Part shown: positions 1 to 64,000 of the stretch, one piece after another
Position numbering within the stretch: the first letter of the stretch is position 1
How the letters are laid out: every line of letters begins with the position of its first letter
Assembly (NCBI RefSeq): GCF_045037415.1
Contig: NZ_CP173438.1
Direction: 5' to 3' (one strand)
Length of the DNA: 64,000 nt
DNA from: Escherichia coli
Lineage (GTDB): Bacteria; Pseudomonadota; Gammaproteobacteria; Enterobacterales; Enterobacteriaceae
The notes under the pieces: model-generated
What the model saw: only the letters and a program-made list of their open reading frames with translations
Databases searched by the model: none
What the model was told of the DNA's origin: nothing
Position numbers and translations under genes: made by a program

Positions 1-1535
1 ACTTTTATGAAGAACGCCCTGCGAGCGGTTGGGATATTCGTGCCGAAGCCTGGCTTCCCGCTTATCCGCAGCTTGGCGGTAAAATCGTTTTCGAACATTA
101 TTACGGGGATGAAGTTGCGCTATTTGGTACCGACAATCTAGAGAAAGATCCCTTCGCTGTCACGTTAGGCGTGAAATACCAGCCTGTTCCGCTCATTGCT
201 GTAGGAACGGACTTCAAAGCAGGAACCGGTGATAACACCGATACCACGGTCAACGCAACGCTTAACTACCAGTTTGGCGTCCCGCTCAAAGACCAGCTTG
301 ATCCTGACAAAGTGAGCGCGGCTCACTCACTCATGGGCAGCCGTCACGACTTTGTTGAACGTAACAACTTTATTGTTCTGGAATATAAAGAGAAAGATCC
401 CCTCGATGTCACTTTGTGGCTGAAAGCTGATGCGATGAATGAACATCCCGAGTGCGTGATTAAAGATACGCCAGAAGAAGCTATCGGGCTGGAAAAATGT
501 AAATGGACCATTAACGCGCTTGTCAACCACCACTACAAAATTGTCGCTGCGTCATGGCAGGCGAAAAACAATGCCGCCCGCACGCTGGTGATGCCGGTTA
601 TCAAAGAGAATACCCTGACAGAGGGCAACAATAACCACTGGAACCTGGTGCTGCCCGTCTGGCAGTACAGCTCTGACAAAGCCGAACAAGGAAAACTCAA
701 TACCTGGCGGGTTCGCCTGGCGCTGAAAGATGAAAAGGGCAACCGACAGAACTCAGGCGTGGTGGAAATCACCGTTCAGCAGGACCGTAAAATTGAGCTG
801 ATTGTTAATAACATCGCGAACGTGCCGGAAGAGAACAACCACAGCCACGAAGCCAGTGCACAGGCTGATGGTGTAGATGGTGTGGTGATGGATCTCGATA
901 TTACTGATAGCTTTGGCGACAACACTGACCGCAACGGTAATGTCTTGCCGCAGGATAATCTCAACCCGCAGCTGTTTGATGCCAACGATAAAAAAGTGAC
1001 GCTGACGAATAACCCCTGCACTACCGAGACTCCCTGTGTCTTTATCGCCAAACAAGATAAAGAAAAGGGGACCGTTACGCTCTCCAGTACGTTGCCTGGC
1101 ACCTTCCGTTGGAAGGCGAAAGCTGCCCCCTATGATGACAGTAACTATGTTGACGTAACGTTCCTGGGGGCTGACATCGGCGGGCTGAATGCCTTTATCT
1201 ATCGCGTTGGTGCGGCTAAATCCGTGAATCTTATCGGCAATAAAGAACCGTTGCCCCTCAATAGCCGATATCGCTTTGTGTTGTGGCGCGACGCTAACAA
1301 AGACGGTGTGTTCCAGCTATCTGAAAAGCTCACTGACGAAGAGATGAAACAGTATGACTACCAATGGGAATTCACGGGGCATAGCGTAAATGGCAATACT
1401 GGCGCGCAAGCCAATACCACTAACGTCGATATCGAGATCCCGGCAACGAACAAGGAAGCGGCAGCGAAGTTTAGTGCCCAGGTAACCGATGGTGTGCAAG
1501 GGTACGGTTTGCAGGTCAATTACAGCAAGACATAG
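1..1535 (+). CDS. sinH: Intimin/invasin-family inverse autotransporter (SinH-like), 3' portion; 5' end lies outside the window
   Basis: Frame is open from the window edge to the stop at 1533-1535. First residues in window (..GKIVFEHYYGDEVALFGTDNL..VGTDFKAGTGDN..) resemble the end of an intimin beta-barrel followed by passenger domains. Order sinH-sinI-ratA-xseA matches CS54-type island synteny (established knowledge). Confidence 0.6.
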   Translation, partial: FYEERPASGWDIRAEAWLPAYPQLGGKIVFEHYYGDEVALFGTDNLEKDPFAVTLGVKYQPVPLIAVGTDFKAGTGDNTDTTVNATLNYQFGVPLKDQLDPDKVSAAHSLMGSRHDFVERNNFIVLEYKEKDPLDVTLWLKADAMNEHPECVIKDTPEEAIGLEKCKWTINALVNHHYKIVAASWQAKNNAARTLVMPVIKENTLTEGNNNHWNLVLPVWQYSSDKAEQGKLNTWRVRLALKDEKGNRQNSGVVEITVQQDRKIELIVNNIANVPEENNHSHEASAQADGVDGVVMDLDITDSFGDNTDRNGNVLPQDNLNPQLFDANDKKVTLTNNPCTTETPCVFIAKQDKEKGTVTLSSTLPGTFRWKAKAAPYDDSNYVDVTFLGADIGGLNAFIYRVGAAKSVNLIGNKEPLPLNSRYRFVLWRDANKDGVFQLSEKLTDEEMKQYDYQWEFTGHSVNGNTGAQANTTNVDIEIPATNKEAAAKFSAQVTDGVQGYGLQVNYSKT

Positions 1536-1584
1536 GAACAGCGCCATGGCTGATCGGGCCACCGCTGAATGTTAACCAAGGAGA

Positions 1585-2583
1585 GTGTTTATGAAACCTC
1601 ATATGAAACGTGGCCTGACAAAAGTCGCGCTGGCACTGATGCTGGCTGGATACTGTGCCGTACCAGTCGCTATGGCGGAAGATGCTGCCTGGGTCGCCAG
1701 TGGAACGACAGCTGAATTCGAGGGGACCATACCCTGGCTCTATCGCGAAGGGGGGAATGCTACGATTAACTCGGAAGATGCGGATCACATCAAAGTGACA
1801 TCTGATAGTAAAGGTATCCGTCCTGCAGGTAGCGAGTCTGATAAACGCCTTTACTCAGGGGATACCATCACGCTGGGTTGGGATATCGGCGATACCGAAG
1901 GGGATATCGATGATGGTTCCGCAGGCATTGATGCGAAAACGACGGCGACCATCAAATGGTACAGCTACAGTGATAATGCGGGTGGCGGTAAAACGGAGTT
2001 GACTGCGGCGGCAGGAAAAACCAGTTATAAAATCACCGATGGCGATCGTGGACGCTATATCGGTGTTGAAATCCAGCCTATCACTCAGACCGGTAATCCC
2101 TTCCAGGGAACTTCGCTGACTCTGCTGGATATTTCTACGGCCAGCGGTGGCGGCAGCGATACGGATAATGTCGATCCTGGTCCGGTTGTTAACCAGAACC
2201 TGAAAGTTGCCATCTTCGAGAAAGACACCAGTACCAACCTTATCGGTGGTAATACAGCCATTGCGCTTAACAAAACGTATGTGGCCAAACTGTACTCGGA
2301 TGAAAACCAGAACGGTAAATACGACGCGGGTACGGATGTGGACGTTACCGCTAACTACGACTTTGCGTGGGTCTTTAACGGTAACAGTAAACAACTTGCG
2401 GCGGCGGGCGGTATTGCCAACGCCAGCTTCGATAACAATGACATTGTTATTCCGCAAACTAACGAACAAGCAAGAACCAGCCTTAACGGTAGTGACCGTA
2501 ATGGTAAGACCGGCCTTGCAATCCCGGCAAACGGCGACGGCGTTCAGGGCTATACGCTGTCTATCATTTACAAACACCACTAA
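1585..2583 (+). CDS. sinI: SinI-like secreted protein (332 aa) with signal peptide
   Basis: RBS aaggagag upstream; N-terminal signal peptide (MKRGLTKVALALMLAGYCAVPVAMA); C-terminal about 100 aa homologous to the C-terminus of the preceding intimin-like protein (..NGNxxxAxAN..DIxIPxTN..DGVQGYxL..Y). Confidence 0.6.
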   Translation: MFMKPHMKRGLTKVALALMLAGYCAVPVAMAEDAAWVASGTTAEFEGTIPWLYREGGNATINSEDADHIKVTSDSKGIRPAGSESDKRLYSGDTITLGWDIGDTEGDIDDGSAGIDAKTTATIKWYSYSDNAGGGKTELTAAAGKTSYKITDGDRGRYIGVEIQPITQTGNPFQGTSLTLLDISTASGGGSDTDNVDPGPVVNQNLKVAIFEKDTSTNLIGGNTAIALNKTYVAKLYSDENQNGKYDAGTDVDVTANYDFAWVFNGNSKQLAAAGGIANASFDNNDIVIPQTNEQARTSLNGSDRNGKTGLAIPANGDGVQGYTLSIIYKHH

Positions 2584-2590
2584 TGCGCAC

Positions 2591-2621
2591 AACAGCATTC
2601 CCGTATGGGAATGCTGTTTTC
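2591..2621 (+). terminator. Rho-independent terminator after sinI-like gene
   Basis: Hairpin acagcattccc-gtat-gggaatgctgt followed by TTTT. Confidence 0.6.
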
Positions 2622-2692
2622 CGCCTGTTTTGCTTAGCGACGCGTTAAGCAAAACGGGTTGACGTTTTGTTTATCATGCTGGAGTTTTCTAC

Positions 2693-5600
2693 ATGTCGGT
2701 ATGTCTGAAACCAGGAAAAATCATTGTGCTTCTGGGCATGTTGGCAGCCTTTATGCTGTCTGACTTTGCACGGGCAGAGGTGGAATGGCAGACATATCCT
2801 GGTTCTACAGGCGAGTTTAACGGTACAGTTCCTATTGCCGATAGCGCCAGCGTACCCGTTTATCAGGGAAGCGTTCAGCTTGATCCTGCTGCATCTCATG
2901 ATGTGGCGTTTTCTGCTAAACCGAATGAATTTAGCGTTGACGATGACGCTGCTAACCTGATAGTTGCTAATCCTCAGGACAGTGAAGGCGACCAGTTTTC
3001 TACACCACCTGCGCTGCGCTGGGAAAACCAGACGCCGCCGACCGTCAGTCTGGTGTGGGCGGATGCCGCCACGCCGGATACGCCGCTCAATCCACAGCCC
3101 ATCGCCAACCGCAGCTTTTGCGCGCAAGGTCTGGCCGGGCGTTCGCTGGTGGCCTGGCCACAGATTGATGCGCAGCAGACCATTCCACTGCTTTATCTGC
3201 TGACCTCGACCGGTTATCCCTATGAGGGGACGGTGGTGCTGGCTGACCAGAAAGTGACGCTGAATATCGCGCCCGCGCAGGGCGATTTAATTTCGGTGAG
3301 CGCCAGTGGTTATAACGAAACGCTCGGCGCGGCAAAAACCACCGTTGGCGGCACTATCACGCTGACCGTCACCACCAAAGATTGTCAGGGTAACGTCGCG
3401 GGTAATATTCCATTTATTATCAAGCGTAAAGATGCCCAAAACCGTCAGGGCGCGGTAAATAATACCGCGCCGGTGGTGCTGGATAGCACCGAGTTAACGA
3501 CGACGGTAACCGAGTATCGTGGCACATCGGATGCTAACGGTACGGCAACCATCACGGTGACCCAGCCTAACGGCCCCGGTGTTAAAACGCCGCTGGTAGT
3601 CGGCATTTCCGGCATTGCACAAACCAGTGAGGCGGCGGTGATCTTTACCGTGCTCACCAGCCCGGACGTGGCGCAGGCCACGATGTGGGGCCATATGGCG
3701 GAGACGGTGGAAGCCCATGGTTACACGTTCAGTAGACCAAAACTGGCGGCGGAAGTCAGTAACGAAAATGCCACGGTCGTCGATCACAATGAAACCTGGT
3801 CCACCTTTACCTGGAGCGGCGCAGATAGCCATTGCACCGTGCTGCCGGGCATGCGCCACTTCGGCGCACTGGCGACGGTGATTCCCTCCACGGTACAGAC
3901 TGTGCTCGGCTGGCCGATGCAGGGCGATTATTACTGGTCATCGCTGGCGGGGCTTACCGGGCAGCACCATGCGGCAGATGTCTCTAACCGTGGCGAAACG
4001 CAGAAGCCGGACAGCACCACGTTCCTCGTGAGCTGCGTGGATAAGCCCGCGCCTGACGTCGAGCCGAAAATCGTCCTCACGCCAGAAAACTATGATGACA
4101 CGGCGCAGGCGATGAAAGCGAAGGTGGGCGAGGATGCGACGATGCGTCTGGCCATCACCGACACGAAAAACAACGATCAACCGCTGGCGTATTACTACTT
4201 CTCGCTACATCTGGATGATGGCGTCAATCGTAAGAATCAAACCGACACTGCCTGGGAAGCCCATCCGGTACAGATTGCTGGCGGCAGTAATTTTCGCCAG
4301 GTCGACGCACATACCTATGAAGGCATGACCGACGCCAACGGCCAGGCTTCGCTCACCCTGAGCCAGCCCGGCGGCGCGGGGGTGAAAACCCATATCACGG
4401 CAAGAATGCGCAGCGATTTTAACGCCACAGATGCCAAAGATGTGATTTTTACCGTAATCACCAGCCCGGACAGCGACAAAGCGCGGATGTGGGGCCATAT
4501 GCGCGGCATTATTGAGTCCGGCAGTTTGTATAAACGCCCGTTGCTGGCGGATGAAACCGAGCATGAATTGGGAACAGTGCGGGAAAATAACGAAGACTGG
4601 GCGCTCTACGATCAAAACACCAGTATGCAGGCGGAATGCGGCGTCGGTCATATACCGCGCCAGAGCTCACTGGAAAGCCTGTTTTCAGCCCATCCCGGTA
4701 ACGCGATTGGTACTGAATATGGCTGGCCCACTGCACAACAGGGCTATTTAAGCGCGGTGGAGCAAGCCACGCATTCATCGGTGGATCTGGGGAACGGGAG
4801 CGTCGACAGCTATTCCGGCTTTAAGCCGAATTACCTCTCCTGTTCGGGTAATGAGATGGTAGCGAATGTTGAAGTCAGCACCGATCATGATGTGTCTGTT
4901 GGCACCCAAGCGCAAGCCAAAGTGGGTGACACCATTGTGATGACCGTGCGTACGATTAACTCGCTCAATAATATCCCTGTACCCTTTACTGCATTCACCA
5001 TTACCAAAGGTATGGGGTATAACCGAGCGGGGCAGGTGAGCGGGTTTGATGACCCGAGCAGTGGTGCAATCACGATGGATAACACGCAATACGGCACATC
5101 ACAGTCATCGAAGGTTTATGCGGGAATAACCGATGCCCGGGGCGTGGCGACGGTCGAGATTAAGCAACCACAGGGCGTCGGGCTAAAAACGGTGCTGAGC
5201 GTAACGCCGGTAAATTCCTACCTGCCGAATACCGTTAACTACAGCGTTATTTTTACTACCCCAACCAGCCCGGACGTTACCGGCGCGCAGATGTGGGGCC
5301 ATATGGATGAAACGATCACCGTTGATTCATCAACCTTTACCCGGCCTAAACTGGCGTCGGAAGTCGCCAGCCCGGACGGAACCCTGACCGAAAATAACGA
5401 AATCTGGGCGCGCGTGAGCCAGGCCAATACGTCCAGTACCAGTAAAGGTGGCTGCGACACCAATATGTTGCCACGTCGTTCCCAGCTAAGTGCGCTGTAT
5501 AACGCCAACAGTGGTAACGCGGTGCAAACGGCGCACGGTTGGCCAACACAGCGTCAGCCTTACTGGAGCAACTCACCGGCAGATAAAACTCCACACTTTT

Positions 5601-8600
5601 TCACGATAGCGCTGAACGATGGCGCACAAACTATTGGCGGCGATACGCCGGTTTACGTCAGTTGCCTGAAGACGGCGAACAAACCTGCCAGCAGCATTAC
5701 GCTGGAGGTGGTTGATAAAGCGCAATGGAATACCGGGAATAGCGCGGCAACGCTGAAAAAAGGCGAGACGCTACAGGTTAAAGTGACGGTAAAAGACGCA
5801 CAGGGCAACGCGTTAGCGGATATGCCATTTACCCTCAATCGCGGTGATGGCTATACCCGTAGCGGCGAAAAACATGTGGCGGGCAGCGGCGATGCGCTGG
5901 TTGCGCCGGTGGTAGTCAATGGCGGGCTGGCAGATGAAACCACGTTGAACGACACTGCAACGGTGTATACCGCCATGACCGACAATGACGGCAGCAAAAT
6001 TCTCAATATTACCCGCCCGGATACTCACGGCACCAAAACGGCGCTGACGGCAATGCTTTACTCTGATGCGACGAAAAAATCCAGCATCGACACAATCTTT
6101 ACGGTGGTGACCAGCCCGGATAGCCGCCTGGCAAAAATGTGGGGACATATGCCGGAAACGGTGACTGCTGCGGACGGTACGGTATTTAAGCGCCCGCTGT
6201 TGTTGAAGGAACTGGCCTATCAGACTGGGCGAACATCAACGTCTGAAGACAATGAAAACTGGGCGTTGTTTAACATTAATTATGCAAGTTTTTCCACGAC
6301 GTACAGCGGCTGTGGAACCAACTATATTCCGACTCAGGCCGGTCTGACGTCACTGTTTGCTAATAATGCGGGCAACACCATGAAAACCGTGCAGGGCTGG
6401 CCGGTGGCAACGCGCTATTTATCCAACACTTCCGACAACGGCAGCATGGAGCAGCGTAACTACAAGGCGGTAGATCTCAGCAATGGCACGAGTGCGGCAG
6501 TGTCATCAACGACGCTGGAGCTGCTGACCTGCCAGACCGCGCCGATAGCCGCGGTGAGCCAAATCCTGCTGGAAGCGGCAGATCCGGTGACGCTGGATAC
6601 CACCTATAACGTGGTAAAAGCGAAAAAAAGCGAAGAATCCGTGGTGCGCGTCATCACCAAAGATGCGCAAGGCAACCTTGTGGGCAATACGGCATTTATC
6701 CTGACGCGAGCCAACAGTGTAAGTCGGGCTAATTCATCGGCGACGATGAGTGTGGGCGCGCTGACGGTGACGGATGCGTGGGGAAATACGCGAAATAATT
6801 TCCAGTCAACGAGTGAAACCATTTACGGCGTGACCGGTGCCGACGGGTCAACGACATTTACCCTAAAACAGGATAACAGTACCGGGTTAAGAACCGATCT
6901 CACGGCAAAACTGGATACGTCCAGCAGCGTCAAGGCGATGCTACCGGTGGTCTTTACCGTCGTGACCAGCCCGGATTCGCCAAAAGCGAATTTTTGGGGA
7001 CATATGGCCGAAACGGTGACGGCCTCCGATGGTTCGGTTTATAAGCGACCGTTGCTGTTTGGCGAGCTTACCAACAACTATGCACGATATAGCACGTTTG
7101 AGAACGGTGAAAGTTGGGCAAGATTCACCTCGACTCAGTCGGCTGACACCAGCATGAATGGGTGTGGTACAGATTATATGCCAACGCTGGATGGTCTGAA
7201 GTCTTTGTATGACGCCAATAGAGGTAATGCGATGAATACGGTACAGGGATGGCCGGTAAATATGAGTTATCTCACCAATACCCCGAGTAATACACAAACA
7301 GGGAGCCGTTACTACAATGTGGTGCAACTAAATTCTGGCGCAGTTTCGCAAATCGTATCCACCGTGCTGGCGTTACAAACCTGCCGTACAACGCCGTTGA
7401 TGACTGCCAGCCAGATTACGCTGGAAGCCTCAGACCCCGGGCAGTTTGTCAGCATTGACAGCACACTTAGCGCCGTCAAAGCGAAGAAGGGGGATGAGGT
7501 GTCGATCCGCATTTCGACTAAAGATGCGCAGGGGAATTTAGTCGGCAATACGCCGTTTGCCCTGAAACACGCGAACTCGATCAATCGTCAGAATGTGACG
7601 TCATCGCAGAAAGTGTCAGTCACGACTGCGGCGGGTGCGACGGTGGATACCAGTGCAACGACCATCCTGTATGGTGTAACAGGGCCAGATGGAACCACTA
7701 CGATGACGCTCCGACAGGATGCTTCCACTGGGTTAAGAACCGACTTTTATGCTCTATTAAACGATACTGGCGTGTCGTCGGACACCTTGTCGGTGATCTT
7801 TACCGTCACCACCAGCCCGGATACGCCGCTGGCGACCAATTGGGGCCATATGGCGGAAACCTTTACCAGCAGCGAAGGCGTCACCTTCAAACGGCCTTTC
7901 CTCAAAGCCGAACTCTCTGGCGGTACGGCGAAAACGGCCAATAATGAAGTCTGGTCGCTCCTGACCGCGACTGAGAAAGCGGACGTCAGCAAGGCTGGGT
8001 GTGATGAGGCGTATCAACCGCTGACGACTGATATGCAGGGGCTGTATGTCGATTATCCCAATGGTCAACTGGCAACGGTGCTCGGCTTGCCGACTGCTGC
8101 AGGGAACTGGTGGGATTATGACATGATGGCGGTAGCGGGCGGTAGCTGGAGTAACCAGGCGTTTGTTCCGGGAAATGGTCAGTTGATTCAGGCATCGTCC
8201 AGCTATACGGCGATAGTGATGTGTTTGGTAGAGCCTCATACGGAAGCAGTCACAATAGAGCTTACCTCAACGGCGCAGGATGCAGCAAAATCGCTCAGCA
8301 ATGATGGACGACCGAGCGCTGTAGCGAAGAAAGGTGAGCTGATTCCGTTGACGGTGACCGTGCGTGATAGCGCCGGGAACCCGATGCCATATGCCGACTT
8401 TACCCTTTCGCGTGAAACGACGCTGGATCGCGCGAAAGCAACCGTTAACACGAGTGCAGACGATCTTACCGTAACGGCATTGGTTCCGGTGAGTAGGGAT
8501 AGCGTGTTGACAGCAAGTGGAGCAAAAACTCTCGCAACGACGGGCAGTGATGGCACAGCCACCTTTGAGGTTGGGCAGTACTCTACTACCGGGTTGGCGA

Positions 8601-10774
8601 CGCCGTTAACCGTGACGCTGGCGCGTGATACAACGAAAGTCGCCACGCTGGATGTTATCTACACGGTGATTACCAGCCCAGATTCACCGAGTGCTAAATT
8701 CTGGGGGCATATGCCGGACACCTTTACCAGTTCGGCGGGCGTCACCTTCAAACGACCCCTGCTGAAAACCGAAACCAGCTCAGGCTTATCGATTAGTTCT
8801 AACGGCGAAGTTTGGTCGTATATGAGCAACTTGCAAAATTTAACATCTACAGATTGCCCACTCGAGAATCAACCGCGCAGTAAGGAACTGTTGGATTTGT
8901 ATAGTGATCATCCGAACGGCGCAATAATGACTGACCTTGGGTTACCGATGAATGCGGGTAACTGGTGGGCTTATGATATGGCCATACTGGGTACAACAAC
9001 GTGGTCTTATCAGACTGTCAGCCTGAGAACAGGAGCTATCGCGAAGAATTCTGCAACCAACGCACTGATGCTCTGTCTGGCGCAGCCGCATCCGGCAGGC
9101 GTTAGCGTAACATTGACGTCATCCGCACTGGATGACGCCAGAACCCTCAGCAATGGCGGCCGACCTAGCGCGTCAGTGAAAAAAGATAACCCATTGCCAA
9201 TTGTGGTTATGGTCAAAGATCGTGATGGCAACCCGCTGGCGGGCGAAGCGATAACGCTCAGGCGTGATAATGCGATGAGCCGCTCAGGAACCATTGTAAA
9301 CACGGCAGCAAATGTGATGGTATTGACGGAACTGGCACCCGTGTCGGCAACATTCACTCTCGCCTCACACGGCACGCAATGGCTTGGTTTTACCGGCAGC
9401 GATGGTACGGCGATATTCAATGTTGAACAGCCTGATACTGTCGGCCTGGCAACACCGTTTACCGCCATCCTGGCACGTGATACGGAAACCACCACTGTCC
9501 TTGATGCGATCTTCACCGTTGTCACCAGCCCTGATTCCGCAATGGCGGCCTACTGGGGTCATATGCCGGATACGGTAACGGCAGAAAACGGTGTGGTCTT
9601 TGAAAGACCTAAATTGTGGAAAGAGCTGCCGTCGACATCAGGGGTTAGCAAGGTCAATAGTAACAATGAAGTCTGGCCCGTGTTTAACGCAACGCAGAGG
9701 GCTGACAGCAATCTCAGCCCTTGTGAAGCGGCACGTCGGCCATTGAGTGATGATTTAGAATCGCTCTATGCTCGCTATCCGGGGAACACGCTGACGACAC
9801 AAATCGGTTGGTCTACGCAGTATACATGGTGGGCGCTGGATAACTGGCTGGGAGGCAGTAATCCGCAGGTAGTCGGTCTGAATAATGGTTCAGCGTGGGG
9901 GACGGTGAATACCGCGTATCAAGGGTGCCTGGTTAACCCGCGTGCGACTGTCTCCAGCGTCACGTTGACATCGACGGCACTGGATAGCAGTACGCAGGCG
10001 GCGAAGGTGAAAAAAGGCGACGCCGTTCCCGTTGTCGTTACCGTGAAAGACAGTGTCGGGAAACCAGTGCCGAATATTTCGTTTATCCTCAAACGTGGTG
10101 ACGCTACGCCGCGTAATAGCGGGGCGACGTTGTATGGCGATGTGGATACAATGGACGATTTGACTGTACAACCCTCATCCGGTGCGGCAGTCACGTTGGC
10201 TGATAGCGGGAATACAATCGATGGAGTTACTGGAGCAGACGGTACAGCAAGTTTTACCGTTGGTCAGGATAATACGCCAGGATATAAAACGCCGTTGACG
10301 GTGACGCTGACGGATAACGCCACAATAACGGCGACGCTGGACACGATTTTCACCGTGCCGACCAGTCCTAATGTCGCCACGGCGTATTTCTGGGGTCATA
10401 TGGCGGATACCGCCACGGTAAGTGGCAAGATGCTGCATCGCCCGCTATTAAAATCGGAGTTGCCGTCAGGGGTTACCGCAGCAGCAACGCCCAATGTGAA
10501 TAATGAAACCTGGGCGCTGGCACATGTTATAGATTCCACTAAATGGGATGTCGCACGGCAGTGCGGTAGTATGAATAACGTGCCGAGCAGTGCCGAATTA
10601 CAAACATTACACTCCGGCTTTAGCACATTGGGATGGCCGTCATCGATAAGCTTCCCGTATTTATCTACTGATAAGGCTGGATCGTTCTATTGTGGTGTTG
10701 AGGAAGGCTCTGGCAGTCTCAACTGTGGCATTCAGCCTGCGAAAACGCCGGGGTTTGCAACCTGTTTCCAATAA
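2693..10774 (+). CDS. ratA: Giant repetitive Ig-like-domain surface protein (2693 aa), RatA-like
   Basis: Signal peptide at N-terminus; about nine tandem repeats of roughly 280 aa, each ending in a conserved FTVxTSPD..A..WGHM(A/P)(E/D)T motif; adjacent to xseA as in CS54-type islands. Confidence 0.65.
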
Positions 10775-10808
10775 CCTTGCCCACCCTATCAATATGAGGT
10801 TCCGAAAG

Positions 10809-12225
<1,417 letters not shown>

Positions 12226-12307
12226 TTATTCAGTCGATAGTAACCCGCCCTCCGGGGATAGCAAGCATTTTTTGCAAAAAGGGGTAGATGCAATCGGTTA
12301 CGCTCTG

Positions 12308-12313
12308 TATAAT
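12308..12313 (+). promoter_or_regulatory. Candidate -10 hexamer (TATAAT) of guaBA promoter with GC-rich discriminator
   Basis: TATAAT 44 nt upstream of guaB ATG, followed by gccgcgg; -35 element not convincingly identified. Confidence 0.4.
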
Positions 12314-12356
12314 GCCGCGGCAATATTTATTAACCACTCTGGTCGAGATATTGCCC

Positions 12357-13823
12357 ATGCTACGTATCGCTAAAGAAGCTCTGACGTTTGACGACGTTCT
12401 CCTCGTTCCTGCTCATTCTACCGTTCTGCCAAATACTGCTGACCTCAGCACTCAGCTGACGAAAACTATTCGTCTGAATATCCCTATGCTTTCCGCAGCA
12501 ATGGATACCGTAACGGAAGCGCGCCTGGCTATTGCTCTGGCTCAGGAAGGCGGTATCGGCTTTATCCACAAAAACATGTCCATTGAACGCCAGGCAGAAG
12601 AAGTTCGCCGTGTGAAAAAACACGAATCTGGCGTGGTAACCGATCCGCAGACCGTACTGCCAACTACGACGCTGCGTGAAGTGAAAGAACTGACCGAGCG
12701 TAACGGCTTTGCTGGCTACCCGGTTGTTACCGAAGAAAACGAACTGGTCGGCATTATCACCGGTCGTGACGTGCGTTTTGTGACCGACTTGAGCCAGCCG
12801 GTTAGCGTTTACATGACGCCGAAAGAGCGTCTGGTAACCGTGCGTGAAGGCGAAGCCCGTGAAGTGGTGCTGGCAAAAATGCACGAAAAACGCGTTGAAA
12901 AAGCGCTGGTGGTTGATGATGAATTCCACCTGATCGGCATGATCACTGTTAAGGACTTCCAGAAAGCGGAACGTAAACCGAACGCGTGTAAAGACGAACA
13001 AGGCCGTCTGCGTGTAGGTGCAGCGGTTGGCGCGGGCGCTGGTAACGAAGAGCGTGTTGATGCGCTGGTTGCCGCAGGCGTTGACGTTCTGCTGATCGAC
13101 TCCTCTCACGGTCACTCTGAAGGTGTTCTGCAGCGTATCCGTGAAACTCGCGCTAAATATCCTGACCTGCAAATCATCGGCGGCAACGTGGCAACTGCTG
13201 CAGGTGCCCGCGCGCTGGCAGAAGCCGGTTGCAGTGCCGTTAAAGTGGGTATCGGCCCTGGTTCTATCTGTACGACGCGTATCGTGACTGGTGTCGGTGT
13301 TCCGCAGATCACCGCCGTTGCTGATGCAGTAGAAGCCCTGGAAGGTACCGGCATTCCGGTTATCGCTGACGGCGGTATCCGTTTCTCAGGCGATATCGCT
13401 AAAGCTATCGCCGCTGGCGCAAGCGCGGTGATGGTAGGTTCCATGCTGGCAGGTACTGAAGAATCTCCGGGTGAAATCGAACTCTACCAGGGCCGTTCTT
13501 ACAAATCTTACCGTGGTATGGGTTCCCTGGGCGCGATGTCCAAAGGTTCTTCTGACCGTTACTTCCAGAGCGACAACGCTGCCGACAAACTGGTGCCGGA
13601 AGGTATCGAAGGTCGCGTAGCCTATAAAGGTCGCCTGAAAGAGATCATTCACCAGCAGATGGGCGGCCTGCGCTCCTGTATGGGCCTGACCGGCTGTGGT
13701 ACTATCGACGAACTGCGTACTAAAGCGGAGTTTGTACGTATCAGCGGTGCGGGTATTCAGGAAAGCCACGTTCACGACGTGACCATTACTAAAGAGTCCC
13801 CGAACTACCGTCTGGGCTCCTGA
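12357..13823 (+). CDS. guaB: IMP dehydrogenase
   Basis: 488-aa protein starting [21 protein letters not shown] with CBS domains and catalytic [11 protein letters not shown] motif; the ORF-track start at 12288 is an upstream extension. Confidence 0.95.
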
Positions 13824-13891
13824 TTCTCTTCGCCCGACTTCATGTCGGGCGATTTATATTATCTGTTTCACTTGCCTCGGAATAAGCGTCA

Positions 13892-15469
13892 ATGACGGAA
13901 AACATTCATAAGCATCGCATCCTCATTCTGGACTTCGGTTCCCAGTATACTCAACTGGTTGCGCGCCGCGTGCGTGAACTGGGGGTTTACTGCGAACTGT
14001 GGGCGTGGGATGTGACAGAAGCACAAATTCGTGACTTCAATCCAAGCGGCATTATTCTTTCCGGCGGCCCGGAAAGTACTACTGAAGAAAACAGCCCGCG
14101 TGCGCCGCAGTATGTCTTTGAAGCAGGCGTACCGGTATTCGGCGTTTGCTATGGTATGCAGACCATGGCGATGCAGTTGGGCGGTCACGTTGAGGCTTCT
14201 AATGAACGTGAATTTGGCTACGCGCAGGTTGAAGTCGTAAACGACAGCGCACTGGTTCGCGGTATCGAAGATGCTCTGACCGCAGATGGTAAACCGCTGC
14301 TGGACGTCTGGATGAGCCACGGCGATAAAGTTACCGCTATCCCGTCCGACTTCGTCACCGTAGCCAGCACCGAAAGCTGCCCGTTTGCCATCATGGCCAA
14401 CGAAGAAAAACGCTTCTATGGCGTACAGTTCCACCCGGAAGTGACTCACACCCGCCAGGGTATGCGCATGCTGGAGCGTTTTGTGCGTGATATCTGCCAG
14501 TGTGAAGCCCTGTGGACGCCAGCGAAAATTATCGACGACGCTGTAGCCCGCATCCGCGAGCAGGTAGGCGACGATAAAGTCATCCTCGGCCTCTCTGGTG
14601 GCGTGGATTCCTCCGTAACCGCAATGCTGTTGCACCGCGCTATCGGTAAAAACCTGACTTGCGTATTCGTCGACAACGGCCTGCTGCGTCTCAACGAAGC
14701 AGAGCAGGTTCTGGATATGTTTGGCGATCACTTTGGTCTGAACATTGTTCACGTACCGGCAGAAGATCGCTTCTTGTCAGCGCTGGCTGGCGAAAACGAT
14801 CCGGAAGCAAAACGTAAAATCATCGGGCGCGTTTTCGTTGAAGTATTCGATGAAGAAGCGCTGAAACTGGAAGACGTGAAGTGGCTGGCGCAGGGCACCA
14901 TCTACCCTGACGTTATCGAATCTGCTGCTTCTGCAACCGGTAAAGCACACGTCATCAAATCTCACCACAACGTGGGTGGGCTGCCGAAAGAGATGAAGAT
15001 GGGCCTGGTTGAACCGCTGAAAGAGCTGTTCAAAGACGAAGTGCGTAAGATTGGTCTGGAGCTGGGCCTGCCGTATGACATGTTGTACCGTCACCCGTTC
15101 CCGGGACCAGGCCTTGGCGTTCGTGTTCTGGGGGAAGTGAAGAAAGAGTATTGTGACCTGCTGCGCCGTGCTGACGCCATCTTCATTGAAGAACTGCGTA
15201 AAGCGGACCTGTACGACAAAGTCAGCCAGGCGTTCACCGTCTTCCTGCCAGTACGTTCCGTTGGCGTAATGGGCGATGGTCGTAAGTATGACTGGGTTGT
15301 CTCTCTGCGTGCTGTCGAAACCATCGACTTTATGACCGCACACTGGGCACATCTGCCGTACGATTTCCTCGGTCGAGTTTCCAACCGCATTATCAATGAA
15401 GTGAATGGTATTTCCCGCGTGGTGTATGACATCAGCGGCAAGCCACCAGCAACTATTGAGTGGGAATGA
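13892..15469 (+). CDS. guaA: GMP synthase (glutamine-hydrolysing)
   Basis: 525-aa protein [36 protein letters not shown]..; glutamine amidotransferase plus ATP-pyrophosphatase (SGGVDSSV) domains. The last codons (IEWE-stop) lie within the prophage att core. Confidence 0.95.
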
Positions 15470-15471
15470 TT
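15455..15471. repeat. attL core (17-bp direct repeat) overlapping guaA stop codon
   Basis: Identical 17-mer at 55459-55475. Confidence 0.8.
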
Positions 15472-15517
15472 AACAGCTAACTCATAGCAACTCATTCCTA
15501 TTCAGATACTAATTTAA

Positions 15518-15546
15518 CCCTCTGTTTTTACAGAGGGTTTTTGTTT
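15518..15546 (+). terminator. Rho-independent terminator downstream of guaA (phage-supplied copy)
   Basis: ccctctg-ttttta-cagaggg plus T-run; near-identical hairpin with a different loop at 55502-55527. Confidence 0.7.
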
Positions 15547-15604
15547 TTATGTATTCATTTCTATTCACTCTACACCATATTTTTCGTCGGTACAGGTGAC
15601 GGTA

Positions 15605-15619
15605 TTACCTTAAAGGTAT
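15605..15619. promoter_or_regulatory. Imperfect copy of prophage palindromic motif (TTACC-TTAAA-GGTAT) upstream of int
   Basis: One mismatch to TTACC-N5-GGTAA; 43 bp upstream of int start. Confidence 0.4.
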
Positions 15620-15661
15620 ACTCTCATACCGTCATGAAAATGGTTTCTATACGGGTGAATT

Positions 15662-16918
15662 GTGCTTACCGATACAAAATTAAAAAACCTCAAGCCGCAG
15701 GACAAACTGTACAAGGTCTCCGATCGTGACGGGCTGTATGTAGCTGTGCTTACGTCAGGCACGGTCTCGTTTCGCTATGACTACCGTATCAACGGTCGCC
15801 GCGAAACACTGGTAATCGGGCAGTATGGGCGTGACGGTATCAGCCTGGCAGAAGCGCGAGAAGAACTGATTGCTGCAAAGAAGCTGCTTAAAGCAGGCCA
15901 GTCACCGGCTGCGGCTAAACGTGACGGTATTAAAAAGATTCGTGGTGCCGAGACGTTTGCGGTACATACCGACAGTTATATGAAACACGTCATCCTGGCT
16001 GACAGTACCCGCGCAATGAAGCAGGCGGTGATCGACCGTGACATACTTCCGGTTCTTGGCAACAAAATGATGGCTGAAATTACCACATCAATGGTTCGTG
16101 ATTTGTGTGACCGGATTGTCGAACGCGGTGGTCGGGCAACAGCAGTACAGGCCAGGGAGATCATCAGCAGCGTATACCGTCACGCCAATGACCGTGGTCA
16201 TGGTTTGTTTAATCCTGCGGCTGACATTAAACCTTCGTCTATCGCCATATTTAAACCACGAGAGCGAACACTGACACCAGAAGAAATTGGCCTGTTCTTC
16301 CGCACGCTGGATGCCATTGGTGCTATGGGCACTATGAAAATGGCTTTAAAGCTGGTGCTTATCACCATGGTTCGTAAGGGAGAATTCACCAATGCAACGT
16401 GGGATGAAATAGATTTTAAAAAATGGACATGGACAATTCCTTCAGACCGCATGAAGGGAAGTCGGGCGCACGTTATTTACCTGCCTAAACAGGCACAGGA
16501 TATATTAGTCGGGTTGCAGATGTGCGCTGGTGGAAGTGAATATCTGGTTCCTGGTCGTTACAATTTCCGGAAGCCATTATCTAATGCCGCGCTGAACTCT
16601 CTGATCGACAGAACGGTGAAAATAATAAATGAAGATGGTGAGCATATTCAGGATTTTACTGTACATGATATGCGCCGTACAGCCAGTACATTGTTGCATG
16701 AGGCTGGTTATCCTTCAGACTGGATTGAAAAGGCTCTGGCACACGAGCAGAAAGGTGTGCGCGCCGTATATAACAAAGCGGAATACGCCAGACAGCGCGC
16801 CTACATGTTGCAGCAGTGGGCCGATATGATTGATTCCTGGATTAACGGGGAGCATACGGATCTGATTCCGTTCTCCCCGTCGAAGTTTGAGAAGTGGATG
16901 GAAGACAGTAATAAATAA
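15662..16918 (+). CDS. int: Tyrosine integrase (P4-type N-terminal arm-binding domain)
   Basis: GTG start; MLTDTKLKNLKPQDKLYKVSDRDGLYVAV.. typical of P4-like integrases; C-terminal catalytic region with HxxR and terminal Tyr; adjacent to attL. Confidence 0.9.
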   Translation: MLTDTKLKNLKPQDKLYKVSDRDGLYVAVLTSGTVSFRYDYRINGRRETLVIGQYGRDGISLAEAREELIAAKKLLKAGQSPAAAKRDGIKKIRGAETFAVHTDSYMKHVILADSTRAMKQAVIDRDILPVLGNKMMAEITTSMVRDLCDRIVERGGRATAVQAREIISSVYRHANDRGHGLFNPAADIKPSSIAIFKPRERTLTPEEIGLFFRTLDAIGAMGTMKMALKLVLITMVRKGEFTNATWDEIDFKKWTWTIPSDRMKGSRAHVIYLPKQAQDILVGLQMCAGGSEYLVPGRYNFRKPLSNAALNSLIDRTVKIINEDGEHIQDFTVHDMRRTASTLLHEAGYPSDWIEKALAHEQKGVRAVYNKAEYARQRAYMLQQWADMIDSWINGEHTDLIPFSPSKFEKWMEDSNK

Positions 16919-16920
16919 TT

Positions 16921-17580
16921 CTATCCTTCCTGGACTTTGGTAAGCGTCAGATTTCCGCAGAACACTGCGCCGGTGTCGATGTACATTTGGTTTGCATACA
17001 CCAGTGGGTGATGTGCTGGCGTATGACCGAAGATGAACAAATCGGCACCGGTTATCTCCGAGACAATACCGTCCTGCGCGTCGCTAACCCGCTCACGATT
17101 CCATATCACCATTTCTTCCGGTACTGGCTTATCGAATGCGTATTCGTTGTGCGGGTAGTCTGCGTGGCAGATGACGACCTTCTTATTGCCGGTAACCAGT
17201 TCGATAATCATCGGGAGGTTGGTAACCTTTGGCAGAAGGTATTTGAGTTGCACATCCTGCTCAGAATCAAGTTGGTGCCACCATCCACCGCCGTTTGACA
17301 TCCAATGTCCGAAACTTCCGCCGTTGACCAGTGCATCCAGCATCATCTGCTCATGGTTGCCACGAACAGCTCGGAACCACGGCATAGTAATCAAATCCAG
17401 GCATTCGACGTTTTCAGCGCCGCGGTCAACAAGGTCACCAACGGAAATAAGCAAATCGCGCGCCGGGTCGAATGAAACTTTGTCGAGTTCGTTCATCAGC
17501 AGCGTGTAGCACCCATGCAGATCGCCGACGACGAAGATATTGCACCAGTCAGCGCCATTGATGCGTTGATATAGGTTCAT
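16921..17580 (-). CDS. Ser/Thr protein phosphatase (lambda PPase / PrpA-like metallophosphatase)
   Basis: GDLHG, GDLVDRG and GNHE metallophosphatase motifs; start taken at MNLYQRING to avoid overlap with the upstream gene. Confidence 0.8.
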
Positions 17581-18239
17581 GCTGCACGCTCCCGCCCCTG
17601 GTTGTCTGTTGGTGACAGCGGAGCATTGCTGAATGCATTTGTTAATCCGCCGATATCCAACGCGTATCCAGGGTGTAGTTGCACTGCCGGGTCTTCGCAC
17701 TGATTACCCCAAACATCGAAGCCATGAGACGTCTGGCGGGCGAACAGTTCAATGCGAGAAACATCGCCTAATAATTGCACAAGTTTTTCACGAACGATAT
17801 CTGGCTTTCTTGAATGCTCAAGCCGCGGTGCGGTAAATGACTGAACGATCCCTGCATTAATGCGCGTAGGTAGTTTTCCCTTTACCGCAAACAGGCAATC
17901 TTCACTATTGGCGCGAGTCATGTGTCCCATACCCATAACCAGTTTATCTGGTTGTCGACTACCACATTTTATCCACGTGAAGCCCTTCATCGTCATCAGA
18001 CGGAATCCCCAGGCTTCAACAACTTTTAGTGCTTCGAGTGGTTGTGTTGGCACCCACCACATGGCCAACAGACAGTTTTCATCGGCCAAATCCCACACAG
18101 GAAGGCGGCAGATATCCAGCACACTCATAACCGGATATTTAAAACCGGCACCGCGATTACCATCTGCGGCTTTGTCCCGGTATACCCAGGGTGGATCTGC
18201 ATAGATTAGTGTGTATTTCTTAGTCATAAACCACCCCAC
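17577..18239 (-). CDS. DNA N6-adenine methyltransferase (MT-A70-like)
   Basis: DPPW motif (..[12 protein letters not shown]..) near the N-terminus; overlaps the phosphatase start by 4 nt. Confidence 0.75.
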
Positions 18240-18486
18240 AACATCCTATGCCGCTATAGTCGCCACGGCGAAGGCCGTTACCTTTTGTGATACATTGGTC
18301 CCTGCGAACCGCGATCCTTGCACGTTCAACATCACCAGAAGCAACATCCATACACTGAAGCCAAAGGTGAGCGGCAATGCGGAATTGCCCTTTTTTCTCT
18401 CTTTCAATCGCGCGTTTTTCGATCTCTATCGCCGCAGGAGTAACGGCGACAATCTTTGACGGACTGCGCATTGAAACCTTATTCAT
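18220..18486 (-). CDS. Small hypothetical prophage protein (possibly ANR-type regulator)
   Basis: ORF only; start uncertain (M at 18519, 18486 or 18471). Confidence 0.3.
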   Translation of the reverse strand: MNKVSMRSPSKIVAVTPAAIEIEKRAIEREKKGQFRIAAHLWLQCMDVASGDVERARIAVRRDQCITKGNGLRRGDYSGIGCCGVVYD

Positions 18487-18628
18487 GTGATATTTTTCAA
18501 GTCGGCTTAACTTTCTCACTTAATCCAACCCTCTCTGAAAATTAATGCCAGCAGATAAAGCCATGCTGAAACAGAGGCCAGGAATAAGTACCATCCTGAC
18601 CATTTGCTCCAGTGCCTTAGCAGCGCAC

Positions 18629-18877
18629 TCATGCAGCGTTGCTCACGGGACGATATACACGTTGCTGAACAGGAGGCTTTTTACCCTGGAACTCTGCCGG
18701 GCTTGCTGCCTGACGTTCATCAAGCCAACGCTCAACTTCATCACGGTTCCATGCGCAGCGTTTATCGGTGATATACCAGCGTTTAGGAAATTCCCCTGCG
18801 CGCTCCATACGGTCGATAGTGCTCCATGACAGTGGCACCACCGCCAGGAGTTCTTTCTTACCTAATGCACCTTTCAT
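18629..18877 (-). CDS. AlpA-family phage regulatory protein / excisionase-like HTH
   Basis: 82 aa; ..LSWSTIDRMERAGEFPKRWYITDKRCAWNRDEVERWL.. resembles AlpA/Xis-type winged helix; located in the int-proximal early operon. Confidence 0.6.
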   Translation of the reverse strand: MKGALGKKELLAVVPLSWSTIDRMERAGEFPKRWYITDKRCAWNRDEVERWLDERQAASPAEFQGKKPPVQQRVYRPVSNAA

Positions 18878-18926
18878 GAATACCTCTCTTGGTTGCAGTG
18901 CGGCGCACGTGGCGCCGCGGTGGTGG

Positions 18927-19868
18927 TTACATAGATGTTTCGTTTAATTCTTCCCGACGAACGCTGTAAACGTCGGTTGCTTTTGCCAGCAGTTCGTCAT
19001 CATCTGAAAGTTTTTGTGCAATGTATTTGTAAGCCTTATCCAGTTCGGAGACAGTGCTGTAATTCATCGCTGCGCTGGTAAAGGCCATCAGCATTTCTTC
19101 TGGATCACGGCTGTCCGATTTACGCGTTTGCTCATCAGGCTTTTTCGCTGGTTTAGCGTTGATCAGACTGTTCATTCCCGCAGCAGTGGTCGTTTGCGGA
19201 GTAATGTCTCGCTCAACGCGCGGTGCCGTTTCCTGTAATTCGTCTGGGGTGTAGACGCCCATGATTACGTCAGGACAGTGCAGGCGAGACCAGCGTTTTG
19301 TCGCAAGGTATGCGAGTTGTTGTTTCGGATCACTGGCCCAAAGTGTGGAGTTTCTTACCTGTGCTTGAGACAGCATTAACTCAAGCACTCGAGGTTGATC
19401 CTCGCCCTTCATGGTTGCCCATACGCGAACACCGCAGCCTTCTTCGTCTTTTAGAGTCCAGCCTGGTGCGATATATGGATTGCCGTTTTTGGATGTTTTC
19501 TCAACAAACTTACCGATCACGCGTTCCCACGGCCCGAACCACTCGTAGTTGATGCGATCTTTTGTTGGCGACATCGTTGAGATAACTGCGTTTACTAATT
19601 GGGCTTCATAACCTAGCGTGCCGTTCACAACATGGGTTTTCTGAGCCACGGCAAACGGGTTCATTCCCCACTGCGCAGCCTGCATTGCCACGGCCATGCA
19701 ATCAGCTGGTTTCCCGGCGAGGTGCGCCGGTACCGTTACGCGGCTTTGCGCCATTACCTCGGCGAATTTCATCAGTTGGTTCAAGCCGTCTGGGCTGAAA
19801 ATAGTTGCAGCAGTTCCAGCGATTGCTGTGTCTACTGGTGCGTTGATGTTTGCGATGTCGTTGCTCAT
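18927..19868 (-). CDS. RecT-family single-strand annealing recombinase
   Basis: RecT-like sequence; start at MSNDIANI overlapping the stop of the upstream exonuclease gene. Confidence 0.75.
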   Translation of the reverse strand: MSNDIANINAPVDTAIAGTAATIFSPDGLNQLMKFAEVMAQSRVTVPAHLAGKPADCMAVAMQAAQWGMNPFAVAQKTHVVNGTLGYEAQLVNAVISTMSPTKDRINYEWFGPWERVIGKFVEKTSKNGNPYIAPGWTLKDEEGCGVRVWATMKGEDQPRVLELMLSQAQVRNSTLWASDPKQQLAYLATKRWSRLHCPDVIMGVYTPDELQETAPRVERDITPQTTTAAGMNSLINAKPAKKPDEQTRKSDSRDPEEMLMAFTSAAMNYSTVSELDKAYKYIAQKLSDDDELLAKATDVYSVRREELNETSM

Positions 19869-20686
19869 ATGTACATATCCTGTTTGCGTGCCCACTCAGG
19901 GCGTTTAATGATTTCCACACCGCCCCATTCATCATTGATGCGGCATTCGTGATAGGTATTCAGATCCCGGCGGAACAGAGCGTGCCCGGCATCGACATCC
20001 TGCGCATCCAGCTCGAACACGCGTACCGGATACCGACCACAATCAATGCTTTCGCTCACGGCAAGAAAGAAAAAACCATGCGGCTGACCAGTAACCCTCA
20101 TTGCGCCTTCGCGGTACATTGCGTCCTGCACGTGGTAGCGGAATTCCTCGATGTGGCGTGCAAAACGGTCCATATCTGCAACCTTTTTCACGTCGACGAT
20201 CACGTTGTGCTCGTTCAGCCATTTGTCTGGACGAATTCGGCACAACTCCCCCGTCTCTTCATCGTTCCAGTACATTGATGCTTCGCAGTAACCAGGTGCT
20301 TCCAGCATCCAGCGTGCCGCCGGGTGAGCCATTGCGCTATCACGCATCAGCTCCAGTTTCCGCCACTGCTCGGCATCAAGTACCGTAATCCCCATATCCG
20401 CCACATCACGAAGAAATTCCTCTTCGTCAGCTTTACCTTGTTTCGTCCGACGATCGAATTTCGGTGAAACAATGAAGCGTTTGTCGAACTCTCCAGGCTC
20501 CAGAAGCAGACAGTGCAATGCGGTTCCCATATCCAGTGCAGACTTTTTCTCTTCGTCTTCTGGTGCTGCCTGAACCCATTTAAGAAGCGCCGGATTCTTG
20601 GCAACCATGTCCAGTTGCGACTTACTCACGCCGTCACCGGCGTGGTAGTCTTCGTTGCTGATGTCGAAATAAATTCCCGGTTTCAT
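19865..20686 (-). CDS. PD-(D/E)XK exonuclease (phage recombination exonuclease, YqaJ/RecE-like)
   Basis: 273 aa immediately upstream of RecT in the same operon; conserved D..E.K-type nuclease signature region (..VIVDVKKV..). Confidence 0.6.
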   Translation of the reverse strand: MKPGIYFDISNEDYHAGDGVSKSQLDMVAKNPALLKWVQAAPEDEEKKSALDMGTALHCLLLEPGEFDKRFIVSPKFDRRTKQGKADEEEFLRDVADMGITVLDAEQWRKLELMRDSAMAHPAARWMLEAPGYCEASMYWNDEETGELCRIRPDKWLNEHNVIVDVKKVADMDRFARHIEEFRYHVQDAMYREGAMRVTGQPHGFFFLAVSESIDCGRYPVRVFELDAQDVDAGHALFRRDLNTYHECRINDEWGGVEIIKRPEWARKQDMYI

Positions 20687-20982
20687 GCCGCGTCCCTCTG
20701 CCCATCAAGCTGATCAGCCAGATCCCAGCGGGCGATAATTGCCATTGCCTCGCGCCGGTAGGCATCCATTAGTTCTTCGAACTCAGGGCTGTCTTTAGCG
20801 GCCTCCAGTACTTCCTGGCGAACGCCTTTAACTGTTACAACGTCGAAAGTTGATGCCAGTTGATGAAGCCGGATACTCTCAATCAGTTCAACTTGTCGGT
20901 CATATAGCTGTTCTGACAGACGGTAGTCCTTGTCGAATGCCAGCATGATTTTTTGAAGATTTTTCTGCTGATTAACGTTCAT
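20683..20982 (-). CDS. Hypothetical early-left protein
   Basis: ORF MNVNQQKNLQKIMLAF..; tightly coupled to flanking genes. Confidence 0.4.
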   Translation of the reverse strand: MNVNQQKNLQKIMLAFDKDYRLSEQLYDRQVELIESIRLHQLASTFDVVTVKGVRQEVLEAAKDSPEFEELMDAYRREAMAIIARWDLADQLDGQRDAA

Positions 20983-20984
20983 TA

Positions 20985-21137
20985 TCAGCCCTCCCATATC
21001 TCGTTATCGTTGGCCACATCGCGAGCTTCTTTGCTGACGAAAGCCCACTTAATGCCTTCCTGTAAGGTGCGGAACTTCCAGCTCATGAATCCGCATGCAG
21101 TAACGCAGTACCAACCGTTGATGATTTTCCACTGCAT
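20985..21137 (-). CDS. Small hypothetical protein (50 aa), first gene of the leftward early operon
   Basis: Translated by hand: MQWKIINGWYCVTACGFMSWKFRTLQEGIKWAFVSKEARDVANDNEIWEG; SD gaggt 9 nt upstream; below ORF-track size cutoff. Confidence 0.4.
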   Translation of the reverse strand: MQWKIINGWYCVTACGFMSWKFRTLQEGIKWAFVSKEARDVANDNEIWEG

Positions 21138-21156
21138 AACTTGTTACCTCGGTCTG

Positions 21157-21171
21157 TTACCGTTGAGGTAA
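21157..21171. promoter_or_regulatory. Palindromic operator-like motif TTACC-GTTGA-GGTAA at the leftward early promoter
   Basis: Perfect copy; abuts a -10-like element of a minus-strand promoter whose -35 TTGACA is at 21194-21199. Confidence 0.6.
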
Positions 21172-21218
21172 TAATTATGCGTATATGGTTTGATGTCAAT
21201 AGATATGAGTTAAAAAAA

Positions 21219-21233
21219 TTACCCGTTAGGTAA
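21219..21233. promoter_or_regulatory. Palindromic operator-like motif TTACC-CGTTA-GGTAA
   Basis: Perfect copy 62 bp from the copy at 21157; paired arrangement. Confidence 0.6.
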
Positions 21234-21244
21234 TCGAATAGGCA

Positions 21245-21270
21245 ATAAAAAAGCCGCCATAAGGCGGCTT
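21245..21270 (-). terminator. Rho-independent terminator after repressor gene
   Basis: On minus strand aagccgcc-ttat-ggcggctt followed by TTTTTT. Confidence 0.6.
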
Positions 21271-21290
21271 ACTTACTGAAAAATATGGTT

Positions 21291-21875
21291 TTATTGTTTG
21301 TTTTTTTCGTTCTGGTTGATGACAAATTCAATGTAACTTTCGATCTTTGCTTTCTCGGTTTCGGGTAACAATGCGTAGCGTGAGCGGTCATAGTTGATAG
21401 TCGCAGGGTCGTGCGGGTGAATCAGTAGTTCATATCCGTGACGCCCGAATGCGGATGCAACATTCTCCAGGGTGGAAATGGAAACGCTGACCTCATTGTT
21501 TAACAGGCGGCTGATTGTCACCTGGGCGACGCCGGATGCGCGGTGAAGTTTTCCCTGAGTTGAAAGGTCGCGGCTTTCACTCATCCAGCGTTCCAGGTTG
21601 TGAGCTGCCAGCTGACCAATGTCGCTTGGGCCGACAGGCTGAAAACCTTCCTGAGAAAGCGAGCGATCGATATCAAGCCAGTTACGGGGTTTATTGGCGG
21701 CAGCTTCAATTTTTCGCGCAACCTGGTCGCCGATAACCTTCTTGCCAAGAGCCCAGCGGTTTACCAGATTTGCCTGAGTTCCAAGTTTTTCTGCCATCCG
21801 CGTCTGAACACCATTGAATTCACGGTCGATCAAGTCGTTGAGATTTTGCCTGCGGACGTCCTGGATACTTTTCAT
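21291..21875 (-). CDS. Prophage repressor-like regulator with two HTH modules and no peptidase S24 domain
   Basis: 194 aa; two HTH-like segments (..TRMAEKLGTQANLVNRW.. and ..ASGVAQVTISRLLNNE..); divergent from the Cro-like gene; no Ser/Lys autocleavage domain. Confidence 0.6.
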   Translation of the reverse strand: MKSIQDVRRQNLNDLIDREFNGVQTRMAEKLGTQANLVNRWALGKKVIGDQVARKIEAAANKPRNWLDIDRSLSQEGFQPVGPSDIGQLAAHNLERWMSESRDLSTQGKLHRASGVAQVTISRLLNNEVSVSISTLENVASAFGRHGYELLIHPHDPATINYDRSRYALLPETEKAKIESYIEFVINQNEKNKQ

Positions 21876-21930
21876 TTTCTGGAAAATCGCCTCATATATG
21901 AATCAGTAGATGATTCAATTTAAAGCAATA

Positions 21931-21945
21931 TTACCCAACAGGTAA
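21931..21945. promoter_or_regulatory. Palindromic operator-like motif TTACC-CAACA-GGTAA in the repressor/cro intergenic region
   Basis: Perfect copy. Confidence 0.6.
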
Positions 21946-21951
21946 ATGCAC

Positions 21952-21990
21952 CCCATAGGTAACTATCCTTGATTTTTGTTACCTTATGGG
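21952..21990. promoter_or_regulatory. Second inverted repeat in the immunity region (cccataggtaac-N14-gttaccttatggg) overlapping the putative rightward promoter -35
   Basis: Half-sites GGTAAC/GTTACC in outward orientation; candidate rightward promoter -35 TTGTTA 21976-21981 and -10 TATTAT 21999-22004. Confidence 0.45.
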
Positions 21991-22029
21991 TGAATATTTA
22001 TTATCTGAAATAAATATCAGGCAATAGCT

Positions 22030-22260
22030 ATGAGCGATAACGGACATTTCGATTTCAAAAAGCACTGGCTTGCACTTACTCCGGATGAGCGTGAAGCCTT
22101 CGCACAGGAAGCCGGAACGACGAGTCACTATATCCAGACTCACTTAACAGGTAAGCGCAAAATGCCAGGTAAGGTATTGATGAATGGGCTTTTTAAAGCA
22201 TGTAAAACAAGACAATGGCTGCGCTCAAAAGCGGAACTGGCATACTTCTTCTACTCATGA
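22030..22260 (+). CDS. Cro/CII-like small HTH regulator
   Basis: 76 aa, HTH-like ..EAGTTSHYIQTHLTGKRKMP..; divergent from repressor. Confidence 0.5.
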   Translation: MSDNGHFDFKKHWLALTPDEREAFAQEAGTTSHYIQTHLTGKRKMPGKVLMNGLFKACKTRQWLRSKAELAYFFYS

Positions 22261-22282
22261 TATCTGGCAACAACCCTCTGTA

Positions 22283-22304
22283 GACCGCCATCCGGCGGTC
22301 TTTT
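22283..22304 (+). terminator. Rho-independent terminator after cro-like gene (tR1-like)
   Basis: gaccgcc-atcc-ggcggtc followed by TTTT. Confidence 0.55.
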
Positions 22305-22315
22305 CATATCTATTC

Positions 22316-22330
22316 GTACCTCAAAGGTAA
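22316..22330. promoter_or_regulatory. Imperfect palindromic motif GTACC-TCAAA-GGTAA
   Basis: One mismatch to TTACC-N5-GGTAA; just downstream of the tR1-like terminator. Confidence 0.4.
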
Positions 22331-22410
22331 TAAAAAACCAAATCTGGTTGATCTTTTTTTTGTGTCAGCACAAAATAACCGTAATCCCAATACTAATAAC
22401 AGGGCTTACC

Positions 22411-22611
22411 ATGGAAATCATTACACGTATTGATGCCGCAAAGCGCGGACTTAAACGCTACTACACCGGAAAACCATGTAAGCACGGACATGACAGTGAA
22501 CGCTGGGTTTACAACGGACACTGTGTTGAGTGCACCATGGAGTCAAACCGTCGCATCAGGGCAGAGATTAAGCAGATCATGATTAATTCCTCCCCACAAC
22601 ATTCAAGCTGA
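22411..22611 (+). CDS. Small Cys/His-rich (zinc-finger-like) hypothetical protein
   Basis: MEIITRIDAAKRGLKRYYTGKPCKHGHDSERWVYNGHCVEC..; start chosen at ATG 22411. Confidence 0.4.
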   Translation: MEIITRIDAAKRGLKRYYTGKPCKHGHDSERWVYNGHCVECTMESNRRIRAEIKQIMINSSPQHSS

Positions 22612-22626
22612 TAGCGGAGATTAATC

Positions 22627-23442
22627 ATGAGCAGACATGCAACAGATTGGGCTTGGGAGACAGATCCAGGTAGCTCATCATTAAAGCTCATACTGCTCTC
22701 GATGGCTGACAGAGCCGATGAATATAACCTCTGCTACCCCAGCATAGAACGCCTCGTTAAAGACACTTGCCTGAATAAAAAAACCGTGCAGGCCGGGCTT
22801 ATATCGCTCATGAAAATGGGGATTATTTCAGATACCGGAGAGAGAAAGGGAGCGACAAAAAGAGTGCGGGTTTTCTCTCTTAATATAACCAAAAACGGGA
22901 ACATTAAAGGCAACCGGGAGGGGGGCAATGAACCCGAAAACGGGAATATACCCGAAAACGGGAATATACCCAAAAACGGGATGTTGAATGATCCCAAAAA
23001 CGGGATGTTGAATGATCCCAAAAACGGGATCCAGAACCAGTCATATAACCAGTCATTTAACCAAGAGAGGGAGAGCAGGACAAAAAGCGGGGATTCTGTG
23101 CCTCATGACCCCGGAGCAAACAACGCCGTGATGAATAACTTTGTTCCTCCTGGTGGGCCAGGGCAATTAGGCAAATTTGTCATGCATGAACAATGGCAGC
23201 CATCAGATGACTTTCTTCGGAAAAGCTCATTGCAGGGGATCTACCTGGACAGTCTGCCAACGGCACAGGAACTTGCAGAGTTCAGAATTTACTGGATGGC
23301 TGAGGGTAAGGCATACCATCAGGCACAGTGGGAGCAGAAGCTGGCAAGGCGGCTGCAGATTAGCAGACAGAAGCAATCAACATTACCTGATAACAACGTT
23401 CCGCACTGGAACAGCCCTGAAGCATGGGAGGATTTCTTGTGA
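22627..23442 (+). CDS. Replication initiator (O-like: N-terminal HTH, internal repeat linker)
   Basis: N-terminal HTH-type domain; in-frame tandem repeats in the middle (NGNIPENGNIPKNGMLNDPKNGMLNDPKNG); directly precedes the P-like helicase loader as lambda O precedes P. Confidence 0.6.
   Translation: MSRHATDWAWETDPGSSSLKLILLSMADRADEYNLCYPSIERLVKDTCLNKKTVQAGLISLMKMGIISDTGERKGATKRVRVFSLNITKNGNIKGNREGGNEPENGNIPENGNIPKNGMLNDPKNGMLNDPKNGIQNQSYNQSFNQERESRTKSGDSVPHDPGANNAVMNNFVPPGGPGQLGKFVMHEQWQPSDDFLRKSSLQGIYLDSLPTAQELAEFRIYWMAEGKAYHQAQWEQKLARRLQISRQKQSTLPDNNVPHWNSPEAWEDFL
22933..23032. repeat. Iteron-like tandem direct repeats inside the replication initiator gene (candidate phage origin)
   Basis: Five copies of the core CCC(G/A)AAAACGGGA: two 18-bp units (cccgaaaacgggaatata), two 24-bp units (cccaaaaacgggatgttgaatgat) and a partial fifth. 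Confidence 0.55.
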
Positions 23443-24224
23443 ACAACGTTTTTACCGCGATACAAAACCGTGACGGAGAAGCCCTTTCTCGCATGTCAGG
23501 TTATGAGCATCAGTACGTCAACAATGACAATGTGGTGAACATGTCAGCAGAGAGGCTTGTTGATGCCCTTTTTAAACAGCTGAAACAACTGTTTCCGGCG
23601 GCAGTGGTAACCAACCTGAAGACGCCAGAGCAGGAAGTTGCTGCAAAACAGCAGTGGATTGCTGCGTTTGCCGAAGGGGGGATCCGAACCCGTGAACAGG
23701 TTTCTGCTGGTATGCGCCACGCCCGCGCCAGTGAATCTCCGTTCTGGCCGTCTCCAGGGCAATTTATCAAGTGGTGCAAAGACAGCAAGATGGTTCTTGG
23801 CGTCACCATTGACGATGTGATGGCGGAGTTTCACCGGTACAGCAAGGAAAAAAGTTTATATCCTGGTGGTCCCGAAAGATTCCCGTGGCGACATCCGGTT
23901 ATGTACTGGGTCGTATGTGATACCCGCCGTGCAATGTATCAGCGCCAGCTTAGCGAGATTGAGGTTGAGAAACACGCACGCAGGCTGCTCGATGATTGGG
24001 CGAAAAAGGTGGCTTCCGGACAGCAGATACCCGATCCGGTGATCAGCATACAGGCAAAGCCAGAGCCCATGAGTACGCCTCCGGACACAGGGAGAGACGT
24101 TTACCATCCACCAGGGCGAAGTTTCGGGTGCATGCCTAACGCCGCCACCCTTGGGGGAATAACACCGGCGCAGTGGCTGATGGAGGAATACAGGCGGGGA
24201 AAGGCGGCAGGATTTATCAAGTAA
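23424..24224 (+). CDS. Replication protein P-like (DnaB helicase loader)
   Basis: Clear similarity to lambda P central region as recalled (..QWIAAFAEGGIRTREQVSAGMRHARASESPFWPSPGQFIKWCKD.. versus lambda ..QWVLAFRENGITTMEQVNAGMRVARRQNRPFLPSPGQFVAWCRE..). Exact start uncertain (23424 or GTG 23439). Confidence 0.8.
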   Translation: MGGFLVNNVFTAIQNRDGEALSRMSGYEHQYVNNDNVVNMSAERLVDALFKQLKQLFPAAVVTNLKTPEQEVAAKQQWIAAFAEGGIRTREQVSAGMRHARASESPFWPSPGQFIKWCKDSKMVLGVTIDDVMAEFHRYSKEKSLYPGGPERFPWRHPVMYWVVCDTRRAMYQRQLSEIEVEKHARRLLDDWAKKVASGQQIPDPVISIQAKPEPMSTPPDTGRDVYHPPGRSFGCMPNAATLGGITPAQWLMEEYRRGKAAGFIK

Positions 24225-24261
24225 TACCAGCGCGATAGCGCATTTTTTTACGCCTCGACAA

Positions 24262-24276
24262 TTACCTGTTAGGTAA
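24262..24276. promoter_or_regulatory. Palindromic operator-like motif TTACC-TGTTA-GGTAA
   Basis: Perfect copy, upstream partner of the site at 24324. Confidence 0.6.
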
Positions 24277-24296
24277 TAAAATTTTCTAAAATCTAT

Positions 24297-24324
24297 TGAT
24301 TTCGTGTCTTATGTGGTTTTTAAT
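24297..24324 (+). promoter_or_regulatory. Candidate sigma70 promoter (TTGATT-N16-TTTAAT) for the DUF1064/HNH operon
   Basis: -35 24297-24302, -10 24319-24324; the -10 abuts the palindromic motif at 24324-24338. Confidence 0.4.
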
Positions 24325-24338
24325 TACCTCAGAGGTAA
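24324..24338. promoter_or_regulatory. Palindromic operator-like motif TTACC-TCAGA-GGTAA overlapping the promoter -10/+1
   Basis: Perfect copy 4 nt upstream of the ATG at 24342. Confidence 0.6.
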
Positions 24339-24341
24339 ATC

Positions 24342-24695
24342 ATGAGAAAACAGATACAGGCTCTTGGTCGACTCAAAACAGGTCAGATGAACAAAACAGA
24401 ATCTGCGTATTGCCAGCACCTTGAGCTGCGTAAACGTGCAGGGGAAATCGCCTGGTATCGATTCGAGGGTATCAAGCTACGGTTAGCTGACAACTGCTTC
24501 CTGACTGTAGATTTTGCCGTGATGTTGGCTGACGGGCAGTTGGTGATGGTGGACGTTAAGGGAAGTAAGTCAGTCTTTACTGACGATGCGAGAGTCAAGA
24601 TGAAGGTTGCGGCAGACAGCTATCCGTTTGTCTTTCAGGTTGCTTATCCAAAACCTAAAAAGCTCGGTGGTGGATGGGAGGTTGAGGAACTATGA
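24342..24695 (+). CDS. DUF1064-like phage protein
   Basis: 117 aa MRKQIQALGRLKTGQMNKTESAYCQHLELRK..; recalled as a conserved phage family of unknown function. Confidence 0.5.
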   Translation: MRKQIQALGRLKTGQMNKTESAYCQHLELRKRAGEIAWYRFEGIKLRLADNCFLTVDFAVMLADGQLVMVDVKGSKSVFTDDARVKMKVAADSYPFVFQVAYPKPKKLGGGWEVEEL

Positions 24696-25300
24696 GCGAG
24701 AAGCCCAATGCTGCGGGATTGATTGTATCCGGTGATAAAAACCCGAATTGGAAGGGTGGGAAAATCGAAAAGGTTTGCTCCGTATGTGGCAGGCAATATC
24801 AGGTTAAGCGAGCCAACTCATCTTCAAGGTTCTGCTCACTTCAGTGTGTAGGAATTTCACAGCGAGGCAAGACGGTAAATCGGGAACTAAAGCGAGTATT
24901 AAAAATATGCTGCGTATGCGGATCTTCGTTCTCCGTTTTCTTGAGTCATGAGAAGCGTCATAAATGCTGCTCGAAACAGTGTTCCAACATAATGCGTTCT
25001 TCTCTGATGAAGGGGGAAGGAAATCCAAACTGGTCTGGTGGATTATCGAGATTGCCGTATCCGTGGGATTTCCGAGAAACGAGCAAGAGGGTTATTGAGC
25101 GAGATGGTTTTACTTGTCAGAACCCAGGTTGTGATGGAACAGACAAAAGGCTAACAACTCATCACATCAATTACGACAAGCAAGATTGTCGTCAGGAGAA
25201 CCTTATTTGCCTTTGTTCGAGCTGTAACTCGAAGGCTAATTTCGGTCGGCATAAGTGGCAAAAGTTTTATGAATCACTGATGAAAAATAGATCGGCATGA
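24692..25300 (+). CDS. HNH endonuclease
   Basis: C-terminal HNH signature (..TTHHINYDKQDCRQENLICLCSSCNSK..); multiple CxxC pairs; start overlaps previous stop. Confidence 0.75.
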   Translation: MSEKPNAAGLIVSGDKNPNWKGGKIEKVCSVCGRQYQVKRANSSSRFCSLQCVGISQRGKTVNRELKRVLKICCVCGSSFSVFLSHEKRHKCCSKQCSNIMRSSLMKGEGNPNWSGGLSRLPYPWDFRETSKRVIERDGFTCQNPGCDGTDKRLTTHHINYDKQDCRQENLICLCSSCNSKANFGRHKWQKFYESLMKNRSA

Positions 25301-25442
25301 ATCGACGATCTTTTTAGTTATCAATGTAATCAATAAGTTATGTGGATAAGCGAGGGTAAAGATGGAAAGTAATATCAAAGGGTTAGTTGCCGCCGGGCAT
25401 GAGATGGCTTCGTAACTGAAAGCAGAATGTGGTGCCGTTGAT

Positions 25443-25652
25443 ATGCGCAGTGTGGCAAAGTCCCTTGAGCGTGATGCTGAATACACGATGCGAAAAGGTC
25501 TGCTGATATACAAAATCTGGAATGAGAGTTTAACTCGCGGTCCTGATTTTGTGATGTTGCGTTCCGGTGAATTTTCTAAATTACCAGTTCGGGTTTCATT
25601 TTGTCCGTTCTGTGGTGAAAGTCTGAAAACGTGGGAGAACAGAAATGAATGA
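25443..25652 (+). CDS. Hypothetical protein with C-terminal CPFC zinc-ribbon-like motif
   Basis: ORF only. Confidence 0.35.
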   Translation: MRSVAKSLERDAEYTMRKGLLIYKIWNESLTRGPDFVMLRSGEFSKLPVRVSFCPFCGESLKTWENRNE

Positions 25653-25956
25653 AATTAAAGAAATACCAGTAGTACGTGATGAATATGGCTACTGGACGCA
25701 TCCTGAATATGAAAAATTCTGTGACGGTCGGGAATATATTTCAACGGAAGAGTTTAACGCCTGGATGGAGGAAAATAATCTTCAATACGTCCTCTGCTTC
25801 AGAGATGAAGGATGTGCTGACCTTGATGCGTGTGATGCTGATATTTCTGCATGGGAACCGGAACGACCAGAGGGCAATGGATGGTTTATTGGTTCAATAC
25901 ATGACACCGAAGATGGCCCGGTTTGTGTATGGCTGAGAAATAAGGCCGAAGCATAA
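25645..25956 (+). CDS. Hypothetical phage protein
   Basis: ORF only; overlaps previous stop. Confidence 0.4.
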   Translation: MNEIKEIPVVRDEYGYWTHPEYEKFCDGREYISTEEFNAWMEENNLQYVLCFRDEGCADLDACDADISAWEPERPEGNGWFIGSIHDTEDGPVCVWLRNKAEA

Positions 25957-26084
25957 AGGCTATAAACCGACTAACAACTAAATACTGAAGATTTAAATCA
26001 GAAACGATTTTTATTAAATCCTTAACCGGAGGGATTCCTGCACCCTCAGAACATCAGGAGGCCGTCCGAAAGGGCGGTAGTGAA

Positions 26085-26267
26085 ATGCGAAAATTCAAAA
26101 TAATTATTGAAACGGGAATAGCCGGTGGAGATTTCGAGGATGAATTCGAAGTGGATGATGATGCAACACCAGATGAAATACAGGATGAAGCTAAAGATAT
26201 TTTCTTTAACTACTGCAATTACTCATACCACGAAATAAAAGACGAAGAGGAAGAACAAAATGGCTGA
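26085..26267 (+). CDS. Small highly acidic protein (60 aa)
   Basis: About one third D/E residues (..GGDFEDEFEVDDDATPDEIQDEAKD..EIKDEEEEQNG). Confidence 0.45.
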   Translation: MRKFKIIIETGIAGGDFEDEFEVDDDATPDEIQDEAKDIFFNYCNYSYHEIKDEEEEQNG

Positions 26268-26436
26268 TTTTGGTTCAACTAAATATAACGCCAGTTTTGA
26301 AGAATGGCATGAACTGTTAATGGATTATGCAGAGTTACGCGGTGGAAGTGCCGCTGATGCTGAAGCATGGCGTGATGATTATGAAGCAGGGAAAACACCG
26401 GTCGAAGCATATTGTGATGAGTGGGGCGATGAATGA
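26260..26436 (+). CDS. Small acidic protein (58 aa)
   Basis: Translated by hand: MADFGSTKYNASFEEWHELLMDYAELRGGSAADAEAWRDDYEAGKTPVEAYCDEWGDE; ATG overlaps previous stop; below ORF-track cutoff. Confidence 0.4.
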   Translation: MADFGSTKYNASFEEWHELLMDYAELRGGSAADAEAWRDDYEAGKTPVEAYCDEWGDE

Positions 26437-26792
26437 GCGAGATTAATTATCAGGAAGGGCATGAAAAGGCAGGGCAGGCAAAACCAGTTGCATGGCGATA
26501 TCGCTACGTGAAAAAAGACGTTACAGACTTTCAGGGGAAGCCGTGGGCTGGTGACTGGAAATATGTACCGACAAAAGAGGATTGTAACGACAGGCCGAAC
26601 TATGAAATTCAGGCCTTATTCATCGGCCCGCCAGTCCCGGTGACATCAGAAGGACTGGTTAAAGCCGTGCGCTTTTATGAACAGGTAAAGCGTGAGAATC
26701 CGCCAGTCGAAACAGGAGCATGGAAGGATGCTGTTGACTGGGTGCTCAGAGAGGCTTGCCAAGCTGTAAACATTGGCATCAAAGGAGAGTGA
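26433..26792 (+). CDS. Hypothetical phage protein
   Basis: ORF, translationally coupled to neighbours. Confidence 0.4.
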   Translation: MSEINYQEGHEKAGQAKPVAWRYRYVKKDVTDFQGKPWAGDWKYVPTKEDCNDRPNYEIQALFIGPPVPVTSEGLVKAVRFYEQVKRENPPVETGAWKDAVDWVLREACQAVNIGIKGE

Positions 26793-26793
26793 T

Positions 26794-27918
26794 ATGACCA
26801 CTATGACCAAAGAGCGACTACTGACAATCAAGCAGTGGCGCGAAACATACGGACCTGGTAGCAACGTTGTACTGCCAGCAGAAGAAGCGGAAGAACTGGC
26901 ACGAATTGCACTTGCATCGCTGGAAGCAGAACCGGTGGCGTGGATGCGTGATGACGCAGATGGTCGTGAGTATAACGCTCGCAATGAATTTTCTGGTGGA
27001 GGGGGAGGAGTTCCACTCTACGCCACCCCTCCAGTGCCAGTAGTACCGGAAGAAAAACCAATGCCTAATCCTCTTAGCATGTACGCGGTTGATGCTGTTG
27101 CCGCTATTGCAGAGGTGAGAGGCTGGAACGCCTGCCGCGCCGCCATGCTTCATGGTGCCGAACCTGCAAGTAATCATGAAGAGTTGCCACTTGATTATCT
27201 CCAAGGTCAAAAAGATGGTCTTGAATGGGCTGCGCAGCTTGCAGAAGCAAATCACCCACAAACTGGCGACTGGCTTTACGATGACCCGCTGGAGCTGGCT
27301 AAAGCTATCAGAAAAGGTCCTGACATGCCCGAATTCGATGGACCAACTCCGATAACGCCTGAGGCCATTGAAAACGCAATTGAATACATCCGCAGTATCG
27401 CTTTTCACATCGATGAAGACGATTACCACGGCAAACATATTGCGTATTTCATGCGACAAGCATTGGCCTTGCTGGAAGGGCATTCATGCAGCAACGACAG
27501 ACTGGGTAAAGCCGATAATCAACCAGTACGCGGCAACCAGGCTGCCGAATCCAATCGCGGTAATGAGTGGACCGGCAATCCTGATATTGATAACGCCATC
27601 ATCATGCTCGATCGCATAGATACGCTGGAAAGTTGCGATGATGACCGTATTGAGGCGGTTAAGACTGTTTTGCGTAGACTGGCTGGCAACTATCCGGTAA
27701 CTCCGGATGGTTTGATAAGCTGTAGTGAGCGAATGCCGGATACCAAAACAGCCGTTCTTGTTGCCGTGGAGTTTGACAGGAAAGGTGACTGGCGAATGAA
27801 ATGGGCGACTTACATCCCGGGGCATCCTGACGCTAATGATGGGTGGATAATTCCTGGTGCGTCGTGGAAACCGTCACACTGGATGCCGCTACCAGAACCG
27901 CCGCAGGAGGTGAAGTGA
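26794..27918 (+). CDS. Hypothetical phage protein with C-terminal DUF551-like domain
   Basis: SD aaggagag before ATG 26794; C-terminal ..WIIPGASWKPSHWMPLPEPP resembles the DUF551 family (recalled). Confidence 0.45.
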   Translation: MTTMTKERLLTIKQWRETYGPGSNVVLPAEEAEELARIALASLEAEPVAWMRDDADGREYNARNEFSGGGGGVPLYATPPVPVVPEEKPMPNPLSMYAVDAVAAIAEVRGWNACRAAMLHGAEPASNHEELPLDYLQGQKDGLEWAAQLAEANHPQTGDWLYDDPLELAKAIRKGPDMPEFDGPTPITPEAIENAIEYIRSIAFHIDEDDYHGKHIAYFMRQALALLEGHSCSNDRLGKADNQPVRGNQAAESNRGNEWTGNPDIDNAIIMLDRIDTLESCDDDRIEAVKTVLRRLAGNYPVTPDGLISCSERMPDTKTAVLVAVEFDRKGDWRMKWATYIPGHPDANDGWIIPGASWKPSHWMPLPEPPQEVK

Positions 27919-28040
27919 TGAACAAGTGCAACGCTCTGCTTTATGCCATGGTGATTGGTTTCGGCCTGGCTGCTGGTATCCGGGTTTATATTACCTGGGA
28001 GTCATTAATCAATCTGGCGTGGAGTGCGATTCGTGGCTAA
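27918..28040 (+). CDS. Small hydrophobic membrane protein (40 aa)
   Basis: SD aggagg upstream; MNKCNALLYAMVIGFGLAAGIRVYITWESLINLAWSAIRG. Confidence 0.4.
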   Translation: MNKCNALLYAMVIGFGLAAGIRVYITWESLINLAWSAIRG

Positions 28041-28371
28041 ATCCCCCGCAGAACGCAAAGCCGCGCAGCGCGCTCGGCAGTCCGCCGCCGGTGAGCGCAA
28101 AATTGAACTGGTGCTGGATAAGCAGGAGCAGGAAATGCTGGCGCGGAACTGCGCCGCCCGGCGCCCTGGTCGCGATCCCTATGAAATGGCCGAGTACATC
28201 GCGCTGCTGATCCGCCAGGATGATGCACGTGTGCGCGGGCGTATAAAATCGATCAGCAGAAAACGTTGCGGTAAGTGCGGCGAGAGAGTTCCAGTTAATT
28301 CATGCCCGTGTAATGGTGACTCGCAATGCTGGGTGACTAAAGGCTGGCATGAAACGAAATTAATAGTGTGA
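28024..28371 (+). CDS. Hypothetical protein with C-terminal Cys-rich zinc-ribbon-like motif
   Basis: ..RKRCGKCGERVPVNSCPCNGDSQCW..; immediately upstream of the packaging genes. Confidence 0.4.
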   Translation: MRFVAKSPAERKAAQRARQSAAGERKIELVLDKQEQEMLARNCAARRPGRDPYEMAEYIALLIRQDDARVRGRIKSISRKRCGKCGERVPVNSCPCNGDSQCWVTKGWHETKLIV

Positions 28372-28456
28372 CATGTCACGAGTAGATTATGCATGATGAA
28401 TTTGACGGTTTTGGATACTGCCGCCAACTATGGCGGCTTTATTTTGCATGGTACTA

Positions 28457-28471
28457 TTACCACAACGGTAA
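28457..28471. promoter_or_regulatory. Palindromic operator-like motif TTACC-ACAAC-GGTAA upstream of terminase small subunit
   Basis: Perfect copy 18 nt upstream of the TerS ATG at 28489. Confidence 0.55.
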
Positions 28472-28488
28472 CTATTACCACGGTGGTT

Positions 28489-29085
28489 ATGATGCCTGCT
28501 GAACCTAAAACCTATAAACGCAAATCAACGCAATTTAAGCCACTAACAGCAATGCAGGAGGCTTATTGCCAGTCATACATCAAAACGCCTGAAAACCAGA
28601 CTCAGGCAGCGATTAACGCAGGATTCTCTCCAAATACAGCGGCAGTTAAAGCCAGTGTCATGATGCGCGATGAACGCATTCAAAAACGGATTGCCGAGTT
28701 GATGGAGGAGCGCAACAAACGAATGCGCGTCAGTGCTGATTACGTTCTCATGCGCCTGGTGGAGATCGACCAGATGGACGTGATCGACATCCTCAACGAC
28801 GATGGGAGCCTTAAACCAATCCGTGAGTGGCCGAAAATCTGGCGCACTACGCTTAGTGGCTTTGATCTGTCATCGACCATCATGAACATGAACGAGGATT
28901 CGATAGAGACAATCCTCAAAAAAATTAAATGGCCTGACAAGGTGAAGAACCTCGAACTGATTGGTAAGCACGTCGACGTCAACGCATTCAAAGAACGCCT
29001 GGATGTTAATGTGAATGTGACAATTGCTGATCGCATAGCAGCAGCCAGGAAGCGACTCAAAGAACGTCAGGATGGTAATCAGTGA
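28489..29085 (+). CDS. Terminase small subunit
   Basis: MMPAEPKTYKRKSTQFKPLTAMQEAYCQSYIKTPENQTQAAINAGFS.. typical TerS N-terminus; directly precedes TerL. Confidence 0.75.
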   Translation: MMPAEPKTYKRKSTQFKPLTAMQEAYCQSYIKTPENQTQAAINAGFSPNTAAVKASVMMRDERIQKRIAELMEERNKRMRVSADYVLMRLVEIDQMDVIDILNDDGSLKPIREWPKIWRTTLSGFDLSSTIMNMNEDSIETILKKIKWPDKVKNLELIGKHVDVNAFKERLDVNVNVTIADRIAAARKRLKERQDGNQ

Positions 29086-30557
29086 CAGATACAGCGTTAT
29101 CTCCTGAAGAGCAGTTGATCGAGGATATTGCAGGGTTCACTCACGATCCGCTTGGCTATGCCCTCTATGCGTTCCCGTGGGGGGAAGAGGGGACTGAACT
29201 GGCACATGCTACCGGCCCACGTAAGTGGCAGGCTGATGCGTTCCGAGAGATACGTGATCACCTGCAGAATCCAGAGACGCGCTATCAGCCGCTTATGCTG
29301 GCACGTGCTTCGGGTCACGGTATTGGTAAATCCGCATTCATCTCAATGCTGATCAACTGGGGCATGTCCACTTGCGAGGATTGTAAGGTCGTGGTGACCG
29401 CCAACACCGACAACCAGCTACGAACGAAGACCTGGCCGGAAATTATCAAGTGGTCAAACCTTGCTATCACGAAAGACTGGTTTACCTGTACAGCTACCGC
29501 GATGTACAGCAATGACCCTGGACACGACAAGCGGTGGCGAGCTGACGCAATCCCCTGGTCTGAGCACAACACTGAGGCATTCGCCGGACTACACAACGAG
29601 CGCAAACGCATCATCGTGGTATTCGATGAAGCGTCGAATATTGCGGATCTGGTGTGGGAAGTTGCCGAAGGTGCGCTAACGGACGAAGACACTGAGATTA
29701 TCTGGGTGGCGTTCGGAAACCCGACGCGTAATACCGGGCGATTCCGTGAATGTTTCCGCAAATATAAACACCGCTGGAAAACTGCGCAGATTGACAGCCG
29801 GACGGTGGAAGGCACTAACAAACAGCAGTTGCAGAAATGGGTTGATGACTACGGGGAAGACAGCGACTTCGTTAAAATCCGTGTGCGCGGCATATTCCCT
29901 GATGCATCTGAATTGCAGTTTATCCCTACCGGTCTTACTGATGAGGCAATGAAACGGGTGGTAACCGCTGCGCAGGTGGCGCATGCTCCGGTGATAATCG
30001 GTGTTGACCCGGCATATTCAGGCGTTGATGACGCGGTGATATACCTGCGGCAGGGGCTGCACAGTAAGGTGCTATGGACTGGTAACAAGACCACCGACGA
30101 TCTGATTATGGCGAAGCGTATCGCTGACTTTGAAGACCAGTACCAGGCTGACGCGGTGTTCATCGACTTCGGTTACGGAACTGGTCTGAAGTCAATCGGT
30201 GATGGCTGGGGTCGTACATGGCAACTTGTTCCGTTCGGTGGCGCGTCTACTGACCCGCAGATGCTCAACAAGCGTGGGGAGATGTTCAACTCATGCAAGA
30301 CATGGCTGAGGCTGGGCGGCATGCTGGATGACCAGGAAACAGCGGACGACCTGTCTGCGGCAGAGTACAAAGTTCGAGTGGACGGTAAAATCGTTATCGA
30401 ACCGAAGGAAGATATCAAGGAGCGGCTTGGGCGTTCTCCTGGTAAAGGCGATGCGCTACTGCTGACGTTTGCGTTCCCTGTGTCGAAGCGTCTGCGAATT
30501 CCCGGGCAGCAGAACCAGCAAGGCAAGGCCATCACAGATTATGACCCGTATGCTTAA
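29082..30557 (+). CDS. Terminase large subunit
   Basis: 491 aa with Walker A-like ..ARASGHGIGKSAF.. and C-terminal nuclease region. Confidence 0.9.
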   Translation: MTDTALSPEEQLIEDIAGFTHDPLGYALYAFPWGEEGTELAHATGPRKWQADAFREIRDHLQNPETRYQPLMLARASGHGIGKSAFISMLINWGMSTCEDCKVVVTANTDNQLRTKTWPEIIKWSNLAITKDWFTCTATAMYSNDPGHDKRWRADAIPWSEHNTEAFAGLHNERKRIIVVFDEASNIADLVWEVAEGALTDEDTEIIWVAFGNPTRNTGRFRECFRKYKHRWKTAQIDSRTVEGTNKQQLQKWVDDYGEDSDFVKIRVRGIFPDASELQFIPTGLTDEAMKRVVTAAQVAHAPVIIGVDPAYSGVDDAVIYLRQGLHSKVLWTGNKTTDDLIMAKRIADFEDQYQADAVFIDFGYGTGLKSIGDGWGRTWQLVPFGGASTDPQMLNKRGEMFNSCKTWLRLGGMLDDQETADDLSAAEYKVRVDGKIVIEPKEDIKERLGRSPGKGDALLLTFAFPVSKRLRIPGQQNQQGKAITDYDPYA

Positions 30558-30614
30558 TCCGCTGGTGGGGATAATGTCGTTGATATCCTCTGATGAGGAT
30601 AAAACAAAGCCAGC

Positions 30615-31022
30615 TCATCGGCTGGCTGTTTGTGACATGTCACTGTGTTGTTGCTCGCTTAACTTCTGCTTCAGCAAGTAACCTTCAAGCATCCAGATTT
30701 TGTTTACAGCATTCTGCCGGGCAATCTTCCGACCAATTTCTGCATCAAAATTTTCCGGACTTGCACAGGCACTCTCTCCGGTGACAGTGAAGCCATTCTT
30801 CAGCACCAGTACGCAGAAAGTGAGAAGGTGCAGAGCATCAGGGGTGGCTTCGACATAAGGCTCCGGATTATAAATAAGGTCATCTTCTTTAGCCTGGTGA
30901 TCACCCTGCGCAGCAGTGAAAAAATGCTCACTGCAAATGAGGCCTTCAATTTTCTCAGGTGTTACACGCGGTGCCGTTTTGCCTTTCTCAACGATTTCTT
31001 TTTCGATTTGCTGGTCGTTCAT
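30615..31022 (-). CDS. Gp49-like phage protein, accessory gene in opposite orientation
   Basis: 135 aa; family assignment from memory only; inserted between terL and portal on the opposite strand. Confidence 0.45.
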   Translation of the reverse strand: MNDQQIEKEIVEKGKTAPRVTPEKIEGLICSEHFFTAAQGDHQAKEDDLIYNPEPYVEATPDALHLLTFCVLVLKNGFTVTGESACASPENFDAEIGRKIARQNAVNKIWMLEGYLLKQKLSEQQHSDMSQTASR

Positions 31023-31219
31023 AATCTCACCTTAAAAAAATGCCCGGCGAACCGGGCGAACTGGAAGCAATGAGTTATGCCTTCCGTGGCTGTACTGGTT
31101 TACAGCATGAAGTCATCGCAATGGCGTCCTGCTGTAAAAAGGGCGGTGATAGTCCTTCAAGGGAAACCATCACCGCCAAGCCCCTGGAACTTCTGGCATC
31201 ACGGTCCTTAGGCGTGATT

Positions 31220-31296
31220 CTGGCGTGGCATGCAGGATTCGAACCTGCGACCAACCGCTTAGAAGGCGGTTGCTCTGTCCAACTGAGCTAATGCCA
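31220..31296 (-). tRNA. tRNA-Arg (anticodon UCU), phage-encoded
   Basis: Folded by hand: acceptor GTGGCAT/ATGCCAC, D-arm GCTC..GAGC, anticodon stem ACCGC/GCGGT with loop CTTCTAA (anticodon TCT), T-arm GCAGG-TTCGAAT-CCTGC, discriminator G and encoded CCA. Confidence 0.85.
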
Positions 31297-31619
31297 CAAC
31301 GCTGAGAGCACTTAGCCTGTTAAGGCGCCACACTTTGTCGCGGCTCCATAAATGCTCTCATCGTTGTACCCTCGTCTCTTCCGAGGCGTCACACCGAATC
31401 GCCGGGATGGTGAATCCCCGTGCGCGGAATAAAACCGCTCGACTTGCACATTCCGGCTACCTGGTTCGTTTGCCCGAGCAAGGGAGGGTGCCCCTTAAAC
31501 GTATCCAGACCGCTATCGGCGCATGTGCCATACGCCGTACTGCTCAAAATAAAAGCTCACTCCACCTGTTCAATTTAACGACAATCCAGTCAGGTTAGTA
31601 ACCGGAATGAACTCTTTGG

Positions 31620-31634
31620 TTACCTGAAAGGTAA
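31620..31634. promoter_or_regulatory. Palindromic operator-like motif TTACC-TGAAA-GGTAA upstream of the head gene cluster
   Basis: Perfect copy about 90 bp upstream of ORF 31725. Confidence 0.55.
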
Positions 31635-31724
31635 TAATTTGTGCGTTAAATGTCAACTATCTACGATAAATAAATCATATGTGGTTAAATTGGTAATAAT
31701 TTAATTGCGTACGGAGTCATTGAT

Positions 31725-31931
31725 ATGTGCATGGGTAGCTCACCATCAGTGCCTGCAACACCAGAAGTTCAGGCAGCACCACAGGAGCAGGATGCCGCCG
31801 TTGTTGATGCCCGCGACGAAGAAACACGTCGCCGTCGCGCTGCTGCTGGTCGTAGTTCTACGCTGCTTACCGGTTCTCAGGGCGACACATCAACCGCTAA
31901 TACCAGCGGTAAAACGCTGCTTGGTCAGTAA
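31725..31931 (+). CDS. Small hypothetical protein (68 aa) preceding portal
   Basis: SD ggag upstream; the RBS context cggagtcattga is repeated in front of the portal gene. Confidence 0.4.
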   Translation: MCMGSSPSVPATPEVQAAPQEQDAAVVDARDEETRRRRAAAGRSSTLLTGSQGDTSTANTSGKTLLGQ

Positions 31932-31945
31932 CCGGAGTCATTGAA

Positions 31946-33625
31946 ATGGCGGAAACAACTAAAGAGCGATTGAACAAACAGTTCGCACAACTTGAAAGCG
32001 AGCGTCAGTCGTTCGAGCCGCACTGGCGCGAGTTGAGTGATTACATCAACCCGCGTGGTTCCCGCTTTCTGACTTCTGAGGCCAACCGTAACGATCGGCG
32101 CAATACACGCATTATTGATTCGACCGGGACTATGGCGGCGCGCACTCTCGCCAGCGGCATGATGTCAGGCATCACAAGCCCCGCGCGTCCGTGGTTTCGC
32201 CTGGCTACGCCAGATCCTGAAATGATGGATTATGGCCCTGTTAAGTTGTGGCTTGAGGCGGTGCAGAACCGCATGAACGATATGTTCAATAAGTCGAATC
32301 TCTATCAGTCTCTGCCGCAGTTATACGGAAGCCTCGGCACATACAGCACTGGTGCAATGGCAGTGCTGGAGGATGACGAGGACATCATTCGCACAATGCC
32401 ATTCCCGATAGGCAGTTACTACCTGGCTAACTCACCTCGTGGCAGTGTGGACACCTGTTTTCGCAAGTTCTCTATGACTGTTCGTCAGCTTGTTCAGGAG
32501 TTCGGGCTAAATAACGTCAGCGAATCCGTAAAAAGCATGTGGGAAAGCGGCACCTACGAGAAGTGGATTGACGTGATGCATTCGGTTTACCCGAACATTG
32601 ACCGCGATACATCGAAGCTGGATAGCAAGAACAAGCCATTCAAATCGGTTTATTACGAGGTTGGTGGCGATAACGACAAGTTGTTGCGTGAGTCCGGATT
32701 TGATGAGTTTCCAATTATGGCTCCGCGCTGGGAAGTTAACGGCGAAGATGTTTATGGATCATCATGCCCGGGTATGCTGGCGCTTGGACCTGTTAAGGCA
32801 TTGCAGCTTCTCCAGAAGCGCAAGTCGCAGTTGATTGATAAAGCCACCAATCCGCCGATGGTTGCTCCGACTTCCCTCAAGAATCAGCGCGCCTCCCTTC
32901 TTCCTGGCGACATCACGTATATCGATCAGATTACTGGTCAGGATGGCTTCAGGCCTGCTTATCTGGTTAACCCCAGTACAGCAGATTTGGTAGCAGACAT
33001 TCAGGACACTCGTCAAATCATTAACAGCGCCTACTTTGTCGATCTGTTCATGATGTTGCAGAACATCAATACCCGCTCGATGCCTGTTGAAGCGGTGATC
33101 GAAATGAAAGAAGAAAAACTTCTGATGTTGGGGCCGGTTCTGGAGCGCCTGAACGACGAATGTCTTAATCCTCTCATTGACCGCGCTTTCTCGATGATGG
33201 TGCGTAAAAACATGCTGCCGCCACCGCCAGACGTGATGGAAGGTATGCCCCTGAAGGTCGAATACATTTCCGTCATGGCTCAGGCGCAGAAGTCTATCGG
33301 CCTGTCCAGTCTGGCGTCCACGGTTAACTTCATTGGTCAACTTGCGCAAGCGAAACCAGAAGCTCTCGACAAACTCAACGTTGATCAGGCGATCGATGCA
33401 TTCGCTGATATGTCCGGAGTGTCTCCAACCGTCATTGTTCCGCAGGAACAGGTTGAGCAGGCTCGCCAGCAACGGGCACAGCAGCAACAGCAACAACAAA
33501 TGATGGCGGTGGGGATGGCGGCGGCACAGGGTGCCAAGACGCTAAGCGAAGCTAAAACTTCGGATCCGAGTGTTTTGACAGCTATGGCGAATGCAGTTAG
33601 TGGTCAGGGTGGGCAATCACAATGA
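31946..33625 (+). CDS. Portal protein (T7-type head-to-tail connector family)
   Basis: 559 aa; size, position after terminase and Q/A/M-rich C-terminal tail resemble podovirus gp8-type portals. Confidence 0.8.
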   Translation: MAETTKERLNKQFAQLESERQSFEPHWRELSDYINPRGSRFLTSEANRNDRRNTRIIDSTGTMAARTLASGMMSGITSPARPWFRLATPDPEMMDYGPVKLWLEAVQNRMNDMFNKSNLYQSLPQLYGSLGTYSTGAMAVLEDDEDIIRTMPFPIGSYYLANSPRGSVDTCFRKFSMTVRQLVQEFGLNNVSESVKSMWESGTYEKWIDVMHSVYPNIDRDTSKLDSKNKPFKSVYYEVGGDNDKLLRESGFDEFPIMAPRWEVNGEDVYGSSCPGMLALGPVKALQLLQKRKSQLIDKATNPPMVAPTSLKNQRASLLPGDITYIDQITGQDGFRPAYLVNPSTADLVADIQDTRQIINSAYFVDLFMMLQNINTRSMPVEAVIEMKEEKLLMLGPVLERLNDECLNPLIDRAFSMMVRKNMLPPPPDVMEGMPLKVEYISVMAQAQKSIGLSSLASTVNFIGQLAQAKPEALDKLNVDQAIDAFADMSGVSPTVIVPQEQVEQARQQRAQQQQQQQMMAVGMAAAQGAKTLSEAKTSDPSVLTAMANAVSGQGGQSQ

Positions 33626-33918
33626 CAGATTACGAAGACGATCAACTGAAAGAAGAAAACGCCCGTAAGCAACGTGACATGGCGCAGCGTGAAATTGATG
33701 ACATTCGCTTTGTCATGAGCAGTGAACAAGGGCGTCGCGTTGTCTGGTCGGTGCTGGAGAAAGGCCGTGTGTTTTCCGCTATCTCACCGATGGACGCTAT
33801 GGCAATGGCATTTAATGAGGGGCAACGCAATCTGGCGCTGGAACTGTTTCAGCGCGTTATGGCGCATTGCCCTGAACAGTATTTGAAGATGGCCAAAGAG
33901 GCCAGTGAACAGGAGTGA
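33622..33918 (+). CDS. Hypothetical head-module protein
   Basis: ORF coupled to portal. Confidence 0.4.
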   Translation: MTDYEDDQLKEENARKQRDMAQREIDDIRFVMSSEQGRRVVWSVLEKGRVFSAISPMDAMAMAFNEGQRNLALELFQRVMAHCPEQYLKMAKEASEQE

Positions 33919-34616
33919 TCATGAATTTATTTGAGCGTTTGCTGTATCGCCGTCTTTGCAATGAGCAACCAGTCGATGGTGGAGCAGCTCCGGCTGCGTC
34001 AGAACCGTCAGCGCCTGCAGGTGATAACCCTGCTCCAGTTGGTGATCCATCACAACCGGAAGGTGATAAGCCACAACCTGTTGCTGATGGCGATAAACCT
34101 GCTGATGACAAAAAGCCTGAAAACGATAAGCAGGGTGAAAAAAAGGACGGCGATAAACCAGAGGGTGCGCCTGAGAAGTACGAGTTTCAGGCTGCCGAAG
34201 GCGTAGAGCTGGATACAGAAGCGTTGAAGGAATTCGAGCCGGTGGCGCGAGAACTTAACCTGACCAACGAGCAAGCGCAAAAGCTGGTTGATGCTTATCC
34301 GAAGATTCTGGCAGGTGTTCAGCAGCGCCAGGCAGAAGCCTGGCAGAAAACAACCGAGCAGTGGGCTGCGGATGTAAAAGCTGACAAAGAAATCGGTGGC
34401 GGCAAGTTGATTTCTAACCTTAGCGTCGCACAGCGTGCGCTTGACCAGTTCGGGACACCTGAACTCAAAGAATATCTGAACACCACCGGGCTGGGTAATC
34501 ACCCTGATCTGGTCAAAACGTTCGTGAGAATCGGAAAGGCGATGTCTGAAGATGGCATGGTCACCGGTGGTAATGAAGGCCAGCGTAGTGCGGCCGAAGT
34601 GCTCTATGGCAAATAA
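33915..34616 (+). CDS. Scaffolding protein (putative)
   Basis: Acidic, low-complexity N-terminal half (P/D/K-rich) and helical C-terminal half; position between portal and capsid. Confidence 0.55.
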   Translation: MIMNLFERLLYRRLCNEQPVDGGAAPAASEPSAPAGDNPAPVGDPSQPEGDKPQPVADGDKPADDKKPENDKQGEKKDGDKPEGAPEKYEFQAAEGVELDTEALKEFEPVARELNLTNEQAQKLVDAYPKILAGVQQRQAEAWQKTTEQWAADVKADKEIGGGKLISNLSVAQRALDQFGTPELKEYLNTTGLGNHPDLVKTFVRIGKAMSEDGMVTGGNEGQRSAAEVLYGK

Positions 34617-34624
34617 GAGAGGAA

Positions 34625-35617
34625 ATGACAATGGCTGTTAAAGGCTTAACTGCGCTAACGCTGGCTGACTGGGGTAAGCGCGTCGATCCAAACGGGAAAG
34701 TCGATAAGATTATCGAGCTTCTCGGTCAAACAAACCCGATCCTTCAGGATATGCCTTTTGTCGAAGGGAACCTTCCTACCGGACACCGAACCACCATTCG
34801 TTCTGGTTTACCTTCAGCTACCTGGCGTTTGCTGAACTATGGCGTACAGCCAAGCAAATCAACCACAGTGCAGGTAACCGATTACGTTGGCATGCTGGAA
34901 ACCTATGCTGAAGTCGATAAGTCACTGGCTGATCTGAACGGTAATACTGCCGAATTCCGCCTGTCTGAAGACCGCGCATTTATTGAAGCGATGAATCAGC
35001 AGATGGCGCAGACACTGTTTTATGGTGATTCCAGCGTTAACCCTCAGCAGTTTATGGGACTGTCCTCCCGCTATTCCAGCCTGTCTGCGGGTAATGCTCA
35101 GAACATCATTGATGCTGGTGGCACGAGTACAGATAACACCTCAATCTGGTTAGTGGTGTGGGGCGAAAACACCGTGCATGGCATCTTCCCGAAAGGGCAG
35201 AAGGCTGGCATCCAGATGGAAGATAAAGGCCAGGTGACACTGGAAGATGCGAATGGCGGCAAGTACGAAGGCTACCGTACCCATTACAAATGGGACAACG
35301 GACTTGCTCTGCGTGACTGGCGTTATGTTGTTCGCATTGCAAACATCGATGTCAGCAATCTTTCAGAACCTTCCTCTGCCGCAAATATTGCGAAGTTGAT
35401 GGTTAAAGCACTGCATCGCATTCCAAATCGTGGCATGGGTCGCCCGGTGTTCTACATGAACCGCACTGTAGGCCAGGCTCTTGATCTGCAATCTCTGGAG
35501 AAAACATCTCTGGCGATCAGCGTAAAAGAGACAGAAGGCGAGTGGTGGACTTCATTCCGTGGTGTACCAATCCGTGAAACTGATGCGCTTCTGGAAACAG
35601 AAGCCCGCGTGGTGTAA
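34625..35617 (+). CDS. Major capsid protein
   Basis: 330 aa following scaffold; strong RBS; typical position and size. Confidence 0.75.
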   Translation: MTMAVKGLTALTLADWGKRVDPNGKVDKIIELLGQTNPILQDMPFVEGNLPTGHRTTIRSGLPSATWRLLNYGVQPSKSTTVQVTDYVGMLETYAEVDKSLADLNGNTAEFRLSEDRAFIEAMNQQMAQTLFYGDSSVNPQQFMGLSSRYSSLSAGNAQNIIDAGGTSTDNTSIWLVVWGENTVHGIFPKGQKAGIQMEDKGQVTLEDANGGKYEGYRTHYKWDNGLALRDWRYVVRIANIDVSNLSEPSSAANIAKLMVKALHRIPNRGMGRPVFYMNRTVGQALDLQSLEKTSLAISVKETEGEWWTSFRGVPIRETDALLETEARVV

Positions 35618-35668
35618 CGCCTGTTATTAACCTGTGGGTCGTAACAGACCCACTAATGGAGAAAGAAG

Positions 35669-36106
35669 ATGATCACCGACAAACTGTTGATGTTCTCCGA
35701 AGCTCAGGCGGTTACGAATACCGCGGCTTCTACTGACGTAATCGATCTCGGTCCAATTGACGGAAAACGTCGTGATATCGGCGTGGGTTATCCGCTTGAG
35801 TTTTGGGTGCTGGTTAACGAAGCCGCCACGGCAAGTGGTGAGGAAACTGTAAACATCCAGTTGCAGACGAGTGAGAATAACAGCTCATGGTCCACTATTT
35901 ATGATAGTGGCGCACTGGCAAAGGATACCCTGACAGCAGGTAAACGAGTTGTTTCTGCAAAGGTGCCTGCCGGTGTTCAGCGATATCTGCGTGTTAACTA
36001 CTCCGTCGCAACTGGCCCACTAACGGCTGGCGAATTCACTGCTGGTATCAGTCTTGATGTTGATGCCAATACGCCGTATCCGATCCGCTCAAAAGTAACT
36101 GGTTAA
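35669..36106 (+). CDS. Hypothetical virion protein (possibly capsid decoration)
   Basis: ORF with RBS after capsid gene. Confidence 0.4.
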   Translation: MITDKLLMFSEAQAVTNTAASTDVIDLGPIDGKRRDIGVGYPLEFWVLVNEAATASGEETVNIQLQTSENNSSWSTIYDSGALAKDTLTAGKRVVSAKVPAGVQRYLRVNYSVATGPLTAGEFTAGISLDVDANTPYPIRSKVTG

Positions 36107-36116
36107 GGTGATATTT

Positions 36117-36452
36117 ATGTCAGGTGAGAAACCAAGATACCGCGTTCTGCGCCTCTCTCATATCCATAACACTCTGTGGCCGGAGGGGGCAGAAATCGAA
36201 TACGAAGGTGAGCCTGGTAGCGCACTGGAACCTGTTAACGATGCAGCCAGACAGGCAAAAGCAAAGGTAGCAGGAAAGGTGTCTATGGCAGCAACCAGCA
36301 CCAAAATCATCAACGATGTGTCAGATGATGGTGAACTGGATAAGCTCCGTGAAGAGTACGAATTGCTCTTTAACGAGAAGCCACACCATAACGCCAAAGC
36401 AGAAACGCTCCGCGAGAAGATCGCAGATAAGCGTAAAGAACTGGGCGTGTAA
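36117..36452 (+). CDS. Hypothetical virion protein
   Basis: SD aaggtg before ATG 36117. Confidence 0.4.
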   Translation: MSGEKPRYRVLRLSHIHNTLWPEGAEIEYEGEPGSALEPVNDAARQAKAKVAGKVSMAATSTKIINDVSDDGELDKLREEYELLFNEKPHHNAKAETLREKIADKRKELGV

Positions 36453-36502
36453 GCCTCGCGGATGAGACAAGGGGCTTCGGCCCCTTTATTGCAGGAGTGT
36501 AT

Positions 36503-36826
36503 ATGGAACTCGTAAACCTCAAAACCGGCACTGACAGCTACCAGGATGAGAGCGGAGAAACCAGAACTCGCGATGAATACCCGTGGGGGCTGTGCATCAC
36601 GCTGAATAACGACACATTGAATAAGCTGAAGGCGCAACCTCAGGGCGTCGGAACAGAAGTGATGATAACTGCAAAGGCTGTTATCCGAGGCCTGTCTGCC
36701 AGAGAAACTGACGATGGCGTTAATCGCAGCGCCGATCTGCAGATCACTGATATGGCGATCGCTCCTGTTTCCGGGGATGTAGAAAAATCAGCGGCTGAAA
36801 CTCTGTACGGTAACGGAGGTGAGTGA
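36503..36826 (+). CDS. Hypothetical virion protein
   Basis: SD aggagtg before ATG 36503. Confidence 0.4.
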   Translation: MELVNLKTGTDSYQDESGETRTRDEYPWGLCITLNNDTLNKLKAQPQGVGTEVMITAKAVIRGLSARETDDGVNRSADLQITDMAIAPVSGDVEKSAAETLYGNGGE

Positions 36827-37431
36827 TGGCCTCTGTAGTAGAGATCTGTAATCGTGCGCTGTCCAATATTGGCAACAGCCGCAGCATTAACAGCCTGACG
36901 GAAGCCAGCAAGGAAGCGGGGGAATGTTCGCTGCACTTTGAGGCCTGCCGTGATGCTGTGCTTTCTGATTTTGACTGGAACTTTGCTACCAAACGCGTGG
37001 CGCTTGCAGATACGAGCAATCCACCGCCTGACTGGGAATATGCGTACCAGTACCCGTCAGATTGTCTGCGCATTACTGAAATTATGCTTCCTGGTGTACG
37101 CAATCCAACAGCAGCAATGCGCGTTCAGTACGAAGTTGGTGCAGACACCAACGGAACAGGAAAATTGATCTACACAGACCAGCCGCAGGCATGGCTCAAG
37201 TATGTCTCTCGCGTTTCAGATGTAAACATGTTTGATGCCATTTTTATGGAGGCGCTGGCCTGGCGTCTTGCGGCAGCCATTAACATGGCGCTGACTGGGA
37301 ATGCGGATCTCGGTACATTTGCTCTCAATATGTACAATCGCGTGATTCTTAGTGCTGGCTCGCATAGCCAGAATGAATCACAGGAACCACAGCCACCGGT
37401 TGACGAGTTTACCATTGCGAGGTTGTCCTGA
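36823..37431 (+). CDS. Tail/adaptor protein (putative tail tubular protein A-like)
   Basis: 202 aa directly preceding an 823-aa protein, as gp11 precedes gp12 in podoviruses; assignment by gene order. Confidence 0.4.
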   Translation: MMASVVEICNRALSNIGNSRSINSLTEASKEAGECSLHFEACRDAVLSDFDWNFATKRVALADTSNPPPDWEYAYQYPSDCLRITEIMLPGVRNPTAAMRVQYEVGADTNGTGKLIYTDQPQAWLKYVSRVSDVNMFDAIFMEALAWRLAAAINMALTGNADLGTFALNMYNRVILSAGSHSQNESQEPQPPVDEFTIARLS

Positions 37432-39902
37432 TGGCTATCAGTTGGATCCAGCCCAGCTTTGCCGGTGGTGAGATTGGACCGTCGTTGTACGGGCGTATTG
37501 ACATGGCGAAGTACCAGGTGGCATTGCGCAAGTGCGATAACTTTATCGTGCGGCAGTATGGCGGCGTTGAGAATCGACCAGGTACGCGTTTTGTCGGTGC
37601 CGCCAAATACCCAAATCGGAAATGCCGCCTGATCCCGTTCCAGTTCTCGACGGTTCAGACCTATGCTCTGGAGTTCGGACACCAGTACATGCGCGTTATC
37701 AAAGATGGTGCGTTGGTGCTGAACAGCAGCAATGTTATTTATGAAATTGCCACGCCATATACTGAAGCCGATCTGTTCCGAATTAAATTCACGCAAAGCG
37801 CCGACGTGCTTACGCTTGTTCATCCGGCATACCCGCCGAAAGAGTTGCGTCGCTATGCGCATGACAACTGGCAACTGGTTGATGTGGTAACGAAGAACGG
37901 ACCATTTGAAGATATCAATATTGACGAGTCAGTGACGGTTTATGCCAGCGCCAGCACCGGGACAATTACGTTAACGGCAAGCGCCTCTATTTTTGGCGCG
38001 GAGCAGGTAGGCAAATTGTTCTATCTGGAACAGCCTGCAGTGGATTCTGTGCCGGTATGGGAAACCAGTAAGAGTACGTCAATTGGCGATATTCGCCGTG
38101 CAGACAGTAACTACTATCGCGCCGTTACAGTAGGCAAAACAGGCACTTTGCGCCCTTCGCATACAGAAGGCACATCATGGGATGGCTGGGGCGGATCCGG
38201 TGATGATGATACCGGCATTGAGTGGGAGTATCTGCACAGTGGTTTTGGCATTGCCCGTATCTCTGCTGCAAATGGAACTACTGCAACTGCCGAGGTGATT
38301 TCCTATATCCCTTCGCAGGTAGTTGGCGAGGATAATGCCAGCTATAAATGGGCTAAATATGCCTGGAACAGTGTTAATGGTTATCCTGGCACTGTTGTTT
38401 ATTATCAACAACGTCTTTACTTCGCCGCATCGACTGCGTTTCCTCAGACTATCTGGGCCAGCCGTACCGGGGATTATAAGGATTTTGGCAAAAGCAATCC
38501 TACGCAGGATGACGACAGAATTATCTACACCTATGCCGGGCGTCAGGTTAATGAGATCCGCCACCTGATTGATGTTGGTTCGCTGGTGGCGCTGACTTCC
38601 GGAGGTGAGTACGTCATCACTGGCGACCAGAACAAAGTGCTTACCCCATCATCATTTGCATTCAGCTCTCAGGGATCAAATGGCTCGAGCAATGTCCCAC
38701 CAATTGCCGTGGCGAATATTGCTCTGTTCGTCCAAGAGAAAGGCAGTGTTGTCCGTGATCTGGCCTACTCATTCGATGTTGACGGCTATCAGGGGAACGA
38801 CCTGACCATCCTTGCCAATCATCTTTTTCAGAAGCACAGCATTGTTGACTGGTGCTTCTCGATAGTCCCTTACTCCAGCGCCTTCTGCATTCGTGATGAC
38901 GGTAAATTACTGGTGATGACCTATTTGCGTGATCAGCAGGTTTTTGCATGGGCACCACAATCCAGTACCGGAAAATATGAAAGCACATGCAGTATCAGCG
39001 AAGGAAATGAAGATGCGGTGTATTTCGTCGTTAACCGAACCGTTAACGGGCAAACAGTGAGATACATCGAGCGACTGTCCAGCCGTTTATTTACCAGCGA
39101 TGAAGATGCTTTCTTTGTTGATTCTGGCCTTAGCTATGATGGAAGAAATACGTCTGACAGAACGATGATCATCACTGGTGGTTCTGGCGAATGGGATTAC
39201 CGCGAGGAATATACAATCAGTGTTTCTGGTGGTGCGTACTTCACCAGTAGTGATATCGGTGCCCAACTACAGTTCCCTTATACCGGAACTGATCCTGATA
39301 CTGGCGATGAAGTGTCAAAAGAATTACGTTGCGACATTATTTCTGTAACCAGCAATACCGCTGTAGTGGTTCGTGCTAACAGGAACGTCCCGCCATCCCT
39401 CAGGAATGTGGCCACCACGAACTGGCAGATGGCGCGCCGGACATTTGGAGGCCTGTCTCATCTTGAAGGCCAGACCGTAAACATTCTCTCTGATGCGAAC
39501 GTGGAACCACAGAAAGTGGTTTCCGGAGGTGCCGTCACGCTGGAATCTCCGGGGGCTGTAGTGCACATCGGCCTGCCAATAACTGCTGAATTCGAAACAC
39601 TGGATATCAACATTAACGGACAGGAAACGCTGCTGGACAAAAAACAGGTGATCCCCTCCGTTACTCTGGTTGTGAATGCCAGTCGCGGCATCTGGGCGAC
39701 TACGCCCGGCGGTAAATGGTACGAATATCCACAGCGTGAATTCGAGTTCTACGATGATCCTGTTGATGATGCTACCGGAAAAGTAGAAGTGAAACTGGAC
39801 AGTAACTGGGGCAAAAACGGACGTGTAAAAATCCGTCAGCTTGATCCGTTGCCGCTGTCTGTTCTTGCCGTTATTCCTCGCCTTACTGTTGGGGGATTCT
39901 GA
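37431..39902 (+). CDS. Large tail structural protein (putative tail tubular protein B-like)
   Basis: 823 aa, size and position. Confidence 0.45.
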   Translation: MAISWIQPSFAGGEIGPSLYGRIDMAKYQVALRKCDNFIVRQYGGVENRPGTRFVGAAKYPNRKCRLIPFQFSTVQTYALEFGHQYMRVIKDGALVLNSSNVIYEIATPYTEADLFRIKFTQSADVLTLVHPAYPPKELRRYAHDNWQLVDVVTKNGPFEDINIDESVTVYASASTGTITLTASASIFGAEQVGKLFYLEQPAVDSVPVWETSKSTSIGDIRRADSNYYRAVTVGKTGTLRPSHTEGTSWDGWGGSGDDDTGIEWEYLHSGFGIARISAANGTTATAEVISYIPSQVVGEDNASYKWAKYAWNSVNGYPGTVVYYQQRLYFAASTAFPQTIWASRTGDYKDFGKSNPTQDDDRIIYTYAGRQVNEIRHLIDVGSLVALTSGGEYVITGDQNKVLTPSSFAFSSQGSNGSSNVPPIAVANIALFVQEKGSVVRDLAYSFDVDGYQGNDLTILANHLFQKHSIVDWCFSIVPYSSAFCIRDDGKLLVMTYLRDQQVFAWAPQSSTGKYESTCSISEGNEDAVYFVVNRTVNGQTVRYIERLSSRLFTSDEDAFFVDSGLSYDGRNTSDRTMIITGGSGEWDYREEYTISVSGGAYFTSSDIGAQLQFPYTGTDPDTGDEVSKELRCDIISVTSNTAVVVRANRNVPPSLRNVATTNWQMARRTFGGLSHLEGQTVNILSDANVEPQKVVSGGAVTLESPGAVVHIGLPITAEFETLDININGQETLLDKKQVIPSVTLVVNASRGIWATTPGGKWYEYPQREFEFYDDPVDDATGKVEVKLDSNWGKNGRVKIRQLDPLPLSVLAVIPRLTVGGF

Positions 39903-40366
39903 TGATCGATGTTCAAATTATTCCCGCAACCGAAGAGCATCTTCAGATGATTTTGCCGGATGTTCGTCAGGCTGATATTGACGAACTGTATGCGGTATCA
40001 CTGATGACTACCGAAGATGCGCTGCGTGTTGGTCTGCGTACTGCGACTATGGCCTGGTCAGGATTTGCGAACGGAGAACTGGTAACCATGTTTGGCGTAT
40101 CTCCGGCGTCAATGATCGGTGGCAATGGTACGCCATGGCTGGTAGGAACCAGCCGTATTGAAAAATATCAGAAGACATTTCTTCGCCACTGCCGCCCTGT
40201 ATTGCAGCAGATGCTGGCAGTTTATCCGCGTCTGGAAAACTACGTCGACGAGCGAAACCATGTTGCCAAAGCATGGCTCCACTGGCTTGGATTCAGGCTT
40301 GAAGAAGCCGCGCCTTATGGTGCTCTTGGTCTTAATTTCCACAGATTTCACATGGAGAGAAAATAA
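39902..40366 (+). CDS. Hypothetical virion protein
   Basis: ORF, overlapping start/stop with neighbours. Confidence 0.4.
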   Translation: MIDVQIIPATEEHLQMILPDVRQADIDELYAVSLMTTEDALRVGLRTATMAWSGFANGELVTMFGVSPASMIGGNGTPWLVGTSRIEKYQKTFLRHCRPVLQQMLAVYPRLENYVDERNHVAKAWLHWLGFRLEEAAPYGALGLNFHRFHMERK

Positions 40367-40905
40367 TGTGTAACCCAGCCATCGCTTTGGTTGCCGTCAC
40401 AGTGGCATCCACAGCCGCGTCAATGTACAGCCAGAGCAAGCAGGCAAAATACCAGTCAGCCATAGCTGATCGGAATGCTGAAATTGCTGAAGCTCAGGCA
40501 CAGGATTCAATCAATCGTGGGAATATTGAAGCGGATCAGCGTCGTCGTGAAATGCGTCAACGCTCAGGCACTGCGGCGGCCACTATGGGGGCTACCGGTG
40601 CGGAATTAAGTAGCGGAACAGCTCTTGACGTTTTTGCGGATAATGCTCAGTTCGGCGCTCTTGATGCGTTAACGACAGTGAATAATGCTCAGCGTGAGGC
40701 ATATGGGTATCAGGTTCAGGGAATGAATGCTCAGGCACAGGGGGCTGCTGCTCAGTCGGCTGCTAAATCATCGATGACCAGCACTTTGTTAACAGCACCA
40801 CTAAAAGCATACGGTGCATACCAGATGGGCGGAGGAACGTGGAGCCCATTCTCTCAGAAGGCTGCGCCGATTTCTGCTGCTGTTGGCACTCCAACCGGTC
40901 GATAA
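40366..40905 (+). CDS. Internal virion protein (Ala/Gln-rich)
   Basis: 179 aa, low complexity A/Q/G-rich, hydrophobic N-terminus. Confidence 0.4.
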   Translation: MCNPAIALVAVTVASTAASMYSQSKQAKYQSAIADRNAEIAEAQAQDSINRGNIEADQRRREMRQRSGTAAATMGATGAELSSGTALDVFADNAQFGALDALTTVNNAQREAYGYQVQGMNAQAQGAAAQSAAKSSMTSTLLTAPLKAYGAYQMGGGTWSPFSQKAAPISAAVGTPTGR

Positions 40906-40917
40906 GGGGATAATAAG

Positions 40918-43431
40918 ATGCCAGTTGTACCAACAACATCGGGCCGTCAGGTTCAGAGCAGAGGGATTTCGACGCAGGGATTCTCATCGTTTCAGACGCC
41001 AAATGTCGGTGATGTACTTGGCGATGTTGCAGAGCAATATGCAGGTATTATTGCGCAGGCAAAACAGCGTGCGAATGTTGCTATGGCTCAGGATGCTTCT
41101 CTTAGCTTAAGCCAGATAAGCAGCGATCTGCTGAATAACCCTGAAACAGGTTTGCTTAACCTGAAAGGGAAAAATGCTATTGGAAAAGGTCAGGAGTATA
41201 CGCAGCAGTTTGATGCCCAGGTCGAGCAACTGGCTATGTCGCTGCCGGATGAACAGGCTCGTAATGCTTTCATGCAGCAGGCGCAGCAGCAGCGCATTCA
41301 GTTCACTACGCAGGCCGGGCGGCACGAGATAGGGCAAATAAATGCCTACGAAGAAGGCCAGTTTCAGGCGACGCTGCTGAACAATGGTAAAAATGCCGCA
41401 GCATTGTATGGCGACAACGCCGCATACGTATTGGCTAATAAGCAAACTTTCCAGCAAATTGAGGATTACGGCATTGCGCATGGCTGGAGCGACGAGCAAA
41501 TCCAGGCCAAGAAAATCGAGTTTAAAGAGAAGGTTGCTGATGCAGCATTGTCCCAGTGGTCGGCAAACAATGCGACCGCATTCATCCAAAGTAATGGCGA
41601 GTTAAGTGATACTGCTGCTGGAGCTAGCCGTGCTGTAGCAGATAGTGATTCTTCCGAGCGTGCCCGTGGCATACGCAACAATAACCCAGGAAATCTCGAA
41701 TACAGCAAAACCAATCCGTGGGTAGGCCAGACCGGTGATGATGGTCGATTTGCTAAATTCGAAACACCTGAACACGGGATTCGTGCATTAGGGCGGAACC
41801 TGATGTCGTATCAGAGGCAGGGTATTGATACCGTCAGCGAGATAATTAATCGCTGGGCACCGCCTACTGATAAAAATGACACTATGTCGTATATCAAAGC
41901 AGTGTGCGAACAACTTGGCGTTTCTGCTGATGAGCCTCTCGATGCATCTAATCCTGATACCCTGAAGGCGCTTTGTGCAGCCATTATCCATCATGAGAAC
42001 GGTAGCCAGCCATACAGTGATCAGCTGTTAAGTGCTGGTGTCAGTGCAGCACTTGGTTTATCAACAATTCCAACCAACACCAAACGCTATACCGGTAATG
42101 CAGCATTCGATGCGGCATCTCCTGAGGCGCAGGCAAGTTTTATGCGACAGGCGGATCAACTGCGTCGGCAGCAGCAGGCTGAATATAAAACGATGATTGA
42201 CAGCCAAGTTCGCGATGCGACAGCTGCGTATATGCGTGGCGTTGAATTTCCTAACCCACCTGGTGAGGCTGATTTTATTGCAGCTTATGGAGTCAGAGAA
42301 GGAAACCTGCGATATACCGAGTTCAGAAATACGCAAATCGCCGGACAGTATATAGGCTCTTTCCGCAACATGCCGACAAGCAGCATTACAGCATATGTTG
42401 AGCAATTACGCCCGGATACTGGTGAGACAGGGGAGGGTTATGCGGCACGAGCCGCTCTTTATGACAACGTTGTGTCGGCTGCAAGTCAGGTGATAAAGCA
42501 GCGACAGGCTGATCCTGTACAGTTCTCTCTTGCCGCCGGACAGGCAAAGCCTATCGACATGAGCAATAAGGATAACTTTGGACAGAGCGTTGCCTTGCGT
42601 GCTGCTCAGGTCAGTGACCTTGCTAAGTCATATGGCACTCCACTGACGTTCTTTTCCAAAGACGAGGCCAATCAGATCGGTGTTTTCTTTCGTAATGCGC
42701 CCGTTTCCCAACAGGCAGCATATCTCGATACCATCAGGCAGAGCACTGGTGGTGGGCAGGTGTATATGTCAGCACTACAGCAGATCAGTGCCAACGCTCC
42801 ATCTGCTGCCGTTGCCGGGATACTGATGGATAAGCCAGGTGGTATTTTGGCAGAAAAAAACTGGTTTAATCCGGATGTTTCCGTGTCTCCTGAAACCGCT
42901 GCGCAGACAATTCTTGCTGGCGCGGCGGCTCGTAAAGGTACTGATGACGCGAAAGGTATTCCGATGCCTAAAGATGCTGATCTTCGCCTTGAGTTTTCTG
43001 ACATGGTGAAGGATGCATTTGCTGGTGATGCTCAGGGGGCATCAATGGCATACGAGATCGCAAAGGACTATTACGCTGGTGTGATGGCGAAAAAAGGCGT
43101 GGTATCAGGCGAAATTGACAATGATATCTGGAAACAGGCTGTTAACGTAGCTACAGGTGGCGTGCATGACTATAACGGAATGGGGAATGTTCTTTTGCCT
43201 TGGGGAATGTCTGCAGAGCAATTCGATAAGCAGGTTAATCAGGTTTGGAATGAACAAGTTGTTGGCACAGGGATAAAAACACCGCCTGGTCAGTATGGTT
43301 TGCAAAGTTACGGCGATAGTCAGTACCTGGTGAAACTTGGTACTGGTTATCTGCTAAAAGATGATGGTTCTCCCGTTGTTCTTGATCTGACACAGAAGCG
43401 TCAGAGATTCTCCGGAGATATTCCGCAATGA
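40918..43431 (+). CDS. Large internal virion / ejection protein
   Basis: 837 aa; size and position. Confidence 0.5.
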   Translation: MPVVPTTSGRQVQSRGISTQGFSSFQTPNVGDVLGDVAEQYAGIIAQAKQRANVAMAQDASLSLSQISSDLLNNPETGLLNLKGKNAIGKGQEYTQQFDAQVEQLAMSLPDEQARNAFMQQAQQQRIQFTTQAGRHEIGQINAYEEGQFQATLLNNGKNAAALYGDNAAYVLANKQTFQQIEDYGIAHGWSDEQIQAKKIEFKEKVADAALSQWSANNATAFIQSNGELSDTAAGASRAVADSDSSERARGIRNNNPGNLEYSKTNPWVGQTGDDGRFAKFETPEHGIRALGRNLMSYQRQGIDTVSEIINRWAPPTDKNDTMSYIKAVCEQLGVSADEPLDASNPDTLKALCAAIIHHENGSQPYSDQLLSAGVSAALGLSTIPTNTKRYTGNAAFDAASPEAQASFMRQADQLRRQQQAEYKTMIDSQVRDATAAYMRGVEFPNPPGEADFIAAYGVREGNLRYTEFRNTQIAGQYIGSFRNMPTSSITAYVEQLRPDTGETGEGYAARAALYDNVVSAASQVIKQRQADPVQFSLAAGQAKPIDMSNKDNFGQSVALRAAQVSDLAKSYGTPLTFFSKDEANQIGVFFRNAPVSQQAAYLDTIRQSTGGGQVYMSALQQISANAPSAAVAGILMDKPGGILAEKNWFNPDVSVSPETAAQTILAGAAARKGTDDAKGIPMPKDADLRLEFSDMVKDAFAGDAQGASMAYEIAKDYYAGVMAKKGVVSGEIDNDIWKQAVNVATGGVHDYNGMGNVLLPWGMSAEQFDKQVNQVWNEQVVGTGIKTPPGQYGLQSYGDSQYLVKLGTGYLLKDDGSPVVLDLTQKRQRFSGDIPQ

Positions 43432-45230
43432 GTTACTTTGGCCTTAATCCAGTAAACCAGAATCAGCAGCTTGACGAAGCAGCATCAAATCCAGCTGGCT
43501 TTAACAGCGATGTTGGTTTTTTCGACAATGCTGTAGGAGCGGCATTGTCTGGTTTGTACTCCGGGCTGGTGGCAAAGCCAGATCAGTTGCTCTGGGCAGG
43601 GATGGATAAAATCGTATCCCCGATTGCTCAGTTTGTTAACGAAAACACCTCGCTCAATGACACTTCAGTTTCATACATTGCCGAGCAGAGAAAACTAGCA
43701 GAGCAGCAGGTTAAGCGGCTGACGCCTGATGCCGCGACAACCGGAACCGCCGGGCAGGTTCTTTATGGGTTGTTCGATATGGGCGGGCAGGCTGTTGTCG
43801 GTACAACGCTCGGTGGTCCTGTCGGAGGTGCAGCGGCGGTAACTTCGCTACAGGGTTTTTCTGAGTTTGAACGGCTGACAGCACAGGGTGTTGATTTCAG
43901 GACAGCGCAGGAAGCGGGATTAGTGCAGGGCATTACTGCTGGGGCCGGGACATTGATCCCTATGAGCCTCGGGTTACGTGCTGGTGGTGCGCTGGCGGAA
44001 GGTGTGGCGGCTCAGCTCGCGCGGACGGGTGAGAGTTCAGTGCGACGCGCCGCAGCAACAGCAGTACGTGCAACGCCAGATATTGCCTATGCCGCAGGTA
44101 CAAATATTGCGTTCGGTATGGCACAGCGTGGGCTTACTGCAAAAACGCTTCGTGATGGTGGCTATAGCGAAATGGCTAACCAGTATGATGTGTTGGATCG
44201 ACAGGCAATTGCTATTGATGCTGTTCTTGGGGTGGCGTTTGGTGGTGTCGGCAGATTTATTAACTCTCGCGGCGAGTCTACAAGCGCACCAAATTTTTCA
44301 CAAGTTGATGTTGATGCTGCACTGGCGGCGAATGCCGCTCATCATGCTGAAATTGATATTGCGCCCGGCGTGCCGATCAACGTGCTTTCGCGCAATTCTC
44401 ACATTCAGGCTCTGCGAAAAGCTATGTCTGATGTTAGCCAAGGGAGACCTGTAGACGTTGCCAGCATTGTTGAGTCTGCATCTTTCAGTGAAATTCCTGG
44501 GCGCAAGAGTCTGCTGTCTCAGGCAGTTAATGAGGCTCTGTCATCTGTAGATGATGGAGTAACGGCGCGCTCTATAGAAAATCGGTTGCTTGAAGAACAG
44601 GCCGCGCAGCTTTTGCCGCGTGGAGATAGACAGGTTTACCAGTCTGAAATCGCTAATAGCCAACGAATTATTGAAAATCTCACTGAACAGCGTGCACAAA
44701 TTCTTGCAGAAGATCCAACCGGTAGCGGTAAAGCTTTGTCTCGTGCTCGATCAGATAAACAGGCCAGACTTCGCGATATTGATCAACGAATCCGGCAGGC
44801 ACAAGAACGCCTGGAATTTTCCCGTAACGCGTTGGCACCGCACGAGCCTGGCGGTCAGTTTTTTGAAGCTCGAGCAGAACTGGCTCGGAGACAGCAGGCA
44901 GAAAGTGAACTTAATGCTCAGGCTGTTTCATTCTATAAAACAGCAGAGGTCAGGACGCCAGACGAAGTAGCTCCTTTTGAGCCTGATAAAATATTGCAAC
45001 AGGCAGAACAAAAAATGATGGCGGATCAGGCGGGAGATATTGATCTGCGCATAGCTGAAGACTCGCTGCTTGAATCACCTGACATGATAATCACCGTGCT
45101 GGATGATGATGGTAATCCACAATCGCGCAGCGCGCGTGAAGTACTGGATGAAGCGAACAGGGAAAGTGAGCAGGCAATACAGGATTCAAGCCTGTTTGAT
45201 GTAGCTGTGGCGTGTTTCTTGAGAGGTTAA
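43428..45230 (+). CDS. Internal virion / ejection protein
   Basis: 600 aa, Gly/Ala-rich N-terminus, coiled-coil C-terminus. Confidence 0.45.
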   Translation: MSYFGLNPVNQNQQLDEAASNPAGFNSDVGFFDNAVGAALSGLYSGLVAKPDQLLWAGMDKIVSPIAQFVNENTSLNDTSVSYIAEQRKLAEQQVKRLTPDAATTGTAGQVLYGLFDMGGQAVVGTTLGGPVGGAAAVTSLQGFSEFERLTAQGVDFRTAQEAGLVQGITAGAGTLIPMSLGLRAGGALAEGVAAQLARTGESSVRRAAATAVRATPDIAYAAGTNIAFGMAQRGLTAKTLRDGGYSEMANQYDVLDRQAIAIDAVLGVAFGGVGRFINSRGESTSAPNFSQVDVDAALAANAAHHAEIDIAPGVPINVLSRNSHIQALRKAMSDVSQGRPVDVASIVESASFSEIPGRKSLLSQAVNEALSSVDDGVTARSIENRLLEEQAAQLLPRGDRQVYQSEIANSQRIIENLTEQRAQILAEDPTGSGKALSRARSDKQARLRDIDQRIRQAQERLEFSRNALAPHEPGGQFFEARAELARRQQAESELNAQAVSFYKTAEVRTPDEVAPFEPDKILQQAEQKMMADQAGDIDLRIAEDSLLESPDMIITVLDDDGNPQSRSAREVLDEANRESEQAIQDSSLFDVAVACFLRG

Positions 45231-45235
45231 ATTAA

Positions 45236-47710
45236 ATGAGACAGGAATGTATACAAGCGGTCCAGCAGGCGGCGCAGCGCACGTTAACGGCGCGAGAAAT
45301 ACAGAACATTGAAGACCGCATTTATCGAAATATGCGCTCCATTGCTCGTGATGACCCGATGTCGTGGAGACAACTTTCCGAATCAGAGCGGCTATATCGT
45401 GCAGCACAATTGGCATCTGAAGAATTACAGCGAGAAGCGGCATTAAAGAAACGTCGTGTGGCCCTCACTATAGCCGCACGTCAGAGATTGGATAAATTTA
45501 TCAATAGCTATCAAGGGGCTGATGGGAAACTTGGCGCTCTTAACCGTACTATTGCTTTTAATGCAGACGGTAAATCGAATTTCCTCTCTGTTGAGTCCAG
45601 AACAAAAGCCACTCGTGATTATGCATTGAGTCAATTGCAAGAGGCATTTGAAGCAGTTGATCCTCGCTTTTTTGGCCTGTTTGAAGATGAAGCTGGCGTG
45701 CGTGACCTGGTATATGAAATGCGAGGGCAAAATACTGGCAATGCTAAAGCAAGAAAAGGTGCTAAGGCGTGGAGAGAAGTTACAGAGCTGCTGCGCCGCC
45801 GGTTTAATGATGCTGGTGGGGACATTGGCTATCTCGAAAACTGGGGGATCCCTCAACATCATTCTATGGAAAAGGTTGGGGCGGTATCAAAGGATAAGTG
45901 GGTTGGCGATGTTATAGGTAAGCTGGATCGCAAATATTATACCCGAGCCGATGGACAACTGATGAACGATGCCGAGTTGTCTGCATTTCTTGGAGAGGCT
46001 TATAACACGATAGCTACTGGTGGGCTGAATAAGCTTACTGATACCGGAATGCGAATTTCCGGCGCACGTGCTAACCGTGGTAATGCATCACGACAGATAC
46101 ATTTCAAAAATGCAGATTCCTATCTCCAATATCAACAACTTTATGGTGATCGCTCTCTATGGGAAATCATGGTCGGTCACCTGGAAGGTATCAGTAAAGA
46201 TATTGCTCTGGTGGAAACATATGGTCCAAACCCCGATCATGTTTTCCGCTCCCTTCTTGATCAGGTGAAGGCAGAAACGGCAACAGCTAACCCGAGTAAA
46301 ACCGGTAAAGTCGAGCGGCTGGCGAACAACACAGAGAATCTGTACAACTTTATTTCCGGAAAGACACAGCCTGTAGCGAATCCGCACATCGCGCGATGGT
46401 CTGACAATATCCGCAACTGGCTGGTTGCCAGCAGACTCGGATCCGCGTTGCTGTCATCGTTCTCTGATCTTGGAACCATGTATCTGTCTGCGAAGGTTAC
46501 CAACCTTCCAATGAACCAGTTATTCCGCAACCAGCTTGAAGCTATGGACCCAACGAACCGTACAGAACTTGCGCGGGCGCGCCGCGCTGGTCTGGCGATG
46601 GAATCTCTACTTGGCAGCGTTAACCGCTGGGCGATGGATAATATGGGGCCGTCTGTGTCTCGTTGGGCTGCAACGGCGGTAATGCGTGCCAGTGGGCTTA
46701 CAGCATGGTCAGATGCGCACAAGCGCGCCTATGGCGTAACCATGATGGGAAGCCTGGGAGAAGTAGTGTCACGGACACCAGACCTTCGTAGCCTCGATGA
46801 TTCTGATTTTCGTATCCTGAAAAGCAAAGGGATTACTGACACAGACTGGAGCGTATGGAAGCTGGCGCAACAGGAGGACTGGGGGAACGGCAATAATACG
46901 ATGCTGACACCGGAAAGCATTATGCGTATCCCTGATTCAGCAGTTAAACATCTTGGTGAGCCTGAACGCGTGAAATTTGAGGCAATGCGTAAACTGCTCG
47001 GTGCCGTAACTGAAGAAGTTGATATGGCTGTTATTACACCGGGAGCACGTGAGCAACTGATAACCGGTTCTGGTATTCAGCGTGGAACATGGAAAGGTGA
47101 ATTAACGAGAAGTGTTTTCCTGTTTAAATCGTTCCCTATCTCGGTGGTTATGCGTCACTGGTCACGCGCTATGGGTATGCCGTCTGCTGGTGGGCGTGCG
47201 GCATATATTGCGACGTTTATTGCCAGTACGACCATTCTTGGCGCTTTGTCGCAGCAACTTAACGACCTTGCGTCTGGTCGTAATCCTCGCGAGATGACAG
47301 GAGAAGATGCTGCTAAATTTTGGCTTGGTGCTCTACTGAAAGGTGGTGGTCTTGGCCTTTACGGTGACTTTTTATTGTCAGATCACACTAGGTACGGAAG
47401 CGGCGCGCTGGCGTCGATGCTTGGCCCGGTAGCTGGTCTGGTTGATGACGTAGTGAAGATTGCTCAGGGCATACCGTTAAATGCTGTGGAAGGGAAGAGT
47501 GAGCAGACTGGTGGTGATCTGGTGAAGCTGGGGAAAGGTTTGATGCCTGGTGCGAATCTCTGGTACTTGAAGGCGGCTCTCGATCACATGATCTTTAACC
47601 AGATGCAGGAGTATTTTTCACCAGGCTATTTGCGTAAAATGGAGCAACGTTCGAAGAAAGAGTTTAACCAGACATACTGGTGGCGACCACAGGATGTCAC
47701 TCCGCAATAA
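45236..47710 (+). CDS. Large internal virion / ejection protein
   Basis: 824 aa last gene of the tail/core operon. Confidence 0.45.
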   Translation: MRQECIQAVQQAAQRTLTAREIQNIEDRIYRNMRSIARDDPMSWRQLSESERLYRAAQLASEELQREAALKKRRVALTIAARQRLDKFINSYQGADGKLGALNRTIAFNADGKSNFLSVESRTKATRDYALSQLQEAFEAVDPRFFGLFEDEAGVRDLVYEMRGQNTGNAKARKGAKAWREVTELLRRRFNDAGGDIGYLENWGIPQHHSMEKVGAVSKDKWVGDVIGKLDRKYYTRADGQLMNDAELSAFLGEAYNTIATGGLNKLTDTGMRISGARANRGNASRQIHFKNADSYLQYQQLYGDRSLWEIMVGHLEGISKDIALVETYGPNPDHVFRSLLDQVKAETATANPSKTGKVERLANNTENLYNFISGKTQPVANPHIARWSDNIRNWLVASRLGSALLSSFSDLGTMYLSAKVTNLPMNQLFRNQLEAMDPTNRTELARARRAGLAMESLLGSVNRWAMDNMGPSVSRWAATAVMRASGLTAWSDAHKRAYGVTMMGSLGEVVSRTPDLRSLDDSDFRILKSKGITDTDWSVWKLAQQEDWGNGNNTMLTPESIMRIPDSAVKHLGEPERVKFEAMRKLLGAVTEEVDMAVITPGAREQLITGSGIQRGTWKGELTRSVFLFKSFPISVVMRHWSRAMGMPSAGGRAAYIATFIASTTILGALSQQLNDLASGRNPREMTGEDAAKFWLGALLKGGGLGLYGDFLLSDHTRYGSGALASMLGPVAGLVDDVVKIAQGIPLNAVEGKSEQTGGDLVKLGKGLMPGANLWYLKAALDHMIFNQMQEYFSPGYLRKMEQRSKKEFNQTYWWRPQDVTPQ

Positions 47711-47721
47711 AAGGAGATATG

Positions 47722-47844
47722 ATGGTTCAAATAACTTTTATTGTACTAATATGTGCAGCGTTTTTATGCTATTCATACATTTTGATAAAAATGGGTTTCA
47801 ATTGGAATCTCTGTTGCGTGCAGCGGCATGGTTCGGCTTTGTAG
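47722..47844 (+). CDS. Small hydrophobic peptide (40 aa), uncertain
   Basis: SD aaggag 6 nt upstream of ATG 47722; MVQITFIVLICAAFLCYSYILIKMGFNWNLCCVQRHGSAL. The ORF-track alternative 47694-47882 is in another frame. Confidence 0.3.
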   Translation: MVQITFIVLICAAFLCYSYILIKMGFNWNLCCVQRHGSAL

Positions 47845-47929
47845 TATTAGGAATTGTATTGTTCGGAAGAATAATAAAATAACTAGTTAATTTGTGGATT
47901 GGTGCTGTTTTTCCATGATAGGGGTAATT

Positions 47930-48310
47930 ATGAGAAAAGTATTTTTGATTTTTGGATTTATGCTTCTCGTTGGATGCCAGTCAGCTGCACAGTTTGAAAG
48001 AAATATGCTTACGTGGCGCGGGCAGAGTATAGACGCAATGGTTCAGCAGTGGGGGTATCCTCAGGGAGAGCTTACATCTCCAGATGGAAACAGAGTGTAT
48101 GTTTACTCAAGCTCTGGTAGTTATAACGTACCACAAACCACAACGTATAATACTACGTCTAATCTAATTGGTAATACTATATATTCAAACACATACGCAA
48201 CAACTGATGGCGGTTATACACTCCATTTCAGTTGCTCTGTTTACGTTGAGTTTGGTGCTGATAAGATTATTAAAAATGTTACATGGCGCGGTAATAATTG
48301 CGTTGCGTGA
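47930..48310 (+). CDS. Lipoprotein (accessory gene)
   Basis: SD aggggtaa; lipoprotein signal peptide MRKVFLIFGFMLLVGC with lipobox LVGC; Ser/Thr/Tyr/Asn-rich mature part. Confidence 0.6.
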   Translation: MRKVFLIFGFMLLVGCQSAAQFERNMLTWRGQSIDAMVQQWGYPQGELTSPDGNRVYVYSSSGSYNVPQTTTYNTTSNLIGNTIYSNTYATTDGGYTLHFSCSVYVEFGADKIIKNVTWRGNNCVA

Positions 48311-48341
48311 CATGTCACAGGCCGCTTTCGCGGCCTTGTTT

Positions 48342-48503
48342 TTAACGAATGCCACCGCCACCCGGGCGGGAATCCGCAGAACGCCCACCGCAGCGGGAGC
48401 CGTCAGCAGCAGTGTCGCTGTCGTGCTGACAACGACCGGCAAAGGCCTGAGTTGAAGCTACCAGAGACAACAAAACGAACAGTGCAGCAAATGCTTTTTT
48501 CAT
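48342..48503 (-). CDS. Small secreted peptide candidate (53 aa), low confidence
   Basis: MKKAFAALFVLLSLVASTQAFA signal-peptide-like start followed by a Gly/Arg/Asp-rich tail; lies in a short GC-rich segment. Confidence 0.25.
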   Translation of the reverse strand: MKKAFAALFVLLSLVASTQAFAGRCQHDSDTAADGSRCGGRSADSRPGGGGIR

Positions 48504-48574
48504 TGTGAAATTTCCATCTATAAGCCACCTCAATGTGGCGTCAATGAGTGTAGCACTGACTTTTGTTTCGTCCA

Positions 48575-48597
48575 CAAAAAAGCCCGCGCTGCGGGCT
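48575..48597 (-). terminator. Rho-independent terminator after the 210-aa unknown gene
   Basis: On minus strand agcccgc-agc-gcgggct followed by TTTTTT. Confidence 0.6.
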
Positions 48598-48601
48598 TCT
48601 A

Positions 48602-49234
48602 TTAATGCAGTTTATCTTTGCTTATAACCAGTAGTCTGTGGGTATGCACATCTTTATCACTGCCCCAACAGAAATCAGCCCACTGGCTATAGAAATCATC
48701 CCATGATGTCATGAAGCTAAGAGGTCTATCTTCTTCAGAGCCATCTGAAACGTATACATTATATCCTGGGGTGTTTATAGCCCAAGAAATCATTCTTTCC
48801 CAGAATCTTCTCCCATCGATTGTTTGTTGCTCATCAGATACAACGATCGCATATTGCTCTAGGAAGAACTGAAAAAAAATCTGAGGCAAACCATGAACAG
48901 CACGGTCATGAATAACATTAGGCGTACGCCATACCATGATCTGCGTACATGTTCTTTTGGCTTCGACGATATCTTCCCGAAAGATTAACTTAACCGCATA
49001 CACCGTTTCTGGAGTATCGCTGGTAGTAATCATTCTGTAATGATCGCCATTACAAGATTTTACAAGGCGATAACCATAAGGTGTTGTGAATCCCGGAAGA
49101 ACGAAATCAACCACACCTTTCGCTAAGTAGCTTTCGGTGTGACTAGTGTTCTTCTCAGACATGTTCAGTTTTCTATCGAAATCTGCTTCTGGGATAATGT
49201 ATGGCATCGCTTTTCTTGTTGTATTTGTTCTCAT
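48602..49234 (-). CDS. Hypothetical protein (210 aa) of unknown function in the accessory locus
   Basis: SD gggagga before ATG; own promoter region with palindromic motif and own terminator; no recognisable family. Confidence 0.5.
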   Translation of the reverse strand: MRTNTTRKAMPYIIPEADFDRKLNMSEKNTSHTESYLAKGVVDFVLPGFTTPYGYRLVKSCNGDHYRMITTSDTPETVYAVKLIFREDIVEAKRTCTQIMVWRTPNVIHDRAVHGLPQIFFQFFLEQYAIVVSDEQQTIDGRRFWERMISWAINTPGYNVYVSDGSEEDRPLSFMTSWDDFYSQWADFCWGSDKDVHTHRLLVISKDKLH

Positions 49235-49293
49235 TTCGTCCTCCCATGTTTGGCTACAGGACGCGTTTTGAAGGGAAGATTAAAAATGCTTTC

Positions 49294-49308
49294 TTACCCT
49301 TGAGGTAA
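49294..49308. promoter_or_regulatory. Palindromic operator-like motif TTACC-CTTGA-GGTAA
   Basis: Perfect copy 60 bp upstream of the 210-aa gene start. Confidence 0.55.
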
Positions 49309-49380
49309 TAGTACGCTATTCACCCCCAGTCTGCAATCTGTACAGAATTATTTAAAGGCACATCCCTGTGCCGCCGCCCG

Positions 49381-50037
49381 TCAGAAGAACCCTGCCTTGT
49401 CGTTGATGTACTCCGCGTGCGTCTGGATATCACGCAGGCATTTGCTCACACCAACGATGTAGCAGAACATGGTGGTCAGCTCCGCCGCCGCGCCCGATAC
49501 GTCGTGCCCGTCGTCCTGTAACTGGTTCAGCAGATTCATCAGCAGTGAGTTCTCCGTCAGGCCGAGAACACCAGACGGCGAGTGAATCAGGCTGCGGTAG
49601 CCGGGCTTCAGTGGGGCACTGTATTCTTTTTTGTCTTCCAGCTTGATCGCCTCCATAATGGCGGGCATGAAGCCTGACAAGACCTTCTCCACTTTTGTTT
49701 CTTGTTGTCTTAAACGTTTCTCGCATTCAATGAAGTAGCGTCGCACCTGGCGACCTTTTTCGTTACGCTCGACCATCGCCAGCTCTTTGGCTGTATCAAG
49801 GGTGAGGTGGTACTCTTTGCGGTTGTGGCCGCCTCTACCAGATGTTTGCTTTCCCAAATTGGAAAGCAAAATATAGTCTTGATTTTCAATGAATTCGTAT
49901 TCTGATATGCGATTTGTAATCCATGCTGCAAACACCTTTTTAACACCTAAAAAAGCGTGCAGATCGCGGGCATTACAAAGTAGGGCTGTTTCGTTAGATA
50001 TAGTGCCGTTGAATACGGGGATGAGTTGAGCGTTCAT
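49381..50037 (-). CDS. Antirepressor (AntA-like N-terminal domain plus KilAC-like C-terminal domain)
   Basis: N-terminus ..[36 protein letters not shown].. matches the AntA/AntB pattern as recalled; C-terminal about 80 aa homologous to the downstream 85-aa protein. Confidence 0.65.
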
Positions 50038-50310
50038 GATGGCGTCTCCACTTAGCGAATTACATCACCACCGCTGAGAACCAATCAGATGGTGGTGAAC
50101 TGAACGGAGTTGGTCTTACCGGCCTAAGTGGTACCGGCGTCCTTTCGGACCCCCATTCAGCCCACCATAATTCTGGCATGACTGTGCTATACGCATAAAA
50201 AAACCACGTCTGGCGTGGTATGCGCCACTTAGTAATCCGGGAGAACCAATCCCGGCACTGGATTTTGCCAGTGCCCGATTACTATGGCACAAGAGGAGTG
50301 CGATGTAAAT

Positions 50311-50325
50311 TTACCGCAAAGGTAA
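50311..50325. promoter_or_regulatory. Palindromic operator-like motif TTACC-GCAAA-GGTAA nested inside a larger palindrome
   Basis: Perfect copy flanked by ggagtgc (50294-50300) and gcactcc (50332-50338). Confidence 0.55.
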
Positions 50326-50356
50326 ATATAAGCACTCCATTTGGTAATTTCAAACC

Positions 50357-50614
50357 TTATCTGGTTTGTTTTCGTAATTGTTCGGCACAATAGTCGAGAT
50401 GTGTTTGCAGATCCTGCATAGACATCTGTGAGCTGGTGACGTAGTTAATCAGTGCAGTCAGTTCGGCAAGTGGGCCATCGACATTAAATCCATCCTTATC
50501 GAGATCCCGGAGTAATTTCATCAAGTGCGATCCCTCCACCAGTGACCTGACGCCTCCCGGCGTGTGAATCCTTTCGGTAAATCCGTCTTCCAGTGGATAG
50601 TGATACTGCTGCAT
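50357..50614 (-). CDS. Small antirepressor-like protein (KilAC-like domain only, 85 aa)
   Basis: MQQYHYPLEDGF..; about 45 percent identical to the C-terminal domain of the 218-aa antirepressor (shared ..IH(S/T)P.GV..L.E.S.LM.LL..L..DG..V.G..AELT..Y..DxQTH..Y); LexA box 22 bp upstream. Confidence 0.6.
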   Translation of the reverse strand: MQQYHYPLEDGFTERIHTPGGVRSLVEGSHLMKLLRDLDKDGFNVDGPLAELTALINYVTSSQMSMQDLQTHLDYCAEQLRKQTR

Positions 50615-50635
50615 CTTATCTTCTCCATGCAATAA

Positions 50636-50651
50636 CTGTATATTTATACAG
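50636..50651. promoter_or_regulatory. LexA (SOS) box CTGT-N8-ACAG
   Basis: aaCTGTATATTTATACAGta, near-perfect match to the E. coli LexA consensus; overlaps a TATAAA -10-like element of the minus-strand promoter. Confidence 0.75.
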
Positions 50652-50690
50652 TAGCAAATAATTTGTTTGCTATCCAGCACGTTTTGCAAA

Positions 50691-50705
50691 TTACCTGAAA
50701 GGTAA
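50691..50705. promoter_or_regulatory. Palindromic operator-like motif TTACC-TGAAA-GGTAA between antirepressor-like gene and tailspike
   Basis: Perfect copy in the divergent intergenic region. Confidence 0.55.
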
Positions 50706-50809
50706 TATCTATTCGTATTTACAGCCTTTCTATCCATATGTGGTTTTCCAGGTAATAGAATAACCAGATATGCGGCGCAACGGGTGCTGCGACTATCTGG
50801 AGATTTAAC

Positions 50810-53461
50810 ATGACGGTTTCAACCGAAGTTGACCACAACGAATACACCGGTAACGGAGCTACGACATCATTTCCGTATACCTTCCGTATTTTCAAAAAAT
50901 CCGACCTGGTTGTTCAGGTGTCTGACCTGAACGGGAACGTAACAGAATTGGTTCTGGATACTGACTACACAGTAACCAATGCTGGAGGATATAATGGCGG
51001 TAATGTAATTCTGTCGAAGGCGTTGGCTAACGGTTATCATATTTCTATATCACGAGAGCTCCCGGTTACGCAGGATACTGATTTGCGTAATCAGGGTAAG
51101 TTCTTCGCTGAGGTACATGAAGACGCGTTCGATAAACTGACAATGCTTATTCAAAAGTGTTTTTCATGGATGAGGTTAGCACTTATAAAACCAAGCATTC
51201 TGGCTAACTATTATGATGCAAAAAATAATAAGATATCAAATCTAGCAAATGCCACTGACAGAAACGATGCTGTCAATAAAGGTTATGTTGATGATCTTTT
51301 TACTGGAGGTGTAACGCCTACATCTAACAGCGCTAAAAACGATATTTTTACAAATCACCAAAGAAAGATTGTAGCTACGATGCCGCTTCTTTTTCCTGAA
51401 TATGATGCGATTATGGCTGCTAACCCGTCAGCAACTTATATGTATCCTCAAGGATTCTGCGTTAGCGAAGATTTGATATACATCACTTATCCATTTGAGC
51501 CTAAACAGACGAATAATGTCGTCGCAGTATTTAACATATCTGGTATTTATCAAGGTTATTTCTATGTTCAGGCTGGCGGCCCAGGCTTCGCTGCTGAAGG
51601 AATCGTGGTTACGTCAGACTATGGCCCCAAAAAAATGTTTGTTGGTCACACAAACGGAATACTGCGTGAATTTAATATGGAGGGGGCATTATACGGAAGC
51701 AATCTGCCTCTTGTACAAAACCATGATGTTGGATTATTCAACCAGTTCAGCTACAGAAGAGGTATATGGCTCGTTGAGCAGAATGCGCCAGAAGTAGGAC
51801 AGAAAATCACAAGAACTGTACTTGCAGTGTTCGACAGTGGTTTCAATCGCCTGTCAACTATAACGCTGCCGTTACATGATGTTGGGTATGTAACTAAAAG
51901 CACCTCACCTTATGCGCCTTATTTCAACAAGCGTCAGGGTATTGCGGTAGGTGATAACTACTTTGTCTGCGGCTATGGCGGCTTCATAGCTGATGGGGCA
52001 GGAAGCGCAGGATATAACGAATATCAGGGCAGCAAAGTTTTTAACCCTGACGGTACAAAGCGAACTGAATCAATGCTTCATCCTCAGGCCATGATGGATT
52101 TAATGAAAGCCGCAGGATTGAACGTCACTCGCATAGAAAATGAAGGCGTTTGTGTTTCTCAGGATGGAAAATCCATTTATTCACTTTACATTCATCAGGA
52201 AAGAACTGGCTCTGAACCTTACAATTCAGGTTTGGTTATTTTCGAAGATTTCTCCACTGATAAAGATGCTATCGATTTTACACCTGCATCCAGGCTTTAC
52301 CGCGGATTTGATATCGATCACGCGAGCATTGGGGTATATCCCCGTAGTGCGAAGGGGATTGTTAACCCTGTAGATGGTACGTTGTTCACTAACATGACTG
52401 AAATTCTTCGCTATATGCAGGAGATGAGTCAGAAGGCATTTAATTTTTACACAGGGACTGTCAGCATTGCTGATATATCTGGCGTGGCAATCCCTTCCAG
52501 CACATATGTTGAAATACTGAATGCGAATAATCAGACTTTTATAGTCAACTATTATTCATCTGATAGTGGCATTAGTTATTTGGTTGCAACTAATCCTTCT
52601 GGTGACTTTGTATTTGTGCGCCAGCGACCGGCACAGTGGGCATCTAACTTAACCATTCAGCAAAACGCAGATCCTGATACAAACCAATTAAACCGCATCA
52701 CTGCATCATCATATGCCGGTGCAACTACAAACTCTCAGAAAATATTGGTCCTTGACCAGCAGGCTACAGCTAGCGCAAATAGCTTGGTATTGGGCGGTAG
52801 TTCTTCTGTGTTTAGGTCTGCCACCACGGTGGATATTGCATGCAACAGCGACCCGACAGCATTGGGAGGAACCATACGCTGGCGGTTTTATGATACAGGT
52901 CTTCGCCCGTTTGCTGACAATACCTATAATTTTGGTCAGGCATCGTTTCGTATTAAAGACGCCTACTTTGCAAATGCCCCAACCGTTTCATCAGATGCCA
53001 CGCTGAAAACCAATCCCGAGGCAATATCAGATTTAAGTGAAATGCTTTCTTCTGATAGAGACAGCATTCTTGATGCCTGGGGCGATATTTCTGTTGTGGC
53101 GTATCGATGGCTCGACGCTATATCCATGAAGGGCGATGGTGCCAGATGGCATTTTGGCGTCATGGCTCAGCAGGTAAGGGATGTATTCTTGGCGCACGGA
53201 ATTGATGGAACCAGATTTGGCCTTCTTTGCTATGACGAGTGGGATGATATTTTTGAGCCGGTAATCGCGACTAAAGAGATTACCGATACGTCTGGTGAGT
53301 TGGTCACCGTCGAATATGACACCGGAGAACAGAGGCTGGTTAAAAAAGCGGGTAGTTCATGGGGTATACGGCCTGACCAGTGCGCTTGGCTTGAGGCTGC
53401 ATATCAGCGCCGTCGATGCGATCGTATTGAAGAGCGACTCGAACTATTGGAATCAAAATAA
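50810..53461 (+). CDS. Tailspike / tail fiber with C-terminal intramolecular chaperone (peptidase S74-like) domain
   Basis: 883 aa; conserved phage fiber N-terminal anchor (..YTGNGATTSFPYTFRIF..); C-terminal ..DAWGDISVVAYRWLDAI..GDGARWHFGVMAQQVRDVF.. matches auto-cleaving chaperone domains of tailspikes as recalled. Confidence 0.8.
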   Translation: MTVSTEVDHNEYTGNGATTSFPYTFRIFKKSDLVVQVSDLNGNVTELVLDTDYTVTNAGGYNGGNVILSKALANGYHISISRELPVTQDTDLRNQGKFFAEVHEDAFDKLTMLIQKCFSWMRLALIKPSILANYYDAKNNKISNLANATDRNDAVNKGYVDDLFTGGVTPTSNSAKNDIFTNHQRKIVATMPLLFPEYDAIMAANPSATYMYPQGFCVSEDLIYITYPFEPKQTNNVVAVFNISGIYQGYFYVQAGGPGFAAEGIVVTSDYGPKKMFVGHTNGILREFNMEGALYGSNLPLVQNHDVGLFNQFSYRRGIWLVEQNAPEVGQKITRTVLAVFDSGFNRLSTITLPLHDVGYVTKSTSPYAPYFNKRQGIAVGDNYFVCGYGGFIADGAGSAGYNEYQGSKVFNPDGTKRTESMLHPQAMMDLMKAAGLNVTRIENEGVCVSQDGKSIYSLYIHQERTGSEPYNSGLVIFEDFSTDKDAIDFTPASRLYRGFDIDHASIGVYPRSAKGIVNPVDGTLFTNMTEILRYMQEMSQKAFNFYTGTVSIADISGVAIPSSTYVEILNANNQTFIVNYYSSDSGISYLVATNPSGDFVFVRQRPAQWASNLTIQQNADPDTNQLNRITASSYAGATTNSQKILVLDQQATASANSLVLGGSSSVFRSATTVDIACNSDPTALGGTIRWRFYDTGLRPFADNTYNFGQASFRIKDAYFANAPTVSSDATLKTNPEAISDLSEMLSSDRDSILDAWGDISVVAYRWLDAISMKGDGARWHFGVMAQQVRDVFLAHGIDGTRFGLLCYDEWDDIFEPVIATKEITDTSGELVTVEYDTGEQRLVKKAGSSWGIRPDQCAWLEAAYQRRRCDRIEERLELLESK

Positions 53462-53558
53462 GACCAAATTTAGGTAATTATTATCCGTAAATGGTTTATT
53501 GTGTATGATGGACCTCATCTTCTAAGGGGGTTTTTATGCACAATAAACGGTGGTTACC

Positions 53559-53960
53559 ATGAATGGCACGGTTACGGCGGATTCACTGAATCAAGGGTTA
53601 AGCTTGGGTGCGCTGGCCTCTGTCGTCTACGGCGTTCCGCCAGAGGTGGCTCTCGGTGCTCTGGCTGGTGCGGTAATATTTGTTACCTCTGCTGTAGAGT
53701 ATCCTGTTCGTCGTCGTGTACTCTTGTCGATACTCAGCTTTCTTTGTGGTCTTCTCTTTTACAAACCAACAACATCAATTCTTATCGGAATAGCCAGCAT
53801 GATACCTACCATCACGCAGGACTCTTTCGAGAAAGGGATTGTTTTCTCTGCTGGCGCATTCGTGTCAGCAATTGTCGCAGTGCGAATTGGTATATGGCTC
53901 TATCACCGTTCTGATAATCCACGCCAGTTAATTCCTGGGAGAAAAGGCGATGGTAACTAA
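53559..53960 (+). CDS. Holin-like membrane protein
   Basis: Multiple predicted TM segments; first gene of the lysis cassette; short leader ORF upstream. Confidence 0.45.
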   Translation: MNGTVTADSLNQGLSLGALASVVYGVPPEVALGALAGAVIFVTSAVEYPVRRRVLLSILSFLCGLLFYKPTTSILIGIASMIPTITQDSFEKGIVFSAGAFVSAIVAVRIGIWLYHRSDNPRQLIPGRKGDGN

Positions 53961-54258
53961 TGAGCTTGTTTTGCTTATCACCAATGCAATTATTTGTACT
54001 GGCATAGCAATTCGCGTTGTCACATTCCGGCGTAACGGCTCTCAACATCGAAGATGGGGAGGGTGGCTTGCTTATTTCCTTATTGTTGCTGCGGCCAGTA
54101 TTCCTGTTCGTGTCGCCTATGCAATCTGGTTACGTACGCCAATGGCTGTGGATTTATCTGAGGTCATTATCAACGCTGTCATGCTTGCCGCGGTTATTAA
54201 AACACGCGGTAACGTTGTTCAGATTTTCAAAACATCGAGGTCTAAACATGGAGATTAA
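53950..54258 (+). CDS. Holin-like membrane protein 2
   Basis: 102 aa with 2-3 hydrophobic segments and charged C-terminus; immediately upstream of endolysin. Confidence 0.5.
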
Positions 54259-54877
54259 ACAATTCCAGCGAGCTGCTGGTATTAGCGAGGCTCTGGCCGC
54301 ACGCTGGTTCTCGCATATAACTTCTGCGATGAAAGAGTTTGGTATCAGAAAACCCGAAGATCAGGCAATGTTTATTGCTCAGGTCGGGCATGAGTCTGGT
54401 GGCTTCACCAGGTTGCAGGAGAATTTCAATTACAGCGTCACCGGACTGGCTAACTTCGTTCGTGCCGGTCGTCTTACTCAGGGACAGGCTAACGCATTGG
54501 GTCGTCGTGCAGGCGAGCCACCATTGCCACCTGAGCGCCAGCGTGCGATTGCCAATCTGGTGTACAGCAAACGCATGGGGAACAATGCCTCTGGTGATGG
54601 CTGGAATTACCGTGGCCGCGGACTTATCCAGATTACCGGTTTGAATAACTATCGTGATTGCGGAAACGGCCTGAAAGTGGACCTGCTGGAGAATCCTGAA
54701 CTGTTGGCGCAGGACGAATACGCGGCTCGTAGCGCGGCGTGGTTCTTCTCCAGCAAAGGTTGCATGAAGTATACCGGCGATATTGCACGTGTAACTCTGA
54801 TTATCAATGGTGGCAGGAATGGCATCGACGACCGGCGCGTGCGGTACATCACTGCCAGTAAGGTGCTGGCGGTATGA
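54248..54877 (+). CDS. Endolysin, glycoside hydrolase family 19 (chitinase-like)
   Basis: ..[28 protein letters not shown].. GH19 signature; start at MEIKQFQ (the ORF-track 54017 start is an upstream extension). Confidence 0.85.
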
Positions 54878-55371
54878 TCTGGGCATTCGCAAAAGCATAC
54901 CGGAAACAGTTGGTTGTCATGGCGATGCTTGCTGTTCTGGTCATATCAGGAGTTGTTGCCTGGAATGTGCATGGCAGCCGCCAGTACGATGCCGGGTATG
55001 CTCAGGCGAAGGAAGATCAGAAACAGGCTGATGATAAGTTAAGGTCACAGCGTGAGCAGGAGAAAACACAAATTGAACGTGAAGCACAATCCCGTATCGA
55101 TGCGGCGCGTGCTGATGCTGAGTATGCTAATTCCGCTGCTGACAGCATGCGCGCCGAGCTTGACAAAACCAGGCGGCTCGCCGAACACTATACCGGATCT
55201 TTCCCCCCTGGCACGCCAGCCAGCAAGGTCATCGGTGTGCTCGCCGACATGCTTGAAGAAAGCAACCGAGTTTACAACGCAACAGCAGCTGAGGCTGAAA
55301 AGTATCGTATCGCAGGGGAATTCTGCGAGCAGCAATACGATTCACTGAAGAAGCAAAAATCGTGGCACTGA
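54874..55371 (+). CDS. Spanin inner-membrane subunit (Rz-like)
   Basis: N-terminal TM helix followed by charged coiled-coil region; follows endolysin. Confidence 0.65.
55100..55348 (+). CDS. Spanin outer-membrane lipoprotein subunit (Rz1-like), embedded in the +1 frame of Rz
   Basis: Lipobox LLTAC, Pro-rich mature region; start uncertain (55100 or 55115). Confidence 0.5.
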   Translation: MRRVLMLSMLIPLLTACAPSLTKPGGSPNTIPDLSPLARQPARSSVCSPTCLKKATEFTTQQQLRLKSIVSQGNSASSNTIH

Positions 55372-55458
55372 TTTCCGGTGACGGTATATAAAACGGTACG
55401 GTGAAAATCAGGTTACAGAAAGTTGTTACCAGTCAATTGGTTATGCATGCCGTAAATA

Positions 55459-55475
55459 ATTGAGTGGGAATGATT
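55459..55475. repeat. attR core (17-bp direct repeat)
   Basis: Identical to 15455-15471; followed by host-type guaA-distal sequence and terminator. Confidence 0.8.
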
Positions 55476-55501
55476 TGACCCTGCACTATGAATGAACAAA
55501 A

Positions 55502-55527
55502 CCCTCTGTTACTACAGAGGGTTTTTT
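55502..55527 (+). terminator. Rho-independent terminator (native guaA terminator displaced to attR)
   Basis: ccctctg-ttacta-cagaggg plus TTTTTT. Confidence 0.65.
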
Positions 55528-55565
55528 ATCCTAAAGAATTATAGGTTTGAAGTTACTAACATCGT

Positions 55566-56105
55566 TTAGTTAAACCAGCTATCTGATTTATTCTCTTCTG
55601 CTTTACCCACGCTTTTCATCAGATCGCGACCGCCTTCAGTCATATTTCTGTTTGCGTCAGCTTCAGATTGCACCACATCGGTTTGCGCAGCTTTGTGCTT
55701 CAGTTCCTGATCGATAAATTCGTTTTCGCGCTTAACGCGGGCTTCTTCTTTCGCCAGCGCCAGTTTTTGTTTCTGAATCTCTAAGCTACGTAGCTCATCT
55801 TCATAACTTTGATCGCGTTTTTTGTCCGCAGTGGCTTCGGCGTCCAGTTTATCCTGACGAGCTTTCTTATTCGCTGCTGCCGTTGCCGCTCTTTTATTAG
55901 CCGCGGCCTGGGCGTTTGCGCGACGTTGCTTCTCTTGCTGGATTTCCCTGTTGCGCTCCGCGACCCATTCGTCATGCTGCCTTTGCTCTTCATTTTTACC
56001 TTGCTGTTCCGCTTCTGCGACAGCCGAGAGTTGATCCTGCAATGATGAGGCGATAGCCGGATAGCTTAAGGAGGCTAAGATGGCGCAAAGAAAAACTTTC
56101 TTCAT
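55566..56105 (-). CDS. yfgI: YfgI (periplasmic protein, signal peptide, Lys/Ala/Gln-rich)
   Basis: 179 aa MKKVFLCAILASLSYPAIASS..; conserved neighbour of guaA in E. coli. Confidence 0.8.
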   Translation of the reverse strand: MKKVFLCAILASLSYPAIASSLQDQLSAVAEAEQQGKNEEQRQHDEWVAERNREIQQEKQRRANAQAAANKRAATAAANKKARQDKLDAEATADKKRDQSYEDELRSLEIQKQKLALAKEEARVKRENEFIDQELKHKAAQTDVVQSEADANRNMTEGGRDLMKSVGKAEENKSDSWFN

Positions 56106-56120
56106 GACTCCTCCTGATTA

Positions 56121-56639
56121 TTAGCTCTTTTCAGGACATTTGGTATTTGGCTGAATACGCGTTTCGTTATACGTCGTGGTAATAACAACGGCTAAACCTG
56201 TCGTAAACTGGCACTCTTTACCCACTTGGGTGGAGGTATACACTTTGGTGCCTTCCTTATATGTTAAAGAAACACCTTCCACTAAGGTTTTATCATTCAC
56301 CATAGAACCCGCTGCCGCGCCTACAGCTCCGCCGCCAACTGCACCTGCCGTCGTTCCGGAATTGCTGCCAGACCCGACGTTGTGGCCGATAACACCGCCA
56401 GCGACAGCGCCAATAAGCGCGCCGAAGGCTTGTGCGTTCCGTTTATTTTGGGCGTTGTCTACGGCAACTTTTGCGGGAAGAATGGAAATAATATTAACGG
56501 TTTTAGTTTCTTGTTTGGTATTCAGTTGATCGGTTTGATAAACATCGGCGGCATGATCATCAGCATTTGACTGGCATCCTGCCAGAGTGAATGACGCTAA
56601 CATTGCCACAGGCAGAAGACATTTTTTAAATTTCATCAC
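56121..56639 (-). CDS. yfgH: YfgH outer-membrane lipoprotein (glycine-zipper)
   Basis: 172 aa, lipobox LAGC, Gly-rich GxxxG repeats. Confidence 0.8.
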   Translation of the reverse strand: MMKFKKCLLPVAMLASFTLAGCQSNADDHAADVYQTDQLNTKQETKTVNIISILPAKVAVDNAQNKRNAQAFGALIGAVAGGVIGHNVGSGSNSGTTAGAVGGGAVGAAAGSMVNDKTLVEGVSLTYKEGTKVYTSTQVGKECQFTTGLAVVITTTYNETRIQPNTKCPEKS

Positions 56640-56940
56640 TATTCCTTGTTATACACATTACGAAAAATAAGACATTTAAGATCATCAAAAGAGGAAAGTA
56701 AATGTATTGCGTATAAAGGAATAGATTAAATTTATTAAAATTCATGTGGGGAATAATTTATAAAAATACATCATCACAACATATGTATTAATGATGTATT
56801 TATTTCGCAGCCGAACTGCAGTCAGAACAAAGACGTAAAATTTAAGATGAAAGAATATCTGCCGCTTTGATAATCTCAAAGAGCAAAAGCATCCGACAGC
56901 GAGGTGCCGTTATGTTCTGTGAGAGTGGAGAAGGTAACCG

Positions 56941-57132
56941 CTAACGTTGTACCGGTGATTCGACGGAGAGTGTGGATTGCTGAGCTTCTTTTTTGCTCTG
57001 ATGGTGCTGCCAGGCACCGACGGACGAGTAGATAAAACGGCCAAAGAAGAAGATAAAGCTGATGAGCAGTACGATACGGGTCATGCGACTGTTAAATCGG
57101 TGTCGTTTTCGCATACTGGTTGCCTGACTCAC
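56941..57132 (-). CDS. yfgG: YfgG small membrane protein
   Basis: 63 aa MSQATSMRKRHRFNSRMTRIVLLISFIFFFGRF... Confidence 0.75.
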   Translation of the reverse strand: MSQATSMRKRHRFNSRMTRIVLLISFIFFFGRFIYSSVGAWQHHQSKKEAQQSTLSVESPVQR

Positions 57133-57483
57133 AAAAGGTTCCTTGAAGTATGTCCCACGCCGTGGACGGTACTTACATTAAGGCACAACAGGACAAAATG
57201 GTCAATTCTTCGTTATGTAAAGAAGCGTCAGTGAATACATATTTTAATGTTATGGAAGTTAATTTAATTATTTACAATGATGATGTAATAATGATGAGTT
57301 AACATGATAAACGTAATAATTCATTAATCAGGGTTATTTTGTTTGATATATATCAATTGGAACTTTCATATGACACTTAGAATCATTGCTCTCTATAGTG
57401 ATGAATAATCATCATTCGAAGTCAGGTGGGATGCCTGTCTGAATACACCTCCTTCAGGATGTGGGGGATTCTGCTGAGCATCT

Positions 57484-59727
57484 ATGAAACTGAATGCAAC
57501 TTATATAAAAATACGTGATAAATGGTGGGGGCTTCCGCTGTTCCTGCCTTCTTTAATCTTGCCCATTTTCGCCCACATTAATACTTTCGCGCATATTTCT
57601 TCCGGTGAAGTTTTTCTCTTTTATCTGCCACTGGCACTGATGATCAGCATGATGATGTTTTTCAGCTGGGCGGCATTGCCAGGGATCGCCTTAGGGATTT
57701 TTGTCCGCAAATATGCAGAGCTGGGTTTTTACGAAACGCTCTCATTAACGGCTAATTTTATTATCATTATCATTCTCTGTTGGGGCGGTTACAGGGTTTT
57801 TACCCCCCGGCGTAACAACGTTTCACATGGTGATAGCCGTTTAATTTCCCAGCGACTATTCTGGCAGATTGTGTTTCCTGCAACGCTGTTTCTGATACTT
57901 TTCCAGTTTGCTGCGTTTGTAGGGTTACTGGCGAGCAGAGAAAATCTGGTCGGCGTCATGCCCTTTAACCTCGGGACCTTAATCAATTATCAGGCCTTGC
58001 TGGTGGGTAATCTGATTGGTGTCCCGCTGTGCTACTTTATCATTCGGGTGGTGCGAAATCCGTTTTATTTACGTAGCTATTATTCGCAATTAAAACAGCA
58101 GGTTGATGCCAAAGTTACCAAAAAAGAGTTCGCAATCTGGCTACTGGCATTAGGTGCCTTATTGTTGCTGTTATGCATGCCGTTAAATGAAAAAAGCACG
58201 ATTTTTAGCACCAATTACACCTTGTCATTATTGCTGCCCCTGATGATGTGGGGAGCGATGCGCTATGGTTATAAGTTGATTTCATTGCTCTGGGCGGTCG
58301 TGTTGATGATCAGCATCCATAGCTATCAAAATTACATTCCCATTTATCCTGGCTATACCACGCAGCTGACCATAACCTCCTCCAGTTATCTGGTATTCTC
58401 TTTTATTGTCAATTATATGGCTGTACTGGCAACCCGTCAGCGAGCTGTAGTCAGACGCATTCAGCGGCTTGCGTATGTGGACCCGGTGGTTCATCTGCCA
58501 AATGTTCGCGCCCTGAATCGCGCGTTGCGTGATGCCCCCTGGTCTGCGCTATGCTATTTACACATCCCTGGCATGGAAATGCTGGTTAAGAACTATGGCA
58601 TCATGCTGCGGATTCAATACAAGCAAAAACTTTCTCACTGGCTGTCACCATTGCTGGAACCGGGTGAAGATGTTTATCAGCTTTCGGGTAACGATCTCGC
58701 GCTGCGGCTGAATACAGAATCGCACCAGGAGCGCATTACCGCACTGGATAGCCATCTCAAGCAATTTCGTTTCTTTTGGGATGGAATGCCGATGCAACCG
58801 CAGATTGGCGTCAGTTACTGCTATGTGCGCTCGCCAGTGAATCATATCTACCTGCTGCTGGGAGAGCTAAATACGGTGGCCGAACTTTCCATCGTGACCA
58901 ACGTCCCGGAAAATATGCAGCGTCGCGGAGCAATGTATTTGCAACGCGAATTGAAAGATAAAGTCGCGATGATGAATCGACTACAGCAGGCGCTGGAACA
59001 CAACCATTTTTTCCTGATGGCCCAGCCGATTACCGGTATGCGTGGTGATGTTTACCATGAAATTCTTCTGCGCATGAAGGGTGAGAATGATGAGCTGATC
59101 AGCCCCGATAGCTTCTTACCGGTCGCGCACGAATTTGGTTTATCGTCGAGTATCGACATGTGGGTCATTGAGCATACGCTGCAATTTATGGCTGAAAACA
59201 GAGCGAAGATGCCCGCTCACCGTTTTGCTATTAATCTGTCTCCAACCTCGGTATGTCAGGCTCGTTTTCCTGTTGAAGTCAGTCAGCTGCTGGCTAAATA
59301 TCAGATTGAAGCGTGGCAACTTATTTTTGAAGTCACCGAAAGTAATGCTCTGACCAATGTTAAGCAGGCGCAAATCACCTTGCAGCATCTTCAGGAATTA
59401 GGCTGCCAGATTGCGATTGATGATTTCGGCACCGGCTACGCCAGCTATGCGCGGCTTAAAAATGTGAATGCCGATCTGCTTAAAATTGACGGCAGTTTTA
59501 TCCGCAATATTGTGTCAAATAGTCTGGATTATCAGATAGTGGCGTCGATTTGCCACCTGGCGCGAATGAAGAAAATGCGGGTAGTGGCAGAGTACGTTGA
59601 AAACGAAGAGATCCGCGAGGCGGTGCTCTCTTTGGGGATCGATTATATGCAGGGTTATCTTATTGGTAAGCCGCAACCGTTAATTGATACGCTGAATGAA
59701 ATCGAACCCATTCGCGAAAGTGCCTGA
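57484..59727 (+). CDS. pdeF: Cyclic-di-GMP phosphodiesterase PdeF (YfgF), MASE1 membrane domain plus EAL domain
   Basis: 747 aa; N-terminal multi-TM region, C-terminal EAL domain (..QPITGMRGDVYHEILLRM..). Confidence 0.85.
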   Translation: MKLNATYIKIRDKWWGLPLFLPSLILPIFAHINTFAHISSGEVFLFYLPLALMISMMMFFSWAALPGIALGIFVRKYAELGFYETLSLTANFIIIIILCWGGYRVFTPRRNNVSHGDSRLISQRLFWQIVFPATLFLILFQFAAFVGLLASRENLVGVMPFNLGTLINYQALLVGNLIGVPLCYFIIRVVRNPFYLRSYYSQLKQQVDAKVTKKEFAIWLLALGALLLLLCMPLNEKSTIFSTNYTLSLLLPLMMWGAMRYGYKLISLLWAVVLMISIHSYQNYIPIYPGYTTQLTITSSSYLVFSFIVNYMAVLATRQRAVVRRIQRLAYVDPVVHLPNVRALNRALRDAPWSALCYLHIPGMEMLVKNYGIMLRIQYKQKLSHWLSPLLEPGEDVYQLSGNDLALRLNTESHQERITALDSHLKQFRFFWDGMPMQPQIGVSYCYVRSPVNHIYLLLGELNTVAELSIVTNVPENMQRRGAMYLQRELKDKVAMMNRLQQALEHNHFFLMAQPITGMRGDVYHEILLRMKGENDELISPDSFLPVAHEFGLSSSIDMWVIEHTLQFMAENRAKMPAHRFAINLSPTSVCQARFPVEVSQLLAKYQIEAWQLIFEVTESNALTNVKQAQITLQHLQELGCQIAIDDFGTGYASYARLKNVNADLLKIDGSFIRNIVSNSLDYQIVASICHLARMKKMRVVAEYVENEEIREAVLSLGIDYMQGYLIGKPQPLIDTLNEIEPIRESA

Positions 59728-59765
59728 ATAATGCGGGCCGACATTTCTCGTCGGCCCGCAAAGCA

Positions 59766-63378
<3,613 letters not shown>

Positions 63379-63549
63379 TACCACTTTTACTCCGTTTTAT
63401 TCACGGGACACTGCCTGGATATTATGGCGAGCAATATTGGCAGATGTCCAACTATGCCAGAAAAGGGGGAAAAAAACTGCTGGAGCTTGCGATTTACAGG
63501 TGAATTGAAAAACGCCAGCGGCAGAGCTGGCGCTTTAACTACGGGGGCA

Positions 63550-64000
63550 TTACTCGTCGGCAGCGTAGCCCTGCGGCGGCAGACGTTGACCATCCAGCCA
63601 CGCGGCGTTTTCGTGCATTTTCAGACGACCATCGGCAAACCAGCTAATCACCAGTGGATAAATAGCGTGTTCCTGGGTTTGCACGCGGGCGGTGATGTCA
63701 TCTTCCGTATCACCAGCAAATACCGGGACTTTCGCCTGTAAAATAACCGGGCCACCGTCCAGTTCATCGGTGACGAAATGCACCGATGTACCGTGCTCTT
63801 CATCGCCATTTTCCAGCGCCTGACGATGGGTGTGTAATCCGGGATATTTCGGCAGCAGAGAAGGGTGAATGTTCAGCAAACGCCCAGCATAGTGGGAGAC
63901 AAACGCCGGGCTGAGAATGCGCATAAAACCAGCCAGCACGACCACATCGGGTGCGTACATGTCGATTTCATGAATCAACTCCCGGTCATAGGCTTCACGA
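63550..64000 (-). CDS. purN: Phosphoribosylglycinamide formyltransferase, 3' portion (5' end beyond window)
   Basis: C-terminal PurN sequence ..LLNIHPSLLPKYPGLHTH..; ORF continues past the window end. Confidence 0.85.
   Translation of the reverse strand, partial: REAYDRELIHEIDMYAPDVVVLAGFMRILSPAFVSHYAGRLLNIHPSLLPKYPGLHTHRQALENGDEEHGTSVHFVTDELDGGPVILQAKVPVFAGDTEDDITARVQTQEHAIYPLVISWFADGRLKMHENAAWLDGQRLPPQGYAADE

Follow-up and report, generated by a model that had tools for sequence, protein, structure and literature searches.

In phage lambda, the origin of replication lies inside the gene of the initiator protein O, between the segments encoding its N-terminal DNA-binding domain and its C-terminal domain, and in-frame deletions that remove origin DNA act in cis, the shortened O protein keeping its activity in trans (PMC6022878). 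Lambda has four iterons and Stx phages have six (PMC7466680). The lambda iterons are dyad repeats (ATCCCTCAAAACGAGGGA) spaced by 20, 24, and 23 bp, and the origin further comprises a tract of 78 to 80% AT and a 28-bp right-arm palindrome, the gene of the helicase loader P standing directly downstream of O. A second described design is that of the iteron plasmids (RK2 with TrfA/oriV, F with RepE, pPS10 with RepA, and R6K with pi), in which a winged-helix initiator is associated with direct repeats. The winged-helix Rep proteins of RK2 and F bind their iterons as duplex DNA and the 13-mers of the DUE, short repeats located beside the iterons, as one single strand (PMC4081077).

The locus described here belongs to a stretch of 64,000 nucleotides of Escherichia coli DNA (hereafter the window) and resembles that of lambda in its overall layout. 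As in lambda, dyad repeats are found within the initiator gene between the two domains of its product (Table 1), the module is located 3' of cro- and repressor-like genes, and a P-type loader follows directly. The repeats number five plus one (ATCCCAAAAACGGGAT) with spacings of 18, 18, 24, and 24 bp, and the design of their half-sites (TCCC, A-tract, GGGA) is similar to that of lambda. A preliminary description of this DNA had compared the placement of the repeats to that of the iterons inside O, and the positional equivalence with the lambda iterons bears this out. On the other hand, the initiator carries HTH_36 and DnaT-like domains and not Phage_rep_O, the right-arm palindrome is absent from the window, and so is the AT-rich tract of lambda, instead of which we found [G/T]AACC 12-mers followed by a purine-rich tract. 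This is not a lambda O origin by membership, because initiator family, C-terminal domain, and post-iteron element all differ; as read from the sequence, it is functionally arranged as in lambda, with an initiator from an unrelated family. We consider that the window quite probably contains the vegetative replication origin of a phiV10/epsilon15-like (Uetakevirus) prophage, and that the array forms the half of this origin bound by the initiator.

The comparison with the two other relatives of this locus is equally mixed. A winged-helix initiator and direct repeats are shared with the iteron plasmids, and the three 12-bp repeats that follow the array resemble the layout of the plasmid 13-mers. 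However, plasmid Rep proteins have two winged-helix domains and belong to Rep_3-type families, whereas the initiator of the window has a single winged helix and no Pfam match to a Rep_3/RepA-type family. Plasmid iterons are asymmetric 17- to 22-mers, whereas those of the window are palindromic, as expected for dimer sites, and, unlike in the plasmids, the candidate origin is located inside the coding sequence of its own initiator, with a lambda P-type loader as the presumed carrier of the helicase. Regarding E. coli DnaT (primosomal protein I), residues 180 to 265 of the initiator match DnaT residues 85 to 170, while DnaT has no counterpart to the N-terminal 178 residues of the initiator, which comprise the winged helix and the linker. 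Furthermore, unlike dnaT, the gene of the window belongs to the cro/O/P module of a phage and contains iterons of its own.

The O-P module of the window (22627-24224, 1.6 kb) is 100% identical to that of E. coli strain 4/0 (NZ_CP023849) and 97.6% identical to that of phage phiV10 (Uetakevirus). Among 5,426 complete genomes of E. coli, 391 contain it at a query coverage of at least 80%. The phiV10 record names the initiator gene "putative primosomal protein" and has no origin annotated across the O-P stretch. In the literature accessible without subscription, a search on phiV10 and epsilon15 origins, DnaT iterons, and the motif strings returned no description of this origin or of its iterons, the strings being found only in papers on papillomavirus E2 sites and in primer sequences. 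Upstream of the O-like gene are found a repressor-like gene, a cro-like gene, a small conserved ORF, and a terminator; rightward transcription from the weakly supported pR-like promoter candidate would cross the origin. The helicase loader claimed directly downstream of the O-like gene is confirmed, since its product is 31% identical to lambda P in a BLASTP alignment starting from the N terminus (E 2e-35) and belongs to phrog_109 (E 4.7e-92). Its homologs are annotated in RefSeq as 786-bp genes.

Table 1. Features of the candidate origin region and its surroundings, in positions of the window
Feature	Position	Strand	Basis and remarks
pR-like promoter candidate, upstream of the cro-like gene	21976..22004	+	Consensus match alone, 9/12 positions; weak
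O-like replication initiator gene, 271 aa, holding the whole candidate origin	22627..23442	+	ORF; phrog_1032; Pfam
N-terminal winged-helix domain (aa 1-88), presumed iteron-binding module	22627..22890	+ (coding)	
Iteron 0 (ACCAAAAACGGGA)	22888..22900	+	One mismatch, 45 bp upstream of the array; pattern search
Unstructured inter-domain linker (aa 90-178)	22894..23160	+ (coding)	AlphaFold2
Iteron 1 (CCCGAAAACGGGA)	22933..22945	+	Sequence, TRF, pattern search
Iteron 2 (CCCGAAAACGGGA)	22951..22963	+	Sequence, TRF, pattern search
Iteron 3 (CCCAAAAACGGGA)	22969..22981	+	Sequence, TRF, pattern search
Iteron 4 (ATCCCAAAAACGGGAT, 5-bp dyad arms)	22993..23005	+	Sequence, TRF, pattern search
Iteron 5 (ATCCCAAAAACGGGAT, 5-bp dyad arms)	23017..23029	+	Adjoins the presumed unwinding region; sequence, TRF, pattern search
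Three [G/T]AACC pentamers, 12 bp apart (GAACC 23034, TAACC 23046, TAACC 23058)	23034..23062	+	TRF
Purine-rich tract, 84% A+G, closing the origin region	23064..23095	+	Composition
DnaT-like C-terminal domain (aa 180-252)	23164..23382	+ (coding)	PDB sequence matches, PF17948
Lambda P-like helicase loader gene	23439..24224	+	GTG start overlapping the O-like stop codon; alternative ATG at 23424

The repeats of the array are real and non-random. A pattern search retrieved five exact copies of CCCRAAAACGGGA on the plus strand, spanning 22933-23029, and when two mismatches at most are tolerated the window contains 12 matches against 2.68 +/- 1.88 in shuffled sequences, a count reached in none of 100 shuffles. 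Tandem Repeats Finder (TRF) reports an 18-bp unit in 2.8 copies (22932-22981) and a 24-bp unit in 2.6 copies (22969-23030), and each unit of the array is a small dyad, CCCR-AAAA-CGGG. The preliminary description had counted five copies: the five exact ones with their 18- and 24-bp spacings stand, yet the count has to be raised by the one-mismatch copy ACCAAAAACGGGA, which phiV10 and most of the 80 close relatives considered below also carry 45 bp upstream of the array. All six copies (22888-23029) are, as had been claimed, in frame within the initiator ORF, which translates here as ...TKNGNIKGNREGGNEPENGNIPENGNIPKNGMLNDPKNGMLNDPKNGIQNQ..., and fall within the DNA encoding the linker between the two domains. 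The looser core CCRWWWWYGG is present 12 times in the 64 kb and half of these matches are those of the array; the six others are scattered singles, close to chance level, so that neither additional iterons elsewhere in the prophage, for instance at promoters, nor a second cluster was found in the window. Two antisense terminators predicted on the minus strand (23020-23001 and 22996-22977) were set aside as by-products of neighboring dyad half-sites, the region counting 5 of them against 3.9 after shuffling. A structured RNA was likewise discarded, as Rfam gives no match at E <= 1 over 21800-24500.

The product of the initiator gene matches phrog_1032, "replication initiation protein" (E 1.3e-107), and consists of two domains with distinct affinities according to Pfam, HTH_36 at residues 18 to 67 and the DnaT DNA-binding domain at residues 184 to 252 (PF17948, E 2e-15). 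The N-domain is predicted with confidence to be a winged helix; a fold search with it led to the generic winged-helix class without singling out a specific initiator family, and a sequence search of the PDB returned matches for the C-terminal part only, namely structures of the DnaT C-domain (9zbt, 6aep, 4ou6, and 4ou7; E about 1e-20). DnaT binds single-stranded DNA, and the DnaT-like C-domain is presumed to bind single-stranded DNA, to contact the P-DnaB complex, or both. No significant similarity to lambda O was obtained by BLASTP and Phage_rep_O is not among the Pfam matches, which are limited to HTH_36 and DnaT; the initiator, labeled O-like in the preliminary description, is therefore not a homolog of lambda O. 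The resemblance of its iterons to those of lambda, despite initiators without detectable homology, is mentioned here as a lead only. Between the two confident domains, the full-length AlphaFold2 model gives a pLDDT of about 25 for residues 90 to 178, in agreement with the earlier statement that the repeats encode a linker, and the DNA encoding this disordered segment contains the iterons, the 12-mers, and the purine-rich tract altogether. The in-frame deletions described in lambda (PMC6022878) match such a disordered linker, of which the DNA matters and the peptide does not.

A disordered linker would also fit the idea that the repeats are merely a slippage-prone, low-complexity stretch rich in Asn, Gly, and Pro, devoid of any function as DNA, and distant relatives bear on this point. 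A tblastn search with the protein and three scans of IMG/VR (three alignments) yielded about 250 loci, from which were drawn 34 representatives whose N-domains share pairwise identities below 90% and are about 38 to 55% identical to that of the window. Their hosts are Escherichia, Edwardsiella, Vibrio, Acinetobacter, Burkholderia, and others, and metagenomic phages are also included. Of the CCRWWWWYGG matches in these representatives, 135 lie within 360 nt downstream of the N-domain and 6 are spread over the other 78 kb of the loci, so that the motif is 144 times denser behind the N-domain. The dyad motif shared right after the N-domain reads GTCCC-A/T tract-GGGAC, with the logo (C/T)AGT(C/A)CC-R-AAAA-Y-GG(G/T/A)AC, and many copies are perfect palindromes, such as ATCCCAAAATTGGGAT and GTACCGAAATTGGTAC. 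The flanks are complementary more often than expected at +/-1, 2, and 3 (62, 80, and 79 of 128 vs 49.8, 64.6, and 45.5), while the count at +/-4 equals expectation, which implies a dyad site of 16 bp such as a dimer would read.

Two further observations separate the DNA motif from the peptide that it encodes. First, each of the three reading frames contains the motif, the two minor ones accounting for 28 of the 135 copies, and its spacing varies (17/22 bp in Burkholderia phage Bcep176, 22 to 34 bp in the EBPR podovirus), so that one DNA motif encodes several peptides. Second, the codons of the motif are fixed. To avoid circularity, the peptide [PT][EK][NI]G was sought in the protein sequences (77 instances), and Pro was encoded by CCC in 45 of 45 cases against 12 of 219 in the remainder of these ORFs (p = 5e-40, a value that overstates independence because array copies and family loci are related by descent, the sign and magnitude of the effect being beyond doubt). 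The same holds true for Thr (ACC, 32/32 vs 30% elsewhere), Glu (GAA, 25/25 vs 62%), Lys (AAA, 52/52 vs 63%), and Asn (AAC, 54/56 vs 54%). Synonymous sites in the motif are thus frozen in a manner that the linker peptide cannot explain, and the constraint on the DNA of the repeats put forward earlier is supported by codons, frames, and dyad symmetry reaching into the flanks. The fact that 79% of the copies share one reading frame would suit a mere linker, and some peptide-level or duplication-history share may exist in this bias.

Copy number among close relatives also bears on this point. In 80 IMG/VR loci with N-domains 98 to 100% identical to that of the window, the total varies from four to nine copies, always by steps of 18 or 24 bp, the architecture 45, 18, 18, 24, 24 being common to 48 of them. 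Variation by whole units would suit a slippage-prone linker, but none of the 80 loci has fewer than four copies. Some units differ by the spacer and by the outer base of each arm, both being altered as in CGGTAATGTTACCG vs CGGGAATATACCCG. Repeat number had been singled out in the preliminary description as a possible objection to an origin; since lambda has four iterons and Stx phages six (PMC7466680), its variation does not count as a refutation. Given the fixed codons, with Pro as CCC at 5% in the background, the different peptides encoded in three frames, the dyad symmetry of the flanks, and this lower bound of four, the idea of a linker without DNA function is, on these sequence comparisons, close to refuted and barely credible.

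If the repeats are binding sites, the protein that reads them has to be considered. A dyad of the ACCGAAAACGGT type is a generic design for a dimeric binder, equal to the papillomavirus E2 site, and the array could be bound by a host factor or by another phage protein instead of the initiator in whose gene it lies. The motif, however, accompanies the N-domain family in hosts as different as Vibrio and Burkholderia, and it changes as the N-domain diverges. Indeed, Moraxella Mcat8, with about 40% identity over the N-domain, has an 84-bp compound repeat unit at the same place, and proteins with N-domains 27 to 33% identical display quite different dyad repeats, again at the same place: GGGGCAGGAGCTGCCCC in three copies after the N-domain of phi24B O, GCACCCCCGCAGGAAATGC in seven copies with a 17-bp spacing in Pseudomonas phi2, and GGTGGTGAAC..GTGCACCACC in Thermus phage Cumys. 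Conversely, Enterobacter phage Tyrion and a Klebsiella phage, which have a homologous DnaT-like C-domain and P but an unrelated N-domain, are without the dyad motif and carry (GGATCAG)x3.4 instead. Judged from these genomes, the identity of the repeats follows that of the N-domain, irrespective of C-domain, loader, or host, as would be predicted for an initiator and its cognate iterons. A host factor is disfavored because it would not covary with the N-domain, and binding by any protein other than the initiator seems very unlikely to us.

Two natural constructions place the array in a replicative context. Edwardsiella phage GF-2 has an N-domain of the same family as the initiator of the window together with a three-copy array of ATCCCAAAATTGGGAT, which, upon alignment with lambda, falls exactly over the four lambda iterons; on its 3' side are found the right arm of the lambda origin (GAGAATTCTGRCGAATCCTC), a lambda-type O C-domain, and then P. 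GF-2 thus reads as a natural chimera, in which N-domain and array replace the N-domain and the iterons of lambda. The second construction is the E. coli plasmid pZ1323HEC0067-2 (NZ_CP148379.1), a circular molecule of 8,461 bp that encodes a repressor, a cro-like protein, YdaT, an O-like protein with an N-domain of the same family, and P, alongside a small number of cargo genes. O-like and P are its sole recognizable replication genes, and its four core-motif matches are all located in the linker of the O-like gene. With the circular assembly taken at face value and an O-like protein about 34% identical to that of the window, this plasmid resembles a natural counterpart of lambda-dv and, if the assembly is correct, argues that such an O-like/P module is a self-sufficient replicon. 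Besides, a phiV10-like genome held as an episome is represented by the 41-kb circular record pHL15EC-2, whose O-like protein is 98.5% identical to that of the window.

The region that follows the last iteron departs from the lambda model. An AT-rich unwinding element had been anticipated just downstream of the array, and this expectation is poorly borne out: AT content reaches 62% over 23030-23063 and 60% in the best 40-nt window, against 52% for the gene on average and 78 to 80% for the lambda tract, and no lambda-style tract of about 80% AT over some 40 bp was found after the last iteron. Instead, TRF identifies a 12-mer, AACCAGTCATAT, in 2.4 copies at 23035-23063, directly 3' of the array. 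As a [G/T]AAYC triple with a spacing of 12 to 13 bp, this element is present in 24 of 37 representatives, in most of which it begins 16 nt past the core of the last iteron, and the triple occurs nowhere else on either strand in 198 kb of the same loci. Most representatives without a full triple have two copies or a near variant (GAACA in Bcep176, GGAAC in the EBPR podovirus). The pentamer, too, is conserved as DNA, because frequent combinations of 12- and 13-bp spacings put it in more than one reading frame (19 of 29 loci). Over the whole family, the 50 nt after the last iteron consist of 44% A, 19% T, 15% G, and 22% C.

By likeness to RK2 and F, the triple may be viewed as a candidate DNA-unwinding or single-strand-binding element, an assignment made by analogy. 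The triple is also found in Pseudomonas phi2 and Thermus Cumys, which have unrelated iterons, and it is kept across phages of E. coli, Vibrio, Acinetobacter, Pseudomonas, and Thermus despite changes in the iterons, the C-domain, and the type of helicase or loader. A bolder proposal, possible but rather doubtful at this stage, is that the [G/T]AAYC triple represents a previously undescribed, universal signal for origin opening or single-strand binding in a large superfamily of phage initiators with an HTH_36-type winged helix. If true, a conserved surface of the N-domain would read the triple as plasmid Rep proteins read the 13-mers of the DUE, and the triple would replace the AT-rich tract of lambda.

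The modest AT content of this region brings up another interpretation, according to which the repeats are genuine binding sites of the initiator with a regulatory role (autorepression, copy control by handcuffing, or incompatibility), opening and helicase loading taking place elsewhere. Iterons of plasmids also have control functions, and the array is adjoined by no strongly AT-rich tract. Furthermore, the distal iterons of Stx phages are bound weakly (PMC7466680). Against a purely regulatory array stand its exact location at the place of the lambda origin iterons, beside the lambda right arm, in GF-2, the conserved triple at a fixed 16-nt offset after the last iteron throughout the family, the gathering of the four motif matches of the 8.5-kb plasmid in one cluster, and the lack of any other motif cluster in the 64-kb window. 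Such a restriction to control seems unlikely to us. The candidate origin within the initiator gene, as proposed in the preliminary description, is favored by the conservation of the motif, its independence of the reading frame, the fixed codons, the covariation with the N-domain, GF-2, and the small plasmid.

If the array is the initiator-binding half of an origin, replication of the prophage might proceed as follows. Rightward transcription from the pR-like promoter would express the O-like protein and P and cross the origin. Dimers of the O-like protein would bind each 14- to 16-bp dyad, (A/T)(T/A)CCC-R-AAAA-C-GGG(A)(T), through their N-terminal winged helix, CCC and GGG being the putative half-sites on either side of a spacer made of A/T only. 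Occupation of the six sites would give rise to an O-some-like nucleoprotein complex, which would destabilize the adjoining GAACC/TAACC 12-mers and the purine-rich tract (23034-23095). One strand would be captured there by the DnaT-like C-domain and/or the initiator, possibly by the winged helix itself, and the lambda P-like loader would deliver the DnaB helicase of the host. The linker peptide would tolerate in-frame gain or loss of 18- and 24-bp units, while selection would hold the DNA sequence fixed.

This reading would provide a concrete and testable origin for the phiV10/epsilon15-like prophages, which are common in E. coli and of which phiV10 serves as a reporter and typing phage. It also points to one layout across a broad initiator family, a 16-bp dyad iteron followed by a triple 12- to 13-mer, which could aid the automatic annotation of origins and the prediction of incompatibility between replication modules. 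The locus further appears as a clean case of dual coding, where synonymous codons of a disordered linker would be frozen by a DNA-binding function, and the conserved triple offers a way to ask how an initiator with a single winged helix opens DNA without a strongly AT-rich element. While iterons in an O-like gene will not surprise specialists, what goes beyond textbook knowledge is the iteron consensus shared by the family together with the conserved triple, and the dual-coding statistics as well as an apparently universal post-iteron element may be of use to them. Most members of the family are misannotated as "primosomal protein DnaT", a common name that fits one domain only and not the whole protein.

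Beside the iterons of the O-like initiator gene, the window has a triple of [G/T]AAYC pentamers spaced 12-13 bp apart, the first of which lies about 16 nt past the last iteron. This triple recurs in most loci among L098-L257 as well as in L259 and L260, and it is retained across the initiator superfamily, including Pseudomonas phi2 and Thermus Cumys, whose iterons are entirely different. No second cluster of this kind was found elsewhere in the 198 kb of loci compared.

The iterons themselves vary among relatives. A variant, TACCGAAAACGGTA, found in L003 and other phiV10-like relatives, exactly matches the site bound by papillomavirus E2 (ACCGN4CGGT, the spacer being AAAA). This identity probably arose by convergence, both being dimer sites whose spacer is an A-tract; a literature search on the iteron motif returned HPV papers only. 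In Moraxella phage Mcat8, a compound unit of 84 bp, composed of GGGGGTACAATTTTGCA-type and GGGGGTGCAAAAATGATACCCC-type sub-repeats, occurs three times in the linker of the O-like gene; it is much larger than the iteron unit in the rest of the O-like initiator family.

Other initiators combine the domains differently. The Edwardsiella phage GF-2 gene is a natural chimera, in which the N-domain and iterons of the window's O-like family are fused, at a point within the origin, to the right arm of the lambda origin and an O C-domain of the lambda type; a P gene comes next. Enterobacter phage Tyrion and Klebsiella phage ST512-KPC3phi13.3 share the DnaT-like C-domain and P of the window and have an unrelated N-domain; at the equivalent linker position both harbor a GATC-containing heptamer repeat and the inverted repeat GTACCGTA..TACGGTAC, which may represent a different type of origin.

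Features located in the window and in related loci
Feature	Sequence	Coordinates (strand)
[G/T]AAYC triple	window	23034-23062
[G/T]AAYC triple	L259	~1655-1705
[G/T]AAYC triple	L260	~1707-1740
Variant iteron	L003	624-660
84-bp unit array	Mcat8 (L015)	1501-1752
Chimeric initiator	GF-2 (L010)	1201-2043
(GGATCAG)x3.4	Tyrion (L007)	1100-1190
(GGATCAG)x3.4	ST512-KPC3phi13.3 (L008)	1100-1190
O-P module	BP9 (L002, PP488543.1)	134937-136510
A-tract length changes	YDC107_2 (L006, CP025713.1)	560-700
tRNA-Arg (anticodon TCT)	window	31221-31297 (-)
ORF, 2,693 aa	window	2693-10774 (+)

An immunity and replication module of prophage type also occurs on a small circular E. coli plasmid of 8,461 bp (NZ_CP148379.1), which encodes a repressor, a cro-like gene, YdaT, an O-like gene and P, together with hokD, rem, an HNH endonuclease and an ATP-binding protein, and which looks like a natural mini-replicon of the lambda-dv kind.

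Escherichia phage BP9, classed as a 138-kb Vequintavirus, contains a 98% identical phiV10-type O-P module close to the end of its 138,295-bp record, and PH444 (PP350014.1, 114,913 bp) is a second such case; the presence of the module in a Vequintavirus record seems to stem from chimeric assembly or contamination, not from real gene transfer. In Escherichia phage YDC107_2, the O-like ORF is fragmented because of one-base length changes in the iteron A-tracts (CCCAAAAAACGGG, CCGAAAGCGG), which are probably homopolymer sequencing errors.

Within the window, a tRNA-Arg gene lies in the prophage region, and a very long ORF occupies the flank outside the prophage.

Follow-up and report, generated by a model that had tools for sequence, protein, structure and literature searches.

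Two unrelated, strongly acidic small proteins encoded by a mobile gene pair of an Escherichia coli prophage, and their possible role in counter-defence

T7 Ocr (gp0.3) and plasmid ArdA are small, very acidic proteins encoded by mobile elements, and their dimers imitate roughly 20-40 bp of DNA. Ocr, an elongated all-helical dimer that imitates bent B-DNA, is the product of the first gene expressed from the entering end of the phage genome. T7 gp5.9, an acidic protein of 52 aa, and phi29 p56 belong to a smaller size class: these 50-60-aa acidic inhibitors of RecBCD and uracil-DNA glycosylase, respectively, show that a protein of fewer than 60 aa can be a DNA-mimicking inhibitor. Two adjacent genes of an Escherichia coli prophage, here called ORF60 and ORF58, encode proteins that match gp5.9 and p56 in both size class and charge. 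With Ocr and ArdA they share small size, strong acidity (their charge density is comparable to that of Ocr) and carriage by a mobile element; for ORF58 alone of the two, the likeness extends to a family common to phages and conjugative plasmids. In contrast to Ocr and ArdA, the two proteins are only about half to a third as long, and unlike Ocr they are not the first to be expressed. The original prediction, made from the sequence of the locus, proposed that they are possibly DNA mimics inhibiting restriction or other DNA-binding defence proteins.

The window analysed is a 64,000-nucleotide stretch of E. coli chromosome (contig NZ_CP173438.1), and all positions given below are those of the window unless another sequence is named. 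It contains a prophage of approximately 40 kb, extending from an integrase gene (~15.7 kb) to the lysis genes (~55 kb), in which lambdoid early regulation is combined with epsilon15/BPP-1-like podovirus structural genes. Strain A1.S1.18 (NZ_CP146595.1) is 100% identical over the 5-kb stretch compared. To one side of ORF60 and ORF58, on the same strand, is the gene for replication protein P (23424-24224), and to the other is that for the small terminase subunit (~28393 onwards); within the rightward operon the pair is preceded by cro-like, O/P-like, DUF1064, HNH and other ORFs. The interval between replication P and the small terminase gene shows no convincing promoter or terminator. The predicted location in an early rightward operon, between replication and packaging genes, is borne out by strand and by the lack of internal signals; the position is not a first-expressed one, however, as the pair lies mid-operon, several kb into a delayed-early transcription unit. 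Four further accessory ORFs, missed in the original prediction, separate the pair from the terminase gene.

Several other features of this region were recorded. An intact 202-aa ORF at 24692-25300 (+) has clear HNH-endonuclease matches (phrog_1271, E 3.7e-23) and weak matches to the IscB and ZorE HNH domains; it is unannotated in the identical RefSeq record, where it falls in the gap between the coding sequences at 24342-24695 and 25404-25652. A 381-aa ORF at 26773-27918 (+) has an N-terminal part related to ORF119 (phrog_660) and C-terminal parts of the DUF551 type, and appears to be an accessory gene of mosaic or partly duplicated origin; RefSeq represents it as a DUF551 pseudogene fragment and a 324-aa DUF551 protein. 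A phrog_536 "transcriptional regulator" (28024-28371) is located just ahead of the terminase gene. The replication-to-terminase interval (~22000-29100) contains neither a Q-type antiterminator gene nor a lysis cassette, and the holin and endolysin genes are found at the far end of the prophage, past the tail fibre gene (~53500-55400). Outside the prophage, the chromosomal part of the window includes a very long ORF of 2693 aa (2693-10774, +).

ORF60 (26085-26267, +) encodes a 60-aa protein identical to WP_001224665.1, with a net charge of -15, and ORF58 (26260-26436, +) encodes a 58-aa protein identical to WP_000753053.1, with a net charge of -12. The two consecutive small acidic proteins are exactly where they had been placed, and the pI calculation that had been proposed gives 4.05 for each. 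Aspartate and glutamate make up 33.3% of ORF60 and 27.6% of ORF58. The neighbours ORF103, ORF60 and ORF58, with net charges per residue of -0.17, -0.25 and -0.21, exceed in acidity all the other proteins among the 48 annotated in the prophage (the next in order has -0.07). ORF103 (25645-25956, +; 103 aa, pI 4.14, net charge -17) is directly upstream of the pair; it is a member of phrog_1372 (hypothetical), has no Pfam match and is also present in phage mEp460. This third, equally acidic ORF was also missed in the original prediction. We treat it as context only; it lies outside the mobile two-gene cassette described below.

The two reading frames overlap by 8 nt (26260-26267, +): the sequence ATGGCTGA contains both the start codon of ORF58 and the stop codon of ORF60. 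A Shine-Dalgarno-like motif, GAGGAAG, is located 6 nt upstream of the ORF58 ATG, and the ORF58 stop codon in turn overlaps the next ATG (ATGA, 26433-26436). Together, these three features fit the translational coupling that had been suggested. Across eight diverged copies (89-100% DNA identity), the pooled pN/pS is 0.10 for ORF60 and 0.20 for ORF58, and it is 0.02-0.17 when intact copies alone are considered. Sequences identical to ORF60 and to ORF58 are carried by at least 1000 contigs. Both are real genes under purifying selection. The two proteins are unrelated to each other, a point missed in the original prediction.

ORF60 matches Pfam family DUF7167 (PF23768) with an E value of 1.6e-14 over model positions 1-60 of 60, as well as phrog_1997 (E 2.7e-30), and RefSeq already names its product DUF7167. 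The only other Pfam-A match is a weak one to AnkX_ins (i-E 0.0047). The protein carries the family motif F-E-V-x-D-D-A-T...E-A...C-N-Y. In the DUF7167 alignment F21, T28, I32 and E50 are invariant and D25, D26 and A27 nearly so; judged by its residues, ORF60 is a typical member of the family with nothing divergent about it. An AlphaFold2 model built from the family alignment has a mean pLDDT of 88 and a compact fold, in which a beta-hairpin (residues 2-8 and 17-23) is packed on an amphipathic helix (29-43) and followed by a less ordered acidic tail. When this model was used in a Foldseek search of AFDB50, only other uncharacterised DUF7167-like proteins were returned, and we found no literature on the family.

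DUF7167 members are stand-alone proteins of 50-60 aa (about 55). They occur in prophages of Escherichia, Klebsiella, Citrobacter, Serratia, Yersinia and Pseudomonas, in Klebsiella Guernseyvirinae, in Enterococcus Herelleviridae phages and in many Firmicutes. Their gene neighbours vary between elements. In the Klebsiella Guernseyvirinae the DUF7167 gene overlaps the start of a phrog_69 exonuclease gene, and in P22-like prophages it is found in the early-left region, in the order Erf-SSB-Dam-(DUF7167)-HolE-like-Xis-Int. A recurrent link between DUF7167 and an exonuclease was considered and rejected: the arrangement is confined to the Guernseyvirinae, and the "exonuclease" annotation in the Enterococcus phages has no PHROGs support.

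ORF58 has no Pfam family (its Pfam-A scan was empty) and matches phrog_519 with an E value of 8.5e-23, residues 1-58 of the protein being covered. Its AlphaFold2 model, also from a family alignment, has a mean pLDDT of 87 and is a compact three-helix bundle (helices 13-27, 34-42 and 47-55). An exhaustive search yielded 61 representative relatives, which have the pattern F..W...L...A...G....D..AW..DY..G.TP..A in common. Their carriers include conjugative plasmids, which are outside the coverage of PHROGs, and both temperate and virulent phages, among them Ackermannviridae, a KP34-like podovirus and a T5-like phage. The Kuttervirus relative comes after the gene for the major capsid protein, and that of Morganella phage Mecenats66 is two genes from rdgC. 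A machine-learning prediction of phrog_519 in Kuttervirus as an anti-CRISPR is the sole published hint on the function of either family; we found no papers on the WP or UniProt accessions of ORF60 or ORF58, or on R721_90.

Longer database "homologues" were inspected for informative domain fusions, and most proved to be miscalled starts or frameshift fusions. The one real fusion is a 218-aa protein of the T5-like phage EP_H11 (gene at 3506-4162 of the section compared), in which a NADAR domain (PF08719, residues 16-160) is followed by a C-terminal ORF58-like domain with 73% identity. This NADAR fusion was seen in four phage records only, and in other T5-like phages the NADAR/YbiA-like gene stands alone.

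Acidity is a conserved property of both families. Net charge ranges from -10 to -16 in 45 aligned DUF7167 proteins, down to 46% identity, and from -4 to -15 in 37 relatives of ORF58, down to 29% identity. In DUF7167, 14 positions are acidic in 70% or more of the members, and in the ORF58 family 10 are. By helical-wheel analysis, every predicted helix has its acidic residues on the side roughly opposite to the hydrophobic one, and the second strand of ORF60 has E-E-E on its outward face; the solvent-exposed surface of each protein is therefore predicted to be acidic. We infer that the negative surface is functional. Acidity on its own is weak evidence, because many small phage proteins are acidic.

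The two genes move as a unit. This mobile unit consists of the 352-bp pair and a conserved leader of ~30 nt, and it sits in a variable accessory stretch. The leader (26056-26084, +) comprises the sequence AGGAGG (26056-26061), 23 nt from the ORF60 start codon in the linear sequence, and a 7-bp GC-rich hairpin with a GAAA loop (26061-26078), which ends 6 nt from the ORF60 ATG. Homology to the Stx-phage copies starts at the leader, which is nearly invariant in seven diverged copies and has a folding energy of -14.2 kcal/mol (z = -2.6). The hairpin has no Rfam match, and it may serve to bring the Shine-Dalgarno sequence and the ORF60 start to a working distance.

Of 5426 complete E. coli genomes, 1749 (32%) carry the cassette in intact form. 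Its location is not fixed: in the Stx2a phage ArgO145 it is in the early-left Ea22 region, and in Rac/Qin-type prophages it is downstream of the replication genes and upstream of hokD. The DUF7167 copies of cryptic Qin/Rac-type prophages often have internal stops or frameshifts (ATCC 8739 and Rac 442/2 are examples), and some of these decayed copies also have a stop in ORF58. Frameshifted variants are found on more than 100 contigs, and one truncated DUF7167 variant is on 107 contigs. Such stops in cryptic prophages are expected decay. In phage phiSTEC1575-Stx2k only the last 75 nt of ORF58 are left (1501-1575 of the section compared; 26360-26436 in the window), directly upstream of a DUF551 gene; lambdoid phages therefore use this 3' end as a site at which accessory modules recombine.

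Despite their coupling here, the two genes are also found separately. DUF7167 occurs without ORF58 in a Klebsiella prophage of the same architecture, in Guernseyvirinae, in Enterococcus phages and in P22-like prophages, and relatives of ORF58 occur without DUF7167 in Kuttervirus, in the KP34-like phage phiKDA1 and in Mecenats66. HMM searches of these single-family loci for the missing partner found none. We thus reject the possibility that ORF60 and ORF58 form an obligate pair or complex, each family being alone in several phage or plasmid lineages. On IncI2 plasmids, ATGGCTGA recurs at the end of another upstream gene, DUF1187 (YdaC-like; positions 1793-1800 of the section of p4222 compared): the first codons of ORF58 (ATG GCT GA.) provide the stop codon of whichever gene precedes it, and the coupling junction therefore belongs to ORF58 itself. 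A 127-aa database protein is a frameshift fusion of DUF1187 and ORF58. A role in lysogeny control, like that of the lambda exo-xis ORFs, was also considered and is disfavoured because both families are found in strictly virulent phages.

A tblastn search located relatives of ORF58 on 554 plasmids, 516 of which are conjugative; 414 of the plasmid matches have 80-90% identity, and plasmids of roughly 60 kb are among them. The one ~60-kb plasmid that was examined, p4222, is typed IncI2 and carries mcr-1. Its ORF58 homologue belongs to an operon of a CaiF/GrlA-family regulator, DUF1187, SPFH and NfeD genes, followed by type IV secretion system (T4SS) genes. On an IncT plasmid the homologue is part of a ~28-kb co-directional array of small ORFs that starts after mobI and contains higBA and psiA, and on a Klebsiella IncFIB/IncU plasmid it is part of a ~36-kb array that includes a DNA methyltransferase gene and ends at umuD.

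Companion genes of this kind and umu boundaries are features of the anti-defence islands in plasmid leading regions described by Samuel et al. 2024 (PMC11541004). The IncT and IncFIB/IncU arrays resemble those islands in their co-directional small ORFs, higBA, psiA, methyltransferase and umuD boundary. The IncI2 homologue, in contrast, lies ~14.5 kb away from oriT and is oriented opposite to the T-strand, so that it would not be read from the incoming strand. Judged by companion genes, the plasmid contexts of ORF58 are at most suggestive of anti-defence islands. Both families are absent from the supplementary tables of two studies on accessory genes or leading regions, PMC11541004 being one of the two.

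How well, then, does the pair fit the known DNA-mimic anti-restriction proteins? Among the lines of enquiry that had been proposed, structure prediction gave the confident hairpin-and-helix and three-helix folds described above; the search for Ocr/ArdA-like relatives by Pfam, PDB and fold comparison turned up no kin of any known DNA-mimic anti-restriction protein. The Pfam-A scans of ORF60 and ORF58 contained no anti-restriction family even at E<=10, and no Ocr chain was returned by sequence and profile searches of the PDB. Neither protein resembles Ocr, ArdA, ArdB/KlcA or Arn in sequence or in fold, or the RecBCD inhibitors lambda Gam, T7 gp5.9 and P22 Abc2, and neither predicted fold corresponds to the elongated dimer of Ocr. 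No sequence or fold match to any solved protein was found. There was likewise no match to a characterised Acr and no neighbouring aca gene, and both proteins are absent from PADLOC and NCBIfam.

An Ocr/ArdA-type identity is thus unsupported. These failed searches are not decisive, since DNA mimics are grouped by function and not by fold, and the high, conserved net negative charge of that class is present in both families. That ORF60, ORF58 or both would occupy the DNA-binding groove of a type I or other restriction-modification enzyme, as a special case of the decoy mechanism set out below, is also in keeping with predicted helix faces that are acidic, with a charge density that is extreme as well as conserved and with the occurrence of ORF58, as of ArdA, in both phages and conjugative plasmids. 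Set against this, a monomer of 58-60 aa is far shorter than the stretch of DNA mimicked by the Ocr and ArdA dimers. The delayed-early position is a poor fit to a first-line role in the style of Ocr: genes several kb into such an operon would be expressed too late for the protection of incoming unmodified DNA. The prophage also already has an MT-A70 methyltransferase gene. We consider this explanation very improbable for the present pair.

The explanation that we favour, tentatively and with somewhat less than even confidence, is an acidic decoy mechanism. The pair is an accessory cassette of two genes within the delayed-early rightward operon of a podovirus-type prophage with lambdoid regulation, its products being two unrelated, independently mobile, compact and strongly acidic mini-proteins. 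Each protein would act alone as a decoy, binding stoichiometrically to the basic surface with which a host protein, or a protein of a competing element, holds nucleic acid; the conserved negative surface would be the working part, and the protein would be an inhibitor serving counter-defence or host takeover. ORF58 makes the stronger case, because its family is common to many phage types and to conjugative plasmids, a distribution across unrelated elements that is typical of counter-defence genes. The failure to find homology to any characterised inhibitor, the mid-operon position, the capsid-gene neighbour in Kuttervirus, the SPFH/NfeD operon and orientation on IncI2 plasmids, and the variable neighbours of DUF7167 all count against such a mechanism.

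Two further explanations were weighed against the decoy mechanism. In one, which we regard as distinctly unlikely, one of the proteins would inhibit or modulate a nuclease acting on DNA ends (RecBCD, for example, as lambda Gam and T7 gp5.9 do) or would serve the recombination or replication proteins of its own element; this, too, may be seen as a special case nested within the decoy mechanism. The acidic 52-aa gp5.9 is a precedent, protection of DNA ends is a need of phages and plasmids alike, and slight help comes from the prophage itself, which has RecE-like and RecT genes and no recognisable Gam or Abc homologue. The neighbourhoods of DUF7167 in the Erf-SSB-Dam-HolE-like region and at the exonuclease start in Guernseyvirinae, and of ORF58 near rdgC in Mecenats66, point the same way; however, proximity to recombination genes says little because early-left regions contain them anyway, neighbours differ from element to element, the supposed exonuclease beside DUF7167 in Enterococcus phages lacks PHROGs support, and the PDB searches returned nothing similar to Gam or gp5.9. 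In the other explanation, the proteins have no role in conflict at all: they would serve the DNA metabolism of mobile elements as small adaptors, regulators or chaperone-like factors, or would be near-neutral passengers kept by virtue of their place at recombination junctions, and their acidity would serve solubility or folding. We judge this unlikely on balance, with a substantial share of the probability nonetheless. For most small phage ORFs no phenotype is known, cryptic prophages contain decayed copies (stops in ATCC 8739 and Rac 442/2, and frameshifted variants on more than 100 contigs), ORF58 is used at its 3' end as a mosaic junction, and the Kuttervirus and IncI2 copies sit beside head genes and in an SPFH/NfeD/T4SS operon, respectively. 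Against this explanation stand the strong purifying selection on intact copies and the retention of specific acidic positions over wide divergence, and the spread over unrelated phages, plasmids and, in the case of DUF7167, bacterial phyla argues for a portable benefit that is independent of context.

Returning to the decoy mechanism, a broader reading would join the two families. The ORF58 family (phrog_519), an acidic module of 55-60 aa with three helices found in temperate and virulent enterobacterial phages and on IncI2, IncT and IncF/U conjugative plasmids, would be a hitherto unrecognised counter-defence or establishment protein shared across mobile elements. By charge mimicry it would neutralise a DNA-binding defence protein, or a DNA-processing protein, that is conserved in enterobacteria. 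DUF7167, independently, would make up a second family of inhibitors, found in phages of both Gram-negative and Gram-positive bacteria. Taken as a whole, this joint reading is rather doubtful.

Both proteins are already catalogued as hypothetical proteins, under DUF7167 and phrog_519, and are candidates for screening and not a discovery. What is new here, and of most use, is that diverse phages and conjugative plasmids have the ORF58 family in common, in contexts that are like those of anti-defence islands, and this makes ORF58 a sensible candidate for experimental screening. If either protein inhibits a host defence or DNA-processing enzyme, it would be a very small and very widespread addition to the counter-defence catalogue. 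As the ORF58 family is carried by mcr-1-bearing IncI2 plasmids, such an activity, if true, could bear on the establishment of resistance plasmids and Stx phages in new hosts.

Follow-up and report, generated by a model that had tools for sequence, protein, structure and literature searches.

The genes for the large terminase subunit (TerL) and the portal protein lie 1.4 kb apart in a phiV10-like prophage of E. coli, contained in the 64,000-nt stretch of DNA analyzed here (the window). Is this segment a recent insertion between two otherwise adjacent genes, as the first-pass annotation had proposed, or an old part of the phage, and what might its non-coding portion do? Judged from sequence, the interval is best explained as an early transcription unit, read leftward and ancestral in phiV10/epsilon15-like phages, not as a fresh insertion. 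Neither the common orientation of its parts nor the wide occurrence of its non-coding portion had been recognized in the first-pass annotation. Promoter, RNA, tRNA, terminators, and cargo gene all read leftward on the minus strand (Table 1), in the order predicted promoter and operator (∼31620–31656), a structured RNA (element A), a long stem (P6), tRNA-Arg(UCU), two hairpins (T1 and T2), and a gene of the Acb4 family.

Table 1. Features of the TerL–portal interval (positions refer to the window).
Feature	Position	Strand	Basis or remark
Hairpin terminator common to the convergent TerL (+) and Acb4-like (−) genes	30608..30627	.	terminator-like site, minus
Gp49-like (Acb4-family) gene, candidate anti-CBASS cyclic-nucleotide sponge	30615..31022	-	135 aa, PF13876
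T2, predicted strong intrinsic terminator, GCCCGGTTCGCCGGGC + T7	31035..31057	-	ends ∼20 nt before the Acb4-like start codon
T1, hairpin GGCGGT...ACCGCC, then CTTTTTACA	31134..31177	-	conserved module
tRNA-Arg(UCU), CCA encoded	31221..31297	-	ARAGORN and Rfam
P6, long stem AAC-[stem]-GUU, 3′ end abuts tRNA G1	31298..31361	-	RNase P-type junction GUU|GUGG
Element A, ∼190-nt pseudoknotted RNA, unannotated family	31351..31540	-	covariance model, 158.5 bits
5′ leader, predicted transcription start to element A	31541..31621	-	inferred from promoter position
Operator-like palindrome TTACCTGAAAGGTAA over −10 and predicted start	31620..31634	.	repeated palindrome
Predicted leftward sigma-70 promoter: −35 TTGACA (31656–31651), 17-nt spacer, −10 TACCTT (31633–31628)	31628..31656	-	consensus match
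First CGGAGTCATTGA copy	31712..31723	+	ribosome-binding context of gp3-like ORF
gp3-like 68-aa ORF, conserved partner of portal gene	31725..31931	+	PHROG 831, E=2e-36
Second CGGAGTCATTGA copy	31933–31944		in front of portal gene

Each of the six Uetakeviruses studied (phiV10, SPN9TCW, Tyrion, two Klebsiella phages, and epsilon15) had an interval with a minus-strand cargo gene between TerL and portal, and the comparison with related prophages yielded no relative with an empty site, which leaves little of the proposed insertion. That the interval holds accessory cargo, on the other hand, was correct: every one of these phages had a cargo gene there, and its identity varied between relatives; the pair of structured RNA and tRNA was seen in Escherichia, Salmonella, and Klebsiella members of the genus. 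Epsilon15 has no tRNA because of a deletion that joined two similar GGTTCCCTTGA motifs. By the look of this junction, it is a deletion derivative in which the tRNA was lost rather than originally absent, and it retains T2 and the cargo gene though most of element A is gone. The 12-mer CGGAGTCATTGA, which occurs exactly twice in the window, had been read as consistent with a duplication made on insertion. Both copies are real, albeit a few bases from where they had been placed, but they bracket the gp3-like ORF, found in all relatives compared, and not the Gp49/tRNA segment, and both are Shine-Dalgarno contexts. In epsilon15, other sequences stand at the two sites and the repeat is missing, and with one mismatch allowed, at least two matches to the 12-mer were obtained in 10 of 100 shuffles. 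A target-site duplication was rejected because of the position of the repeats and the lack of an empty site among relatives. Although the 12-mer is present twice and the cargo gene is inconstant, it is thus scarcely credible that a Gp49/tRNA cassette recently entered between adjacent TerL and portal genes and left a 12-bp duplication; every member of the genus examined has the interval, and epsilon15 represents loss. Nor is the tRNA a remnant of attP, because the phage integrates at guaA via a site adjoining int.

The tRNA and the cargo gene

ARAGORN detected a tRNA-Arg with anticodon TCT on the minus strand (and no tmRNA), and the Rfam tRNA model RF00005 scored it at 73.3 bits (gathering score 29), which confirms the well-formed tRNA-Arg(UCU) described before. 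The identity elements of ArgRS, A20, C35, U36, and G73, could all be read from its sequence. When aligned with argU of E. coli, 64 of 77 positions matched by our own count; three acceptor-stem pairs differed, all of them compensated, and the D arm, anticodon loop, and T arm were those of argU except for one D-loop base. AGA accounted for 5.0–6.9 per 1000 codons in prophage genes versus 0 in the 1468 codons of three flanking host genes, so the suspected over-use of this codon by the prophage is borne out, and the tRNA may provide AGA decoding to the AGA-rich phage. Shared cloverleaf, UCU anticodon, encoded CCA, and an AGA-rich phage make it resemble other phage-encoded argU-like tRNA-Arg(UCU). 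Unlike members of a late-gene tRNA cluster, however, it is located in what appears to be an early leftward unit, between structured RNA and terminators.

The Gp49-like assignment of the cargo gene was also upheld: its product matched Pfam family Phage_gp49_66 (PF13876; E=5e-34) over model positions 1–82 of 82, a family that the authors of the Acb4 paper equated with Acb4 homologues. The sequence match to PDB 9e4w (Acb4) had E=0.004. When the AlphaFold model of the 135-aa protein (pLDDT 90.4) was searched against the PDB with Foldseek, the top 13 matches were all chains of 9e4w (probability 0.97–1.00, target-normalised TM 0.48–0.71); those below were unrelated, with probabilities mostly <0.4 and at most 0.80. 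Sequence and predicted fold together point to a protein that is probably an Acb4-type anti-CBASS sponge. Like Acb4 (anti-CBASS 4) of SPO1, it is a small phage protein with the Pfam domain and, by prediction, the fold, but it is only 24% identical to Acb4 and has an extra N-terminal extension of ∼55 residues and a long C-terminal helix. Re-annotation as a probable Acb4-type sponge is useful; in a Klebsiella relative, a Tad2-like gene occupies the slot. Otherwise, neither the tRNA nor the Gp49-like gene is out of the ordinary, and public records already annotate both; the non-coding part, a widespread RNA with neither annotation nor Rfam family, matters more.

A pseudoknotted RNA of the minus strand

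The segment 31300–31620 had been described as apparently non-coding and structured, and both attributes were substantiated by reading frames, lengths, folding, and covariation. Any one frame anchored on the conserved core was open in at most 31 of 89 distinct homologues, and homologues of element A (167–197 nt) fell into every class modulo 3. A protein-coding function was rejected, there being no conserved frame and indels that are not multiples of three. ORFs are annotated over the homologous DNA in mEp460, Tyrion, and phiV10 (p04). Folding gave z=−3.9 on the minus strand versus z=−1.5 on the plus strand. The architecture consists of five helices and two pseudoknots, and helices P1, P2, P4, and P5 as well as pseudoknot PK2 covary; six pairings have support in all. 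PK1, a pairing of a loop with a block, was kept as a pseudoknot but is unproven because it is invariant. A long-range alternative for the 5′ hairpin, offered by RNAalifold, was dropped; the local P1 stem covaries. In the alignment, 98.8% of 2480 cells were paired and 14 pairs were changed on both sides, values that none of 500 shuffles reached; G-U pairs were found at three positions. The sequences of loops, junctions, and pseudoknots were near-invariant, and a central 19-mer was unchanged in 185 of 192 copies gathered via a different motif. Element A is a real RNA of the minus strand.

About a third of the complete E. coli genomes (1839 of 5426) carry element A, and it was found in Enterobacterales only. 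Its hosts comprise lambdoid phages apparently lacking N (where it directly follows the predicted PL), phage P1 (between trnI and ban), the Uetakeviruses, Stx2c-converting phages, and many other temperate phages; it is absent from CPS-53 of E. coli K-12 and from SfV. The covariance model found a single copy in the window and likewise one in the whole genome of mEp460, where neither a second copy nor a put site was found. No fixed protein gene follows it. Structured RNA cargo and conserved terminators come next, with early genes beyond them; the RNA neighbors are a tRNA, a weakly STnc100-like unit, or a sub-threshold RprA-like unit. Element B of mEp460 had no Rfam match; its P1 copy alone was weakly STnc100-like. 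The adjacent tRNAs (54 Arg(UCU) downstream, 10 CAU immediately upstream) were without exception on the strand of element A, and in phage P1, element A starts directly after the processed tRNA 3′ end. The P6 stem came in 41 distinct variants (42–131 nt) with, by inspection, many compensatory changes; they always ended in GTT|GTGG, followed by a tRNA or by a “GTGGTGAATGCG” RNA unit. This conserved GUU|G junction suggests that RNase P cuts element A off the downstream RNA. When the whole window was scanned with Rfam, as the first-pass annotation had advised for 31300–31620, only the tRNA was found at the locus; with Rfam 15, positions 31298–31620 gave nothing at the gathering score and chance-level matches only at E≤5. 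Rfam also had nothing on element A at the loci of P1, mEp460, mEp390, and BUCT708, and exact-sequence and keyword searches of a literature library returned no description of it.

Promoter, terminators, and possible action of element A

Promoters and terminators named here are consensus predictions. The TTGACA hexamer and the spacing of the predicted promoter were invariant in six Uetakeviruses, and the leader between promoter and element A has a weak hairpin (31585–31606). Promoter-like sites in sense orientation were found ≤140 nt upstream of element A at 84 of 163 loci, compared with six of 163 in antisense; in control windows (two distal upstream, two downstream), the count was 0–3. The palindrome TTACC-N5-GGTAA occurred in ten exact copies in the window, all within the prophage, and in 18 when one mismatch was counted, versus ∼1.1 expected by chance; the homologous site of epsilon15 carries a repressor-site annotation. 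In mEp460 and mEp390, the cI stop codon is followed by a terminator, an operator-flanked TTGACA promoter, and element A at ∼+40 to +48. The leftward unit is probably under repressor control, and a predicted strong promoter, usually upstream of element A, would be repressor-controlled in the cases examined.

The T1 module was present downstream of element A at 97 of 175 non-redundant loci and never on the antisense strand; its stem covaries and its flanks are conserved. Its GGCGGTA resembles the RfaH ops site GGCGGTAG, but ops requires G8, which is missing in the variants seen, and this candidate was rejected. T2 precedes the cargo gene in phiV10, SPN9TCW, Tyrion, and the Klebsiella ST512 phage, whatever the cargo, and is retained while the cargo switches from Acb4-like to Tad2-like; in epsilon15, it is annotated as a terminator. 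Because it ends so close to the start codon, no room is left for a promoter behind it. The hairpin shared by the TerL and Acb4-like genes is annotated in phiV10 as a plus-strand rho-independent terminator. Overall, a terminator-like hairpin in sense orientation was found ≤700 nt downstream of element A at 148 of 176 loci, compared with 67 in antisense; phage P1 and some other loci have none in that range.

The position of element A after early promoters, with terminators between it and co-oriented genes, supports a cis-acting function. We tentatively propose, with somewhat less than even confidence, that element A is an early-leader RNA that carries RNA polymerase through downstream terminators, as put does in HK022. 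Element A would fold on the nascent early transcript and act in cis on the polymerase that made it, which would then read through structured, untranslated RNA cargo, T1, and T2 into the downstream early genes: the anti-defence gene here, yfdP-type early-left genes in apparently N-less lambdoid phages, and ban in P1. The annotation of mEp460 shows no N-like gene from PL to the first early-left genes, and the absence of N from lambdoid phages with an early-left region of this type was noted by Casjens and colleagues, who guessed at a put-like mechanism (PMC12315714). The restriction to Enterobacterales would fit an RNA that recognizes one host machine. A wider claim, possible but doubtful, is that element A constitutes an unrecognized class of polymerase-modifying leader RNA (processive antitermination or anti-Rho), which would be the missing early antiterminator of many N-less lambdoids (yfdPQR/cdtI/mEp460/Stx2c type); P1 would have put the same RNA to use for its ban operon, and epsilon15-like podoviruses for expressing the anti-defence cargo that follows two terminators. 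Several observations speak against cis action. In phage P1 and at some other loci, no terminator-like hairpin is near element A; epsilon15, with most of element A lost, still has T2 and the cargo gene; and the GUU|G junction suggests that RNase P separates element A from the RNA downstream, a cut that would deprive put-type modification of the tether it needs over long operons. In SfV, T1 and the same downstream genes are present without element A, so T1 readthrough does not always depend on it.

The same junction is central to the main rival explanation, which we regard as conceivable though rather unlikely: element A, together with P6, would be a discrete, stable non-coding RNA that acts in trans and is released by RNase P at its 3′ GUU|G end. 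A strong early promoter would drive it, tRNA 3′ processing would generate its 5′ end in phage P1, and T1 and T2 would act only as attenuators, so that much RNA but little mRNA is made; its target would be a conserved host or defence factor, for instance as a decoy or sponge in an island of anti-defence and RNA genes. Consistent with this, the base of P6 is conserved and GUU|GUGG is invariant beside a tRNA or acceptor-like stem in all 41 variants, the adjacent tRNAs share the strand of element A, and the other neighbors, too, are RNA genes. The ultra-conserved loops, junctions, and pseudoknots, the lack of a fixed downstream protein gene, the P1 copy without a nearby terminator, and the Acb4-like and Tad2-like neighbors in Uetakeviruses likewise agree with it. 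However, element A has no known partner, most loci lack a terminator of its own directly after it, strong terminators right before promoterless genes are left unexplained, and the RNase P step is itself deduced from sequence.

Two further explanations were weighed. A processing or stability module, either a 5′ cap against 5′-end-dependent decay or a ribozyme whose self-cleavage sets the RNA ends, would suit the location of element A at the 5′ ends of primary transcripts or, in phage P1, right after a processed tRNA 3′ end, and its compact, pseudoknotted form of a size comparable to the glmS ribozyme. We nevertheless consider it improbable: a generic protective fold needs neither an invariant 19-mer nor invariant loops, no known ribozyme family in Rfam matches, and RNase P already accounts for the 3′ junction. 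More improbable still is a riboswitch-like aptamer that senses a ligand or factor and sets early-operon expression via T1, even though a complex conserved fold does stand in the 5′ leader ahead of a conserved T1 module. The distance from element A to T1 varies between ∼120 and 550 nt (∼215 nt here) with unrelated sequence (tRNA or other RNAs) in between, so no competing expression platform is possible; P1, moreover, has no T1, and no riboswitch family of Rfam matches.

Comparison with known phage RNAs

Set against known systems, element A shares with the nut site on which N of lambda acts its location in the PL leader upstream of terminators, but it is far larger, and neither an annotated N-like gene nor an evident boxB accompanies it; the sole nut-like sequence is a loose boxA-like CGCUCUUUUUACA, which mEp460 has at the 3′ shoulder of T1. 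C4 of P1/P7 and the CI RNA of P4 are, likewise, phage regulatory RNAs with an end possibly made by RNase P. P1 itself carries element A, and a C4-type RNA was matched by Rfam in the same prophage, elsewhere in the window; however, C4 and CI RNAs bear no relation in sequence or structure to element A, for which no antisense target is evident. ROOL and GOLLD are also conserved, structured prophage RNAs with no assigned function beside tRNA genes, but they are 500–800 nt long, are found chiefly in Firmicutes and other phyla, and have Rfam entries, and neither matches element A.

HK022 put (putL/putR) is a cis-acting processive antiterminator and a module independent of downstream sequence (PMC9378689). 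It resembles element A in being a structured RNA just past a repressor-controlled early promoter of a lambdoid phage without N, with terminators downstream, in its limitation to enterobacterial phages, and in being self-contained and independent of what follows. Element A, too, lies just downstream of an early promoter, as judged from consensus promoters. By contrast, put is ∼70 nt long, has two stem-loops, and comes in two copies, whereas element A is ∼170–195 nt long and has five helices, two pseudoknots, and a single copy; that mEp460 and the window each hold one match, and not a left and right pair as for put and nut, speaks against cis action, as does the fact that neither size nor structure is common to element A and put. 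Membership in put was rejected because size and architecture differ and the model matched nothing in the 6 kb of HK022 searched (23.5–29.5 kb, a stretch whose record annotates neither cI, nun, nor put, so that put may lie outside it). Should element A act in trans, it would be a new abundant phage RNA. Should it modify RNA polymerase, it would be a second natural put-type RNA, with a different fold, and would explain how N-less lambdoid phages pass their early terminators.

Structure and distribution of element A

Element A, a pseudoknotted RNA of ~190 nt, is a widespread and well-supported structured RNA that heads predicted early phage transcripts and that the first-pass annotation had overlooked. 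BLAST with 31298–31620 returned unannotated DNA, ~80% identical, from phages that differ widely, and 13 phage copies of this stretch had invariant blocks in common. A covariance model built from a 28-sequence alignment recovered 100 further copies (113–172 bits). Across 89 distinct sequences, 98.8% of the cells in the proposed structure (see the table) were paired, and 14 pairs changed on both sides (221 cells). None of 500 shuffles reached the observed pairing values, and slid registers dropped to 25–49% paired. Pseudoknot PK2 covaries (C-G 75, A-U 9). PK1 is invariant save for three wobble changes; because its pairs hardly vary, its pairing is only compatible with the alignment, not proven. 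The central 19-mer was intact in 185 of 192 copies, which had been collected through a different 5′ motif. Judged from the sequences, the RNA is encoded on the minus strand of the window, since G-U pairs are frequent.

The ~320 bp suspected earlier of being structured and non-coding (31300–31620) thus proved to be so: helices covary, and no conserved reading frame was found in element A. No family in Rfam 15 matched, and element A does not belong to put, nut or C4. No published description was found in the openly accessible literature. Public hypothetical proteins lying over element A and the antisense strand of the tRNA (window 31040–31291, plus strand; phiV10p04; mEp460_036/037; Tyrion gp53/gp54) are probably spurious ORF calls.

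The window contains one copy. The element is carried by 1839 of 5426 complete E. coli genomes, with at most four copies each; among the matches listed there, none had an annotation beneath it. BLAST matches comprised lambdoid phages (mEp460, cdtI, Ayreon, Stx2c converters), other phages (P1, P7, D6, SJ46, RCS47, Klebsiella phages and one labeled Stenotrophomonas) and 590 plasmid records, mostly non-mobilizable. The exact core, sought in 100,044 species representatives, was confined to Enterobacterales apart from two short metagenome contigs labeled Bacillota and Lachnospiraceae.

Features of the TerL–portal interval (window numbering) and parts of the structure proposed for element A
Feature	Position	Strand	Remarks
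TerL end	30557
Terminator-like hairpin	30627–30608	minus
Gp49-like ORF	30615–31022	minus	135 aa
Terminator-like hairpin	31057–31042	minus
Terminator-like hairpin	31177–31142	minus
tRNA-Arg, anticodon TCT	31221–31297	minus	ARAGORN; Rfam
Element A	31351–31540	minus
Weak terminator-like hairpin	31606–31585	minus
gp3-like ORF	31725–31931	plus	68 aa; 5′ of the portal gene
Portal gene start	31946
Helix P1			proposed: 5-bp stem, 11-nt loop UAUGGCACAUG
Helix P2			proposed: UCYG with CRGG, variable hairpin inside
Invariant block	after P2		proposed: GGUAGCCGGAAUGUGCAAG, then variable hairpin
Helix P4			proposed: 4 bp, loop UUCACCA
Helix P5			proposed: 5 bp, loop GAAGAGA
PK1			proposed: P1 loop GCACAU with AUGUGC of the invariant block
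PK2			proposed: P4 loop CACC with downstream GGUG

The predicted transcription unit around element A

In 55 of ~130 viral loci, the nearest upstream gene was a co-oriented repressor of the CI/LexA type; in mEp460 and mEp390, the cI stop is followed by an intrinsic terminator, an operator-flanked TTGACA promoter and element A at ~+40 to +48. A sense promoter-like site lay within 140 nt upstream in 84 of 163 non-redundant loci, compared with 6 on the antisense strand and 0–3 in two distal upstream and two downstream control intervals. The candidate promoter here consists of TTGACA (31656–31651), a 17-nt spacer and TACCTT (31633–31628); its −35 and spacing are invariant in six Uetakeviruses, and its −10 is overlapped by the palindrome TTACCTGAAAGGTAA. 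The palindrome TTACC-N5-GGTAA has 10 exact copies between 21157 and 50705, all within the prophage and none outside, and 18 copies in the window when one mismatch is counted (~1.1 expected). They stand on both sides of the repressor gene and in front of a number of operons, among them terS, the RNA unit and the ant region. In the epsilon15 record, the site homologous to the one at this promoter carries a repressor-site annotation. With an operator-like palindrome over its −10, the leftward RNA unit is probably silent in the lysogen and expressed early on induction; the spread of the palindrome suggests a repressor that has operators at many separate sites, like C1 of phage P1. Directly upstream of the antirepressor gene ant (~49381–50037, minus strand), C4 antisense RNA and isrK (61 bits each; 50088–50274, minus strand) both reach the Rfam gathering scores, and this predicted module is an RNA-controlled ant module like P1 immI within a phiV10-like podovirus prophage.

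Directly 3′ of element A, more than half of the loci have the long stem P6 (AAC-stem-GUU), with many compensatory changes among 41 variants (by inspection). Its 3′ end adjoins GUGG in every case, this being either G1 of tRNA-Arg(UCU) or the start of a structured unit (GUGGUGAAUGCG...CACCAC). Neighboring tRNAs were always on the strand of element A (65/65), the order being reversed in phage P1 (trnI, 14 nt, element A, ban). The conserved hairpin T1 (GGCGGU...ACCGCC, then CUUUUUACA) was found in 97 of 175 loci, with no occurrence on the antisense strand. T2, a second strong terminator in Uetakeviruses, ends ~20 nt before the cargo start codon and is kept though the cargo gene changes. At least one sense terminator-like hairpin lay within 700 nt downstream in 148 of 176 loci (antisense, 67 of 176).

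Further RNA-like sequences occur in these leaders. The motif GUCGUUAAAU...GGAGUGCGCUUCCAG(G/U)UGUG recurs (window 31541–31620, minus strand; 1560–1760, minus strand, in comparison record L013): it lies in the leader 5′ of element A in Uetakeviruses and 3′ of element A in mEp390-type phages, in some loci supplies the 3′ strand of a stem resembling P6, and may be a trace of module copies once arranged in tandem. Another conserved non-coding unit, GYGGUGAAUGCGG...GGCACCRCAAC, with an acceptor-like stem as its boundary, is found upstream of tciA in phage P1 (2993–3112 of its record) and before T1 and yfdP, in the place of the window's tRNA, in SfV (~24860–24950) and mEp460 (~30990–31110), each on the minus strand; the P1 copy scored 33 bits against Rfam STnc100, below the gathering score of 47, and the mEp460 copy had no Rfam match. 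In vB_SmeS_BUCT708 (1855–1974 of its record, minus strand), element A is directly followed by an RprA-like sequence of full model length (50 bits; gathering score, 70). In 36 of 212 loci, the motif CTGTGTGTAGTC of the RprA 3′ part lies 3′ of element A, before T1 where inspected; phages may carry RprA mimics in their early-left leader.

The TerL–portal interval and its cargo

The prophage is phiV10/epsilon15-like (Uetakevirus) and integrated at the 3′ end of guaA. E. coli A1.S1.18 matches a 41-kb region at 99.98% identity, and phiV10 and its relatives cover 96–97% of the TerL-to-portal segment at ~97.7% identity. What the first-pass annotation had observed here was largely right, but its account of an insertion between adjacent TerL and portal genes, with a 12-mer duplicated in the process, was wrong. 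An interval of 0.9–2.1 kb with minus-strand cargo was present in all Uetakeviruses examined (phiV10, SPN9TCW, Tyrion, two Klebsiella phages and epsilon15). The 12-mer CGGAGTCATTGA, with exactly two copies in the window (31712 and 31933), is ruled out as a target-site duplication: one copy is the ribosome-binding context of the gp3-like ORF and the other that of the portal gene, the two bracket gp3 rather than the Gp49/tRNA segment, and epsilon15 has other sequences at both sites.

The tRNA-Arg(UCU), accepted by ARAGORN and by the Rfam tRNA model (73.3 bits), is well formed, with an encoded CCA end. It agrees with E. coli argU at 64 of 77 positions (hand count on the alignment); three acceptor-stem pairs differ, all compensated, and the D arm, anticodon loop and T arm are the same save for one D-loop base. 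Because AGA is frequent in the prophage (6.9 per 1000 codons in early genes, 5.0 in late genes) and absent from the 1468 codons of the host genes xseA, guaB and guaA, a role in codon supply seems reasonable. The tRNA occurs in Uetakeviruses of Escherichia and Salmonella and in one of Klebsiella, and is absent from Tyrion, the Klebsiella ST11 phage and epsilon15. In epsilon15, the first third of element A (37 bits; 2629–2724 of its record) is joined to the 3′ half of T1 within the motif GGTTCCCTTGA, found at both places, which indicates that epsilon15 lost the tRNA through deletion. The stretch annotated as "RNaseIII" in that record overlaps the remnant and its leader.

Neither the tRNA nor the Gp49-family gene is new, both being annotated in RefSeq. 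The Gp49-like label was borne out by Pfam PF13876 (N4 Gp49/Sf6 gene 66; E = 5e-34), since defined as the Acb4 family of tetrameric sponges for CBASS cyclic dinucleotides, of which 8/8 tested homologues bind 3′3′-cGAMP (Chang et al., bioRxiv 10.1101/2024.12.30.630793). The SPO1 Acb4 structure 9e4w was matched by sequence (E = 0.004). With the AlphaFold model (pLDDT 90.4), the best 13 Foldseek matches in the PDB were all 9e4w chains (probability 0.97–1.00), followed by unrelated ones (mostly <0.4, maximum 0.80). Naming the gene a candidate Acb4 re-annotates it in the light of the 2024 preprint. The C-terminus is ~11–12 residues longer than in most homologues (~124 aa; phiV10p03, 123 aa), and this extension (30615–30650) runs into a bidirectional terminator hairpin. 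In Klebsiella phage ST512-KPC3phi13.3, the same slot, behind the same order of element A, tRNA, T1 and T2, holds a Tad2-like gene (PF11195, E = 2e-25; 1135–1656 of its record, minus strand); the SPN9TCW slot protein had no Pfam match. With a different protein in each, the slot looks like an exchangeable site for putative anti-defence cargo.

Possible modes of action

The order of parts is promoter, element A, RNA cargo, terminators and co-oriented early genes without room for a promoter of their own. Tentatively, we rank first the reading that element A would act in cis, as a leader RNA modifying the polymerase. Against it stand SfV, with T1 but no element A; phage P1, with element A but no nearby terminators; the single copy per genome; epsilon15, which retains T2 and its gene with most of element A gone; and the RNase P-type junction, which would sever the tether. 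The main rival, somewhat more doubtful, is a discrete early RNA that would be freed by tRNA-type processing and act in trans, possibly with a role in the anti-defence context of its Acb4-like and Tad2-like neighbors. A processing or stability module is improbable because single-stranded sequences are invariant, and a sensing aptamer still more so because the distance to T1 varies.

The cis-acting leader is placed first because of the anatomy of the unit and because mEp460 has neither an annotated N-like gene nor a second copy of element A. A 2025 survey remarks that N is missing from lambdoid phages of this early-left type and only guesses at put (PMC12315714). The searched part of HK022 gave no covariance-model match. 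The likeness to PL-putL of HK022, and equally to PL-nutL of lambda, lies in the order of parts, from promoter through RNA and terminators to early genes, and element A may work like put.

Follow-up and report, generated by a model that had tools for sequence, protein, structure and literature searches.

Between the end of a gp17-like virion gene (47710) and the start of the tailspike gene (50810), an epsilon15-like (Uetakevirus) prophage of E. coli holds a segment of five genes, one on the plus and four on the minus strand, whose coordinates agree with the RefSeq annotation of near-identical E. coli prophages (Table 1; the window is the whole stretch of 64,000 nucleotides analysed). The late-region DNA and proteins match those of phiV10, phiv142-3, TL-2011b and epsilon15. 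An earlier note on this DNA had described a gap of about 3 kb, mostly transcribed against the structural operon, with genes for a lipoprotein, a secreted peptide, a 210-aa protein and two antirepressor-type proteins, all of which is borne out; what it lacked was a LexA box, a candidate membrane ORF of 40 codons and, in the 320 bp that separate the antirepressor genes, two genes for RNAs: a leader of isrK type and a C4 antisense RNA of the P1 type. Its description of the segment as AT-rich holds over much of the length (GC 0.33–0.44), and the patch at 48300–48499 (GC 0.585) is accounted for by the 53-aa gene, but this patch is not the only one: the segment is also GC-richer at 49300–49700 (0.54–0.58) and 50000–50300.

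Table 1. Features of the segment and the gene of the prophage repressor; positions are those of the window.
Feature	Position	Strand	Details
Rep, prophage repressor, 194 aa	21291..21875	-	Outside the segment; PDB 5D50 chain A; phrog_8
Candidate 40-codon single-transmembrane ORF	47722..47844	+	Weak call; AAGGAG 5 nt upstream
Lipoprotein, 126 aa, outer-membrane type	47930..48310	+	Lipobox LLVGC; BamE/OsmE/BLIP-like fold
GC-rich hairpin AGGCCGC-TTTC-GCGGCCT	48319..48336	.	Between the convergent lipoprotein and 53-aa genes
Secreted peptide, 53 aa	48342..48503	-	PGAP CDS; signal peptide MKKAFAALFVLLSLVASTQAFA
Promoter-like TTGACG-N16-TATAGA of the 53-aa gene	48516..48544	-	Putative, read from the sequence
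Intrinsic terminator AGCCCGC-AGC-GCGGGCT + TTTTT	48575..48597	-	After the 210-aa gene; read from the sequence
210-aa protein, uncharacterised family	48602..49234	-	Weak GNAT-like fold
Promoter-like TTGCAG-N17-TACTAT of the 210-aa gene	49294..49336	-	Read from the sequence, with palindrome scan
Large Ant, 218 aa	49381..50037	-	AntA at residues 22–92; C-terminal domain 137–213 homologous to small Ant
C4 target copy 2	50046..50086	-	a2 GATTGGTTCTC 50086–50076; b2 CTAAGTGG 50055–50048
C4-type antisense RNA	50088..50172	-	Rfam RF01695, 61.2 bits (gathering 45), full-length match
isrK-type leader RNA	50197..50274	-	Rfam RF01394, 60.9 bits (gathering 50)
Two tandem promoter-like sites, TTGAAA-17-TATATT and TTTACA-17-CATAGT	50281..50353	-	Consensus match
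Small Ant, 85 aa, SPC32H-type (epsilon15 gp19 family)	50357..50614	-	PDB 5D50 chain E
LexA (SOS) box CTGTATATTTATACAG, near-consensus	50636..50651	.	22 nt 5′ of the small ant start codon
Rep operator ATTACCTTTCAGGTAAT	50690..50706	.	Divergent region, small ant/tailspike gene

The interval varies in length, from about 0.7 kb in epsilon15 through 1.7 kb in phiV10, 2.9 kb in phiv142-3 and 3.1 kb in this prophage to 5.9 kb in TL-2011b, and its gene content is different in each relative examined: in TL-2011b this slot includes a YafO-family toxin module and an arc-ant-sar module of P22 type, and epsilon15 has only gp18 and gp19, with neither a large Ant under RNA control nor the three cargo genes, and still builds its virions. 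The earlier view of an accessory locus is thus upheld, and the comparison with related phages proposed there as a check for a morphogenesis role supports a segment that is accessory and variable rather than made of morphogenesis components. Conserved parts of virion assembly or DNA ejection might be expected where these genes lie, inside the late region, and the lipoprotein gene, being upstream of the first terminator after gp17, is probably on late transcripts; with four genes antisense to the late operon, and with the relatives as described, such a role has almost no chance of being correct, and the comparison effectively refutes it.

The small Ant matches Ant of Salmonella phage SPC32H (PDB 5D50 chain E, “Anti-repressor protein”) at E = 4e-47 with ≈87% identity, counted from the alignment, and is 84% identical to epsilon15 gp19 and 98–100% identical to phiV10 gp24 and TL-2011b gp47. 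Rep matches chain A (“Repressor”) of the same entry (E = 4e-42); we predict that both antirepressors act on it and that it binds the palindromes considered below. The arrangement is also that of the epsilon15-like Salmonella phage SPC32H, with ant directly 5′ of the tailspike gene and in divergent orientation, a LexA box ahead of ant, and a palindromic Rep operator of the same type. The SPC32H Rep–Ant antirepression system was reportedly described by Kim and Ryu in 2013 and by Kim and colleagues in 2016, and the SOS key of our locus, the small Ant, is closely homologous to that characterised system. The LexA box, within TACTGTATAAATATACAGTT, is one of four CTGT-N8-ACAG matches in the 64 kb (0.64 expected), and epsilon15 has one at the same position. 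Our locus differs from that of SPC32H in its E. coli host, and may also differ in having an RNA-controlled larger Ant with an Ant-like C-terminal domain as well as three cargo genes, all of which epsilon15 lacks in this interval.

The palindrome TTACC-N5-GGTAA has 18 matches at ≤1 mismatch against 1.13 expected, 11 of them exact; operators at 21157, 21219, 21931 and 21979 flank rep on both sides, and exact copies in the locus lie at 49294, 50311 and 50691, the last within an operator whose epsilon15 equivalent, ATTACCTGTAAGGTAAT, is annotated as a repressor binding site in the GenBank record. Where every minus-strand gene had been credited with its own operator-bearing promoter, the palindrome is found at the promoters of three out of four such units; upstream of the 53-aa gene there is a promoter-like site, but the operator scan (≤1 mismatch) gave no palindrome there. 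At the 210-aa gene, TTACCTCAAGGGTAA (49294–49308) overlaps the −10 hexamer and start site, and ahead of the leader RNA TTACCTTTGCGGTAA (50311–50325) lies between the tandem promoters, overlapping the −10 of the first and abutting the −35 of the second, a layout kept in all enterobacterial Uetakevirus-type loci of the alignment. The candidate promoters were assigned across the locus by consensus match only, and both promoter timing and the binding of Rep at the three sites in the locus are predictions. With operators so placed, the operator-bearing units should be silent in the lysogen, and genes predicted to be held off there by the prophage repressor are poor candidates for lysogenic conversion or prophage-encoded defence.

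The large Ant (Pfam AntA, 8e-26; phrog_377, Ant) ends in a domain that is 42% identical to the small Ant (E = 7e-20), and the protein matches 5D50_E at E = 8e-14. This domain is kept in all Uetakevirus-type loci, whichever N-terminal domain (AntA or BRO-N) is present, is truncated in phiV10, and is absent from the Ants behind isrK–C4 in other phage types. The isrK–C4 tandem precedes the Ant gene in 13/13 related loci carrying an Ant. In the leader lies target copy 1, with a1 (50251–50241) in the loop of hairpin 2 and b1 at 50232–50225, followed by an intrinsic terminator (50219–50197). The earlier note had placed terminators after the 210-aa and 85-aa genes; the former stands, but the latter is this leader terminator, 140 nt downstream of the 85-aa gene. 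The C4 RNA presents a b′ loop, CCACTTAG, at 50131–50124 and a′, AAGACCAA, at 50117–50110, and b2 of the second target copy overlaps the Shine–Dalgarno GGAG (50049–50046) of the 218-aa Ant. Across 13 related phages the C4 loops, the leader target copy and the Shine–Dalgarno target copy co-vary: the longest complementary run of b′ is 8.5 nt with cognate versus 4.8 nt with non-cognate b1 (8.4 versus 5.6 for b2), and that of a′ is 6.9 versus 5.1 nt with a1 (7.1 versus 5.3 for a2), with eight specificity classes for b′ and three for a′ reassorted among the phages. The a′ pairing with a1/a2 is weaker here than in relatives (six contiguous pairs including one G–U, versus seven) because of an extra T in both targets. 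The fold of leader and C4 has a z-score of −3.84, and the c4-a1b1 Rfam model overlaps the leader at 36.2 bits, under its gathering score of 46.7.

This module recalls immI of P1 and P7 (c4-icd-ant1/2), where a1/b1, C4 and a2/b2 over the ribosome-binding site likewise precede the antirepressor gene (c4 of P1/P7 is summarised in PMC12197685); besides a C4 match above the Rfam threshold, the likeness extends to loop specificities that vary from one related phage to another, as they do for P1 and P7, and to operators of the main repressor scattered over the genome with one on this operon. Unlike P1/P7, our locus has no icd-like coupled ORF, b2 lies directly on the ant Shine–Dalgarno, the leader ends in an isrK-type intrinsic terminator, the Ant (AntA plus the SPC32H-Ant-like domain) is unrelated to P1 Ant, and the phage is a chromosomally integrating podovirus. 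In isrK-orf45-anrP of the Salmonella prophage Gifsy-1 (PMC4825925), too, a leaky terminator closes an isrK-family leader, and a nucleotide-conserved element and an antirepressor gene come after it; transcription reads through the terminator, the element gives rise to a ~80-nt processed RNA that is complementary to IsrK, and the antirepressor is translated in an IsrK-dependent way. A short ORF overlaps the processed RNA in both cases, but the one here (39 codons, 50179–50060, minus strand) stops 20 nt before ant instead of overlapping its start, so translational coupling of the orf45-anrP type may not apply, and the promoter here bears a Rep operator of Uetakevirus type. Among the ORFs and family matches examined, no obvious antQ-type antiterminator is seen next to the locus. 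P22 immI (mnt-arc-ant with the sar antisense RNA) shares the position between internal/ejection protein genes and the tailspike gene, and the job of an antirepressor silent in the lysogen under antisense RNA control, but our locus has no Mnt or Arc, its antisense RNA is of another family and its Ant is unrelated. APSE phage records annotate the isrK and C4 tandem upstream of a BRO-N gene (PMC7313666), whose Ant lacks the SPC32H-Ant-like domain.

Taken together, we put at about three in four the probability that an epsilon15-like prophage has its antirepression (“second immunity”) region here, joined by three small cargo genes, a reading supported by the observed homologies, RNA family matches, complementarity, co-variation and operator enrichment. 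The 3-kb gap would then be mainly a phage induction switch of a mostly understood kind, an SOS-controlled antirepressor and a second one gated by two small RNAs. In the lysogen, host LexA would keep the small ant off via the SOS box between its promoter hexamers, Rep probably adding repression via the operator ~40 bp upstream. After DNA damage, Ant would be made, bind Rep and disrupt the tetramer in which Rep binds DNA, as the homologous Rep–Ant complex of known structure suggests (the SPC32H mechanism is summarised in PMC9638917). The Rep-controlled promoter would drive, in order, the isrK-like leader with a1/b1 and its terminator, C4, a2/b2 over the Shine–Dalgarno, and the large Ant. When transcription is low, most RNAs would end at the leader terminator, and C4 processed from read-through would pair with a2/b2 and block Ant translation; once Rep is gone, abundant leader RNA would compete for C4 via a1/b1, and the large Ant would be translated, its Ant-like C-terminal domain presumably attacking the same Rep. 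If so, the switch would be locked, with sequence-specific immunity against the Ant of related incoming phages. Several points count against this explanation: the a′ pairing is weaker than in relatives, the c4-a1b1 match is under its gathering score, an icd-like coupled ORF is absent and, if all C4 promoters are Rep-repressed, the supply of C4 for lysogen immunity is hard to account for.

That the large Ant binds Rep is a prediction, and the AntA domain could point to another target. The protein might act on repressors of other resident prophages, in a Gifsy-like cross-talk, or be a DNA-binding regulator, its C-terminal domain serving for oligomerisation only, possibly in mixed tetramers with the small Ant. 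We find this rather unlikely. It would suit an N-terminal domain exchangeable between AntA and BRO-N, the tolerance of a truncated C-terminal domain in phiV10, and the trans-acting antirepressors known in Salmonella (PMC3121763); SPC32H Ant being a tetramer (PMC9638917), the homologous domain could be a mere tetramerisation module. Yet the domain is restricted to phages with SPC32H-type Rep and small Ant, other phage types with the same RNA module lack it, and the large ant promoter bears this phage's own operator. In the E. coli Uetakevirus vB_EcoP_ZX5, a close relative, overexpression of the equivalent ORF4, which has BRO-N instead of AntA, shifts ZX5 itself towards lysis, cutting lysogens ~1000-fold (PMC9782041, which mentions neither the RNAs nor a small Ant).

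The earlier note had leaned towards an island of cargo genes that the prophage would express for the good of its host, in lysogenic conversion, superinfection exclusion or anti-phage defence. For the whole segment we consider this improbable, about as much so as another target for the large Ant: antirepressors make up two of the five proteins, the smaller being ≈87% identical to a structurally characterised Ant, the apparent spacer between their genes is an RNA control module, and the operator of the prophage repressor sits at the promoters of three minus-strand units out of four. No known defence system was matched in the PADLOC search of the segment proteins, as the note had anticipated, and the NCBIfam search gave no meaningful match. 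The core of the segment is phage lysis–lysogeny circuitry and not cargo. The idea survives at the margins, where it draws on the variable content among close relatives, including the TL-2011b toxin module, on the mobile 210-aa family, on the fold of the lipoprotein, and on the lack of operators at two genes, all discussed next.

Members of the 210-aa family are carried by podo-, sipho- and P1-like phages and also exist as a lone gene on the chromosome; the gene is mobile single-gene cargo, here with a repressor operator, and its own Rep-overlapped promoter would make it an early or induction gene. From its weak GNAT-like fold, the product may be an enzyme that modifies small molecules or proteins; like all cargo functions, this is a prediction. 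The terminator after this gene is missing from the consensus terminator scan. The candidate 40-codon ORF directly follows the gp17-like gene and is not in the PGAP annotation; epsilon15 gp18 and phiV10 gp21, small membrane proteins with no sequence similarity to it, occupy the same position. The hairpin between the lipoprotein and 53-aa genes is a plus-strand terminator, with a T-run after it. The 53-aa peptide, also present in phiv142-3 and TL-2011b, has a signal peptide ending in AFA (by eye) and a Gly/Arg/Asp-rich mature part of 31 aa with two cysteines; it matches phrog_3117 and phrog_14503 (“membrane associated protein”, moron category), with no match in the Pfam search. In its fold, the lipoprotein is similar to BamE, OsmE, BLIP and a T6SS immunity protein. 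Only these two fit the classical “moron” picture and, both being without an operator, they are the only plausible morons expressed in the lysogen, where they would most likely act on the cell envelope.

Between the gp17-like virion gene and the tailspike gene lies the locus (47711–50809), whose center is antirepression circuitry that belongs to the phage itself and is largely known. On both sides, late-gene DNA and proteins match podoviruses of the genus Uetakevirus (phiV10, phiv142-3, TL-2011b, and epsilon15), and integrase, repressor, replication genes, terminase, and portal make up the remainder of the prophage. Five genes are given both by ORF calling and by RefSeq for a prophage 99.9% identical to this one. 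The segment is a real accessory one, with the protein-coding anatomy that the earlier note gave it. Parts of the locus are found in 897 of 5,426 complete E. coli genomes, and about a dozen have the exact 3.5-kb segment with an identity of at least 99%. GC content is 0.33–0.44 across much of the locus, and the description as AT-rich with one GC patch at 48300–48480 holds in outline: the value reaches 0.585 at 48300–48499, where the Gly/Arg-rich mature part of the 53-aa peptide and a GC hairpin make up the patch, but 49300–49700 and 50000–50300 are richer too.

Positions of genes, RNA elements, and repressor palindromes in the window
Feature	Position	Strand	Remark
Integrase gene	15662–16918		
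Palindromes	21157, 21219, 21931, 21979		both sides of the 194-aa repressor gene
Repressor (Rep) gene, 194 aa	21291–21875		
Palindromes	24262/24324 (to 24338), 28457/28475 (to 28489), 31620–31634		ahead of other transcription units
600-aa and 824-aa proteins	upstream of locus		gp16 and gp17 equivalents; phrog_1145, phrog_684
Lipoprotein, 126 aa	47930–48310	+	ORF calling and RefSeq annotation
53-aa peptide	48342–48503	-	ORF calling and RefSeq annotation
210-aa protein	48602–49234	-	ORF calling and RefSeq annotation
Operator	49294–49308		overlaps -10 and start site of the TTGCAG-17-TACTAT promoter of the 210-aa gene
Large Ant, 218 aa	49381–50037	-	ORF calling and RefSeq annotation
a2	50076–50086		C4 target copy
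C4 antisense RNA	50172–50088	-	RF01695
b1	50232–50225		C4 target copy in leader
a1	50251–50241		C4 target copy in leader
isrK RNA	50274–50197	-	RF01394
Operator	50311–50325		flanked by two tandem promoter-like sites ahead of the 218-aa Ant gene
Small Ant, 85 aa	50357–50614	-	ORF calling and RefSeq annotation
Operator	50691–50705		divergent region, 85-aa gene/tailspike gene
Tailspike, 883 aa	downstream of locus		epsilon15-type N-terminal domain

The 85-aa protein has no match in Pfam and is identified from a solved structure: residues 2–84 align to 3–85 of PDB 5D50 chain E, “Anti-repressor protein” (E 4e-47; about 87% identity, counted from the printed alignment), while the 194-aa Rep aligns over residues 1–190 to chain A of the same entry, “Repressor” (E 4e-42). 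5D50 is the Rep–Ant complex of the epsilon15-like Salmonella phage SPC32H, in which, as PMC9638917 summarizes it, Rep sits as a tetramer on palindromic DNA, and this tetramer is broken up by a tetramer of Ant, which attaches to two Rep dimers. By homology, the small Ant of this prophage would likewise bind Rep and free it from operator DNA. A predicted LexA box close to consensus by sequence match (TACTGTATAAATATACAGTT; site sequence CTGTATATTTATACAG) precedes the ATG of small ant by 22 nt, and the equivalent box is present in epsilon15. The 85-aa gene is also the only gene of the interval common to all relatives (84–100% identity in epsilon15, phiV10, and TL-2011b). Because of the homology of Ant and Rep to 5D50 together with the LexA box, we take the 85-aa gene to be the SOS-triggered induction gene of the prophage and not cargo. 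Hundreds of E. coli genomes carry next to the tailspike gene an 85-aa product listed as a “hypothetical protein”; it would be the antirepressor that decides induction.

The palindrome TTACC-N5-GGTAA has 18 matches in the 64-kb window at up to one mismatch, 11 of them exact, in comparison with 1.13 expected from shuffles. The epsilon15 GenBank record has the same palindrome at the place of the 50691–50705 copy and labels it a site of repressor binding. The operators are real ones, those of the prophage repressor; binding of Rep to the sites within the locus is predicted from the palindromes. An operator-bearing promoter had been claimed for each minus-strand gene, and three operator copies are indeed present in the locus, but the palindrome scan of the window found none at the promoter-like TTGACG-16-TATAGA of the 53-aa gene. 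The further palindromes at 24262–24338, 28457–28489, and 31620–31634 recall the scattered genomic repressor sites of P1 C1. Often paired, 18–62 bp apart, they precede a RusA-like/HNH gene pair and the portal gene and also occur where the small terminase gene starts.

The 218-aa Ant is, from its domain matches, a fusion of two parts: an AntA domain (PF08346, residues 22–92, E 8e-26) and a small-Ant-like domain, with residues 137–213 being 42% identical to the small Ant (E 7e-20) and also matching 5D50_E (E 8e-14). Both genes were rightly called antirepressor-type. In relatives, BRO-N takes the place of the AntA N-terminus and the C-terminal 120 residues are kept at 45–74% identity; the small-Ant-like domain is absent from the Ants found behind the same RNA module in non-Uetakevirus phages. 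Since the C-terminal domain tracks the Rep/small-Ant lineage in this way, the large Ant is predicted to target the same Rep. In the close relative vB_EcoP_ZX5, overexpression of a BRO-N-type large Ant cut lysogens from 10^9 to 10^6 per mL (PMC9782041).

The supposedly intergenic 320 bp between the 85-aa and 218-aa genes hold two structured RNAs, both complete matches to Rfam models: isrK (60.9 bits against a gathering score of 50, positions 1–77 of 77) and the C4 antisense RNA (61.2 bits against 45, positions 1–87 of 87). The isrK element begins 7 nt past a CATAGT -10 hexamer, and its 3' end is an intrinsic terminator, ACCACG-CCAGA-CGTGGT with a T7 run after it. This is the terminator that had been placed after the 85-aa gene; it exists, but 140 nt downstream and as part of the isrK-type RNA gene. 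The crystallized-Ant identity, the LexA box, and the two Rfam RNAs had all been missed by the earlier note. Records of APSE genomes already carry an annotation of the isrK–C4 pair, and the tandem precedes an Ant gene in 13/13 related loci, including those of Enterobacter, Klebsiella, Hafnia, Yersinia, and APSE phages.

C4 pairs with its targets through two segments. The hairpin loop b' (CCACTTAG) is exactly complementary to CTAAGTGG, which occurs in the leader (b1) and again 3' of C4 (b2), where it overlaps the GGAG Shine–Dalgarno sequence of the 218-aa Ant. The partner of the single-stranded segment a' (AAGACCAA) is GATTGGTTCTC, present as a1 in the leader, where it occupies the loop of hairpin 2, and as a2 downstream, the a'–a2 pairing extending over 6 positions including a G–U. 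The leader copies a1 and b1 are identical to a2 and b2 and lie upstream of C4 in what is predicted to be the same transcript; the Rfam c4-a1b1 model scores 36.2 bits here, below its gathering score of 46.7. Folding of the leader–C4 transcript beats 200/200 shuffles (z -3.84). Whole-sequence duplex folding of C4 with the leader or downstream region gave long, uninformative duplexes, and loop-only complementarity matrices took its place.

The pairing is further supported by co-variation of the three sites in an alignment of 14 loci: each of the eight b' sequences and three a' sequences comes with its own matching b1/b2 or a1/a2 copies, and phages combine a and b classes in reassorted ways. The longest complementary run in cognate as compared with non-cognate combinations is 8.5 versus 4.8 nt for b'–b1, 8.4 versus 5.6 nt for b'–b2, 6.9 versus 5.1 nt for a'–a1, and 7.1 versus 5.3 nt for a'–a2. 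Such reassorted specificities imply selection for immunity diversity among these prophages.

In comparison with the near-identical phage phiv142-3 (GATTGGTCTC), a1 and a2 share an extra T (GATTGGTTCTC), a concerted change at two sites with the C4 a' segment unchanged, so that the a-site pairing becomes weaker, going from 7 to 6 contiguous pairs including a G–U. At 50062–50100 (-), around columns 190–216 of the alignment of isrK–C4 loci, an invariant GGTGGTGA 3' of C4 is complementary to the C4 3' arm TCACCACC; an unprocessed transcript could therefore form an alternative hairpin with a2 in its loop, which may correspond to structures A and B described for the isrK locus.

The order a1b1, c4, a2b2, ant is common to this locus and P1/P7 immI, with two differences: immI has icd, while here no ORF lies between C4 and ant, hence no icd-like coupled ORF, with the target directly on the ant Shine–Dalgarno sequence; and the leader here has a terminator. 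Gifsy-1 isrK-orf45-anrP has the same architecture as this locus. There, experiments found read-through of the IsrK terminator and a processed RNA, about 80 nt long, with complementarity to IsrK, as well as Hfq binding by IsrK RNA and its trans-activation of antirepressor translation (PMC4825925). Co-variation of all three sites points to IsrK as the “a1/b1” copy and to the processed orf45 RNA as a C4 homologue, a link not met in the literature surveyed. A 39-codon ORF at 50060–50179 (-), which overlaps the C4 RNA and ends 20 nt ahead of the ant start, without overlap, is the positional counterpart of Gifsy-1 orf45, itself conserved at the nucleotide and not the amino-acid level. The locus thus unites the Rep–Ant protein switch of SPC32H with the RNA switch of P1 c4 and Gifsy-1 IsrK, studied separately so far, and the unannotated 320 bp beside small ant would be a two-RNA gate for a second antirepressor.

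By analogy with these systems, C4 would be processed from the operon transcript and repress Ant synthesis in trans, and we propose the following timing. In the lysogen, LexA would silence the small ant promoter, possibly with help from Rep, which is predicted to keep off the leader–C4–Ant and 210-aa promoters. Residual transcripts would mostly stop at the leader terminator, and C4, presumably supplied even in this repressed state, would block the ribosome-binding site of the large Ant. Upon DNA damage and removal of LexA, small Ant would take apart Rep tetramers and the Rep-controlled promoters would open; abundant leader RNA would then compete for C4, allowing the large Ant to be translated and derepression to be reinforced. 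During infection of a naive cell, early build-up of C4 may restrain the large Ant, letting Rep establish lysogeny, while resident C4 in a lysogen may silence the Ant of an incoming phage with the same a'/b' type.

The earlier note had read the locus as a site for lysogenic conversion, superinfection exclusion, or defense genes. The defense reading finds no support and is disfavored for the repressor-controlled genes; room for it remains only with the lipoprotein and the peptide and, differently cast, with the 210-aa protein. No recognizable known defense system is present, as had been stated: PADLOC-DB v2 returned zero families at E ≤ 0.1 for seven ORF translations, and NCBIfam matches across the locus ORFs were insignificant only. 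None of the three cargo genes is a strong lead yet. The 210-aa protein has no match in Pfam, NCBIfam, or PADLOC, and its profile gave only spurious matches to PDB sequences. Its family nevertheless comprises 917 clusters at 50% identity and has 29 invariant columns among 25 sequences. The canonical GNAT acetyl-CoA pyrophosphate-binding motif is Q/R-x-x-G-x-G/A; it was not found in the 210-aa protein, which has instead the family-invariant Q137-T138-x-x-G141-x-R143, the β4–α3 loop being put at residues 133–143 from the secondary structure of the model. The homologues are solitary genes: in tail operons of Serratia siphovirus-type prophages, antisense within the tail genes of a P1-like element, and as orphans on the chromosomes of Photorhabdus and Xenorhabdus. 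The gene would insert alone into late operons of phages unrelated to one another, epsilon15-like podoviruses among them, sometimes antisense to its neighbors. That these proteins form an uncharacterized GNAT-like family of single-gene effectors, with this member a host-takeover or counter-defense enzyme under the main repressor and not a prophage defense, is a speculative reading that we consider rather unlikely. Being under the main repressor, the gene would act during induction or infection. The terminator after it, correctly reported before, is clear in the sequence, and a consensus terminator scan overlooked it.

Linkage of the 210-aa gene to ant modules was dropped as an idea, other family members being solitary, and domain fusions in distant homologues were uninformative: one (P0182) has no significant Pfam domain, and another (P0193) has only a YgiT/MqsA-type zinc-finger N-terminus. 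The orphan Photorhabdus homologue lies between PTS genes and hda, the Xenorhabdus one between ppc and metF, and that of the Citrobacter P1-like element is antisense, between tail genes and a sit-like gene. Pfam gives nothing for the lipoprotein or the 53-aa peptide; the latter has a signal peptide and is placed by PHROG under morons. No sequence similarity links the lipoprotein to the BamE-like one that neighbors the 210-aa homologue in Serratia prophages, and the apparent three-gene cassette is therefore not homologous throughout. Residues 34–84 of the lipoprotein match the archaeal S-layer YVTN β-propeller repeat (PDB 1l0q, E 5e-10), a single short repeat to which we give no functional weight; since the predicted lipoprotein fold is BamE/BLIP-like, the match is probably a shared β-hairpin motif.

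The same slot varies among relatives. The K1 strains E. coli CE10 and APEC O1 combine this accessory locus with an endosialidase tailspike and have a large Ant of BRO-N and not AntA type; thus, tailspike body and Ant N-terminal domain have been swapped independently of the flanking genes. In phiV10, the large BRO-N Ant gp23 (4522–5106 of the phiV10 segment) diverges past residue ~180 and stops at 194 aa, and since most of the Ant-like C-terminal domain is missing, this is probably a frameshifted or inactive copy. In the TL-2011b slot (2780–5000 of its segment), a P22-type arc-ant module brings the antirepressor genes of the one interval to three; its sar RNA scores 44.8 bits in Rfam. A YafO-family toxin gene preceded by a small ORF is also present, and so is an additional 1.1 kb that carries no annotation.

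Elsewhere in the prophage, a tRNA-Arg gene (anticodon TCT) is found at 31221–31297 (-), between the terminase and portal regions. The integrase gene closely follows a 525-aa ORF (13892–16918 for both). The reported integration site of ZX5, phiV10, and epsilon15 is the guaA 3' end (PMC9782041); the 525-aa ORF/integrase region is probably the left prophage junction, with the ORF only a candidate for guaA.

Follow-up and report, generated by a model that had tools for sequence, protein, structure and literature searches.

Judged from its sequence and its homologs, the interval 47930-48310 of the window (the whole stretch of 64,000 nucleotides of Escherichia coli DNA that was analysed, contig NZ_CP173438.1 of the RefSeq assembly GCF_045037415.1) is a real, conserved gene, the product of which has the sequence attributes of a signal peptidase II lipoprotein and is predicted to reside in the outer membrane. 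By its base composition and its irregular occurrence, the gene is a low-GC, optional cargo with which the ejection-protein operon of a Uetakevirus-type prophage terminates. By profile comparison, the enterobacterial phage clade to which the protein belongs is one small branch of a large lipoprotein family that has no entry in Pfam or NCBIfam. With respect to the function of the protein, superinfection exclusion is plausible, and we tentatively favour, at less than an even chance, a periplasmic binder tethered to the outer membrane that would interfere with the entry of phages. At present, the gene has the status of an uncharacterised accessory phage gene, of a kind that will not surprise phage biologists.

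The Lipoprotein Gene and Its Product

The coding sequence and the signals associated with it are distributed as follows:

47920..47924, + strand: Shine-Dalgarno-like AGGGG, read from the sequence, 5 nt ahead of the ATG
47930..48310, + strand: coding sequence of the prolipoprotein (phrog_3716), from the translation; 126 aa, with the signal peptide at residues 1-15 and the mature protein at residues 16-126
47966..47977, + strand: lipobox codons L13-V14-G15-C16, Cys16 being the predicted lipidated first mature residue
48233..48301, + strand: codons of Cys102 and Cys124, a cysteine pair invariant in 70 of 70 diverse family members
48319..48346, + strand: intrinsic terminator from a terminator scan, with a 7-bp G+C-rich stem (AGGCCGC / GCGGCCT), a 4-nt loop and a T-run

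The open reading frame starts with ATG, comprises 126 codons and closes with TGA, which amounts to 381 nt according to the sequence and its translation. Its product, MRKVFLIFGFMLLVGC|QSAAQFERNM...GNNCVA (the bar marks the cleavage point), begins with a positively charged n-region (M-R-K), followed by a hydrophobic core of 11 residues (VFLIFGFMLLV) and by the lipobox L-V-G-C. At least 90% of 70 diverse family members retain Cys16, the lipobox pattern occurs in 155 of the 205 collected family proteins, and the Pfam/NCBIfam searches returned a weak LPAM_1 match for the lipoprotein signal. Residue +2 after Cys16 is a Gln, and the Asp that serves as the inner-membrane retention signal is absent; because the sorting of lipoproteins by the Lol pathway of E. 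coli is governed by the +2 rule, the protein is predicted to be sorted to the outer membrane. No hydrophobic segment beyond the signal peptide occurs in the 126-aa translation, and the residues S, T, Y and N, together with G, account for 73% of the region 60-100. An earlier, sequence-only reading of this DNA had described the open reading frame with exactly these boundaries, a lipoprotein signal peptide with the lipobox LVGC, a good ribosome-binding site and a Ser/Thr/Tyr/Asn-rich mature domain; all of these were confirmed, Cys16 being invariant in 22/22 aligned homologs, AGGGG lying 5 nt before the start codon, and S+T+Y+N making up 39% of the mature domain.

An identical coding sequence is called by PGAP in RefSeq genomes (WP_157905739.1, same coordinates). 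An alternative call of 138 aa with a GTG start is present in some database records and finds no support in the homologs, all of them starting at the M-K/R-K position. The close homologs found number 37. In pairwise comparisons, dN ranges from 0.1 to 0.4 with saturated dS, and dN/dS amounts to about 0.05-0.15 where computable; on these values the gene is under strong purifying selection. The isolated and viable phage vB_EcoP_ZX5 encodes a 100% identical protein, the gene of which is listed as hypothetical in the ZX5 paper.

The terminator begins 9 nt past the stop codon of the lipoprotein gene and ends the transcription unit of the + strand, facing the end of a convergent minus-strand operon. 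An equivalent hairpin also occurs 3' of the gene in the copies from Klebsiella, Salmonella, Enterobacter and Morganella.

The Prophage Setting

The attribution of the gene to a prophage, already made by the sequence-only reading, holds: this segment of the E. coli chromosome harbours a complete Uetakevirus-type prophage (epsilon15/phiV10/ZX5), about 40 kb in length, located between guaA and yfgI/yfgH/pdeF and extending from the integrase at 15662 to the end of the Rz-like gene at 55371. Its features around the lipoprotein gene are the following:

40366-40905: T7 gp14-family protein
40918..47710, + strand: three genes for internal virion (ejection) proteins of 837, 600 and 824 aa (PHROGs phrog_992, 1145 and 684)
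47694..47882, + strand: AT-rich spacer with two small, mutually overlapping ORFs (47719-47844 and 47694-47882) that each contain a single hydrophobic segment
48342..50737, - strand: convergent, immI-like block between the lipoprotein and tailspike genes
50810-53461: tailspike gene, 2.5 kb from the lipoprotein gene
53550-55371: complete lysis cassette, with an Rz1-type lipoprotein ORF (lipobox LLTAC) embedded in the DUF2514 gene

The lipoprotein gene is co-oriented with the ejection-protein genes and closes their operon; the synteny of the ejection and lipoprotein genes is kept in prophages of Salmonella, Klebsiella, Morganella and Raoultella. In Salmonella, Morganella, Raoultella and metagenomic phages, the junction with the upstream gene often consists of 0-10 nt or of a 4-nt overlap. 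In the window, the two genes are separated by the AT-rich spacer, at the position where relatives encode a small two-TM protein (intact ORFs of 46 aa or about 64 aa in SPN1S, the phiV10 type and the epsilon15 type); the spacer ORFs at 47694-47882 may be the frameshifted remnant of such a gene, and their arrangement is identical in ZX5 and in strain LS45. The minus-strand block, which converges on the terminator of the lipoprotein gene, comprises a 125-aa ORF, the antisense RNAs isrK and C4, each of which matched Rfam with 61 bits, and the anti-repressor Ant, together with an ORF of 210 aa (phrog_1349) and a secreted peptide of 54 aa (phrog_14503).

The GC content of the segment 47600-48350 is 37-41%, versus 48-55% in the virion genes. 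Together with the presence or absence of the gene among close relatives and the 3' terminator, this deviant base composition gives the gene the hallmarks of a moron. A consensus scan of the + strand between 47724 and 47930 revealed no convincing own promoter, promoter-like matches being as numerous as expected from shuffled sequence; in view of this result and of the location of the gene on the late-gene strand, its expression in lysogens is unsupported by the sequence, a point that was counted against a block of phage entry.

The late-operon location raises the idea of an accessory function in the lytic cycle, according to which the lipoprotein would be made along with the virion proteins and would act on the envelope of the dying cell, either by modulating the disruption of the outer membrane or by inactivating the entry trigger on debris and vesicles and thereby sparing the progeny, the latter being the rationale reportedly proposed for T5 Llp. 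The last place in the ejection operon, on the same strand, with short or overlapping junctions in several lineages and a terminator directly 3', argues for this idea. It is nevertheless quite improbable, since the gene is dispensable (most sequenced Uetakeviruses are devoid of it) and the lysis cassette, which includes its embedded Rz1-type o-spanin, is complete without the lipoprotein. Moreover, tailspike phages detach from O-antigen debris by means of their enzymatic tailspikes, which would already free such phages from this debris.

The lipoprotein was also considered as an o-spanin of the Rz1 type, and this identity was ruled out. Genes for o-spanins lie in or next to the i-spanin gene, and the mature part of these proteins is short, Pro-rich and unstructured; here an Rz1 is already embedded in the lysis cassette, and the candidate is encoded 5 kb away and is folded in the model.

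No O-antigen-modifying gene was found among the ORFs of this prophage, an observation which was counted in favour of a block of phage entry; the prophage is unlike those of the LPS-modifying SPN1S-type lysogens, in which exclusion relies on LPS modification (PMC3424200).

Distribution Among Genomes and the Cargo Slot

The gene occurs in 34 of 5,426 complete E. coli genomes, 33 of the 34 copies being at least 99% identical, and the carriers include the extraintestinal pathogenic strains APEC O1, CE10 and IAI39. Among sequenced phages that encode an 824-aa virion protein at least 90% identical to that of the window, two out of 24 carry it, ZX5 and one partial record. Homologs with at least 48% identity were found in Klebsiella, Salmonella, Enterobacter, Morganella, Raoultella and metagenomic contigs, and all these members of the phage branch are encoded by the last gene in the ejection-protein operon of Uetakevirus-like prophages, with a hairpin terminator behind it in every case.

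Depending on the lineage, the same slot harbours other kinds of cargo, i.e., a 46-aa two-TM peptide in SPN1S, the phiV10 type and PAS61, a two-TM protein of about 64 aa in the epsilon15 type, polytopic proteins of about 100 aa in phiv142-3 and Tyrion, and a 283-aa secreted protein in EC.W1-9. In Raoultella and Morganella, a two-TM protein and the lipoprotein occur together in the slot. Owing to this variety of exported and membrane proteins across lineages, the slot that closes the ejection-protein operon in Uetakeviruses represents a hotspot of cargo destined for the envelope.

The identity of the lipoprotein to its homologs does not follow that of the neighbouring ejection proteins. Compared with a Klebsiella phage, the lipoprotein shares 79% identity and E3 28%; compared with a Salmonella prophage, the values are 68% and 94%, respectively. 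No co-evolution with the neighbouring ejection proteins was thus seen in these comparisons, and the uncoupling of the two identities indicates that the cassette moves by recombination within the slot. The target of the lipoprotein would more likely be a host-conserved component than the ejection proteins.

In a first sample, the lipoprotein carriers mostly ran straight from the tailspike to the holin gene, and SPN1S, the phiV10 type, PAS61 and the epsilon15 type had an acetylase or a polymerase. The anti-correlation of the lipoprotein with seroconversion genes that this sample suggested was rejected after more genomes had been sampled, phiv142-3 and EC.W1-9 having neither gene and one Morganella prophage having both.

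Family Membership and Distribution of the Relatives

The protein matches phrog_3716 over the full length of the profile (E = 5e-64), residues 11-126 covering positions 1-116 of 116; this PHROG is annotated as being of unknown function. Pfam and NCBIfam gave no significant match to the protein, all hits being at chance level (E 0.3-0.7), and none of the PADLOC defence families was matched at E <= 0.1. The view of the sequence-only reading that the mature domain has no recognisable homology stands for Pfam and NCBIfam but fails overall, in the face of phrog_3716 and of a large lipoprotein family: an exhaustive profile search retrieved 3,705 cluster representatives at E <= 1e-3 and 1,089 at E <= 1e-10. 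The members are mostly lipoproteins of 120-140 aa sharing the motifs WGYP, P-x-GN-x-VYVY, GG and C...GN-x-C, and some of them are fused to C-terminal parts that, from a reading of their sequence, were named SHOCT-like, MORN-repeat or SH3-like. Because the pair Cys102 and Cys124 is invariant, both residues are presumed to form a periplasmic disulfide.

Relatives were placed by a scan of named genomes and by AlphaFold DB matches. They occur in Vibrio, Providencia, Budvicia, Piscirickettsia and Dyella; in Janthinobacterium, Oxalobacter and Paracoccus; in Sulfurovum, Arcobacter and Sulfurospirillum; and in Desulfobacterales, Omnitrophota and Bacteroidota. Most of the distant members sampled are chromosomal and non-phage, in diverse Gram-negative (diderm) bacteria. 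No conserved partner gene was found beside the distant homologs, apart from a lineage-level synteny with housekeeping genes in the Campylobacterota, the relatives of which adjoin hspR-cbpA, valS, rimK and feoB. One relative with 46% identity adjoins a transposase and a permease, and another lies inside an integrase-bearing island.

The predominance of chromosomal, non-phage members among those sampled suggests that the ancestral function of the family was probably something other than phage exclusion. The same predominance was counted against a role of the phage protein in blocking entry. According to the sequence-only reading, homology to a housekeeping lipoprotein would refute its proposal of superinfection exclusion; this applies in part, the distant members sampled being chromosomal lipoproteins of diverse diderms. 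In the phage clade, conservation extends to the hairpins at 60-100 (column mean of 0.69-0.77 versus 0.25-0.41 in the broad family), and we infer that this region is a candidate for a clade-specific interaction surface.

Predicted Structure

The AlphaFold2 model of the protein has a mean pLDDT of 83.9, most of the mature domain scoring 85-95, and begins with two short helices, after which come six long strands. The core fold of BamE (two helices and a β-sheet) is present in the model. A fold of the BamE/OsmE/BLIP type is thus confidently modelled, with the helices packed on the β-sheet and the latter lengthened by hairpins rich in Ser, Thr, Asn and Tyr. The fold comparison table reads as follows:

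4ifa: 9.5
YjgB (DUF4309): 7.6
BLIP-like protein: 7.4
BamE: 6.8
BtiO (T6SS immunity lipoprotein): 6.7
OsmE: 6.6
YfeY: 5.4

The family profile also matches the chain 4h0a by sequence (E = 3e-5). Among predicted viral structures the fold is rare, with one match at E <= 1e-3.

The structural neighbours differ from the phage lipoprotein in distinct respects. BamE and OsmE, of the SmpA_OmlA type, share 11-16% identity with it, and the fold is common to them whereas the family is not: neither the protein nor any of the 70 family members matches the SmpA_OmlA model of Pfam. Compared with BamE and OsmE, the phage lipoprotein exhibits extra long β-hairpins and the conserved cysteine pair; in addition, BamE is a housekeeping subunit of BAM whereas the phage lipoprotein is phage cargo. 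The CAP_assoc_N (PF14504), DUF4309 and BLIP-like domains (PDB 4ifa, 4h0a, 4ygt and 3d4e) belong to secreted proteins of Gram-positive bacteria with an unknown role or to β-lactamase inhibitors; unlike the phage lipoprotein, they are neither lipoproteins nor phage-borne, and no member of the lipoprotein family passes the Pfam thresholds of these domains. BtiO, an immunity lipoprotein of the T6SS from Bacteroides fragilis (PDB 9uu1), shares 12% identity with the phage lipoprotein, around the gene of which any T6SS context is absent.

Both the fold and the family bear on the possibility that the gene is a moron of use to the host, i.e., a captured envelope lipoprotein without any role between phages which, like lambda Bor, would benefit the lysogen, e.g., by helping it to maintain its outer membrane, to tolerate stress or to resist serum. 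Consistent with this possibility are the large family (3,705 clusters) with its non-phage, chromosomal members, the BamE/OsmE-like fold, the low GC content of the cargo with a terminator behind it, and the extraintestinal pathogens (APEC O1, CE10 and IAI39) among the carriers. We consider it rather unlikely, however, because a gene that benefits the lysogen is expected to be active in the repressed prophage, whereas this gene is, in most lineages, tightly linked to the operon of late structural genes and has no detected promoter of its own, and because its position is strictly conserved in one phage group instead of being scattered across prophage types.

Comparison with Known Envelope Proteins of Phages

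The sequence-only reading had compared the protein to Cor and Llp, small phage lipoproteins, and had considered its genomic position as Cor/Llp-like. The likeness is limited to that of small, phage-encoded accessory lipoproteins with a signal peptidase II signal and a predicted location in the inner leaflet of the outer membrane. When T5 Llp and HK022 Cor were compared with the phage lipoprotein by profile (hhalign), the alignments were confined to the signal peptide and lipobox, over 27 and 20 columns, respectively, and the mature domain was left unmatched. Both T5 Llp and HK022 Cor match phrog_1119, which the phage lipoprotein does not match even at E <= 1. The mature domain comprises 110 aa in the phage lipoprotein versus about 60 aa in Llp and Cor, and its fold differs. 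Membership in the Cor/Llp family was ruled out on the grounds of the alignment confined to the signal peptide and of the different PHROG.

The comparison of positions does not hold either. The cor and llp genes adjoin the genes for the receptor-binding proteins of FhuA-dependent siphoviruses, llp abutting oad (pb5) in T5 and cor lying about 1 kb after a J-like gene in HK022, whereas the lipoprotein gene ends the ejection operon of a podovirus and is not beside a receptor-binding-protein gene, four minus-strand genes and two sRNAs lying between it and the tailspike gene 2.5 kb off.

We know of no protein receptor for the Uetakevirus-like phage group. The relatives of the carrier podovirus use the O-antigen as (primary) receptor (PMC3424200), and this adsorption was counted against a role in blocking entry, in that a lipoprotein facing the periplasm cannot mask the O-antigen. 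A plug of the Cor/Llp type, which would close an outer-membrane receptor similar to FhuA from its periplasmic side and thereby block adsorption, is hard to reconcile with the receptor used by these relatives, and also with the differences in homology, size, fold and gene neighbourhood listed above. The predicted arrival of a small phage lipoprotein at the outer membrane would suit such a plug, as would the lack of co-variation with the ejection proteins, which fits a host target; on balance, we hold it for very doubtful.

A parallel with respect to genomic position is offered by P22, the gene order of which is ejection genes 7-20-16, sieA, ant and tailspike. The slot of sieA, between the ejection-protein genes and ant/tailspike of a temperate, O-antigen-specific podovirus, is equivalent to that of the lipoprotein gene, and in the window, as in P22, an immunity block (here Ant/C4/isrK) intervenes between this slot and the tailspike gene. 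The P22 SieA protein blocks the delivery of DNA by interfering with the conduit formed by the ejection proteins (PMC10883804). SieA is a polytopic inner-membrane protein, whereas the signal peptide is the sole transmembrane segment of the phage lipoprotein; similarly, sieA of P22 lies on the opposite strand with its own promoter, while the lipoprotein gene lies on the late-gene strand and showed no convincing promoter. The SieA family is absent from the PHROG matches of the lipoprotein, and the genomic slot is the one feature common to both. The occupation of this slot by envelope-directed cargo only, at the position equivalent to that of sieA, was counted in favour of a block of phage entry. 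A literature search combining Uetakevirus and lipoprotein found no papers.

Possible Mode of Action and Significance

The tentatively favoured interference with phage entry would proceed as follows. The mature domain of 12 kDa would hang in the periplasm from its lipid anchor, stapled by the Cys102-Cys124 disulfide. The fold, of the BamE/BLIP/BtiO type, suggests a compact protein-binding or inhibitor module, and the lipoprotein may act by binding another protein, as BamE, BLIP and BtiO do. Depending on the route, it could either bind a conserved component of the host envelope needed by incoming phages, or obstruct, at the outer membrane, the assembly of the trans-envelope ejection conduit. In both cases, phage entry would be hindered at an outer-membrane or periplasmic step, and the infected or lysogenic cell, or the progeny, would be protected. 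The lipoprotein would then be comparable in function to Cor/Llp or to P22 SieA, although it comes from a protein family unrelated to theirs. In a more specific version, which we consider unlikely, the phage branch would be the first outer-membrane-anchored exclusion factor for O-antigen-specific podoviruses, a periplasmic plug with a BamE/BLIP fold that halts the conduit or a host entry factor.

If the protein does block entry, it would constitute a structurally new class among the few known exclusion proteins acting at the level of the envelope, and would point to a further periplasmic or outer-membrane step in infections of the epsilon15/phiV10 type. Some phages of this type serve for the typing and biocontrol of E. 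coli O157 and Salmonella. As a plug, it would correspond at the outer membrane to SieA, which resides in the inner membrane, and would provide a first functional handle on a diderm lipoprotein family of about 3,700 clusters. Whatever its role, the protein belongs to a large family of lipoproteins with a BamE/BLIP-like fold that lies outside Pfam and NCBIfam, and the end of the ejection operon offers a defined place in which to seek new exclusion genes.

An immunity module of the P1/P7 type and its neighbours

The Uetakevirus-type prophage carries, directly 5' of the gene for the anti-repressor Ant, two small RNAs that were recognized by an Rfam search of the window:

49381-50037, minus strand, anti-repressor Ant gene
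50088-50172, minus strand, C4 antisense RNA (Rfam match, 61.2 bits)
50197-50274, minus strand, isrK (Rfam match, 60.9 bits)

The C4/isrK/Ant block is an immunity module in the style of the immI (c4-ant) module of P1 and P7, residing in a Uetakevirus prophage. Its placement matches that of the sar/ant region of P22, the immI-like module being located here between the lipoprotein slot, at the end of the ejection-protein operon, and the tailspike gene. Two other minus-strand ORFs of this region lie on the lipoprotein side of Ant:

48342-48506, minus strand, 54-aa secreted peptide MKKAFAALFVLLSLVASTQAFAG/RCQHDSD...GGGGIR (phrog_14503, "membrane associated protein")
48602-49234, minus strand, 210-aa ORF (phrog_1349)

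The 54-aa peptide is labelled "transmembrane anchored protein" in some records, and its segment forms part of a 901-nt query matched by about 530 E. coli genomes, the majority of these matches being probably due to this segment. The 210-aa ORF has no match in NCBIfam or PADLOC. In otherwise near-identical prophages it is replaced by DUF2335, DUF4760 or YafO-toxin genes and, because these genes alternate there, its site on the minus strand adjoining Ant represents a second variable cargo position.

The spacer upstream of the lipoprotein gene

Two overlapping small ORFs, both devoid of annotation, separate the 824-aa virion gene, the third of the ejection-protein genes, from the gene of the 126-aa prophage lipoprotein:

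47694-47882, plus strand, small ORF ending in ...AAAWFGFVVLGIVLFGRIIK
47719-47844, plus strand, small ORF starting with MMVQITFIVLICAAFLCYSYILIK... and preceded by a strong AAGGAG ribosome-binding site

Each of them contains one hydrophobic segment, and the pair looks like a frameshifted form of the small two-TM protein encoded at this place by relatives, with an A5 run at about 47787-47791 in the vicinity of the apparent frameshift. An identical two-ORF arrangement occurs in phage ZX5 and in strain LS45.

In the Klebsiella phage ST11-OXA245phi3.2, the AT-rich spacer 5' of the lipoprotein gene copy contains, on the opposite strand, an unannotated hydrophobic ORF of 39 aa (7856-8000, minus strand; MKSKMITFFLRLTVLAVFILALNIVIYGIPRIFGMPWIN), whose product may be a small membrane peptide.

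Modules associated with distant family members

In distant members of the lipoprotein family, SHOCT-like, MORN-repeat or SH3-like modules are fused or adjacent, e.g., in the Vibrio breoganii megaplasmid (5067-5879) and in proteins P0040, P0042 and P0183. The repeated pairing with such modules may give a clue to the cellular role of the family.

Other genes of the prophage and host DNA

31221-31297, minus strand, phage-borne tRNA-Arg (anticodon TCT), between the prophage terminase and portal genes
54874-55371, DUF2514 (Rz-like) gene
55052-55348, plus strand, embedded Rz1-type o-spanin ORF (lipobox LLTAC)
2693-10774, plus strand, 2,693-aa ORF in the host DNA left of the prophage

The Rz1-type ORF is nested in the DUF2514 gene in the +1 frame. 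The 2,693-aa ORF, upstream of xseA/guaB/guaA-like genes, probably encodes a giant surface protein.
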